Part shown: positions 1-64,000 of the stretch, in pieces
How positions within the stretch are numbered: position 1 is the first letter of the stretch
Layout: every line of letters begins with the position of its first letter
Origin: Eledone cirrhosa
Lineage: Eukaryota
NCBI GenBank assembly: GCA_964016885.1
Contig: OZ024743.1
Span: 175,026,001 to 175,090,000 of the forward strand
Direction of reading: 5' to 3'
DNA length: 64,000 nt
Position numbers and translations under genes: made by a program
Notes under the pieces: generated by a model
Databases searched by the model: none
What the model was told of the DNA's origin: nothing
What the model saw: the letters and a program-made list of their open reading frames with translations, nothing else

Positions 1-862
1 GGATTAACATAAGAGAGTATTTCATTAGGCTTATGGAAGGGTTTATAACTATTAGTGACCAAGTCCAAAGTCACATCTAAAAAGTTGACCGCTCTATCAT
101 TTCTATCAATCGTGATCGAAAGGTTAAAACTTTTAAAAAATGTATAAAGTTTCTTCCTGTTATGCTCTATATTGTTGTGTGCTAGAGTTTATCACAAACA
201 ATGCATCGTCACGATAAAGTCCGCCTTTAAGGTGCGGAAATGTAACATACAGTTCATTTAGGAGGAACAGCCCAACAAGATCAGTTACCTGGGCCGAATC
301 ACTCGAACCCATTGTAACGTCGAAATTGTTGGGTGTGTTTTTACGCGTCCAAAGTGTATCCTCGAATTTGATGATTGTCCTACGGGCTGCTAGTATAACA
401 TCAATCTGCGGTCGTGTAAGGCTAGACACTCGCATGGCCATAATTAAGGCTTTATTAAGGAGGATAGGTGAAATCGAGGTGTAATAGGCATCAATATCAA
501 ACTGGATAAACCTACTAGACCCAAGTTTATTAATACCAGAGAACCAATCTATAACGTCCTTAGTGTTCCCCCATAGATTAAAATGAACCTTTTCCCTAAC
601 GGCTGGTATAATCAGGTCAAGGATTTTCTTACTAATTATAGCTATATCAGACTTAGAAGGACTAATGAGTCTAACAGAGGGATTACTAATGAAGTCTACC
701 TTATGATCCTTAAGAGTGAATCTCGGTTCCCTAGGGTAATATGGCTGGGTATACTTATCAAGGCCCAGGTTCGAAACTATCTTGAGACCCTCATTATTGA
801 TATGATCCAAATTATCTTGCGTTGTCTTTTTGTAATTTTTATGCAGCTCCTTACAGCTCCTT
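1..862 (-). pseudogene. 5'-truncated, frameshifted Naiad-like PLE reverse transcriptase fragment running off the window start
   Basis: ORF 160-918 has LKDHK..F, RLISPSKSDI, QFDIDAYYTSI, FDVTMGSSDSAQVTDLVG and GGLYRDD, shared with the 12571-14784 ORF. A shifted frame below 160 continues (RKKLYTFF..VNFLDVTLDL..YKPFHKPN). Abuts (TA)n at ~862. Confidence 0.9.
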
Positions 863-1270
863 ATATATATATATATATACACATTCAACAGAGAGTAGAG
901 AGTTTGACAACAGGTCAATGACTTTAGTCTAGATAGGGTAATGACATGTGATGGTGGGGAGAGAGTGTAGAAGTTATTGTGGTGGCGGGGGACAGTGAAA
1001 TGTATCTAGTTCATTTGACCGTTTTCTTCTCTTTGTAAAATTTGAATTTTAGCCATTGAGATGTAAGTAAATGTAAAATGTAAAATATAAATAAGGATTG
1101 CTCTGCTAAAATATACTAAAATATTTGTGTAACTTCCACAAACTTCTGTCGTGACATTCCCGAGTCCAGTGACCAACAAATTGTTGTATTTTGATGTTTC
1201 AGAATACAAAAATTAATTAAAAACTTACCCCACGAAAAGACAGCGTGTGTTGTCCATCTATAAGCTCCCT

Positions 1271-1822
<552 letters not shown>

Positions 1823-1931
1823 TGATTTTTAATGCGATGAAATATCAATGATGGTTGGCAAATCACTGACGAAGGACTAATTTTATCATATGTAACCCAT
1901 GTGCAACCACGCAGTATTTTTCTTTCTTCTC

Positions 1932-1989
<58 letters not shown>

Positions 1990-1992
<3 letters not shown>

Positions 1993-2411
1993 TAGAAAGT
2001 GAGGTTTTTTTTACAAAATGAAAAATAACGGAGGTGTCCTACACGAGTGAAAGTATAAAGAAAAAAAGATGAAATCGAAAATGCAACTGGAGTCTTATTT
2101 TTTTTAAATATATATAATTATTTGGTTCCTTTACTGGTTTCGCAGTTCTTCTGCTTTTCAAAAGTAGAATTGAGATGGAGGGTCTGTGGTTTTTCTCACA
2201 TCTGGTCGGTCTCTGAATGTTACTTGTTTTATATGGAAAAAAGTGGCTCGAAATGCCAGGTTTTTAGAGAAGTAATTAGATTGGTTGGTCAATAATTATA
2301 ATACATTTCGCGCCAGTTCGCGTTACAAAGTTCTTCAAACAAGGGGGTGGGGGTGGCACAGATTTTCTATTGAAGTAAAGAAAGTAAAGATGTGTATGCT
2401 TATTTGTGTGC

Positions 2412-2510
<99 letters not shown>

Positions 2511-4681
2511 GGAAGATGATTCTATTAGTAGAAGTGGGGGAGGAAGTTGTGTGTGTGTGTGTATATGGGTGTTATGTGTGTGTGTGGTAGTATGTTAAGA
2601 TGGAGTGAATATATATATTTTGTGTGTGTGTATATATGTGTGTAGGAAAGTGATTCTATTAGTAGAAATGGGGAGGGAGTTGTGTGTGTCTGTGAGGGTT
2701 GGGGTTGTTATGTGTGTATTGGGTGTTATGTGTGTGGGAGTATGGTTAGTATGTTAAGATGAAGAGAATATATATATATATTGTGTGTGTGTGTGTGTGT
2801 GTAGGAAAATGATTCCTTTAGTAGGAATATTTTTGAATGAACATATTTTCCTTACTTATTCGTATTTGTTCTGTTGTATTGTCAGCGCAAAGGTAAAATG
2901 GGAAGACTTGGAATTTGGGTGTCTTATTACTTGCGCAAATGTCTAGATGTGCGCTTAGTGGTATCTGTCTCGTGGTTGGATCTCGTAATTGTTGGCGATG
3001 AACTATCATTCTGTTTCTGAGTGTGAGTTTAGTTTGTCCTATATAATCTTCATTGCATCCTTTACATTTAATGGCATAAATTAAATTTTTTGATGAGCAA
3101 GTGAAGTGATTTTTTACAGCAAAATTTTGTCCTGATTTAAATGTATACGTGTTGCCTTCAATGAGGAGAGTGCAGGTTCCACAATTAGAGCGACCACATT
3201 TTTTGACAGTTGGTTGTGGGTTTGTGGTAGGTAATTTGGCATTGGTGAGTAATGTTTTCAGTGATTTCGGTTGTCTTTTGCTTTTGATTATTTTGTGTGT
3301 TTCAAGGGCTTTTTTCATTCTTGGGTTTTGTTTTAGTAGTGGGATGTTATTGTGAATAGTGTTGTAAGCTTCCACATTTCTTGGGTTGTGTGTTGAGATA
3401 TATGATAGAATATTGGACGTACCTTGAATTTGTTTCTGTTTTCGTAATTCATCAATGCCTATTGCTTTAGCCCTTCCTATTCCATTATTTATTAGTAATG
3501 GTGGGTACTCTCTTTCGAGTAGAATTTCCTTTAATTCTTGAAGACTTTTATTTCGCGTTTCATAATTGGAGACAATTGTGCAAATTCTTCTTGCTAGGTT
3601 AAAAGGAATGTTCGTCTTCGTGTGCTTTGGATGGTTGGAGGTGAATAGCAGGTATTGTTTGGAATCTGTTGGTTTGTAGTGTATGTCAGTTTCAATATTT
3701 GTGTCTTTTTTTAAGATTAAGATGTCCAGAAATGGGAGTTGATCTTGGCTGTATTCCATTGTGAATTGGATGTGGTTATTGATGCCGTTTATTAAGTTTT
3801 TGAAATCCTTCAGTTGGTTGAGTGTGTGGGACCAAAGAATGAGACAATCATCCAAGTAGCGTTTCCAATTCTCTGATAAATATTTGTGGAAGTTCAATCT
3901 GTATTTTGATTTGGACTGTTCATATATCTGAACTTCTAAGTATGCCATGACTAAGTTGGCATAAGTTGGAGCGGCTTTTGTACTCACCGCAGTCCCCGAT
4001 ATGTGCTTGTAAGTACTGCTATCGAAATCAAAAAAGCACACAAGCACACAAATAAACATACATATCTTTACTTTCTTTATTTTAATAGAAAATCTGAATT
4101 CTGACACCCCAGCGAACTAACCATATTCACTGAACGAGAACAATTCTCCCATCCCATTTCTCTTGACCATTATCTTTTGCTTGTCATAAAATTCTCTAAA
4201 AAGGCAACAGAATAGATTTCCAAACAAGGGCGCGAAAATTTAATGAAAAATTGTTCACGTGACAGCTATAATTTCATTTATAACCAATCAAATTACGTTT
4301 ATTTAAAAAAAAGCCTTCGTGAGCCCCTTTTTTAAGTAAAAAGAAATTCAAACACTCATATATGAAAAAACAACCTGTGCCACCCCCACCCCCCTTGTTT
4401 GAAGAAGTTTGTAACGCGAACTGGCGCGTAATTTATTATAATTATTGACCAACCAATCAAATTACTTCTCTAAAAACCTGGCATTTCGAGCCACTTTTTT
4501 TCCATATAAAACAAGTAACATTCAGAGACCAACCAGATGTGAGAAAAACCACAGACCCTCCATCTCAACTCTACTTTTGAAAAGCAGAAGAACTGCGAAA
4601 CCGGTAAAGGAACCACATAAATATATATATTTAAAAAAAAATAAGACTCCAGTTGCATTTTCGATTTCATCTTTGTTCTTT
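1990..4681 (-). mobile_element. 5'-truncated Neptune-like PLE with 3' pLTR (~1990-2420) and inverted 5' pLTR copy (~4030-4681)
   Basis: 4030-4096 and 4375-4681 are the reverse complement of ~2055-2420. Flanked by (TA)n on both sides; encloses an RT/GIY-YIG frame. Confidence 0.85.
2818..4020 (-). pseudogene. PLE RT C-terminal half, thumb, Cys linker and GIY-YIG endonuclease (Neptune-like)
   Basis: GTAVSTKAAPTYANL, WKRYLDD, LPFLDI, YKPTDSKQYL, CGRSNCGTC, NLIYAIKC..CNEDYIGQT..LRNRM..H. The N-terminal residues of the listed ORF come from the inverted pLTR. Confidence 0.88.
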
Positions 4682-4705
4682 ATATATACATATATATACA
4701 TATAT

Positions 4706-4736
<31 letters not shown>

Positions 4737-4761
4737 TACACATATATATATATATATATAC

Positions 4762-4925
4762 CATCATCATCATCGTTTAACGTCCATCTTCCACGCTAGC
4801 ATGGGTTTGACTGTTTTGTTTCATTTGATGCGGGAATGGTCGGGAGACCGTATCTCGCTCGTACAGAAATGTCTCTGGCAGGTTTTTTTACAACTGGATG
4901 CCCTTCCTAACACCAACCACATTTA
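4762..4925 (-). mobile_element. SINE/RTE-related retroposon 3' portion with (ATG)n tail
   Basis: Minus strand has GTTGGTGTTAGGAAGGGCATCCAGTTGTAAAA and ends GACGTTAAACG(ATG)n. Confidence 0.55.
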
Positions 4926-5560
4926 CAGTGTGGACTGGGAGCCTTTTTACCGTGTCTCCTACACGACCACCTTACAGTGTGGACTGTTGTGTCATCAACA
5001 CAGTGGACGGAACGGGAAAGGGAGATGGGGTATGGTGTGTGGGGTGCGGTGTACATTGGGTGTACTTGTGTGTGTATATATATATACAGAGAGAGAGAAA
5101 GTGAGAGGGGGTAAAATCCTGACCGCGGTGCCAAGGAGTTTCGGCTTGTGTCATCTGCATCACCCCATGCATTGAGAAATAGAATTAGAGTGTTCGCTCC
5201 AACATAGCTGTAAACATTCATATATATAAGGTTTGTATATCGAATAATATACGATATGTTTACGAATAAATATTTGAAAGCCTTTAGCTATGAGTTTTAA
5301 AGGTGGTGGCCGTCACCACCCACCTAGTTCCAACAGAATCAGAAGGGAGGCAACCGACAGCTGTTTCTGACTGTGTGGCCGTCCAGCTTCTGGTTGAGCA
5401 TTCTACAGACACCGTGTAACCATATCATTGTTGTCAGGGAGATTCAGCGTGATATAGTGTGTGACAAGGCTGACCTTTTGAATTACAAGTCCAACGAGAA
5501 ATCTGTTCTGTTGTCTGAACAACTAGAACACTCATCGTCAGAAATGATGGAGGAACCACA

Positions 5561-6214
5561 TACTCTCGGGTCCCAAATAATAGGGGCTGGAATAAGCGAG
5601 TTGAAATAAGCGAAGAGTTGAAATAAGCGAGGGTTTGAAATAAGCGATGGGTTGAAATAAGCAGGATGCTAGAATAAGCGGAGGGTGGAATAAGCGGGGA
5701 ATTGGAATAGGAGGGAGAGGTGGAATATGCAAACGGTGTCTCCTTTGATTTCTTTTTAAAACAGAATTATCTCGGTATTGAGTACTCATGTTCGCGATCG
5801 TCAATACTCACCATATATATATATACTTTCGGGTCTCAAATAATAGTGGGGATGGGGTAGGGATAAGTAGGGGTGAGGTGTAGAAAATGAATAATTTTTC
5901 TACGTTGTCTCCGTTGATTTTTCTTAACCAGAATTAGTTGTTTAGTTTACATATTGAGACCCCAACCCATCCTATATATTTTAGAACGTATGGGGTTCTA
6001 GTAATGTACTTTTTTGTCATATAAAATGTTTTTTAATGTATGAGAAAATTAATTGTCGCAGGAATGCTACTACTTAAAATAAAATTCCACCGGAGATAGA
6101 TTAGTAAAATTCAATAATCGGGATGTGGGGTGGGATGGAATAAGAGTGGGTGGTGGAAAAAATATGAAAAATTAAAAAGCGGGGCGGGAAACGATTATTT
6201 GAGACCCGGGAGCA
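5561..6214. mobile_element. MITE-like non-autonomous DNA transposon
   Basis: Imperfect TIRs TACTCTCGGGTCCCAAATAA / TTATTTGAGACCCGGGAGCA, an internal extra TIR copy at ~5824, and about 7 subterminal GAAATAAGCG-like repeats at 5589-5700. Confidence 0.65.
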
Positions 6215-6859
6215 CACATACACATACAGACACCACACACATGTATACACATTCACATACAGACACACACGCACACGCACGCACATATATATGCGTGTGG
6301 TGAGGTAAGTGTGTGTATATGCTTGTGTATGAGTATGTAAACGCATATGTGTGTGCACGCTTGTGTTTGCATGAGTGTGTATATGCATGTGTGCGTGAAA
6401 TTGAGCGTGTGTGCTTATGCGTGCTTGTGTATATATGCACATGCACATGTGTGTGTATATAAGGATGTATGTGTGTGTGAATATGTATGCGCATGAAATT
6501 GTTGTAAGTGAGCGTGTGACTTTGCATGTGTGTATATGTGAGTGTGTGTATATACGTATGTGTTGTTTGAGTGAGTGTGCATGAGCTTCTTTGTGGTTAT
6601 GTGACTAAGCCTCTATATGCATGTGTGCGTGTATGAATGAGCCTCTATATGCATGTGTATGTGTGTGAGAGAGTGTGTATATATATATATATATATATAA
6701 ATACTTAGGTTAATAGGAGTTAGGTATTGTATACCCTTGTCCCATTAAGGTATTGGCAGCATAATAATTAGCTCTATGCTTTGGAGCAGAGTCGTATATA
6801 TGATAAAGAACACAAGAGCGTAAAAATCTTTTGATGTTGTAGACGCTCTTGTGTTCTTT

Positions 6860-6966
<107 letters not shown>

Positions 6967-7111
6967 AAGTGAGCATGTATATGTGTGTGTGAGAGAGTGA
7001 GTGTGTATATATGTGTGTGAATGAATGTGTATATATATATGTGTCTGTATGTAAGTGAGCGTGTATATGTGTGTGTGTGAGAGTGAGTGTGTATATATGT
7101 GTGTGAATGAG

Positions 7112-7194
<83 letters not shown>

Positions 7195-7236
7195 GATATT
7201 AAACAAATGGAAACTATATTTATAAAACCATATTTA

Positions 7237-7298
7237 TTTCATTATATATATTTCTGGGATATCATATTAAAAATATGTTATGCCTTCCTCAGACAAAA
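7237..7298 (-). ncRNA. Minimal type I hammerhead ribozyme motif (CUGAGGA core)
   Basis: TTTTGT-CTGAGGA-stem II-GAAA-TATATA-TA-ATGAAA on the minus strand. Confidence 0.65.
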
Positions 7299-8723
7299 TA
7301 CAATATATAAGCCGTTTTATAAATAAATTTGACATACCTTAAAATAATGCAACTTCCATTTAAAAAGTTGATTTGGTAGTGAAACTGTTAAGGACAGTTA
7401 TAAAGAAAGACGAAGAAAAACGAAGAGAAAAAAACGAAGAGAAAAAAGTGCTAAGGACGAAGAGAAGAAGAAAGAGAGTGTATAGTGCTAAGGACAGTTA
7501 GAGAAGAAGATGAAGAGATGTATGTAAAGAAAAACAACAGAGCGAGATAGAGAGAGAAGGAGATATGGGAGAGAGAAATATATTGAGGAAGTGAAAAATG
7601 GTAGGCAGCTTGATCAGCGTACAAGTGAGAGGTTAAGGAGGGAAGGGATACAGTTAAAACAGCCGACACATAAATCCCGTCAAGTGTAGAGGAGAAAAAG
7701 AAAGAAAAATGATATATTTAAAATATTATGTCTCATCCATTTGAATTATCAATTTTTATGAATTAGGTATTATAATGTAAATATCAATATTCATGAATGA
7801 GACATATCCATAATGTGTGAAAAAATGAAAAAATAATGACCCCATGTTTAGTTTAAAAATTCTTAGGTTTATAAGCAAAATCTGAGATAAAACTTCAAAA
7901 ATACATAAGTATATATGCATTTTCATGAAAAAAGGAAAAAGAGAAAAGAAGGTTATCTCAAATTCAAAACACACATGTGAACTTACGTGATATGCTTCGC
8001 AAATTCTTATTTTTCATGAAAATCTTCATTGCGTTACAAAAGATTCCACCATACATATATGTACATACATATATATATAGACATAAAATATACATTAATA
8101 TTAATAGTAATATTCCTGCCCTCACTTACATGATTATCGTTCAAGCATAGAATAGACAACAGATATCAATATATTAAAAATTAAAAACGCCAAGAATATC
8201 TTCGTCACTCCCCAGAGTATCTAGGGACGTAAGAGAACATAGTATGCCACGCATATCAATCACATAAAACCACCCTTCCAATTTATTTGACAATATATTG
8301 TCAAGTTCATTAGAAGCAATCAGAATCAAAAGCAAACAAAAACCAAAATTGTTCAACAAAACTTATTTAGCAGAAATCATTCAAAAACTTATTCTACAAA
8401 TGCTCTTATATTTATTATAGAAGTTTATCTAGCTTAAAAATGTATTCAATAGATTGGGAACATCGCCATTTTATGGTAGTTTAATTAATCTCATTAATTA
8501 TATATTCATGCAGAAAGGTTTAAAAAAAAAAAAAAAATTGAAGGAATCGAAAGATTTATCGCCAAGTTTCATAAATAGTTAAATATCTTAAGTAAATATA
8601 CTACATTTTAAATTTATATTTATATTTAAAAGTTGAGTACAATCTATGTCTGCAGCAGCTGAATAAATTGGTCCGTAAATTAAGGGAATTTTTAGATTTT
8701 AGTATAAAGAATTATATATTGTA

Positions 8724-8785
8724 TTTTGTCTGAGGAAGGCATACCATATTTTTAATATGATATCCCAGAAATATATATAATGAAA
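8724..8785 (+). ncRNA. Minimal type I hammerhead ribozyme motif (CUGAGGA core), inverted pLTR copy
   Basis: TTTTGT CTGAGGA AGGCATAC CATATT TTT AATATG ATATCCCA GAAA TATATA TA ATGAAA. Confidence 0.65.
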
Positions 8786-9233
8786 TAAATATGGTTTTAT
8801 AAATATAGTTTCCATTTATTTAATATCGTAAACCTACTCCAAAATCTGTTGAGTGCTTTTATATCAGTTATAAAATATTTACTCGTTGTAACCCAACAAT
8901 TTTAAATAAAACTTTTGCATATATATATATATATATGTATATGTGTGTGTGTGTGTGTGTGTGTATGTAAGTGAGCGTGTATATATATGTGTGCGTGTGA
9001 GAGTGAGTGTTGTGTATATATATATGAGAGTGAGCGTGTATATATATGTGTGTGAGAGTGTGTATATATATATATGTGTGTGTATGAGAGTGAAGCTGCA
9101 TATGTGTGTGAGAGAGAGTGGGCGTGTATATGTGTATGAATGAGTGTGTATATATGTATATGTGTATGTAAGTGAGCGTGTATATGTGTGTGAGAGTGAG
9201 TATATGTGTGTATATGTGTGTGTGCGGGAGTGA

Positions 9234-9270
<37 letters not shown>

Positions 9271-9380
9271 CATATATATATATAACTGTATATATATATA
9301 TAACCAAAGATTAATATGGTTCATTGATTACTCAATGAATACAGTTTTACAATAGAGGTATGTCATATATCAAATCATAT

Positions 9381-9840
9381 TTTATCTGACGAGGACGTAC
9401 TGGAAAGAAAACAACACAGTACCTTAGAAATATCTTTATCTTTATATATATAAAAGCGAGGATGTGTGTGTGTTTGTGTACAACTTGGCATGCATAAGGC
9501 TTTCACAATTACCAACTGAATTTGACCAAATTTTCTGTGCACGTTGCACAGCTCGATAAGATTGTCACATCACAAACATTTTTGAAATCGACCCACGTTG
9601 AGCAATAAAAAATCGATATCAAAATTATCGGTAGAAAAATTAATGTAAGGGAGATAACACACTTTATTGACAACCCTTATAAAAAAGGGAGATAACCTTT
9701 TCACCAAATATATTGAAGACTTCTGCTTATTTTGATAGGTTGGGGACAAATAATGTTCTTCTTTTACTTCCTAGGTGTATATTCTTAGCATAATTTCAAA
9801 CCCCGAGCAACGCCGGGTAAATCTGCTAGTATATAATAAA
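9381..9840 (+). ncRNA. Hammerhead motif split by a Helitron (halves 9381-9432 and 9830-9840)
   Basis: Removing 9433-9829 gives TTTAT CTGACGA GGAC GTACTG..CAGTAC CTTA GAAA TATATA TA ATAAA. Confidence 0.65.
9433..9829 (+). mobile_element. Non-autonomous Helitron
   Basis: Inserted between A and T, 5' TC, 3' hairpin CCCGAGCAACGCCGGG followed by terminal CTAG, no TSD. Confidence 0.85.
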
Positions 9841-10663
9841 GCTTAAATTTTGATTATGTGAATATCTTCATTTGTTAATATTTTCAATAATATATATATA
9901 TATATATACACACTCACTCTCACACACATATATACACGCTCACTTACATACATACACACATATATATATAGTCATTCACACACATATATATACACTCACT
10001 CTCACACACATATATATACACGCTCACTTACATACATACACATGTATATATATATATACACTCATTCACACATATATATATACACTCTCTCTCACACATA
10101 TATATATACACGCTCACTTACATACATACACATTTATATATATATACACTCATTCACACACATATATTTACGCTCACTCTCACATACACACATATGCACC
10201 CTTACTCTCATACCCATATATATATATACACACTCATTCATACACATATATACACGCTCTCTCTATATATATGTGTGTGTGTGTGTGAAAGTGAGGGTGT
10301 ATATATATGCGTGTGTGTATGGGTATGTATATCTAAATAAACGTGTTTGAGTGAGCGAGGAACAATCTCCGGCCAAATCTATTTCTTCTGTTCTTCAATT
10401 TATCAAAGTGACGGATGCAACTGGTGGTAAGCCATTGATCAAAGGAGGTTCCGTTGTTGATAGGCAACACCACAGTTTAGAGATCGTTTCATTATATTTC
10501 ATCAGATTCAAACGTATAGCCATTGATTCAGATTTCTTCAAAGGTTCCCTTCTCTATTGCACGCTCACAGTTTTAGGAATTCTTCGTAGACATTGACTAG
10601 CTATGAACATAGCTCTCTCTATATCTCCCCTTCTCATTCTTTCATCATCCCTCTCTCTCACTC

Positions 10664-10778
<115 letters not shown>

Positions 10779-10849
10779 TTGTATGTATGTATATATGCAT
10801 ACATATATTTATATACAAATATATAATATATACATATATACACACACAC

Positions 10850-10890
<41 letters not shown>

Positions 10891-11020
10891 AAAGTTATAT
10901 TTAAAATTGTTGGGTTACAACTAGTAAATATTTATAACTGATATAAAAGCACTCGACAAATATTTGGAGTATATTTACAATATTAAATAAATGGAAACTA
11001 TATTTATAAAACCATATTTA

Positions 11021-11082
11021 TTTCATTATATATATTTCGGGGATATCATATTAACAATATGCTATGCCTTCCTCAGACAAAA
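11021..11082 (-). ncRNA. Minimal type I hammerhead ribozyme in the 3' pLTR of the intact PLE
   Basis: TTTTGT CTGAGGA AGG..CATATT GTT AATATG..CCCC GAAA TATATA TA ATGAAA. Confidence 0.7.
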
Positions 11083-12570
11083 TACAATATAAACAGTTTT
11101 ATAGATAAATAGATTCGACATACCGTTAAAACACCGACTTCCATTTGAAGAGGTTTAAGCTGGCAGTGAAAAAATTTTACACAGAGAGAAAGAAAGAGAG
11201 AAAAAAGAAAGAAAGACAGAAAACGAAGAAAATGAAGAAAAAGAAGACATGCATGGAACAAAAAAGAGAGATGGAAAGATAGATAAAGCGAAGAACTTCA
11301 TGTAAAGAAACAGAAAGAGATATATATATATAGAGAGAGAGGAAATAGAGATAGATACATATATATATAGAAAATTAGGTAGAGGGAGGTCATTTTGAGT
11401 AAATGTATCAATGATACATTTATTTATTTATTTATTTATTTAGCTCAAGTATTAATGTAAGGGAGATATATATATAGAGAAAAAATATAGAGAGAGGAAA
11501 AAATAGCGAGAGAAAAAAATTTAAAAATAGCCAGATATATTCGAGGCGTAAAAACCCTATGTTTTAATGTATTAGTATTTATAAAACTTACACTATATTG
11601 TAAATATCAGTATTCCTGAATGAGACAAGTATCCATAGTGTGTGAAAATTAATTATCTTATGTTTAGTTTTAAAAAATTCTTATGTTTATGTGACAGCTA
11701 CAAACATCCATGCGAATCCACATGATTCACTCTGCAAACTCCAAGTTCACGGAAAACATTCTCAATGTGGTATAAAAATTTGAGCATACATATATGTGTA
11801 TTATTATTCCTGTCTTTACTCTACAAGATTATCTATCAAGCAGAAATAGAGAGCAGATTTCAATATACTAATAAAAATATATATCAGAAACAAAACTAAA
11901 AAAATAAAAAGATAACAATAATAATAATAAGTAATAAGTATAACAATAATAATAATAAGTAAAAATAAGTAATAATAAAATAGAAAACTAAAAAAAAAAA
12001 AATAGAAAACTAAAAAAATATTACGAAAGAATATTACATAATAAAAATATTACATATTAAAAATATTACGTATTAAAAAATATTACGTATTAAAAATTTA
12101 CATATTAAAGATATTAAGAATAAAAATAAAAAATAAAAATATTATAAAATACTACAATAATAAAAAATAAAAATAAAAATAAACCACAAAGATCAACCCT
12201 TCAAAGTTAATTGACAATATATTGCCAAGTTCATTACAAGACAAAGCCAAAAATTATCTATCAAATCACATCTAGCAAAGATCATTTCAAAAAGTTTATG
12301 ATGTCCAAATTGGTCTACATATGTTCTTATATTTAATATAGAAGTTTATCTAGTGTAAGGTTTATTCAAAAAATTTGGAACATCAGCTTTTAGGGTAGCT
12401 TAATTTTTCATGAGGAATGTTTAAATAAAAATAAAATAAAAATAAAAATAAAAATAAACAATAAAAAAAAAAGAATAAAAAGAAGGAATCAAAAATTTAG
12501 GAATCAAAAATTTAAGAATCAAAAATTTATCGGCTAGTTTCCTATATAAATATAAATCAAACTAAATATA

Positions 12571-14784
12571 CTACATTTTAAATTTAAATTTATATTTAAA
12601 CGTTGAGTTTAATCTATGTTTGCAACAACTGAATAAATTTGTCCGTAGGTTAAGGGAATTTTTAGATTTTAGTATAAAGAATATCTCCTCTGCGCAGAGG
12701 TCACATGTCTCAGAGGATGAATTAAAAGGAATCCCTCTTGAGACTATATTCCAAGCCGTCGAATATCTAACGTTATCTAGCTTAAGTTGCCAGAGTACGC
12801 CTGATAGTGCCGTTGAAGATTTTTTACTTGGATCTGTGAAAGAAATCTTGTGGTTATTATAGCGAAGTTTAAATTCCGTCGATGTGGAACCGACGTAGTT
12901 AAACGAATTAGAGTCAGTATTAACATTACAAATGTATACTATATTTTTAACTAAGCAGTTGTTATTTAACGGACATTTAGATCTATCTCTACAGTTACAT
13001 TTGTTAACTTGTATATTATTTATGCTATTATCACTAGGTTTTAAGTTCCTATTATTTATTCTATTAATATTTTGTGCTAAATTTTTGGTGGATGAGTAGG
13101 TTAATTTAATTGTATGCCTATTGAAAATTGAGTGATACCTATGTGTTCTAGGGAAGCGATTATCAAGAGCTTTGAAAAATAATTTAGCGATGTGGGTTTT
13201 AATGTTTAGTGAGAAAGGGGGGGCAAACCAAATTATGTTCCTAGTTCTATTTCTTTTTTGGCCTTTGGAATTATTGTAATGCTTTCTATTATAGTTGTTA
13301 ATGTTGTTGCCGTAATTAAAAAAGTTGTTACTTTGTTTAGTTTGTCTATCATTATCTATGTACACAATCTTATCAGCATATCCTGCCCTAGCTAATGCTT
13401 CATTATAGTATTGGGCCTTTTCGTTGAAAATCTTTCTATTCGACGAGATCCTAGAGATACGTTTTTGAACTGAGTTTACTATAGTGTTTTTGACAGATCT
13501 GGGGTGGTTAGAGTTAAAGTTGACATAGTTTAAGTTTTCATTCAACTTGTGAAAAGGATAGTGGAGACATGTGTTGAGATTTAATGTTATATCTAGGAAA
13601 TTGACTATTCTATGGTTGTTCTCAATTTCTATTTTAAGGTTAAAGTAATTAAAAAATTTTGTAATTTGTTTACATTTTCTATTTAGTTCAGGGTTATTAT
13701 TATTAATAAGTAAAAGCATGTCATCCCTATATAAACCTCCGGTAGTACCAGGTATTTTCCTATGTAGCGAATTGATTAAAAATAAGCCCACAAGGTCAGT
13801 TACCTGAGCTGAGTCGGAAGATCCCATAGTTATGTCAAAATTGCTATCTCTATCTGCTCTGGTCCATAATTTGTCATTAAATTCTATCAAAGTTTTCCTA
13901 GCCGATAATATAATATGCATTTCTTTGCTAGTTAGGTCAGTATGTTTGAATGCGTAATTTAGTGCCTTATTTAGTAGACTAGGGGTAATAGAAGAATAAT
14001 AGTTAGCTATATCAAGTTGAATAAACCTATTATTATTGTTATATTTAATTTGCCTAAACCACTCAACAACCTCTCCAGTTCCCTTCCACAAGCTCAGGTT
14101 AGATACACAATCCAAGTTCTTAATTTGCTGTATCACCCTGTCAAGAATGTTTTTGCTTAACTTGCCCAGGTCCGATTTTGAAGGTGCGATCAATCTAACT
14201 GGCAGGTCATTTTCAAAATTCCTCTTGTGGTCCTTCATATTGATCTTCGGTTTCCTGGGCACGAAAGGTTGTGTTCTGTTCTCAATTTCCAACTCGTGCA
14301 TTATACAAGATGCTTCGACATTCATTTTCTCAAGTTCGGCCTTATCTGCTACCTTGTACTTTTTCCTCAGCTCTTTCAGTATGAGGCCATTATACATGTC
14401 TTTCCGCACTCCATAGAGGTTGTTGGTCTTGTCAGATTTCACCAAGATCTTCTCAGTTTTCTCTAAGCTCTCAATGTTATCCTTAATGCCTTTCAGATAT
14501 TCCTGGCCTTTGAAGTTTCTCTTGAATTTGACCCCTTGTATGATAGAAATTATATCGTTTTCAAAGTCAGATAAAAGTTTGTTAGGGGGTGGATTTCTTT
14601 TAGATTTGAAAACTTTGTTTAAGTCCGAGACATTTTCGTCTGCATTAGATTTATCAAAGTGGAATGCACGCCACCTGATTCTCCTTATAAAAGAGTCAGA
14701 TTTATCTATTAATTGTTTTATAAAGTCTTTGTTTCTAGGTAGAGGTATGTCTTTTAGAGAGGAAGTAATCTTAAAGAATTCCAT
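12571..14784 (-). CDS. PLE (Naiad-like) polyprotein: reverse transcriptase and GIY-YIG endonuclease, 737 aa, uninterrupted
   Basis: SLKDIPLP..FIRRIRWRAFHF, KSDKT, KDHK, QLDIANYYSSI, TMGSSDSAQV, YRDD, NFLDITL, SNHP, CNCR..CPL..C, IVYIC..YVGST..FKLRYNNH, CDLC..E. Confidence 0.95.
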   Translation of the reverse strand: MEFFKITSSLKDIPLPRNKDFIKQLIDKSDSFIRRIRWRAFHFDKSNADENVSDLNKVFKSKRNPPPNKLLSDFENDIISIIQGVKFKRNFKGQEYLKGIKDNIESLEKTEKILVKSDKTNNLYGVRKDMYNGLILKELRKKYKVADKAELEKMNVEASCIMHELEIENRTQPFVPRKPKINMKDHKRNFENDLPVRLIAPSKSDLGKLSKNILDRVIQQIKNLDCVSNLSLWKGTGEVVEWFRQIKYNNNNRFIQLDIANYYSSITPSLLNKALNYAFKHTDLTSKEMHIILSARKTLIEFNDKLWTRADRDSNFDITMGSSDSAQVTDLVGLFLINSLHRKIPGTTGGLYRDDMLLLINNNNPELNRKCKQITKFFNYFNLKIEIENNHRIVNFLDITLNLNTCLHYPFHKLNENLNYVNFNSNHPRSVKNTIVNSVQKRISRISSNRKIFNEKAQYYNEALARAGYADKIVYIDNDRQTKQSNNFFNYGNNINNYNRKHYNNSKGQKRNRTRNIIWFAPPFSLNIKTHIAKLFFKALDNRFPRTHRYHSIFNRHTIKLTYSSTKNLAQNINRINNRNLKPSDNSINNIQVNKCNCRDRSKCPLNNNCLVKNIVYICNVNTDSNSFNYVGSTSTEFKLRYNNHKISFTDPSKKSSTALSGVLWQLKLDNVRYSTAWNIVSRGIPFNSSSETCDLCAEEIFFILKSKNSLNLRTNLFSCCKHRLNSTFKYKFKFKM

Positions 14785-14870
14785 TTTTCCAGTTATAATA
14801 TAAAGCGCTCAACAGTATTGGAGCAAGATACATGGAAAGTTATATTTAAAATATATATATATATAGAAGA

Positions 14871-14919
14871 GATTCTACAGGACTAGAACTGTTTCATTCG
14901 TGAGAAATCATCAGGAATC
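14871..14919 (-). ncRNA. Type I hammerhead ribozyme in a ~130-bp pLTR remnant (14866-14995) between (TA)n tracts
   Basis: GATTC CTGATGA T TTC TCAC GAA T GAAA CAG TTCTAGTC CTG TA GAATC: perfect 5-bp stem I, GUA site. Confidence 0.85.
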
Positions 14920-15088
14920 ACTTTTATACTCTGCTATGTATTGAGTACCTTACTTACTGTGGTTACCTCCGATTCAACCCGGAATAACTTACCTTATATA
15001 TATATATATATGCATGTATGTATGTATATATGCATACATATATTCATATACAAATATATAATATATAGATATACTCACACACACACAC

Positions 15089-15138
<50 letters not shown>

Positions 15139-15151
15139 AGAGAGAGAGAGA

Positions 15152-15214
<63 letters not shown>

Positions 15215-15339
15215 GGGGAGAGAGAGAGAAAGAGAGAGAGAAAGAGTGACGAAGAGACAGAGATACATAGAATGATAGATAGTTACATAGATATTCGAAC
15301 TGCTCACAGAATATATGAAAAAATATTTTTTTTATATTT

Positions 15340-15382
15340 AATATTTGATAAGGTTGTTATACGAACCGAAATCGGTTATATT
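15340..15382 (+). ncRNA. Minimal hammerhead with U3-A8 core variant
   Basis: AATAT TTGATAA GGTT GTTATACG AACC GAAA TCGG TT ATATT. Confidence 0.6.
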
Positions 15383-16431
15383 TAATGCAACAATTATATT
15401 ATTATTCATTCTCTCAGATTAAAGAAAAAATAATCTTTAAATATACTTCTGTAAATTTTTACCTTCACTATATATATATATATATATATATGAAAACATG
15501 GCGTGCTGCGTGGTTGCAAATGGGTTACATATGAATAAATTTAGTCCTTCATCAGTGATCTTCCAACGTTCATTGGTATTTCATCGCTTTAAAGACCATA
15601 TACCTCCGGTTGGTGCGAGCAACGGCTAAAGAAAGTCGTTGGGACACGTAAATAGGGGGGACGAGCGAGACAGTAAACAATCAAAGATGGTAATGCAACG
15701 AAAAGTGAGGAAGAAGGAGTCAAGTCCCTAAAATCGATGAACATAAGTTCTGTGAAATCGTGGACGAGAGAGAATAAAGACCATCAAACCTGGTCAAAAT
15801 GTGAGTAAGGAAAGAATTTCGCACAGGTCAAACGGGAGGAAGTAGGAGAGGGAGTAGCAGAGAGTGAGTGAGTGAAAGTGTGAGGAAGAGGCTAACAGAG
15901 AGAGTGACTGTTAGAGGAGGTAAAAGGAAGTGAGAGATACGGAGAAAGGGGGAAGCAGTAAGAAACAGACGGGTCACAGCGGAGGAAATTATATATGAAT
16001 ATGAAAACACTTGTACCTCGGAAAGGAACTTTCTAGGTGCAAATCATATGGTCGTTCGTGACCGAAGAGGGTTAGGGTTAGGGTTATGTAAATTGAGGTT
16101 TTTTACTTTGGCGTCATTTTTTGATATTATGTTTTTTATCTTGGATTCGTTTCGCTTATTTCTTTAATATATATTTTTATTTATTTACATATGCAATCGT
16201 GAGTTTTATATCGAATAAAAATAATATTATTATATTATTAATATTCGATTCGTTTTCAAGCGGTAGTAGAGAGAAACAATCGACAGTTGTTACAGGCTTG
16301 TTGCTCCTTGTCAAGATTGTGTATTTCTGCTACACAATAAAACTCTTGAGAATATATAGTATTCTCTAAGGTATATATGTTGAACATCGAATGCATTATA
16401 TCCAAAAGTAAAACTGAATTACATCACTCGA

Positions 16432-16484
<53 letters not shown>

Positions 16485-16616
16485 TGCGATTGGTTCCGGG
16501 CAAAACCTTTCCTCACTTAAAAAAGCTACAAGCAGAGGCATCGCTTGATATTTGATATCTTCTTAAGTACCAAGCGACAGCATTACACGAAATCGAGTTG
16601 CAGCCAACAAATATGC

Positions 16617-16805
<189 letters not shown>

Positions 16806-17458
16806 ACACAAATATATAGAAGAAACTCTTCTGATGAAATTAGAGTTCAATCACCAATTAATAGATCACTTTGAGTGGAAAATCTCAAACAATGCATTCA
16901 ATACATCTAACGTTAAATAAACACACTATTCAATTATCAGTGAATGGCGATATGAAAGTTGCTTTCGTAGTCACTTCAAAAAATGATATTTGTATTCTTT
17001 ATATCGTTTTATACCGTTGCATATTTATATGAAGGTTTGTATGTTTTTGTCTGTCTGTATGTGAATAATGCAAACAAACAAACAAATACGTGCAAACTTT
17101 CATATACATATAACCCAAGCAGCAAATATTCACACGCATATATATATACATAAATATGGAAAAATGTATATATACTTATTCATATATTGTTTGAATATGA
17201 GTGTGTCTGTGCATGTGTATCTGTGCGTGTGTGTGCATGTGTGTACATGTGCGTGCCTGCATGCATGTGTGTGTACATGTATATAAATAAATAATCATCT
17301 CACTCGCACTATTGTTATTATTATATATTCAAATATATACACAAAGGAATGGTCACATTCATTAACGTCATTATATTATTTTCTCTTATATATATATGTA
17401 TCATGCAATTTTGTCTTATATTATACACGCACATACATATATTAGTACACACACACAC

Positions 17459-17492
<34 letters not shown>

Positions 17493-17629
17493 ATGTATAT
17501 ACATATATGTATATATACTCATATACTTATATAGTTTATATATATATATATATAGACTCATGTATATATATATACATATATGTATATATACTCATATACT
17601 TATATACTTTATATATATATATAGACTCA

Positions 17630-17662
<33 letters not shown>

Positions 17663-17903
17663 TCATATATGCTTATATATATATATACATATATATATAT
17701 TCATATATGCTTATATATATATATACATATATATATATTCATATATGCTTATATATATATATATTCATATATGCTAATATACATATATATATATATATTC
17801 ATATATGATTATATATATATATATATATATTCATATATGCTCATATATATATATATATATTCATATATGCTTATATATATATATATATATATATTCATAT
17901 ATG

Positions 17904-18043
<140 letters not shown>

Positions 18044-18107
18044 GCTTATATATATATATTCATATATATATATATATATTCATATATGCTATTATATATA
18101 TATATGG

Positions 18108-18153
<46 letters not shown>

Positions 18154-18438
18154 AGAAGCAAACAATTGCTTATTGTGATCCACTTACCAATGAAACGGTC
18201 GTAAATACCTGGATTAAATCCTTCTCTTAATGCTTACCTGTGTTTTCTCTTTTATACTTTATACTCCAAGATTGAACGGAATTCTTACAAACTTGTGGAG
18301 TTACCCCTAACCGTACGTTGAAACCATCCATGAAACTGGCTTTCTTAACCAAAAACTGGATCACAATAAGCAATTTTTTGCTTCTCTAACTACAGGCTCC
18401 TTATCGGTCGAGCAACCACCTAAACATACGGTACTACT

Positions 18439-20791
18439 ATGGAAAAGCATTACATAGGTATGTCCCTAAAGAACATTCCTATACCTCGGAGAAAGGATTA
18501 TACTCTCGGGATGATACAGCGAACAAACGACTTTATACGCAGAGTTAGATGGAAAACTTTCCATTTCGACAAAGGACGTAATGGTCGCACCGTGGAATAT
18601 AACAAGGAAACATACGGCTTCAAATCGTGTAAAAACCCACCTACCAACCCTCAACTGGATGCCTTTGAACAGGACTTACTGAAGATGATTATGAATATCA
18701 AATTCAAAAAGTGGACCAATAATAAACTCCAGAATGACATAAATACATTCATAGAAAAGCTGCGAACCACCAATGGAATTATTGTCAAAGCGGACAAAAC
18801 ATCAAATGTGTATACGATGGATGTTAATACATACAATAGCTTCATACGGAAGGAATTACATAGGAAATACAAAAAACAAATGAGGCGGCACTGATTAACA
18901 TCAACAACGAGGCACACAATATAGTCAAACACCTAGGAATAGACGACAGAACGGAGCCACTTAAGCCATGTACCCCCACATTTAACCTCAAGGACCACAA
19001 GGTAAATTTTGATTATAACCCCACTATTAGACTTATATGCCCGTCCAAATCGGACATCGGGAAAATTAGTAAACATATATTAGACAGAGTGATAGCACAA
19101 ATGAAGAATAAACTAGTGATTAAACTATGGGGTAACGCTACCGAAACAATTAAATGGTTTAACAATATAGCTAACAAGGAAGTATCTAAATTTATACAAT
19201 TTGACATTAACGATTATTACTCATCTATATCCCCAACACCTTGGATAAAGCCTTAGCATTCGCCAAAGCCAATTCTGACATAACAGACAACGAGATAAAA
19301 ATCATATTAGCTGCTAGGAAAACAATAATTAAATTTGAAAACGCCTATTGGGAACGTAAGGATAGATTAAATAACTTTGACATCACGATGGGGGCTAACG
19401 ACTCAGCTCAAGTCACAGACTTAGTAGGTATTTACATAGCCCATAGTTTGCAAAGCGAGTTTAGCGACCTTCACGGTGGAATCTACAGAGACGACGCCCT
19501 TCTAGTTAAGAACCTAAATAACCAGAGCATAGAAAGACTCCGTAAGAATATTAGAAAGACTCTCGGAAAACTAGACCTTAGCATAACGTATGAGTATAGC
19601 ACTAAAACAGTTAACTTTCTAGATGTGACGCTTAACCTAAATACGGGACTTATAAGACTTTTTCACAAGATTAATGAAAACTTAGCATACATCAACTGTA
19701 ACTCAAACCACCCACTATCAATAATTAAATCCATTCCACGCAGCATATCCCTTAGGATCTCCCGCCTCTCATCTAACCGTCAAATCTTCGAAGAACATGC
19801 AGAATACTACAATACCGCATTAGACAAGGCAGGCCACTTAGATAGAGTAGAATATATAGATGAAAGCCTCTGTGAAGCACACACGAACACGCATAACACA
19901 AACTCCAGAAACACACGCATACACACATTTACGCATAGAACTGCAAAGTATACGGCAAATAGAAGTACAACATCGAAATCAAACAAGTCACGCAGTAGAA
20001 AATATATTTGGTATAACCCCATATTTAACACCTCTATTAGTACTAACCTACCCTCTACTTTCTTTAGAATAATAAATAGGCACTTTCCAGATTCACATAG
20101 ATACAGCAAAATCCTTAACACTAAATCTATTAGACTATCCTACTCCACGGCACCAAATATAGAGGCACACATTAAGATGCTTAACGCTAAAAAGATACAT
20201 AACAACACCAAAACACAAATTTACAACAATAACAATACAATTACCACCGAACACAACAGAATATCTAATACACAACCACCCGCTAATAGGCAAACAAAAC
20301 GTAACACACTTGTTCAGGCATCGCAGCCCACAAATAATGCCAAAGTTGCCCATAACAAGAAATGTAACTGCCACCTACCTGAAACCTGTCCATTACAAAA
20401 TGAATGTATGCAGTCTAACCTGGTTTACCAATGCACAGTGGAATCAGACAACCAGAAATGGTATTACATCGGAGCGACTGGGAATACTTTTAAAGCTCGT
20501 TGGTATACACACCGTTACGCAATGAAACATTCCCAGCACTGTTATGTAACTACCCTTGCAAACAAGACCTGGCAACTGAGGGAAAGTAACCATCAATACA
20601 CCCTGAAGTGGAAAAAATTATCGAACGCGCCCCCATATCGGAGTGGTATGAGAAGCTGTCGATTATGCGACCTTGAGCTGTTCCACATTTTGAGTTCGAA
20701 GAATAGGTTACTCAACAATAAAATTGAGAGATCAATTTATTGTAACCATAGACTCAAAGAGAAATTTTCGCACTACAAATCGAACCCTTAA
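18439..20791 (+). pseudogene. Naiad-like RT+GIY-YIG ORF with two frameshifts (~18875, ~19240)
   Basis: SLKNIPIP..FIRRVRWK; the intermediate frame reads FNLKDHK..RLICPSKSDIG..QFDINDYYSSI; then TMGANDSAQV, YRDD, CNCH..CPL..C, YYIGAT, CRLCDLE. Confidence 0.92.
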
Positions 20792-21013
20792 CCTCTTACT
20801 ACCAACTGACAAACTGCATATACTTAGACTTCATACCCTCTTATATCTAGACCCTTTAATTACCCACAAAACCAATACATATATCCCCCCTTCTCCCTCA
20901 TTCCTCTTCTATTTCTTCGTTTTCTTCCTTCCTCCCCCCTTCTTGGCTATCTTTCCTTTTCTTCCTTCTCACCCCCTTCTTTGCTTTTATTTTTGTCATT
21001 ATTATCTTTATTT

Positions 21014-21091
<78 letters not shown>

Positions 21092-21507
21092 ATATATGTA
21101 TGTATATATATATATATATATGTATGTGTGTATGTGTATGTGTATATATATATATGTGTGTATATATATATATATATTTATCTCTTTATATCTCCCCCAC
21201 CCCCTCTCTCTCTCTCCCTCTCTATCCATCCCTCTATCCTCCCACTATTATCTATTTAATTCTCTTTAACTCACTACACTCCACGACATGATGTCTGCTA
21301 TCAAAACTGACCAAAGAATCCTTCCACCTCTACCCCTACCTCCACCTCAGTTTGTCATTCTACTTCCTACCTCTTCCCCCTTCCTCTCTCTCTATACTAT
21401 GACGTCTGTCACCTCACCTCCTGATTCCTCTCTCTCTATACTAGTAAATACAATTCCAAATAAATGTTTTTCTCTATATATTAAGAATTATTTCAAGAGT
21501 AACTCAC

Positions 21508-21609
21508 TATTTTGAAAATTTGGACTGTGAACAACAATTATAATTGAGTGGCTGCTATTTGCAGCATAGCAATATAAGGTTGCACTTACCAATGAAACGG
21601 TCGTAAATA
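21508..21609 (+). ncRNA. Hammerhead with U3-A8 core and branched stem II insertion, in the 3' pLTR
   Basis: TATT TTGAAAA T TTGG [65 nt] CCAA T GAAA C GGTC G TA AATA. Confidence 0.65.
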
Positions 21610-21878
21610 CCTGGATTAAATCCTTCTCTTAATGCTTACCTGTGTTTTCTCTTTTATACTATATATATATATTTATATATTCATATATATATTCATATAT
21701 GCTTATATGTATATATTCATATATATATTCACATAGGCTTATATGTATATATTCATATATATATTCACATATGCTTATATGTATATATTCATATATATAT
21801 GCTATTATATATATGTATATATATATGCTATTATATATATGTATATATATATATGTATATATATATATTCATATATGC

Positions 21879-21915
<37 letters not shown>

Positions 21916-22157
21916 TTTTGCGAGGTTTTGATATGAAATCGTGCGTCAAAACAAATATTGTTATACTTGGGGAGGGTCATATTTGTGTAATAATATTGCC
22001 AGAATTAATAACAGAACACACTCACTGTTTGGTCGGTTTTCGCTTCTGTGTCTTTTATATCGGTTAATTTTATTTATTCGGTCCTCAATATTACCATTGA
22101 CTGACCAACGATCAAAAATACAGATACAATATAGACACAAACACATATATATAGTCT

Positions 22158-22199
22158 AACAAATTTCTTTCGTTGCACATCTGCAACATCGTCAGTGGT
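22158..22199 (-). ncRNA. Degenerate hammerhead-like motif in the Nematis-like pLTR
   Basis: ACCA CTGACGA T GTTGCA GATG TGCAAC GAAA GAAATT TGTT; stems I and III are imperfect. Confidence 0.5.
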
Positions 22200-23162
22200 G
22201 CTTTTATGTTTCCTCCCGTTACATTGTATGCCTACGCCATCTTTATTTAGTATGCTTATTTATTTATTTATTCGTTTTTGTTTTTTTTTGTCTTCTCTGC
22301 GCATGCGCTAGCGTGTGTGTATAATGTTTTGTTTGATGTGTGTTCGTGTTTGGGTGACTGTGTATTGGTTATTGTATTCTATCTTAGTTTACTAGTGTGT
22401 GTTTATATGTGTTTGTTGTTATTGTGCTTGTGTATTTATTTATTTATTTATTTATACTTCTCTTAGGTCAGTGTTGTTTGTTTGGGCGTTGTTGTTATTC
22501 CATTCATTTTTTTTGTTTAGTCTTGGCCTTCTAAGTTCTATTTCGCTGGCCTCTCTGATTTGCATATCTGCTGGGTCATTTCTATGTTTAGATATTATTC
22601 TAATTTCTATGTTGTCTATGTTACCGTCGTGTTGTTGTCTGGCATGTTCGTATAGTACTGAACCGTTTTTTCGTCCTTTTAGTTCCTCCCAGTGTTGGTC
22701 TATCCTTTCACCTATGCTACGAGCTGTTTCACCTCTGTATGTTGTTGTCATGTTTCTGCAAGTACCCTCTGTACATCTTATGCTATAGACTACGTTTCTA
22801 GTTTTACAGTTTATCCGGGGGTTTACTTTACATATGATACATTTCCTATTAGTACAGTAGGTTTTCTTAAAAGGGTAGGTTTTGCTGATCAGGGATTTTA
22901 TGGTGGTTCCTGGCTTTTCTACCACCTTAATCTTTAAGTGGGTCTTTCTCAGGGCCTTTCTACACTGGTTAGCTAATTTCCCTCCAGGGGTAGCGTCCAC
23001 AAACATGACACTCTGGTTGCGTACCATGAGGTGGCTTTCCCTATCTTATGTCTAGTCCTATCTAAGCTATTCCATGATTTGCTCCTGTATAATGGGCAAA
23101 TTCCTTTCATGTCCAGTTCTATGAGGGTCTTATACTTCTCCGTGGCTCCTTCGTATACTCTC

Positions 23163-24447
23163 CCAAAATGAGGGAGAAGCCATTGGCGTCAGCATAGCTG
23201 GTGTTGTTGCCAACCTTTTTATGGTATGGTGGGAAAGGAGACTTAAAGATCTCCTGAATGAGAGCTCCATAGACCTCATCATGTACTCTCGTTACGTAGA
23301 CGACATCAATATAGTTATAAGAATATCCCCACTAGAGAGCACTAACAAGTTTGATTTAGAACGTAGCACAATGGAAAGCATCCAGCAGATAACTAATTCC
23401 ATACACCAGAGTATAACTGTAACTATCGACTACCCTTCCAAACACCCTAACAATAGACTACCCGTATTAGACACGGAACTCTGGATTAACACTATAGACG
23501 AGAGAGCCCAAATTCTCCACTCACACTATGCTAAACCCATGGCCTCCAAATACCTGATACTCAAAAACACAGCAATGTCCAGTAGTGCTAAGTTTAATAT
23601 TCTGATCGCAGACTTGGTACGAGTGATCAAGAACGTGTCCCGCATGTGCGACCTAACAGAAATGGAAAGACACATCCAACACTTCATCAACCGCATGCAG
23701 TTTTCTGGCTACAACCAAAGAGACAGAATCAGAGTATATGAAGGAGCCACGGAGAAGTATAAGACCCTCATAGAACTGGACATGAAAGGAATTTGCCCAT
23801 TATACAGGAGCAAATCATGGAATAGCTTAGATAGGACTAGACATAAGATAGGGAAAGCCACCTCATGGTACGACAACCAGAGATACCAGAGTGTCATGTT
23901 TGTGGACGCTACCCCTGGAGGGAAATTAGCTAACCAGTGTAGAAAGGCCCTGAGAAAGACCCACTTAAAGATTAAGGTGGTAGAAATGCCAGGAACCACC
24001 ATAAAATCCCTGATCAGCAAAACCTACCCTTTTAAGAAAACCCACTGTACTAATAGGAAATGTATCATATGTAAAGTAAACCTCCGGATAAACTGTAAAA
24101 CTAGAAACGTAGTCTCTAGCATAAGATGTACAGAGGGTATTTGCAGAAACATGACAACAACATACATAGGCGAGACAGCTCGTAGCATAGGTGAAAGGAT
24201 AGACCAACACTGGGGGGAACTAAAAGGACGAAAAAACGGTTCAGTACTATACGAACATGCCAGACAACAACACGACGGTAACATAGACAACATAGAAATT
24301 AGAATAATATCTAAACATAGAAATGACCCAGCAGATATGCAAATCAGAGAGGCCAGCGAAATAGAACTTAGAAGGCCAAGGCTAAACAGAAAAAATGAAT
24401 GGAATAACAACACCCAAACAAACAACACTGACCTAAGAGAAGTATAA
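23163..24447 (+). pseudogene. 5'-truncated PLE RT core/thumb and GIY-YIG (Nematis-like; clade call tentative)
   Basis: GEAIGVSIAGVVANLFM, YSRYVDD, VTIDYPS..LPVLD, YAKPMAS, CTNRKCIIC..CKTRNVV, YIGETARS..ERIDQH. Confidence 0.88.
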
Positions 24448-24584
24448 ATAAATAAATAATATATGCACGTATGGATTCACCGAACATTTATTATAATGCT
24501 CGGTGTGTTTGTAAACAAACATCCCGTATTAAGCCGTAGTGTCTAGCAACCACCGTTGCTCGTTTGTTCAACACTGACAAAGGA

Positions 24585-24627
24585 ACGCTGTACTAGTTTC
24601 AAGCTTGTTAGCTATCGTCAGCAACGT
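24585..24627 (-). ncRNA. Minimal type I hammerhead, copy 1
   Basis: ACGTTG CTGACGA T AGCT AACA AGCT T GAAA CTAG TA CAGCGT. Confidence 0.88.
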
Positions 24628-25006
24628 ATACCTTCCTGCCAGATTGTTGAACGTATATACTTACCTTATGCATATTAACGGCTGAGTAGCCCAATTTGCA
24701 TATCGAGTGGGTTAATCGGCCGGGTGCACCGAAAACGATAAACGGAAAAAATGAAACGATATTTCATTTCCCACTCTTAGTACGGCTGTTACTTAAATAT
24801 AAGTATGTACACGTACATACATATATGTATACCGACGTACAGTAGTATGTATATATATATATACATACATGCACACATATATATATGCACGTATGGATTC
24901 ACCGAACATTTATTATAATGTTCGGTGTGTTTGTAAACAAACATCCCGTATTAAGCCGTAGTGTCTAGCAACCACCGTTGCTCGTTTGTTCAACACTGAC
25001 AAAGGA

Positions 25007-25049
25007 ATGCTGTACTAGTTTCAAGCTTGTTAGCTATCGTCAGCAACGT
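25007..25049 (-). ncRNA. Minimal type I hammerhead, copy 2
   Basis: As copy 1, with one stem I change (CAGCAT). Confidence 0.85.
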
Positions 25050-25430
25050 ATACCTTCCTCCCAGATTGTTGAACGTATATACTTACCTTATGCATATTAA
25101 CGGCTGAGTAGCCCAATTTGCATATCGAGTGGGTTAATCGGCCGGGTGCACCGAAAACGATAAACGGAAAAAATGAAACGATATTTCATTTCCCACTCTT
25201 AGTACGGCTGTTACTTAAATATAAGTATGTACACGTACATACATATATGTATACCGACGTACAGTAGTATGTATATATATATATATACATACATGCACAC
25301 ATATATATATGCACGTATGGATTCACCGAACATTTATTATAATGTTCGGTGTGTTTGTAAACAAACATCCCGTATTAAGCCGTAGTGTCTAGCAACCACC
25401 GTTGCTCGTTTGTTCAACACTGACAAAGGA

Positions 25431-25473
25431 ACGCTGTACTAGTTTCAAGCTTGTTAGCTATCGTCAGCAACGT
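25431..25473 (-). ncRNA. Minimal type I hammerhead, copy 3
   Basis: Identical to copy 1. Confidence 0.88.
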
Positions 25474-25849
25474 ATACCTTTGTCGGTGTTGAACAAACGA
25501 GCAACGGTGGTTGCTAGACACTACGGCTTAATACGGGATGTTTGTTTACAAACACACCGAGCATTATAATAAATGTTCGGTGAATCCATAGAAAAAAATA
25601 GAAAAAAATAGAAAAAAAATAAGTAAAAACCCCAAGAATAGTAATTCAACAGATATATAGTAGGGAAATTTTTTTAGGTGGGTTGGTAATAGAAGATAAA
25701 CAAGACCGAATCATGGCACAGACTGAGGTGAGTGGTCAAGTTAACATACAAGCCACAGGTGGCCAGAGTGTTTTTGTAGAATGGAAAGAATAAAATATAT
25801 TTACATACTCACAACCTCTTTGTGCTCTATTTGTCTACATTAATAGTAT

Positions 25850-28800
25850 ATTAATAGAGCACAATAGACAATAGAGCACAATGTACTATTAATGTAGACA
25901 ATATACTATTAATGTAGACAATATACTATTAATGTAGACAATATACTATTAATATGGACAATATACTATTAATATAGACAATATACTATTAATGTAGACA
26001 ATATACTATTAATGTAGACAATATGCTATTAGTGTAGAGAACAATGTACTATTAATGTAGACAATATACTACTAATGTAGACAATATACTATTAGTGGAG
26101 ACAATATACTATTAATGTAGAGAATATACTATTAATGTAGAGCACAATGTACTATTAATGTAGACAATATACTATTAATGTAGACAATATACTATTAATG
26201 TAGACAATATACTATTAATGTAGAGCACAATGTACTATTAATGTAGACAATATACTATTAATATAGACAATATACTATTAATGTAGACAATATACTATTA
26301 ATGTAGAGCACAATGTACTATTAATGTAGACAATATACTATTAATTTAGACAATATACTATTATTGTAGAGCACAATGTACTATTAATGTAGACATACTA
26401 TTAATGTAGACAATATACTATTAATGTAGACAATATACTATTAACGTAGACAATATGTTATTAGTGTAGAGCACAATGTACTATTAATGTAGACAATATA
26501 CTATTAATGTAGACAATATACTATTAATGTAGAGCACAATGTTTTATTAATGTAGACAATATACTATTAATGTAGACAATATACTATTAACGTAGACAAT
26601 ATACTATTAATGTAGACAATATACTATTAATGTAGAACACAATGTACTATTAATGTAGACAATATACTATTAATGTAGAGCACAATGAACTATTAATGTA
26701 GACAATATACTATTAATGTAGACAATATACTATTAATGTAGACAATATACTATTAGTGTAGAGCACAATGTACTATTAATGTAGACAATATAATATTAAT
26801 GTAGACAATATACTATTAATGTAGACAATATACTATTAGTGTAGAGCACAATGTACTATTAATGTAGACAATATACTATTAATGTAGACAATAAACTATT
26901 AATGTAGACAATATACTATTAATGTAGAGCACCATGTACTATTAATGTAGACAATATACTATTAATGTAGACAATATACTATTAATGTAGAGCACCATGT
27001 ACTATTAATGTAGACAATATACTATTAATGTAGACAATATACTATTAATGTAGACAATATACTATTAATGTAGAGCACAATGTACTATTAATGTAGACAA
27101 TATACTATTAATGTAGACAATATACTATTAATGTAGACAATATACTATTAATGTAGACAATATACTATTAATGTAGAGCACAATGTACTATTAATGTAGA
27201 CAATATACTATTAATATAGACAATATACTATTAATGTAGACAATATACTATTAATGTAGAGCACAATGTACTATTAATGTAGACAATATACTATTAATTT
27301 AGACAATATACTATTATTGTAGAGCACAATGTACTATTAATGTAGACATACTATTAATGTAGACAATATACTATTAATGTAGAACACAATGTACTATTAA
27401 TGTAGACAATATACTATTAATGTAGAGCACAATGAACTATTAATGTACACAATATACTATTAATGTAGACAATATACTATTAATGTAGACAATATACTAT
27501 TAGTGTAGAGCACAATGTACTATTAATGTAGACAATATACCATTAATGTAGACAATATACTATTAGTGTAGATCACAATGTACTATTAATGTAGACAATA
27601 TAATATTAATGTAGACAATATACTATTAATGTAGACAATGTACTATTAGTGTAGAGCACAATGTACTATTAATGTAGACAATATACTATTAATATGGACA
27701 ATATACTATTAATATAGACAATATACTATTAATGTAGACAATATACTATTAATGTAGACAATATGCTATTAGTGTAGAGAACAATGTACTATTAATGTAG
27801 ACAATATACTACTAATGTAGACAATATACTATTAGTGTAGACAATATACTATTAATGTAGAGAATATACTATTAATGTAGAGCACAATGTACTATTAATG
27901 TAGACAATATACTATTAATGTAGACAATATACTATTAATGTAGACAATATACTATTAATGTAGAGCACAATGTACTATTAATGTAGACAATATACTATTA
28001 ATATAGACAATATACTATTAATGTAGACAATATACTATTAATGTAGAGCACAATGTACTATTAATGTAGACAATATACTATTAATTTAGACAATATACTA
28101 TTATTGTAGAGCACAATGTACTATTAATGTAGACATACTATTAATGTAGACAATATACTATTAATGTAGACAATATACTATTAATGTAGACAATATGTTA
28201 TTAGTGTAGAGCACAATGTACTATTAATGTAGACAATATACTATTAATGTAGACAATATACTATTAATGTAGAGCACAATGTTTTATTAATGTAGACAAT
28301 ATACTATTAATGTAGACAATATACTATTAACGTAGACAATATACTATTAATGTAGACAATATACTATTAATGTAGAACACAATGTACTATTAATGTAGAC
28401 AATATACTATTAATGTAGAGCACAATGAACTATTAATGTAGACAATATACTATTAATGTAGACAATATACTATTAATGTAGACAATATACTATTAGTGTA
28501 GAGCACAATGTACTATTAATGTAGACAATATAATATTAATGTAGACAATATACTATTAATGTAGACAATATACTATTAGTGTAGAGCACAATGTACTATT
28601 AATGTAGACAATATACTATTAATGTAGACAATAAACTATTAATGTAGACAATATACTATTAATGTAGAGCACCATGTACTATTAATGTAGACAATATACT
28701 ATTAATGTAGACAATATACTATTAATGTAGAGCACCATGTACTATTAATGTAGACAATATACTATTAATGTAGACAATATACTATTAATGTAGACAATAT

Positions 28801-31800
28801 ACTTTTAATGTAGAGCACAATGTACTATTAATGTAGACAATATACTATTAATGTAGACAATATACTATTAATGTAGACAATATACTATTAATGTAGAGCA
28901 CAATGTACTATTAATGTAGACAATATACTATTAATATAGACAATATACTATTAATGTAGACAATATACTATTAATGTAGAGCACAATGTACTATTAATGT
29001 AGACAATATACTATTAATTTAGACAATATACTATTATTGTAGAGCACAATGTACTATTAATGTAGACATACTATTAATGTAGACAATATACTATTAATGT
29101 AGACATTATACTATTAACGTAGACAATATGTTATTAGTGTAGAACACAATGTACTATTAATGTAGACAATATACTATTAATGTAGACAATATACTATTAA
29201 TGTAGAGCACAATGTTCTATTAATGTAGACAATATACTATTAATGTAGACAATATACTATTAACGTAGACAATATACTATTAATGTAGACAATATACTAT
29301 TAATGTAGAACACAATGTACTATTAATGTAGACAATATACTATTAATGTAGAGCACAATGAACTATTAATGTACACAATATACTATTAATGTAGACAATA
29401 TACTATTAATGTAGACAATATACTATTAGTGTAGAGCACAATGTACTATTAATGTAGACAATATACCATTAATGTAGACAATATACTATTAGTGTAGATC
29501 ACAATGTACTATTAATGTAGACAATATAATATTAATGTAGACAATATACTATTAATGTAGACAATGTACTATTAGTGTAGAGCACAATGTACTATTAATG
29601 TAGACAATATACTATTAATGTAGACAATAAACTATTAATGTAGACAATATACTATTAATGTAGAGCACCATGTACTATTAATGTAGACAATATACTATTA
29701 ATGTAGACAATATACTATTAATGTAGACAATATACTATTAATGTAGACAATATACTATTAATGTAGACAATATACTATTAATGTAGAGCACAAGGTACTA
29801 TTAATGTAGACAATATACTATTAATGTAGACAATATAATATTAATGTAGACAATATACTATTAATGTAGACAATATACTATTAATGTAGAGCACAATATA
29901 CTATTAATGTAGACAATATACTATTAATGTAGACAATATACTATTAGTGTAGAGCACAATGTACTATTAATGTAGACAATATACTATTAATGTAGACAAT
30001 ATACTATTAATGTAGAACACAATGTACTATTAATGTAGACAATATACTATTAATGTAGAGCACAATGAACTATTAATGTACACAATATACTATTAATGTA
30101 GACAATATACTATTAATGTAGACAATATACTATTAGTGTAGAGCACAATGTACTATTAATGTAGACAATATACCATTAATGTAGACAATATACTATTAGT
30201 GTAGATCACAATGTACTATTAATGTAGACAATATAATATTAATGTAGACAATATACTATTAATGTAGACAATGTACTATTAGTGTAGAGCACAATGTACT
30301 ATTAATGTAGACAATATACTATTAATATGGACAATATACTATTAATATAGACAATATACTATTAATGTAGACAATATACTATTAATGTAGACAATATGCT
30401 ATTAGTGTAGAGAACAATGTACTATTAATGTAGACAATATACTACTAATGTAGACAATATACTATTAGTGTAGACAATATACTATTAATGTAGAGAATAT
30501 ACTATTAATGTAGAGCACAATGTACTATTAATGTAGACAATATACTATTAATGTAGACAATATACTATTAATGTAGACAATATACTATTAATGTAGAGCA
30601 CAATGTACTATTAATGTAGACAATATACTATTAATATAGACAATATACTATTAATGTAGACAATATACTATTAATGTAGAGCACAATGTACTATTAATGT
30701 AGACAATATACTATTAATTTAGACAATATACTATTATTGTAGAGCACAATGTACTATTAATGTAGACATACTATTAATGTAGACAATATACTATTAATGT
30801 AGACAATATACTATTAATGTAGACAATATGTTATTAGTGTAGAGCACAATGTACTATTAATGTAGACAATATACTATTAATATAGACAATATACTATTAA
30901 TGTAGAGCACAATGTTTTATTAATGTAGACAATATACTATTAATGTAGACAATATACTATTAACGTAGACAATATACTATTAATGTAGACAATATACTAT
31001 TAATGTAGAACACAATGTACTATTAATGTAGACAATATACTATTAATGTAGAGCACAATGAACTATTAATGTAGACAATATACTATTAATGTAGACAATA
31101 TACTATTAATGTAGACAATATACTATTAGTGTAGAGCACAATGTACTATTAATGTAGACAATATAATATTAATGTAGACAATATACTATTAATGTAGACA
31201 ATATACTATTAGTGTAGAGCACAATGTACTATTAATGTAGACAATATACTATTAATGTAGACAATAAACTATTAATGTAGACAATATACTATTAATGTAG
31301 AGCACCATGTACTATTAATGTAGACAATATACTATTAATGTAGACAATATACTATTAATGTAGAGCACCATGTACTATTAATGTAGACAATATACTATTA
31401 ATGTAGACAATATACTATTAATGTAGACAATATACTATTAATGTAGAGCACAATGTACTATTAATGTAGACAATATACTATTAATGTAGACAATATACTA
31501 TTAATGTAGACAATATACTATTAATATAGAGCACAATGTACTATTAATGTAGACAATATACTATTAATATAGACAATATACTATTAATGTAGACAATATA
31601 CTATTAATGTAGAGCACAATGTACTATTAATGTAGACAATATACTATTAATTTAGACAATATACTATTATTGTAGAGCACAATGTACTATTAATGTAGAC
31701 ATACTATTAATGTAGACAATATACTATTAATGTAGACATTATACTATTAACGTAGACAATATGTTATTAGTGTAGAACACAATGTACTATTAATGTAGAC

Positions 31801-34800
31801 AATATACTATTAATGTAGACAATATACTATTAATGTAGAGCACAATGTTCTATTAATGTAGACAATATACTATTAATGTAGACAATATACTATTAACGTA
31901 GACAATATACTATTAATGTAGACAATATACTATTAATGTAGAACACAATGTACTATTAATGTAGACAATATACTATTAATGTAGAGCACAATGAACTATT
32001 AATGTACACAATATACTATTAATGTAGACAATATACTATTAATGTAGACAATATACTATTAGTGTAGAGCACAATGTACTATTAATGTAGACAATATACC
32101 ATTAATGTAGACAATATACTATTAGTGTAGATCACAATGTACTATTAATGTAGACAATATAATATTAATGTAGACAATATACTATTAATGTAGACAATGT
32201 ACTATTAGTGTAGAGCACAATGTACTATTAATGTAGACAATATACTATTAATGTAGACAATAAACTATTAATGTAGACAATATACTATTAATGTAGAGCA
32301 CCATGTACTATTAATGTAGACAATATACTATTAATGTAGACAATATACTATTAATGTAGACAATATACTATTAATGTAGACAATATACTATTAATGTAGA
32401 CAATATACTATTAATGTAGAGCACAAGGTACTATTAATGTAGACAATATACTATTAATGTAGACAATATAATATTAATGTAGACAATATACTATTAATGT
32501 AGACAATATACTATTAATGTAGAGCACAATATACTATTAATGTAGACAATATACTATTAATGTAGACAATATACTATTAGTGTAGAGCACAATGTACTAT
32601 TAATGTAGACAATATACTATTAATGTAGACAATATACTATTAATGTAGAGCACAATGTACTATCAATGTAGACAATATACTATTAATGTAGAGCACAATG
32701 TACTATTAATGTAGACAATATACTATTAATGTAGACAATATACTATTAATGTAGACAATATACTATTAATGTAGAGCACAATGTACTATTAATGTAGACA
32801 ATATACTATTAATGTAGACAATATAATATTAATGTAGACAATATACTATTAATGTAGAGCACAATATACTATTAATGTAGACAATATACTATTAATGTAG
32901 ACAATATACTATTAATGTAGACAACATACTATTAGTGTAGAGCACAATGTACTATTAATGTAGACAATATACTATTAATGTAGACAATATACTATTAGTG
33001 TAGAGCATAATGTACTATTAATGTAGACAATATACTATTAATGTAGACAATATACTATTAATGTAGACAATATACTATTAATGTAGACAATATACTATTA
33101 ATGTAGAGCACAATGAACTATTAATGTAGACAATATACTATTAATGTAGACAATATACTATTAATGTAGACAATATACTATTAATGTAGAGCACAATGTA
33201 CTATCAATGTAGACAATATACTATTAATGTAGAGCACAATGTACTATTAATGTAGACAATATACTATTATTTTAGACAATATACTATTAATGTAGACAAT
33301 ATACTATTAGTGTAGAGCGCAATGTACTATTAATGTAGACAATATACTATTAATGTAGACAATATACTATTAATGTAGACAATATACTATTAATGTAGAC
33401 AATATACTATTAATGTAGAGCACAATGTACTATTAATGTAGACAAAATACTATTAATGTAGACAATATACAATTAATGTAGACAATATACTATTAATGTA
33501 GACAATATACTATTAATGTAGACAATATACTATTAATGTAGAGCACAATGTACTATTAATGTAGACAATATACTATTAATGTAGACAATAAACTATTAAT
33601 GTAGACAATATACTCATAATGTAGACAATATACTATTAATGTAGACAATATACTATTAATATAGACAATATACTATTAATGTAGAGCACAATGTACTATT
33701 AATGTAGACAATATACTATTAATGTAGACAATATACTATTAATATAGAGCACAATGTACTATTAATGTAGACAATATACTATTAATATAGACAATATACT
33801 ATTAATATAGACAATTTACTATTAATGTAGACAATATACTATGAATGTAGACAATATACTATTAATGTAGACAATATACTATTAATGTAGACAATATACT
33901 ATTAATGTAGAGCACAATGTACTATTAACGTAGTCAATATACTATTAATGTAGACAATATTCTATTAATATAGACAATATACTATTAATGTAGACAATAT
34001 ACTATTAATGTAGACAATATACTATTAATGTAGACAATATACTATTAATGTAGAGCACAATGTACTATTAATGTAGACAATATACTATGAATGTAGACAA
34101 TATACTATTAATGTAGAGCACAATGTACTATTAATGTAGACAATATATTATTAATGTAGACAATATACTATTAATGTAGACAATATACTATTAATATAGA
34201 CAATATACTATTAATATAGACAATATACTATTAATATAGACAATATACTATTAATGTAGACAATATACTATTAATGTAGACAATATGCTATTAGTGTAGA
34301 GAACAATGTACTATTAATGTAGACAATATACTATTAATGTAGACAATATACTATTAGTGTAGACAATATACTATTAATGTAGAGAATATACTATTAATGT
34401 AGAGCACAATGTACTATTAATGTAGACAATATACTATTAATGTAGACAATATACTATTAATGTAGACAATATACTATTAATGTAGAGCACAATGTACTAT
34501 TAATGTAGACAATATACTATTAATATAGACAATATACTATTAATGTAGACAATATACTATTAATGTAGAGCACAATGTACTATTAATGTAGACAATATAC
34601 TATTAATTTAGACAATATACTATTATTGTAGAGCACAATGTACTATTAATGTAGACATACTATTAATGTAGACAATATACTATTAATGTAGACAATATAC
34701 TATTAATGTAGACAATATGTTATTAGTGTAGAGCATAATGTACTATTAATGTAGACAATATACTATTAATGTAGACAATATACTATTAATGTAGAGCACA

Positions 34801-35999
34801 ATGTTCTATTAATGTAGACAATATACTATTAATGTAGACAATATACTATTAATGTAGACAATATACTATTAACGTAGACAATATACTATTAATGTAGACA
34901 ATATACTATTAATGTAGAACACAATGTACTATTAATATAGACAATATACTATTAATGTAGAGCACAATGAACTATTAATGTAGACAATATACTATTAATG
35001 TAGACAATATACTATTAATGTAGACAATATACTATTAGTGTAGAGCACAATATACTATTAATGTAGACACTATACTATTAATGTAGAGCACAATGTACTA
35101 TTAATGTAGACAATATACTATTAATGTAGACAATATACTATTAATGTAGACAATATACTATTAGTGTAGACAATATACTATTAATGTAGACAATATACTA
35201 TTAATGTAGAGCACAATGTACTATTAATGTAGACAATATACTATTAATTTAGACAATATACTATTATTGTAGAGCACAATGTACTATTAATGTAGACATA
35301 CTATTAATGTAGACAATATACTATTAATGTAGACAATATACTATTAATGTAGACAATATGTTATTAGTGTAGAGCATAATGTACTATTAACGTAGACAAT
35401 ATACTCTTAATGTAGACAATATACTATTAATGTAGAGCACAATGTTCTATCAATGTAGACAATATACTATTAATGTAGACAATATACTATTAATGTAGAC
35501 AATATACTATTAACGTAGACAATATACTATTAATGTAGACAATATACTATTAATGTAGAACACAATGCACTATTAATGTAGACAATATACTATTAATGTA
35601 GAGCACAATGAACTATTAATGTAGACAATATACTATTAATGTAGACAATATACTATTAATGTAGACAATATACTATTAGTGTAGAGCACAATATACTATT
35701 AATGTAGGCACTATACTATTAATGTAGAGCACAATGTACTATTAATGTAGACAATATACTATTAATGTAGACAATATACTATTAGAGTAGACAATATACT
35801 ATTAATGTAGACAATATACTATTAATGTAGAGCACAATGTACTATTAATGTAGACAATATACTATTAATGTAGACAATATACTATTAATTTAGACAATAT
35901 ACTATTAATGTAGACAATATACTATTAGTGTAGAGCACAATGTACTATTAATGTAGACAATGTACTATTAATGTAGACAATATACTATTAATGTAGACC
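25850..35999. repeat. Satellite array, left block: 20-mer ACTATTAATGTAGACAATAT mixed with 23-mer ACTATTAATGTAGAGCACAATGT
   Basis: About 10 kb of tandem units. Confidence 0.98.
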
Positions 36000-36297
36000 T
36001 GTAGCAGTAAATAAATATATACTTATTTGTAATTAAATGTATTTTCTTTCTGTGGAAGAATTATGCTACGGAGGTACATTGGCTGAAGTGTGAGCCAATC
36101 AAAACCTTCGGCGGAGCGATACGAGTTACTGGACTACTTAGTCCAGATAACGTAAGTGAACTCAGAGAGAATTGAGTCTCCGGAAATACTTGCTCGCGTC
36201 AACACGTCAATTCCATGCTTATACCACGAATAAATGGAATTACATATTTATAATGGATATCTACTAACACTTGCAGCGACATATAATCTTCATTATA
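36000..36297 (+). repeat. 5' LTR
   Basis: TGTAG...TTATA; 36111-36297 matches 40316-40567 apart from two deletions. Confidence 0.88.
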
Positions 36298-36299
36298 AA

Positions 36300-36318
36300 T
36301 GGTGACCTGCCGACTTGA
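36300..36318 (+). promoter_or_regulatory. Primer-binding site, tRNA-Trp-like
   Basis: TGGTGACCTGCCGACTTGA 2 nt after the LTR; resembles TGGTGACCCCGACGTGA. Confidence 0.65.
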
Positions 36319-37060
36319 ACGAACATGCAACAAATCATATTTGCAAACCGACAAGAAACAAACAAGCAGTTTCTGATATCACATCTACAGAGCTTTTCTT
36401 AAACTTCACTTCAAATTGTTTTGTCATCTTCAACAATAACAACAGATCACTTCTAGCTTCCTAGCTAGTAATGATAGCATTTTTGTACAACAGATATAAA
36501 AGAAAGAACACTGTCACAAAGAAGAGAAAAACTGAACGTTTTGTTGTTTAGAACAATTATTTCATTATTATCATTATATTTTTAAGGTTGTATATGAACA
36601 TTGATCTTTTCTGTATTATTTGCCTGCATGCACAAACACATCTTGCATCGACATGTATTACATCGAAATGCATTATTAACAAAAAAAAAAAAAAAAAAAA
36701 ATTATCAGTAAATTATTCCATGTAAATATTTTTTTTTTCACTGTCTCAAAATTTGAATTTTGCACATAAATCCTCCTGGATTCTGATTGGGTGACGCAAT
36801 CTTAAAAAATTTGCCTGTATTCCGGAGCGTTACGAATGGCCATTATACGTCTTCTGCTTTTGTTTGCCAGCCAATTTGATTTAAAGGCAACGCCATTTTA
36901 AAAAATATAAGAAAACATTTTTTTTTTATTCTTAACATTTTCCTCTCTGACAACGAAAGAGAATATCATTATTTTTATTTTTTGTTTTTTTCCATTGGAT
37001 TCCTTTTGGCCTGCATTTTCCTGTTATTTTCTATTGCTTACGGGTATACCATAATTCACG

Positions 37061-37853
37061 ATGGGTAGCACCACATTGCCAGCATTTGCCGGCGATGTCC
37101 GTGTTTGGTTCGCTCAGATGGAATCGCATTTTACTGCGAACATAACGTCTGAAGTCAGACAGTTACACATTCTCTTGAGTGCTTTTCTGGCGTCATTGAC
37201 AACTGTTGTTAAGGATTTGATAACTGATCCGGCCCCTGGAGCCACCTATGAGAGCGTAAAACGCGAGGTTTTGCGGCTGACCACGCTGTCCGCTGAGAAA
37301 AAAATTCCAGACCCTCGTCAATAACGAACATTTGGGTAATAGGATACCCAGCCAGCTTCTGCGTCGGATGAGAGAGCTGGTGGAGGATGCCCCAGCTGAC
37401 AGCGCCCGCCTTCGACAGCTTTTCCTTTCAAGGCTGCCGCCCAGTGTTCAGGCGATTTTAACGCCTAAGATGGAAGCTACCTCAGTCGACCAGCTCGCGT
37501 CTTCGGCCGACAAAATTATGAGTTACACCGGAAAGCCTGCCTCCTTTGCTACACCTCAGCCGCCGGCTGCGGACTCTTCGTTCTCTCCAACGGCTGCCGT
37601 CCACACCGATCAGTCGCTTGCGTCTGTGGCAATACTTCAAGCCATAGAGAAACTCAAAGAGGTGAGAAAATTGCGTACCTCTAGGGCTCAATCGCCCAGA
37701 CGTCGCTTCCAGAGCCGTTCGCCCTCGCCACGCCGCCGCCACACAAGCAAGCCAGGACTGTGCTACTACCACAGCCGTTTTGGCGCGGCGGCACGCTCTT
37801 GTAAACAGCCCTGTTCGTTTTCCATCCAGGGAAACGGATTTCAGGAGACCTGA
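37061..37853 (+). pseudogene. Gypsy gag, frameshifted at the A-run ~37300
   Basis: LPAF..DVRVWFAQMESHF, PSQLLRRMREL, QLFLSRLP, CYYHSRFGAAARSCKQPC. Confidence 0.88.
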
Positions 37854-37879
37854 GCACGGCACAGTCTCCTCTGACGATC

Positions 37880-40315
37880 CCAAATAATTGTGCATTCTTC
37901 ATAACAGATACGGATTCCCAAGCACGTTGTTTGGTTGACACAGGCGCCGCTTGCAGCATATGGCCGTTAAAACTTCTCAGAGAAGCCACCACTTTCACCC
38001 ATATCTCTGCAAGCTGTAAATCATTCACTGATCCCCAGGTATGGTTAAATTTCTCGTTCTTTGAACCTGGGATTGCGCAGAGACTTCACGTGGATATTCA
38101 CTGTCGCCGATCTGCCTTACCCTATTCTAGGCTCGGATTTCCTGCACCACTATAACCTTTTAGTGGATATGCGCAGACACCGGTTGTTGGATGCGAACAT
38201 GGAACTGTCCGTCCCGGGTATGAGATCGACTATCAGCCCGGTTTTCTTTATCGTCGCTTCAGAAGATCCTTTTCAGGCGCTGTTACATTCCTTCCCAGAA
38301 TTGACCAATTTAAATTTTGTGATGGGTAAGCCTACTGTCAACAAAACACTACATTGAGACATCTGGTGCTCCTGTGTTTTCACGCCCTACCCGCCTCCCT
38401 GCGGAGAAATTGAAAGTGGCGAAGGCTGAATTCAACCACATGCTGCAGCTTGGGATCATACGCCCATCCTCAAGTCTGTGGGCCACTCCTTTACATTTGG
38501 TTCCGAAGCGTTCCGGTGATTGGCGTCCCACTGGGGACTTTCGCCGGTTAAACGCAATGACGGTACCCGATCGCTACCCGATCCCACACATACAGGATTT
38601 CGCGTCTTCGCTTCACGGAAGTAAGACATTCTCCAAATTGGATTTGGTCAAGGCTTACCACCAGATTCCAATGAACCCGGCAGATATACCTAAAACTGCT
38701 GTAACAACTCCTTTCGGAGCGTTCGAATTTCTGACTATGACTTTCGGTTTGCGAAACGCAGCCAGTACTTTCCAACGTTTCATGGATGACGTTGTGCACG
38801 ATTTGGACTTCGTGTATAACTACATTGATGACATTCTCGTGGCAAGTGCCTCACCCGAGGAACATGTCACTCACCTCCGTCTACTGTTTTTAGCTGTTTC
38901 AGCAGTATCAGGTGCGAATCAACCCGGCGAAATGTGTTTTCGGTGCGTCTTCACTTGTCTTCTTGGGCCACGTTCTCAGCCCTGAGGGAATCTCACCACT
39001 GCCTGACAAAGCGAAAGCTCTGCAAGACCTTCACCCACCCACTTCACGTCGACAGCTACGACATTTCCTTGGTCTACTGAACTACTACAGACGTTTTATC
39101 CCACACTGTGCGGATCTCCTGTCTCCCCTGTCCGACCTGTTACGTAACAGGAAAAAGAAAAATGAATCAATCACACTGGACACGAGTCAGCTAAAAGCCT
39201 TCAACGAAGTGAAGCAGAAACTTGCGGAGACATCGTTACTTGCACATCCTGTGTCTGGTGCCCAGTTTTCACTGGTCGTTGATGCATCGGGCACAGCTGT
39301 AGGTGCAGTGTTGCAACAGCATCACCAACAACAACTACAACCTCTCGCGTACTTCTCGAGACAACTGAAACCTGCAGAAACAAGATATAGCACATTCAGC
39401 CGTGAACTCCTGGCTATGTACCTCTCAGTGAAACACTTTCGGCATGCAGTGGAGGGTCGACAATTTGCGATCTAAACGGATCATCGTCCGCTTATGTTCG
39501 CACTGCGTTCTAAGCCGGATAAATATTCACCTCGCGAAACTCGTCACTTGGATTTCGTTTCGCAATTTACCAGTGATATCCGACACATCTCCGGTGAACA
39601 GAAAGCGGCGGCAGATGCCTTGTCTCGCCTCCCAATCAATTCCCTGTCATCACCTCCGGATATTGACCTTCAACGGATGGCCACAGAACAGCCACCTCTG
39701 GATACCTTGTATCTCTCGTCGCCTGAATTTGCAACTGGCAAATTTTCATATCTACCTGTGCCCACTTCGGACACAGATTATTTGCGACACCTCGACAGAT
39801 TCACCTCGTCCCCTAGTTCCAGTGACTCATCGTCGAGCTGTTTTCGATACCTTGCACGGTCTGGCACACCCCGGAATCTCGACCACAGTGAAGTTCATTT
39901 CGGCTAGATTCCTCTGGCCGAATGAGACGTAACATCACTGCCTGGATACGTTCCTGCTTATCCTGCCAGAAGTTAAAGGTGCACAAACACATCCGCGCAC
40001 CTCTCGGAACTTTCAGCACTCCAGACGCTCGGTTCAGTCATGTCCATATAGATCTCGTTGGACCATGGCCGGTCAGCCAAGGATTTACATATCTCCTGAC
40101 CTGTATAGATCGCTTCACACGTTGGCCTGAGGCCATTCCTTTAAGCGACATTTCGGCGGAATCTGTATCGCGAGCCCTAGTATCGGGTTGGATATCGCGT
40201 TACGGAGTTCCAACTACTGTCACCACCGACCGTTTCGAATCCCATCTCTTCCGAGAACTTTCAAGGATCCTAGGAATTAAGCGCATCCGAACGACTAGCT
40301 ATCATCCAGCCTCGA
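37880..40315 (+). pseudogene. Gypsy pol (protease, RT, RNase H, truncated integrase) with several frameshifts
   Basis: [84 protein letters not shown]. Confidence 0.93.
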
Positions 40316-40567
40316 GCGGAGCGATACGAGTTACTGGACTACTTAGACCAGATAACGTAAGTGAACTCAGAGAGAATTGAGTCTCCGGAAATACTTGCTC
40401 GCGTCAACACGTCAATTCTTCGATACAGATCAATCTTTTCTTGTCGTTATACCAATTCCATGCTTATACCACGAATAAATGGAATTACATATTTATAATG
40501 GATTTCGTCGTTATTTTATGCTTTCTGAATCTACTATCACTTGCAGCGACATATAATCTTCATTATA
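40316..40567 (+). repeat. 3' LTR lacking its first ~110 bp
   Basis: Fused directly to integrase sequence (..YHPAS); no polypurine tract, implying an internal deletion. Confidence 0.88.
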
Positions 40568-41592
40568 GACCCCACTATACTATTAATGTAGACAATATAC
40601 TATTAATGTAGACAATATACTATTAATGTAGACAATATACTATTAGTGTAGACAATATACTATTAATGTAGACAATATACTATTAATGTAGACAATATAC
40701 TATTAATGTAGACAATATACTATTAATGTAGACAATATACTATTAATGTAGACAATATACTATTAGTGTAGACAAAATACTATTAATGTAGATAATATAC
40801 TATTAATGTAGACAATATGCTATTAATGTAGACAATATACTATTAATGTAGACAATATACTATTAATGTAGACAATATACTATTAATGTAGACAATATAC
40901 TATTAGTGTAGATCACACTATACTATTAATGTAGACAATATACTATTAGTGTAGATCACACTATACTATTAATGTAGACAATATACTATTAGTGTAGACC
41001 CCATTATACTATTAATGTAGACAATATACTATTAACGTAGATCCCAATATACTATTAATGTAGACAATATACTATTAGTGTAGACCCCACTATACTATTA
41101 ATGTAGACAATATACTATTAGTGTAGACCCCACTATACTATTAATGTAGACAATATGCTATTAGTGTAGATCCCAATATACTATTAATGTAGACAATATA
41201 CTATTAGTGTAGACTCCACTATACTATTAATGTAGACAATATACTATTAACGTAGATCCCAATATACTATTAATGTAGACAATATACTATTAGTGTAGAC
41301 CCCACTATACTATTAATGTAGACAATATACTATTAGTGTAGACCCCACTATATTATTAATGTAGACAATATACTATTAGTGTAGACAATATACTATTAGT
41401 GTAGACCCCACTACACTATTAATGTAGACAATATACTATTAGTTTAGATCACACTATACTATTAATGTAGACTATACTATTAGTGTAGACCCCACTATAC
41501 TATTAATGTAGGCAATATACTATCAGTGTAGATCACATTATACGATTAATGTAGACAATATACTATTAGTGTAGATCACACTATACTCTTAA
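40568..41592. repeat. Satellite array, right block (20-mer plus GACCCCACT/GATCACACT 23-mer variants)
   Basis: Direct inspection. Confidence 0.97.
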
Positions 41593-41629
41593 TAGACTTA
41601 AGAGTTTCTAAGAAAATAATTCTTTCTAG

Positions 41630-41820
41630 CATTCACACAAGGCCAGCGAATTAAAAAGAGGAGAAAGTCGATTATATCGATCCCAGTACTTGTACTTTAT
41701 TCTATCGAATTCAGAAGGACGACAAAGTTAATCTCGGCAAGATTTGAACTCTGAATGTAGAAAGTTTTCAACACTAAATACTGCAAAACATTTTGTCTGA
41801 AGCTTTACGAATTCTGTTCT
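41630..41820 (-). mobile_element. Degenerate tRNA-derived SINE
   Basis: Minus strand GAGTTCAAATC B-box and CGATAGAATAAAGTAC..GCTGGCCTTGTG, as in 53517-53700. Confidence 0.6.
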
Positions 41821-42199
41821 CAGTTCCTAATGAGTTCTTTCTTTTCCGTCTATATACAGCAAATCATTCCAGGGCTATTCTTTATAAAATGGTGACCCAC
41901 TCTCAAACTTGATAAAGCAAAGATGGGATATGAACCAGTAACAATCCAGCACAGCTCTTACTATGGAATTCGAAACCGTACCAATTTTCGAATAAAACGA
42001 TTGTTTTAAAAATCAACTTTTGGACACCGATAGACTCTATTCTAAGAAGAAGCTGTGTAGCGTATTGTTAATAATAGAAACACGATAATAGAAAGCTACT
42101 GATATTCATTTATTTACTGTAAATGTTATTGAAATAGCAGACGACAAAATGGATGAACAATAGATGAGAGTGAATGAACGAACGACAAATAATACATTT

Positions 42200-42405
42200 A
42201 AGAAAGACATACCGTAAGAAATATGGAAGGCGTATATGAAAGAAAGTAATATAATGAAAAATATGGAAGGAATGAATGCAAGAAAGTGATATAATGAGAA
42301 ATATGGAAGGAATGAAAGCAATAAAGTGATATGAGAAATATGGAATGAATGAATGCAAGAAAGTTATATAATGAAAAATATGGAAGGAATGAATGTAAGA
42401 AAGAA
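42200..42405. repeat. Short ~38-40-bp minisatellite (AAATATGGAAGGAATGAATG...)
   Basis: About 5 diverged tandem copies. Confidence 0.75.
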
Positions 42406-42979
42406 TGAAAGAACTGAGGAATGAAATGAAAAAAAAAAAGGATCTGAATAAATAAATAAATATATGATAATGTGAGTGAAGAGGAAAATTGTTGAGGATG
42501 ATTCATTTATCAATCTATTATCAAGTGAAACTCGATATCAACTAATTGACAAATGGAAATCACTCAATTACTACCAGCATTTTGGATAATACTCTCACCG
42601 CTACTCAATTCTGTTTAATTCTGTTTTAGGCGTGAAACAGCCTCTGTTGTATGTTGTGTGTTTTTATTGTATAACGGAATCGGTAAAAGTAAATAGATAT
42701 TGACGATGACACGTTCTTTGCTGCGAAAAGGTTTTTCTTCCGCAATATACATGATAAAAGACACTTTCTTTACAGATATAAAGAACGAGATTTATAGAGT
42801 GAGAGTGATGAGATATATAGAGTGAAAGATAGAGTGTGAAAGCGAGAAATACAGAGAGAGGGAGGAACAATTGTGGGTAGTGTGAGAAAGACAGAGATTA
42901 TATATATATAAATATATATATATATCTACATCCATACCTTTGACTCCTGCGTTTGTTTGTTTGTCATTGAACTATACAA

Positions 42980-43010
<31 letters not shown>

Positions 43011-43055
43011 ATATATATATATAGAGAGAGAGAAAGACAGAGATGATATATATAT

Positions 43056-44518
<1,463 letters not shown>

Positions 44519-44739
44519 GGCTGTTAGCGGAAGATTAATGTTACTTTTACTTTCACTTTTACGAAGCCATCCATTTATACTGACTGATCTCATTTATTCT
44601 GCGTGATACAATTGGATTCAGGAAACAGAGTTAAGTTTATGGGAAATTTAGATAAAAACTCTTTAAATGATGAGAGAGGAGTTTATATTCCATTTCTCCA
44701 CAGCTGGTGTGATGGACTAATAGTGTTTCTTTTTTTTTT

Positions 44740-45150
44740 TCGACATTTAGTTACGCTCGACATATACTGTGAATTTTGAGTTCAAATCCCACGGTAGTTA
44801 GAATTTCCTTTCATTATTTGTGAGCCGGTAAGGGTTGTAAATTGGCTGAGTTGTTTGAGCGTCGAATTAAATGCTTTGCGACATTTGATTTGGATCTTTC
44901 CGGTATGTGTTCAAATCATGTTGGAGTCAGTTTTTCCTTCCATCATTCGTAGGTTGGTAAAGGTGGTAAACAGCGTCGAGAATACTTTGCGATAATTATT
45001 CTGGTTCTTTACGCCCTCAGTTCAAATCCCACCGAGGTGAACTTCAATTTTTAACCTTTCGGGTTCGAAAAAAATTAAGTACTGGGGTCGATATAATAGA
45101 ATTTTCCCTTCCCCAGATTACTGACCTTGTACCTTACTTAGACACCATTA
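44740..45150 (+). mobile_element. Degenerate SINE cluster with three tandem heads
   Basis: GTTCAAATC B-box at ~44780, ~44909 and ~45020, each followed by a CCTTTCAT-like block. Confidence 0.55.
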
Positions 45151-45810
45151 TTAGTAGGTCGATAAAATAACTATTGATCGCGTGTTCGATCCTATCGCTT
45201 CAATCGATTATACTCGTCACCCATAATGGGTCGCATTGTAGTAACCCCTTTACCTTATTCTTTTATTCTTTACTGTTTTGTAACATTACTGCACACTGTT
45301 ATGAAAAACAGTCCTGTCTCCAGGCGAGTGAAACTGTGATGATGCCGAACATGACCGCTGTCGACGGGAGGGTCGCTGTTTCTGTTTTCCCTATTTTTGT
45401 TTACCGGGCTGCATGGCTCTCGCTCTCTCCAAAGACGGCCGATCGAACAGGAATTTCCAGACTAGAAATAAGAAGTAACGTAACCACTACCATGCTTGTC
45501 GATACCTCGATCTTCCACGATCAATATACCTTCTGAAACGATCGTAAAACATTGAACTAATTAGCTACCTACCTCTGACTTCTGTCTTGTTTTCATTATT
45601 CTATATAGAAACACACATATATATAAATGACTCTGTAACCTGGGAAGATTCTTCTTCGAGGAAACCTTAAGCAGTGGTCACCTACTACAAAAACTACTGG
45701 TCACACCGCCTAATCTAGCTGTCATCACCTTTCCAAGGACACATTGAGTTCTAACAACGTTATCACCCCCACCACAACCAGGTGGAATACGGTATATATA
45801 TATATGTATA

Positions 45811-45887
<77 letters not shown>

Positions 45888-46081
45888 CGTTTTTTTATTT
45901 ATTTAAAGGATCGTTTGATGATTACTTGTTCCGCTCATTTTTATAGTTCTGGTATCTCAAATTAGTACCATCGAACCACAACTATTATAAACACCATGCA
46001 TATTTCTGTGGGTACTTAGTACCTGTTGGAATATCCATACCCTTTTAAAAACTAAATGTCTGATTTTGATTTTGAGTTTAC

Positions 46082-46153
46082 CCCCTGATGAAACCTAACT
46101 CTGGAAATTCATATTATTTGGATGTCCTAAATAAGGAAGAAACCATGGTAGGG
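46082..46153 (+). ncRNA. Hammerhead with extended stem II in a solo pLTR-like segment (45887-46545)
   Basis: CCC CTGATGA AACCT...AGGAA GAAA CCATGG TA GGG; palindromic ACCATGGT, GUA site. Confidence 0.75.
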
Positions 46154-46544
46154 ATATAATTACGGTATGTGCGCATTTCTTCTAAGTTTAATTTTACTAC
46201 TAATTGTGTGTGGTTGATGGTACATTTGGTCGAAGTCTACATGCTGTCGAAATGTTCGATAAATAATGGAACGGGGCTGCCGCGAAGAGGCTACGGTCGA
46301 TTGTTTGTCAGAGATTTCCCCATAAGAAAATTTATTCTTAAAGCTTGCTAGATTTGATTTTGTATATGGTTAATTATGCTAATTAGAAGAAGAAATAGTA
46401 TATATTTTAATATCTGATGATTCTAAAGACATGATTTATGATATAATGCTCTGATTTTTTGATTTTAATTTATTAATTCTTCATAGAGCTTAAAAGTTAA
46501 CAGTTGCAACATATATATATCTTTAATTTTATGTATATGATAAC

Positions 46545-46594
<50 letters not shown>

Positions 46595-46645
46595 TAAACA
46601 TCGGGTGCTCACCCGGGTGAACCTACAGTAACTCCAAGTTACACT

Positions 46646-46700
<55 letters not shown>

Positions 46701-47218
46701 ATATGATATTCTTATTTTGCTCTTTCAAATTTACTTTCTATAGAAGAGTTAATTGTGTTTTTGTTTCATACAAACCACCCAAGCCTTTGGTATTGAAGAA
46801 AGATTTTAATTTGGTTGTATATTAAACAGCTCACCGTTACTTGAAAAGAAGATTACGTTTATGCTGTGAATTAACGACAAAATCGATTTTCAGCAATTCT
46901 TGAAAGAATTCAAAATCAATATGAAGAATTCTGATTAGATACAATACTCCGATGTGATGTATATTGACGGAGACAACAGAGGGTTAAAGTGGTGTATGTG
47001 TATATATGCGTTTGTGTGTTTGTGTGTTTGTGTCTGTTTGTATGTGTGTGTGTGTTCGTTTGTGTCTGTTTGTGTATGTGTATGTGTGCGTGTGTGTGTG
47101 TGTGTGTGTGCGTGTGTGTATGTGCGCGCGCGTACGTAACTGTGTATAGTGGGAAGGGAACGACCAATAACAAAAGAAAAACTATGATGCTGATGATGAT
47201 AATGATGATGATGATAAT

Positions 47219-47402
47219 TGTTTCTACGTTTGGCACAAGGCCAGCAATTATCCCAGGGTATTACTGGTACCTTATTTTATCGACCCCGTAAGGATGAAAG
47301 GCAAAGTTAACCTCTGCGGGATTTGAACTCAGTCCGTAAAGGGACGTAACTGTGCGGCAAAGCATGGCGTCCGACCTCTACCGATACTGCCAATCCACCG
47401 CC
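47219..47402 (-). mobile_element. tRNA-derived SINE
   Basis: Near copy of 53517-53700. Confidence 0.88.
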
Positions 47403-47404
47403 CT

Positions 47405-47420
47405 AATGATGATAATGGTA

Positions 47421-47458
<38 letters not shown>

Positions 47459-47893
47459 AATGATGACAATGACTGCGTTGCTGTTGATGATGCTGATGTG
47501 ACAATGGAAGTGACGGTGACGACGAAGAAGATGATGATGATGTTGATGATGATGTTGATGAAAGTTACTAAGACAATGTTGATGATAAAAAACATGATGA
47601 CTGATAACGAAGACGAGAATGACATTGCCACCGTCTCCACCACCATTACCGCCACCATTACCACCAGCACCACCGCCATTACCACCACTATTACCACCAT
47701 TTCCACCACCATTACCACCACCTCCACCATTAACACCACCATTACCACCACCACCTCCACCATTAACACCACCATTACCACCACCATTACCACCATTTCC
47801 ACCACCATTACCACCACCTCCACCATTAACACCACCATTACCACCACCATTACCACCACCATTACCACCACCTCCACCACCATTACCACCACC
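47405..47893. repeat. (GAT)n and (ACC/ATT)n trinucleotide repeats
   Basis: Direct inspection. Confidence 0.93.
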
Positions 47894-48182
47894 ACAGACT
47901 GACGTTTACAACTATGACTAGAAGTAAAATAATTTGTTGAGGGTACGAAGTAGAAATGTATGTTCTTGTGATTGAGTATTGGCAACACTGCAGTAAGGAT
48001 CTTCAATAGTATTCCTGTATTCAATAGGTGTCTGCTTTCTGTTCAATCACCTTCCATATCCGTTTGATCCGGATAAAGGTGAAGTAGAAGCCAGATCAAG
48101 TTTTATTGGATAATTCCATTTGAAATTGTTTCACCACAAAAATGGGAGTAAGAAACGGAACGAAGTATGTATGGATGTATGT

Positions 48183-50118
48183 GTCCGTGTATAATGTGCG
48201 TGTTCGTGTATAATGTGTGTTTCCGTGTATAATGTGTGCATCCGTGTATAATGTGTGTGTTCGTGTATAATGTGTGTTTCCGTGTATAATGTGTGTGTTC
48301 GTGTTTAATGGGTGTGTTCGTGTATAATATGTGTTTCTGTGTATAACGTGTGTTTTCGTGTATAATGTGTGTGTTCGTGTATAATGTGCGTGTTCGTGTA
48401 TAATGTGTGTTTCCGTGTATAATGTGTGTGTTCGTGTCTAATGTGCGTGTTCGTGTATAATGTGTGTTTCCGTGTATAATGTGTGTGTTCGTGTATAATG
48501 TGTGTTTTCGTGTATAATGTGTGTTCGTGTATAATGTGTTTCCGTGTATAATGTGTGTTTCCGTGTATAATGTATGTGTTCGTATATAATGTGTGTTCGT
48601 GTTTAATGTGTGTTTCCGTGTATAATGTATGTGTTCGTATACAATGTGTGTGTTCGTGTTTAATGTGTGTATTCGTGTATAATGTGTGTGATCGTGTATA
48701 ATGGGTGTTTCCGTGTATAACGTGTATTCCCGTGTATAATGTGCGTGTTCGTGTATAATGTGTGTGTTCGTGTATAATGTGTGTGTTTCTGTGTATAATG
48801 TGTGTGTTCGTGTATAATGTGTGTGTTCGTGTATAATGTGTGTTTCCGCGTATAATGTGTTTCCGTGTATAATGTATGTGTTCGTGTTTAATGTGTGTTC
48901 GTGTTTAATGTGTGTATTCGTGTATAATGTGTGTGATCGTGTATAATGTGTGTTTCCGTGTATAATGTGTGTTCCCGTGTATAAAGTGCGTGTTCGTGTA
49001 TAATGTGTGATCGTGTATAATGTGTGTGTTTCTGTGTATAATGTGCGTGTTCGTGTATAATGTGTGTGTCCGTGTATAATGTGTGTTCGTGTATAATGTG
49101 TTTCCGTGTATAATGTGTGTGATCGTGTATAATGTGTGTGTTCGTGTATAATGTGTGTTTCTGTGTATAATGTGTGTGTTCGTGTTTAATGTGTGTTTCC
49201 CTGTATAATGTGTGTATTCGTGTATAATGTCTGTGTTCGTGTATTATATGGGTTTCTGTGTATAATGTGTTTCCGTGTATAATGTGTGTGTTCGTGCATA
49301 ATGTGTGTTTCCGTGTATAATGTGTGTGTTCGTGTATAATATATGTTTCTGTGTATAATATGTTTTCGTGTATAATGTGTGTGTTTGTGTATAATGTGTG
49401 TGTTCGTGTATAATGTGTGTTTCCGTGTATAATGTGTGTGTTCGTGTATAATGTGTGTTCGTGTATAATCTGTGTTCCCGTGTATATTGTGCGTGTTCGT
49501 GTATAATGTATGTGTTCGTGTATAATGTGTGTTCGTGTATAACATATGTTTTCGTGTATAATGTGTGTTCGTGTATAATGTGTGTTCGTGTATAACATGT
49601 GTTTTCGTGTATAATGTGTGTTCGTGTATAATGTGAGTTTCCGTGTATAATCTGTGTGTTCGTGTATAATTGTTTCTATTTTAGGCACAAGGCCAGCAAA
49701 TACCCAGTACATTACTGGTACTTTATTTTATCGACCCCGTAAGGATGAAAGGCAAAGTTAACCTCGGCGGGATTTGAACTCAGATCATAAAGGGACGTAA
49801 CTCTATGCTTCAAAGCATGGTGTCCGACCCTCTACCGATACTGCCAATCCACCGCCTGTGTTCGTGTATAATGTGTGTTTCCGTGTATAATGTATGTTTC
49901 CGTGTATAATGTCTGTGTTCGTGTATTATGTGTGTGTTCGTGTATAATATGTGCGTGTTCGTGTATAATGTGTGTGTTCGTGTATAAAGGGTGTGTTCGT
50001 GTATAATGTGTGTTCTTGTATAATGTGTGTGTTCGTGTATAATGTGTGTTTCCGTGTATAATGCGTGTTCGTGTATAATGTCTGTTTCCGTGTATATCAT
50101 GTGTGTTCGTGTATAATG
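48183..50118. repeat. 17-21-bp minisatellite (TCGTGTATAATGTGTGTGT)
   Basis: About 90 variable units; interrupted by a SINE. Confidence 0.95.
49671..49856 (-). mobile_element. tRNA-derived SINE inserted in the minisatellite
   Basis: Near copy of 53517-53700. Confidence 0.9.
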
Positions 50119-50461
50119 TAAGTGTGTTGTGTGCGAATGTGTGCGAGAGTGTGTGTGCATGTGTGTGAGTGTGTGCGTTTTTGTGTGCATATGAGTATGT
50201 ATGTATGAATTTGTCTGTTTCTATTTGTTTTCATATGTATTTGTGAATCCAAATTTATGTGTGCGTGCGTGTGTATTTGTGTATGTGTATTTGTGTGTTT
50301 GTGTGCGTGTATGTGTGTCTGTATGTGTGTGTGTATGAGAGTGTATGTGTGTGTGTATGTGTTTGAGAGAGAGAAGGAGAAAGAGAAAGAGAAAGAGAGA
50401 GAGAGTGAGAGTGAGAGATAGAGAGAGAGTGTGAGAGAGAGAGAAAGAAAGAAAGAAAGAA

Positions 50462-50492
<31 letters not shown>

Positions 50493-50547
50493 AAGAAAGA
50501 GAGAGAGAGTGAGAGTGAGAGATAGAGAGAGAGTGTGAGAGAGAGAG

Positions 50548-50583
<36 letters not shown>

Positions 50584-50616
50584 TGATAGAGAGAGAAAGA
50601 AAGAGAGAGACAGAGT

Positions 50617-50724
<108 letters not shown>

Positions 50725-50954
50725 AAATATAATTTTTCACAATGGGAACATGCAAAGCCGAATGTTTCATGCAATGCGAAATGCTTAAATAGTTCGCTTC
50801 ACAGTATTAAGGTTTCGAGTTCGCTCCCAAAACGTCGCGTCAATTTTGGAAAAGATCCTACGAATATAACCTCAATTCAACACAAACCGTAAGTTTGAAA
50901 TTGGATAGACGGGTAGATGGGAACTATGCGGTGGCCCATTGATCGATTGTACCC

Positions 50955-51330
50955 TCTTCTTCTTCTTCTTCTTCTTCTTCACCCACTGATTTCTGAGAGG
51001 GTCGTGCGGGGAAAAAGTCCTCAAACACTCCTTCCAGCGGGTCCTGTCAGAAGCAACCATCTTAACTGATCTGGCTGGATCCCCAAGCAAGACCAGCCAA
51101 ACTCATGGATGTTATCCAACCATCTTACTCGAAGTATACCCCTGGGTCTCCTTCCAGCTGGTTTTGCCCATAAAATCTGTCTAGCGATTCTTTCCTGAAA
51201 CATTCTAACCACATGCCTATAGTATTGAAGCTGTGATCTCTCAATTCGGAGAAGTAGCGGCTCTCCCTGGAGTGACTCTCCGATCTCCGAGCTATACACT
51301 CTATCGAGTAACGTTACTCCAGAACCATTT
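50955..51330 (-). mobile_element. RTE-clade LINE 3' end with (AAG)n tail
   Basis: GVTLLDRVYSSEI..EPLLLRIERSQLQYYRHVVRM..GRRPRG..RWLD, typical of the RTE ORF2 C-terminus. Confidence 0.85.
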
Positions 51331-52512
51331 CGGAGACCTCCTCTGAGATGCAACATTGTATGAGGTCAGCTAAACCTATATAGCGGTGAGCTGTAACAAT
51401 AACATGTACATATATATATATTCATGATAAGATTAGGGTTCTTATCATTCAAACGCCCGAGAAACTTCCTCTGAGATGCAACCTCACAGGTGGTTAGCCG
51501 AATAAGCATTGCTGTAACAGTAAGCATAACAAAGATCAAACGACCGGGATACTCTTCTTTTGATATCGAAGCGATTTTCTGACTGAATCTAATATTTTGA
51601 AACTGAAACCCATGGATGACAGAGAGTCAAGTAGACGCCGATATCAAATTTATATTTGGATGGCCAACGTGTACATTTTTCAAACACGTCACTGTTGTTT
51701 ATTCAAAAAGAAGTGAAAAAGAAGCACCCAAGTTCTGGTTAACATAACTATGATAAGGGATACAATTCCATCATCACGCAGTTATTATAACCTGAACATG
51801 TTTGGACTTTTTCGTCAAAATGTGGTAGCAATCTTTCATAATAGATTAGTTTGAAATGACAACTGGGGTTATTAAATTTTCAGACCCTATAGTATATCGT
51901 ATGTCTTCAGGAATATTCTATCTTAGCATTTTCTACTTGTCCCTTACAAGTAGATTCTGTCACATTCTAGTTGTTGGTTATTTGCTATATGACATCAGAT
52001 TATCACATAGCAATAAGTAAAACGAAATAAAATGAAAAAAAAACAAACAAAACAAGACATATTAAACACGAACAAGGAGTGAATGCAGTGAAATCACGAA
52101 AGATTTCTATACAACTCAATAATTTTCTGCAGTAAACTATATTGCAAATTACACCTATATGTTCTGAGCTTTTGTGCTTGAAAAATAACTGAAATACAAG
52201 GTTGGGAATATCAGTGACTGATATTGGAAATGTAAGGAGCAATATCATTAAAGCAACAGATTCATAGGCACAGAGCTATTAACAAGACATCCGTATTCAG
52301 CAATATAATCAATACAACATCCAAAAGACATACGGACAGATCCCAATAAATGGAACTTAATCTATTGACATATCTACATTTACTACAATACACTACACAG
52401 ACATATATATATATACACGAACGCACACATAACGCACATACACAAGTTAAAGGTAAAATGGGAGAAAACTAATATATATATATATATATATATAAATACT
52501 TTTATTTCTACA

Positions 52513-52558
<46 letters not shown>

Positions 52559-52850
52559 ACCTTGTAGAAATAAAAGTATTTATATTGAAGATGTAAAAAT
52601 GTATAAAGATGAAAGCAGTTCTCATATATAGCATTGACATGTGTGGAAAAGAAATAGCAAATTCTACACTATAGTTACACAACTTCATAGCAACTGTGCG
52701 TTTGCGTGTTTGTATGTATCTATGTATGTATGTGTTTGTGTGTGTGTGTGTGGGTGTGTTCTGGTTTTATAATTTTTATTAATAGAGAGAGAGTCGGTTT
52801 CTATCATAGACACAAGACTCCGTCATTGGAATTTAGACAACATCTACTAG

Positions 52851-52851
<1 letters not shown>

Positions 52852-52881
<30 letters not shown>

Positions 52882-53818
52882 TGTATGTATGTATGTATGT
52901 ATGTATGTATGTATGTATGTATGTATGTATGTTATGCCGGGTCACTCTCGAGTGCTACTGGTAACATGTAACCCAGTACAACCTGTCGCACGGTCGGGTC
53001 GTCGGTGACTAAACCGGCAACCCCACCAAGTTTACTTGGTGGGGAGGGTGATATTTGGACACCCTGCAGGACAAAAAACAAAACCTGACAAAGGGTGGAA
53101 GAACTCATAAGAAGCAACGGCCATCCAAAATTGTGTAAATATGTATATACATATATGCATGTGTATATATGTATATATATATGTATATATATATATATGT
53201 ATATATGTATATGCAAGTATACATATGTATATATATGCACGGGACATAGAAATAATGGGGCTGGATAGCTAATCGCGATAGCCACTGGGAGTGAAGGACC
53301 TCTAGCCTTTGTCAGGGCATTCTTCTAGGAGCAACTCAGGAAACTACGATAACTCCGACATAAAACCTGCGGCTCAGTAGTTATCGATGATGTTGATCTT
53401 TTCGGGTTATAGCTACTGTCGCTCAGAGAGTGGGATTGGCTCAGTGCACAGTCTTTCCTCACTTCAAAAAAATCTTCACGCACAGGCATTGCACGATAGC
53501 ATTAATTAATAACTATGGCGGTGGATTGGCAGTATCGGTAGAGGGTAGGACACCATGCTTTCCAGCATAGTTACGTCCCTTTACGATCTGAGTTCAAATC
53601 CCGCCGAGGTTAACTTTGCCTTTCATCCTTACGGGGTCGATAAAATAAAGTACCAGTAATGCACTGGGTAATTGCTGGCCTTGTGCCTAAAGTAGAAACA
53701 ATTAATTAATAACTATTAATAATGTTATATCGTGCAATGGCCATACTCGATAACGAGGGGGCAGCCATCATGTATGTATGTATGTATGCATGTATGTATG
53801 TTTGTGTATGTATGCATG

Positions 53819-53849
<31 letters not shown>

Positions 53850-54520
53850 GTATGTATGTATGTTATGTCAGATCGCTCTCGTGTGCTACTGGTAACATGT
53901 AACCCAGTCTCATTGTCTGGTCGTCGGCAACTAAACCGGCAACCCCACCAAGCTTGCTTGGTGAGGAACTTAGCAGAGTCAACGGCCATCCAAATAGTAC
54001 TTTTTTCCCCCTGGGAGTGAAAGGTTCTCAGTTATTGTCACAACACCTTTCTAAGAGAGGGAAACGCTGAAAAAAAAAAAAAAAAAAAAAAAAAAACCTA
54101 CGGCTTTGGAAATATCCGATGATGTTGACCAGTTCTTCTTTTCGGGGAGTGTTTTCGATGTTCAGAGAGTGGGATTGGTCGAGTGCAAAGCCTTTCTCCA
54201 CTTAAAAAACCTTCAAAGCACAGGCATTGTTTAGGATCTGTTATACGTTCCTGTGGCTGGCCGTAGCCTAAAAGTGTACTATTTTCTGTAATCTGTCAAG
54301 CGATTGCAATACTCTTAGCAGAGTTTTCAGCCATCATGTATGTATGTATGTACATCACCCTCCTCACTAAGCAAGCTTCGTGGGGTTGACGGTTTAGTGC
54401 CGACGACCCGACCATGAGACTGGTTGTACTGGGTTACATGTTACCAGTAACACCAAACTCTATAATCTGACAAACGATTGCAGTACTCTTAGCAGAGTTT
54501 GGAGCCATCATATATGTACA
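52852..54520. repeat. Cluster of three diverged copies of an (ATGT)n-associated interspersed repeat (possibly an RTE 5' region)
   Basis: TACTGGTAACATGTAACCCAGT..GGTCGTCGG..ACTAAACCG.CAACCCCAC at ~52955 (+), ~53887 (+) and ~54380-54450 (-); a related piece lies at ~16487-16545. Confidence 0.6.
53517..53700 (+). mobile_element. Full-length tRNA-derived SINE with 16-bp TSD
   Basis: A/B boxes (TGGCAGTATCGG, GAGTTCAAATCCC), central GCCTTTCATCCTTACGGGGTCGATAAAATAAAGTACCAG block, TSD ATTAATTAATAACTAT (53501-53516 / 53701-53716). Confidence 0.92.
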
Positions 54521-55239
54521 TATTTCTGTGCGTGTGTTCAATATGAAAAATCGCCAAAGATACATCGCTGTAGAGAAAGGAAAGTATATATTTGGTGACG
54601 ATAAGGACAAATGATGGTGCAACAAATCGTTGAAGACAATAGATTGGAAACATAGCTAGACTACGGGCCCGGTTAGATTGAAATGAAAATGAAATTTAAA
54701 GCTCACATTTATGCAGGTTTAGTTGACGTCCTACAAGGTTATATCTCATCTAAGGTTCTTGTGTGAATAATGATAGGGGCCTGTCTTATGTTGTTAAAGC
54801 TCATACATATGGAAGTTTAGTTGGCCTCCTATGAGGTTGATCCCATTGGTGGTTTCGTTGGTGTTTTAATGAGAACGACCCCAACCCTATCATGAATATG
54901 TATGTATGTGTGTGTATGTACACATATATAAATGTATGTATACATGTATGCATAAATGTATGTATAAATGTATGTATAAATGTATGTATACATGCTTGTA
55001 TGTAGTCACCAATGGCCACAGTACGAATCAGGTTTGTTGTAATTAGAGAAGCGAGAGCTAACATGTCATACGATATATGATAGTATATTTTACTTTCTTG
55101 GTGATGGTTATCTTGCAGGTCTTGCCATTGGTCAGTAAACCCCCACATAGTTGTTACATTGATGTTGTTATCGCACACACACACTCTCACATATAGAAAG
55201 AACAACTAAAGTACGTAAATAATTCAATAATAAAATTAC

Positions 55240-55555
55240 TTTAGACACAAGGCCAGAAATTTTATATAGGGGAAAATCAATAATATCGACAACAGTATTT
55301 GACTGGTACTTTATTTTATCGAACGTCGAAAGATGAAAGGTATTGTTGGCCTTAGTGGAATTTGAACTTGGAATAATTAACGTAAAGGAAGTTCTATCGA
55401 TTCTGCCAATAATACTGTTTTATATAGAATCATAGGAATAATATATAATGTTGCTTTCTAATTTGTGGGGAAGGGAAAGTCATTTATATCGATCCCATTA
55501 CTTTACTGGTATTATATTTTATCGACCCCGAAAGGTTGAAAAGCAAAGTTCAACT
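55240..55555 (-). mobile_element. Two degenerate SINE fragments
   Basis: ACTGGTACTTATTTTATCGA..GATGAAAGG blocks at ~55300 and ~55505. Confidence 0.6.
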
Positions 55556-56286
55556 AATTCTGAGTTCAAATCTCGCCCAGGGATTATTGAAGACGTGAGA
55601 GTACATCAAATCCTCTTTTACTAATCCGTTACTTTTTGTGCTGGTTGTCATCCAGACTTCCGGGGTCATCTGGCCCCAGACTTGTCTTTTCCTTCAGCCA
55701 AATCTGGAGGAGGGCATGCCTCACAAGGAAGGAGCCACGAGAGATGGAATGGCTGATGCAAATGTGTGTCGCTGGTTGTTCTCTGTGGCAGGGTGCAACT
55801 GCGATATATCACCCAACCAAGGGTGTAGAATTTGCCCCTTACACTTCCCCTCCGCCCAATTTATTTATTTATTTGTCTTTAATCCACTTTTTTCTTTCTT
55901 CTTCTTTGTAAATATATACAATTCAATATGAAATTTTGAATCGATAAAATTTCGCGACTTTCTTTCGTCAAATAAACATCGTTGTTTATATATCGAAATT
56001 TGTAAGATAAACACTTTCTAGTATCTGTGAAATTGTTTGACATTCCCGTTAAAATAAAATGTATATAATGTCTAAAATTACTGGTAAATATTGTATCTCA
56101 TATGCACAGCTACTTAAGCAGTGTTTACAACCAACAATTTTAACACTAAAGTAGAACTTCAACCTTCTGTTTTACATATAATTTTTCCTGCTTCCTTCTC
56201 ACTATTTCTGGCGTATTATACACATAATACACAATACAGAAAATAAAGAAATCTTCTTGAATTGAATAATAACATTTTAAAATATC

Positions 56287-56329
<43 letters not shown>

Positions 56330-56335
<6 letters not shown>

Positions 56336-56866
56336 TAAAAGGAAAAGAAAATGCTGACAAATTTTTCCCAGTGAAAAATAGTTTAATTAGGAATAAGTAT
56401 TGGTTAGTATTCAGTTTTAGTTTTAAGTTTTTACCGGTTGCGCATTTCTAATGCTTTTCAAAAATAATTATGAGATAGAGGGCTCGTGATGTTTGCTCTA
56501 ATCTGATCAGTTTTGGAAATTCTTCCTGTTTTATGTGAAAAAAGTGGCTCCAGAGATATTAAGTTTGGTTGGTTGTTGAATGTCACGTGAATGAGTACTA
56601 TAAATTTCGCGAAAATTCGTGTTGCATGGTCGGTAGAGGTCACGTGAATGTTAAAAATTGATTTTGAGCCAAATGTAGGTTTGTCGAAGAGTGTCCTTTT
56701 TCGCCTGATTGAGAAGTCACTGAAAAATAAGTTTATTAAGACAAACATGTGTGTGTGTGTGTGTGTGTAGTAAAGAGGTTCATTGTTGTGATAATGGTCA
56801 GTAGGGATGTGTGTGTGAATTGCAGTCATGTTGAAATGTCAACAGTTCAGGTGTCTATTGAGACAA

Positions 56867-56922
<56 letters not shown>

Positions 56923-57058
56923 CAGAGTGGTTCGCGGTAGAGGAAATAAATTCGGTCTGTAGGAATGTGTGTGTACGACTGTGGGGGATATTTTAACATG
57001 TTGAAAGATATTTTTCAGCTCTTGTCTTATACGGATAAGTGTGTGCGTGCGTGCGTGC

Positions 57059-57095
<37 letters not shown>

Positions 57096-57634
57096 TTTTT
57101 GTATGTTAGTGCACGCGTGTGTATGTGTGTGTGTGTGGATTGACCAGTATTTTTGTGATACTGGTAAAAATGGTGTACATTATTCGATATTTTCAGTAAT
57201 TTGCAAAAACGATTCTCTCAAAAGAACATCAAAAACATTAATAATAAAAGGGGTGAATGATGTATAGTATTGTCATAACACCAAGGTGTGTGTGAGTGTC
57301 CAGATTGTACGTACTGCAAGGGGAATCCATTAGGCCCTGCCGTATTGGAATACTTGTGTACAAATATGTATGTGCCCATCAGTGTGCAATGCGTGTGCGT
57401 ATATGTATGTCTGTGTGTCGGGACGTTTAGATCTATAAACATCAAAAGGTATGCAAATTTGTGTATATTTGTGTTGCACCATAGAACATGTGTGTTTACG
57501 TATGTCATTGTGTTTATATGTGGATAGAAATGTATGTAAGATGTATGCTGACGTAGGTATGTATGTTGACGTGTGTATGTTGTGGGTTCGTCTTAGGGAG
57601 AAGTGTTTAGACGGGGTCCGTATTTGTTGGTCCA

Positions 57635-57700
<66 letters not shown>

Positions 57701-58219
57701 TTGTCTCAATAGACACCTGAACCTCTTTACTACACAAACACACACACACACACATGTTTGTCTTAATAAACTTATTTTTCAGTGACTTCTCAATCAGGCG
57801 AAAAAGGACACTGTTCGACAAACCTACATTTGGCGCAAAATCAATTTTTAACATTCACGTGACCTCTACCGACCAATCAAAATTGTTTTGACTACAAGAA
57901 TTTTTGCAACACGAATTTGCGCGAAATTTATAGTACTCGGTCACGTGACATTCAACAACCAACCAAATCTTAATACCTCTGGAGCCACTTTTTTCACATA
58001 AAACAGGAAGAATTTCCCAAACTGATCAGATTAGAGCAAACATCACGAGCGCTCTATCTCAAAATTATTTTTGAAAAGCATTAGAAATGCGCAACCGGTA
58101 AAAACTTAAAACTAAAACTGAATACTAACCAATACTTATTACTAATTTATACTTATTCCTAATTAAACTATTTTTCACTGGGAAAAATTTGTCAGCATTT
58201 TCTTTTCCTTTTACTAATA
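56330..58219. repeat. Long inverted repeat (arms ~56330-56870 and ~57698-58219)
   Basis: Arms are closely similar reverse complements with a few indels; ~830-bp spacer. Confidence 0.9.
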
Positions 58220-58687
58220 CATCACAACTCGTGTGTTACAATTCCGGGATAAAATCGGCTAGACGTAACGCCTCCAAAAAGCCATAAAAAGCTGAAAAAA
58301 TGAAGTTTTTCACCTAATGCGGGCCCTAGACAATAAACAAGTTGGATTTTCTTGGCTCACGCTATGAAGAAGAGACCGACTAATACATAGTTACAATTTC
58401 AAGGAAAAAGGTCTAACGTAACGCCTCAAAAAACCCCCTAAAATGCTTAAAAACGCAGTTTTTCACCTAATGCAGGCTCTAGATCAAAAAGTTTGAAAAA
58501 AATCGGTTGGGTACTTCTCGAATTTTAGGCATTCAAACTCACAGACACACACACAAACAGACATCCTCATGGAAGTGACGTAATGCAGACAGCCAGACAT
58601 ACAGACAGATATTATAAGGGCGTGACGTTATATGTATGTATCTATATAAAAAGAAAAAGACTAGGGATTATAGAGAGAGATTGCTAA

Positions 58688-59253
58688 GTGTGTGCATGTA
58701 TGTATATATATACACATACTACTGTACGTCTGTATACATATATGTATGCACGTATACATACTTATATTTAAGTAACACCCGTACTAAGAGTGAGAAATGA
58801 AATTTCGTTTCATTTTTTCCGTTTATCGTTTTCGGTACCCCGGCCGATTAACTCACTCGATATGCAAATTGGGCTGCTCATCCGTTAATATGCATAAGGA
58901 AAGTATATACTTTCAGTCGTTCAATCATCTGGCAGGAAGGTATACGTTGCTGACGATAGCTAATAAGCTTGAAACTAGTACAGCGTTCCTTTGTCAGTGT
59001 TGAACAAATGAGCAACGATGGTTGCTAGACACTGTACGGTTAATTCGGGATGTTTGTTTACAAACACACCGAGCATTATAATAAATGTTCGGTGAATCCA
59101 TACGTACATATATATATGTGTGCATGTATGTGTATATATATACATACTACTGTACGTCTGTATACGTATATGTATGTACGTATACATACTTATATTTAAG
59201 TAACAGCCGTAGTAAGGGTGAGAAATGAAATTTCGTTTCATTTTTTCCGTTTA
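58688..59253 (+). mobile_element. Second locus of the retrozyme-like unit (~1.3 copies)
   Basis: Reverse complement of the 24459-25480 unit; 59118-59253 repeats 58690-58825; ends in (TA)n. Confidence 0.88.
58944..58986 (+). ncRNA. Minimal type I hammerhead
   Basis: ACGTTG CTGACGA T AGCT AATA AGCT T GAAA CTAG TA CAGCGT. Confidence 0.88.
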
Positions 59254-59326
59254 TATATATATATATATTGTTATACTTGGGGAGGGTCACATTGTTGTAA
59301 TAATATTGCCAGAAATAATATATATA

Positions 59327-59363
<37 letters not shown>

Positions 59364-59414
59364 GAAAAAGTGGAAAATAACATGGTCAACAGTATAAAAA
59401 AGGAGATTTATTTA

Positions 59415-59518
59415 CAGTCTAACAATTGTTTCACTGATAGTCTAAAAATCGCTAAACACTGAAAGTAGTGTCACTCAATTTAAAATACATGTTATCTTCA
59501 TCATATCCTCAGAAACTG
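59415..59518 (-). ncRNA. Hammerhead with long stem II insertion
   Basis: CAGTTT CTGAGGA TA TGATG...TATCA GT GAAA CAATTG TT AGACTG; palindromic ACAATTGT. Confidence 0.72.
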
Positions 59519-59784
59519 AGAGAAAATATAAATATATGCGTAACCGACAAATTTACAAATTCAAATTACCACATCAATAATAATATTAATAATAAAGATA
59601 TAGAGAGAAAAAAAGGATAGCTATAGTAAAGATAGAAAGGAAGGGAAGAAGAAAGACGCCGTACGCTAAAACTATCCACGATAAGAAGTATTCACAACCT
59701 CTAATCGGATTACCTATAACGATATCATTTTATCCTCTATATCTATCTATCTATCTCTCTCTCTCTATATATATATATAGGAAA

Positions 59785-59987
59785 CGATCGACTTTTCGTC
59801 AAATCGGACCGAAGAAACAATGTTTCCATTGGTCTTTCCAATTGCTAATACTATCTATCGGTCGCAACTCCAGATAGAAGGAGCAACGTGAAATAAAGTG
59901 TCTTACTTAAGGACATAACGCATCGCCTAGTCCGGGAATCGAACTCACGATTGCAAATCCAATTCTCTAACCACTCAGCCACACACC
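59785..59987 (-). mobile_element. tRNA-derived SINE, second family (CORE-like block)
   Basis: TGGCTGAGTGG A-box, GAGTTCGATTCCC B-box, TGTCCTTAAGTAAGACACTTTA. Confidence 0.75.
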
Positions 59988-60060
59988 TTCACTATATATT
60001 TATATATGTATATATATGTAGGAGGAAGTTATAGTTCACTTGATGCATTGTGTAATGAGG

Positions 60061-60589
<529 letters not shown>

Positions 60590-60649
60590 CATATATATAT
60601 ATACATATGTATAGATATATATACATACATATATATATACACACATATA

Positions 60650-60690
<41 letters not shown>

Positions 60691-60782
60691 GCATATATGT
60701 ATATATATATATATATATATATAAATATGTATATATATATATATGTGTGTATATATATGTATGTATATATATATATGTATAC

Positions 60783-60867
<85 letters not shown>

Positions 60868-60869
<2 letters not shown>

Positions 60870-62289
60870 AGAGTATTAAAGTTACTATAGACTACCCAAG
60901 TATACACCCCAACCATCGATTACCTGTACTAGACACAGAGCTCTGGTTAGATACCATTAATAATTAATAACAAAAAACAAATCCTCCATTCCCATTATGC
61001 CAAACCCATGACTTCCAAATATCTGATCCACCGAAACTCAGCTGTTTCGGACCATACCAAAATCAACATACTGATTGCGGATTTGGTACGGGTGATGAGA
61101 AAGGTGTCCCGCATGTGCAATCCCGAAGAACTAGAGAGACACATACAACACTTCATCCACCGTATGCAGTTCTCTGGTTACAATCAGAGAGATAGAATCA
61201 GAGTGTATAGAGGAGTCAGAACCAAATGGGGAAACAAATGGTAAATAATGACACAAATGGGACCTACCCCTTGTATAGGAGCAAATTTTGGAATAGAATA
61301 GAAAGAACTAGGAATAAGACTAATAGAATAAACTCATGGTATGATAGCAATAAATACCAGAGTGTAATGTTCATCGATACAACCCCTATGGGTGAGTTAG
61401 CTTACAAATTTAGAAGGGCCCTAGATAAACATAAACTCAATATTAAGATAGTAGAAAGACCAGGTACCTCCGTAAAAACACTTATTAGCAAGACATACCC
61501 TTTTCAAAGACCCCCCCCCCTGTATAGATAAGAAATGTATAACCTGTAAATTAAGCCCCCATATCAACTGTAAAACTAGAAATGTAGTATATAGCATAAG
61601 ATGTACTGAAGGACAATGTAGAGACAAAAATATAGTGTACATAGGTGAAACAGCTCGTAGTGTAGGGGAACGGATAAATGAACACTGGCGAGACCTTCAA
61701 GATAGTAAAGAATCATCTGTACTCTACCAACGTGCTAAAATAGAACATAAGGGTAAATTAGAGAACATAGAAATATAAATAGAATCTACACACAGAAAAG
61801 ACGCAATGATTAGACAAATCACAGAGGCAATAAACATAAAAGAATTACAACCAAAATTAAATAGAAAACATGAGTGGAACAGCAACATCACAACTTACAA
61901 TTAAGGACAAAATGAAAACACACACGCACATAGAACAAACAACCAACCTGTAACATGCAAATAAACAAATATAAACACACACAGACACCCGGATGTGGCG
62001 CATGCGCAGACTGAGCACACAACACACACACACAAACAAGATGGCGTAGGACAGAACAAAGGAGAGGCACAAAAACAAAAAAAGAATCCCCAGTCACTGA
62101 AGAGGTCACAGAATGTGTGACGAAAGAACTTTGACAATATATAAACAACCATCTGGTTGTGGAACCAACCAACCAACCGGAAATTTATAAATTCCTAAAT
62201 TTATAAATTTATTATAATGAATTGAAGTGAAAGGAACTGGTGCGTGTGTTTCTTATTGGCAACATGACCCTCCCAAAGTATAACAATAT
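60868..62289 (+). mobile_element. 5'-truncated, frameshifted Nematis-like PLE (sister subfamily of the 23-kb copy) with 3' pLTR
   Basis: [54 protein letters not shown]; (TA)n on both sides. Confidence 0.9.
62093..62135 (+). ncRNA. Minimal hammerhead in the Nematis-like pLTR
   Basis: GTCA CTGAAGA G GTCACA GAATG TGTGAC GAAA GAAC TT TGAC. Confidence 0.65.
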
Positions 62290-62326
62290 GTATATATATA
62301 TATGTATATATATATATGTATATATA

Positions 62327-63600
62327 GGAACCAGTAAGACCCCGACAGCTGAGCTCAAGCCGTTTCGACGGCTAATTCTGGACTAAATGAAAATTTATCC
62401 TGGTATTTAAATAGCCGATCTTCTCAAGGGGTAATTCCATATATGGTCAAAGTGATTGTCAAAAATCAGTAGTAATTCTGTGGTTGCAAATTAGTAGGGG
62501 AGATGGTGGCTAAACCTGCCAGCAGGAGAAAGAGGGGAGGGGGTGGAGTAGACCCAATCAAGCGTTGGTAGTGCCAGCTACAGCTGGGCATGAGGTCAAA
62601 GAAGATACTGGGGAGGGGGAGGGAGAGGAAGTCGGAACGGTAGGTAGAACGATGGGGGGTAGAAATATATAGGAAAACAAATACTGAGAGTGAAGAAAAG
62701 CAAATAAGTGTAAAGAAAAAAGTAAAGTAAATTCTACGACCTAGGTCTCTAGCTATTGTTAGGCTAGAATAAATAAATAAAGAAAGAAAGAAAGAAGTAA
62801 AGAAAGAAATAAAGAAATAACGAAATAAGTAAAAGAACTAGGTGGGACGAAATAGGCAAGGACCCTTTTAAGAGGTATAAGTACGTAAATGATACGGTGA
62901 CGGGTCAACAAAAGGGGCCAAAATACTAAAGAGACTACCACGAAATAAACAATAAAGGTTTCCATCCCGGGCACAATGCCAGCAACCACCCAGTGCAGCA
63001 AAGTGAACTAGTACGAGATAATAATTCTGAGTCCCGAGAAAAATATATACTAATGCTAACTCTAAAAGATCTAAAACAAGCTACATGAAAGTTCGTACGA
63101 AGTAAAGGTAGAATACGGAAAAATAAATTCAGAATCCACCCCGCCCAAAAGAAAAGCGAAGAAAGAAATACTGAAACGAAAAAATAAGGCATAAGTGCCA
63201 CTAAGAAATATAGAGGGCACAGAGAATAGTGGGAGCGGTCGGAAAAAGGGGACAAGTATCCGGGGTCTAAACCCACTACTATAAAAGGCGGAGTCCGCCA
63301 AATCTATCATAGACTAGGGGAGGGGGTGGGGGTACTAAGGCTACAAGGGGCCAAAGGGCAGCCTCGGGTGGGCGAGAAAAGACGCCGACAAAGGAGAAGA
63401 GCTGGGGTAGAAGGACTAAGGAGAGAGGGGGGAAGGAAATAAAGGAAGCGATAAAAGAATACAAAGAAGATCTTACGTCTCCCTTGGCAAGCAGGGGTTA
63501 CCCATTGCAAAATCGGCAAGTGGGGTGTTATAGCCCTAGTCTACCCCCCCCCCCCCCGGGTCATTATGGGGTTTGAGGGCGAGGTAAGTCCTACGCAATC
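62327..63600 (-). mobile_element. Non-coding PLE 3' UTR/pLTR remnant
   Basis: Pyrimidine-rich minus strand ending in an HHR and then (TA)n; its terminus is repeated at 63761-63815. Confidence 0.6.
62339..62432 (-). ncRNA. Type I hammerhead with U3-A8 core and GUC cleavage site
   Basis: ACCCC TTGAGAA GATCGGCTA...TAGCCGTC GAAA CGGC TTGAGCTCA GCTG TC GGGGT. Confidence 0.85.
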
Positions 63601-63872
63601 TAGAACTGTTTCATTCATCTGAATGAAACAGTTCTAGTCCTGTAGAAGCTCCTTCTATACAATAAATATATATATATATAACGAAGGAAATGTGGTAAGG
63701 AACCAGATTGACCATAACGCACCAAAGTACTCAATACTTAGGGTAGTAGAGTGGGTAATAGGAACGAGTAGGACCCCGACGGCTGAGCTCAAGCCGTTTC
63801 GACGGCTAATTCTTGACTGAGTCGGGGTCCTACTCGTTCCTATATATATATATGTATATATATATGTATATA

Positions 63873-63996
<124 letters not shown>

Positions 63997-64000
63997 TATA

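Follow-up and report, generated by a model that had tools for sequence, protein, structure and literature searches.

A U3-A8 hammerhead and its C·A and U·G sister subfamilies in a putative Hydra-clade Penelope-like element of Eledone cirrhosa

The window analysed here is a 64,000-nucleotide stretch of Eledone cirrhosa DNA (contig OZ024743.1, positions 175,026,001 to 175,090,000), near one end of which the minus strand carries a hammerhead motif within a truncated Penelope-like element (PLE). An earlier reading, made from the sequence alone, had proposed such a hammerhead with U3-A8 in place of C3-G8, and each of the hammerhead elements it named was found at its place on the minus strand:

62327..63602, minus strand: 5'-truncated copy of the host element, delimited by blastn and tblastn against a full unit (locus L063)
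62327..62438, minus strand: hammerhead with its distal stem I extension, terminating at the +17 insertion end beside (TA)n
62432-62339, minus strand: type I hammerhead, a three-stem junction open at stem I, by descriptor match and fold
62438-62434 with 62331-62327, minus strand: distal stem I extension GGAAU / GUUCC, by sequence
62432-62428 / 62343-62339, minus strand: stem I strands ACCCC / GGGGU, by sequence
62427-62421, minus strand: core strand UUGAGAA, positions 3-9, with U3 at 62427 and A8 at 62422
62420-62412 with 62374-62367, minus strand: stem II, by sequence
62366-62363, minus strand: GAAA core strand, by sequence
62362-62359 with 62349-62346, minus strand: stem III CGGC / GCUG, by sequence
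62346..62362, minus strand: stem III and its loop, a near-palindrome around GAGCUC, by sequence and cofold prediction
C62344, minus strand: GUC site with predicted cleavage 3' of this base; (TA)n starts 17 nt past the site
62358..62373, minus strand: competing 6-bp hairpin around CGAA, a predicted inactive fold from partition-function folding

The window copy has U4 G5 A6, A9, G12 A13 A14, A15.1-U16.1, H17 and G10.1-C11.1 all in place, and its Watson-Crick 3-8 pair is U3-A8. A descriptor permitting any base at positions 3 and 8 recovered the motif, and a strict descriptor gave two matches in the window, at 62427 and 15345. The minimum-energy fold of the copy is the hammerhead, with stem probabilities of 0.98/0.76/0.75 by partition-function folding. 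Stem III is 4-5 bp long with a loop of 7-9 nt and loop 2, of about 37 nt, contains an inner hairpin. The stem III near-palindrome can, on modelling, either close as a hairpin or pair two copies, and the CGAA hairpin is predicted to hide the catalytic GAAA. Of the alignment cells in the stems 96.7% are paired, as compared with 26-58% when partners are slid. Two-sided covariation of the stems in 14 close copies is at chance level (115/500 shuffles). The A-U pair that had been placed at the base of stem II was not kept; the base varies between A, U and C from one subfamily to another and we therefore treat this position as an internal loop.

Repeat-rich DNA might produce such a motif by chance, and in keeping with this the fold gains no extra stability over shuffled sequences (z -0.47; 60/200 shuffles as good) and the Rfam hammerhead models gave no match on 62300-62470 even at E 10. 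However, no match as strong as that at 62427 occurred in 30 locally shuffled windows, the site lies in a pseudo-LTR, where PLE hammerheads belong, and the stems are conserved across subfamilies. Position and conservation refute a chance look-alike, to which we give next to no weight. The claim that the motif is invisible to CUGANGA searches holds for the whole family, missed by CUGANGA descriptors and Rfam alike.

By its motifs the host appears to be a Hydra-clade PLE carrying the hammerhead in its pseudo-LTR. The fetched loci comprise head-to-tail units of 3,118 and 3,523 bp as well as inverted pairs, and one unit (L063) holds a stop-free 786-codon frame (P0001) whose first methionine is residue 69. 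Since a Pfam search of the 786-codon protein gave no match, its domains were read from motifs, namely RWR, DKT, CNCPDRSIC (the CxCx5C linker), CNLC (CxxC) and CKH (CxH); the Hydra clade is described as having an RWK-like motif, DKT, a CxCx5C linker and CxxC plus CxH around a conserved E and N (PMC8557442). Pseudo-LTRs, tandem or inverted, flank a single ORF with a reverse transcriptase (RT) followed by a GIY-YIG-type domain at the C-terminus, a tail is present, and the insertion target is (TA)n. As far as sequence can tell, the host element is young and autonomous. Within L063 (3379-3582) the frame is also open for 68 codons before the first methionine, running back through the cleavage site. 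The window copy retains the last ORF codons (63601-63557), about 1.1 kb of 3' UTR and the pseudo-LTR. At its 5' end lies a short hairpin (63604-63666), an arm of which matches the terminal 27 nt or so of another small hammerhead-like element, and this match suggests a chimeric insertion.

Next to this copy the sequence-only reading had seen a partial second copy (63773-63808) that converts the stem III G·U to G-C. The G-C pair is indeed there but it belongs to a separate insertion from another subfamily:

63681..63840, minus strand: separate 160-nt insertion from a sister subfamily, with its own closing (TA)n

This insertion has an inverted 20-nt end, the 3' half of a hammerhead (63808-63773) without the 5' core, and a tail to +97. 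Because stem III G-C is the majority state in 9/10 subfamilies, the G·U of the window copy is the odd one out; the difference is one-sided and therefore not covariation. In the fetched loci L001-L030 most insertions of the family are tiny hairpins (about 170-200 nt), in which two hammerhead 3' halves in inverted orientation are flanked by (TA)n runs; their breakpoints cluster in stem II and loop 2.

Copies of the motif in the 3.0-Gb host genome were counted by pattern searches. Its 3' half has 31,789 exact matches and its 5' core 4,940, with 0 for the reversed control in both cases. Of these 4,940 copies, U3-A8 accounts for 3,626 and an unpaired C3·A8 for 1,229; a purine at position 3 occurs in 29, and A8 is absent from 56 (30 U3·G8, 4 C3-G8 and 22 with C8 or U8). 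A Watson-Crick 3-8 pair is found in 73% of the copies and missing from 1,310/4,940. Paralogues are thus not mostly C3-G8 or unpaired, the outcome that the earlier reading had set against itself, yet a quarter of them are unpaired C·A sisters, and these likely kept spreading. One old subfamily has U3·G8 in 16/18 copies and A8 in none, and has its own ORF, of which decayed pieces are 60-85% identical to P0001.

No C3-G8 subfamily was found in the family among the anchored copies, by a looser search or with a variant anchor. The looser search gave 15 C3-G8 matches genome-wide, 13 of them family members, and the 11 that could be placed on the tree are scattered. A C3-G8 ancestor subfamily, suspected from three copies, was rejected when the variant anchor returned 2/83 C3-G8 copies and mostly C3·A8. 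With this subfamily absent, the family shows no visible compensatory double change, and the description of U3-A8 as compensatory finds no support there, given also the 1,229/4,940 copies with unpaired C3·A8.

To follow the 3-8 states by descent, 147 distinct full copies were sorted by diagnostic words, which placed 132 of them in 10 subfamilies. A tree of the pseudo-LTR was built from 39 copies, up to 4 per subfamily and of the majority state only, over a short alignment of 173 columns with positions 3 and 8 masked. It gives a path through U·G, old U-A, C·A and young U-A that takes three single-base changes, and the window copy belongs to the young U-A group. On this masked tree a single U-A clade was rejected (p-AU 3e-5), as was a single C·A clade (p-AU 8e-26), for subfamily groups that were named after viewing an earlier tree. 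An independent tree of the ORF 3' end, for which 32/147 copies were long enough and from which old U-A copies are absent, has the young U3 subfamilies (99/96) nested in a grade of C·A copies and places the U·G subfamily outside. A 3'-UTR tree was set aside as it retained 11/81 copies.

Copies of the U·G subfamily diverge from their subfamily majority by a median of 6.2%, old U-A copies by 5.5%, those of the four C·A groups by 2.4-3.4% and those of the young U-A groups by 0.7-2.1%. The direction of change, U·G first and young U-A last, is read without an outgroup from this fall in median divergence along the path. The C·A subfamilies appear to lie on the trunk, with the old U·G and U-A copies to one side of them and the young U-A group to the other. 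Their ORF stretches are long, about 90% identical in protein to P0001 and with few stops, so that C·A copies were likely autonomous. We consider it a shade better than even that the main descent of the living lineage went through U·G and then C·A (four subfamilies, more than 1,200 full copies) with the other catalytic bases fixed.

The rest of the motif changed little across the 10 subfamilies. The majority base differs at 2/42 positions of the core and stems, in each case by a C to U change that gives G·U, as against 44/81 loop and upstream positions (p 1e-8). The fixity of the 5' half is partly an artefact because copies were fetched by anchors in it; at the 11 structural positions outside the search anchors 1 changed. 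Positions 3 and 8 both changed among subfamilies, as did the free N7, while the other nine core bases and C17 are unchanged, the 5' ones partly by search anchor. To judge from these alignments, the fold and nine core bases were held while 3 and 8 moved.

The insertions have two fixed ends past the cleavage site. Of 70 copies, 30 end at +17 and 31 at +97, in a sample biased, like that of the arm lengths, toward copies with an intact 3' half; the same two (TA)n junctions were seen in contigs from three runs of unrecorded kind. A clean break at the cleavage site was found in 0/191 arms of this biased sample, in which two arms scored zero owing to local changes and a third has an internal deletion that ends beside the site. 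Since ends lie past the site and clean breaks are absent, the copied RNA probably had its site intact, either uncut or re-ligated. Among copies found by their 3' half, homology breaks off before the core in 35/42, mostly 8-32 nt upstream of G12. A peak of arm lengths at 53 nt was rejected as a truncation point and reflects divergence from the reference subfamily.

Folding predictions were compared between subfamilies as well. The GAAA-hiding hairpin has a predicted median probability of 0.01-0.72 in the U-A subfamilies and 0.03-0.85 in the C·A ones; the idea that it is special to C·A copies was rejected, as it is also predicted in U-A subfamilies. Cofolding, run without a control, favours two copies joined via the palindromic stem III over separate monomers by 11-17 kcal/mol, and the minimum-energy dimer holds the hammerhead core in 8/10 groups folded.

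The closest known systems share parts of this picture. The Cercyon PLE hammerheads of Schistosoma mansoni are, as here, type I motifs in a pseudo-LTR with U3-A8 and a palindromic helix III, in elements that occur as close opposite-strand pairs and are mostly truncated; about 1,300 U3-A8 matches were reported in Schistosoma, and PLE hammerheads were described as slow and dimeric (Cervera & De la Peña 2014, PMC4209133). Those hammerheads are minimal, in contrast to the 4-5 bp helix III with its 7-9 nt loop and the roughly 37-nt loop 2 found here, and the present family also differs by its Hydra-clade host and by whole subfamilies that are C·A or U·G. Hydra-clade PLE hammerheads described by Craig et al. 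(2021, PMC8557442) share the host type, the (TA)n target, a stable stem III and the position at the end of the 3' UTR, but 26/26 Hydra and Repbase rows in their file S2 are CUGANGA (C3-G8) and their units are generally below 3 kb, compared with about 3.5 kb here. Natural U3-A8 covariation was also described, as rare, by Perreault et al. (2011, PMC3088659), whose text names no natural C3·A8 or U3·G8 lineage. Our literature search for C3-A8 or U3-G8 hammerheads found no report, several key core-variant papers being outside its scope. The U3-A8 hammerhead motif is real and had been read correctly as that of a PLE, and the U3-A8 pair itself is a known variant.

In a full double-mutant scan of a type III hammerhead only the G3-C8 swap rescued the 3-8 pair (PMC9901934), and U3-A8 may therefore be weak here too. 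As reported by Frangieh et al. (2024, PMC11167929), the hammerhead of the lizard PLE Anolis Poseidon needed protein in order to cut, mutants without activity could still insert in vitro, reverse transcription begins at an internal point of the RNA and the uncut RNA serves as template. Insertions of Poseidon, as here, have two fixed ends past the hammerhead site (the 'tail'), although its core is canonical C3-G8, its tail is 30-40 nt rather than the 80 nt found here, and it belongs to another clade; in the present family too the template site would be intact, uncut or re-ligated. The role of hammerheads in endonuclease-bearing PLEs has been called 'still unclear' (PMC8557442).

Taken together these data lead us to favour, with moderate confidence, a slow ribozyme, helped by dimerisation or by protein, in which the fold is under selection and fast cleavage is not critical. 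U3-A8 would stand in for C3-G8 and let the RNA cut itself after C62344, probably slowly and with help from a second copy or from the element's protein, and cleavage would not be needed for each insertion. Reverse transcription would begin past the site, on RNA that is uncut or has been re-ligated, and would often break off in stem II. The lineage may have passed from U·G to U-A to C·A and back to U-A while amplifying, under selection that held the three-stem fold and the other core bases and tolerated long spells without a Watson-Crick 3-8 pair.

Cleavage could instead be essential. The mismatched cores, C·A and U·G, would then be rescued in the cell, whether through a wobble or a protonated C·A+ pair within a fold bound by protein, or in trans through a dimer partner whose own core is paired. 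The invariance of the nine other core bases and C17 is hard to explain without catalysis, and the return of the lineage to U-A, the hammerhead-core dimer being the minimum-energy form in 8/10 groups and the protein help reported for a PLE hammerhead (PMC11167929) would all fit. Against such a rescue, single changes at 3 or 8 abolish or strongly lower activity in the published work (PMC11167929, PMC9901934), though the lizard study made C3G and G8C and not C·A; C3-G8 revertants stay scattered (15 matches) although one transition restores the canonical pair; and the dimer energies lack a control. We think essential cleavage unlikely, while granting it real weight.

Another possibility is that the fold has no catalytic activity and is retained solely to mark a place for the element's protein or for the start of reverse transcription. 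Amplification of the mismatch subfamilies to at least 1,229 full copies, insertion ends beyond the site and the success of Naiad PLEs, which thrive without hammerheads (PMC8557442), speak for it. But the catalytic bases are all intact, the 3-8 pair is Watson-Crick in 73% of the copies and was regained in the youngest subfamilies, and we regard a dead fold as quite improbable. If the main descent did run through U·G and C·A, either PLE retrotransposition would have no need of fast self-cleavage, or the element's protein or a dimer partner would rescue a core that is almost dead in vitro.

U3-A8 alone is not new, and the value of follow-up lies in those subfamilies along the line of descent that are C·A or U·G. 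In this family four core states occur naturally on a scaffold that hardly varies, each with its copy number and relative age, which allows cleavage rate to be compared directly with spreading success; the genome holds in effect a natural series of dated alleles, by which nature has tested whether cutting matters. The family would also record how a tertiary base pair changed in nature via unpaired steps.

Two further U3-A8 hammerheads of the window had been named by the earlier reading, and both prove to represent real families:

15340..15382, plus strand: U3-A8 hammerhead, minimal in form, from an older and unrelated repeat family, with copies 81-87% identical
21508..21609, plus strand: U3-A8 hammerhead in the pseudo-LTR of a second Hydra-type element, with its ORF at 18436-20767

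For the first (core at 15345) the exact pattern matches only itself; BLAST gave 699 candidates of which 47 matches were scored, and UUGAUAA is present in 13/17 aligned paralogues and C3-G8 in 0. The tie of this family to a PLE ORF is weak. The second was found only by a relaxed descriptor; its site is GUA and its stem II begins with a U·U pair at the base; its family (core at 21512) has 1,467 matches to the 3' half, with UUGAAAA in 11/16 rows, 4 others being truncated or rearranged and 1 having C8. Over the window the relaxed descriptor tallies 8 C3-G8 and 3 U3-A8 sites.

A genome sample of 60 evenly spaced 10-kb pieces (600 kb) gave 57 matches, 33 of them C3-G8 (0.1 expected by chance) and 16 U3-A8. 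Nine of the 16 come from one minisatellite (L248), leaving 7 against 1.7 by chance; U3-A8 thus makes up 7/40 of the paired-core matches kept. At least two more U3-A8 families, each repeated, were seen in this sample (L243:2380 and 2975; L272; two sites in L259). U3-A8 is a real minority class in this genome. The three families had been taken to point to a large overlooked class, and while U3-A8 families do exist, 'large' does not suit 7 matches against 33 C3-G8 in 600 kb, and 'overlooked' is overstated because U3-A8 was already published in PLE hammerheads (PMC4209133) and as a natural variant (PMC3088659). A fast, fully compensated U3-A8 ribozyme representing a large unrecognised class is accordingly very unlikely. 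The five or more U3-A8 families in the genome and a stem III long enough for a monomer would suit it, but the minority standing of U3-A8 and the unpaired quarter of the family do not, and 'unrecognised' is refuted by the two papers.

Three more Hydra-type PLE ORFs of the window, at 12571-14808 (minus), 18436-20767 (plus) and 3-873 (minus), are 37-54% identical to P0001, the first being a stop-free 745-codon frame missed by Pfam. PLE fragments of other clades lie at 2818-4116 (minus), with a GIY-YIG match, and as an inverted pair at 22452-24447. A uniform stretch of about 10 kb at 23% GC without long ORFs (26000-36000) is probably a tandem array, and 37281-40380 (plus) is a broken pol region of an LTR retrotransposon with RT, RNase H and integrase matches. 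The eight C3-G8 hammerheads of the window, at 8730 (plus), 7292 and 11076 (minus), 24621, 25043 and 25467 (minus), 58950 (plus) and 59512 (minus), form three further families, and by extrapolation the 33 C3-G8 matches in 600 kb correspond to about 160,000 genome-wide.
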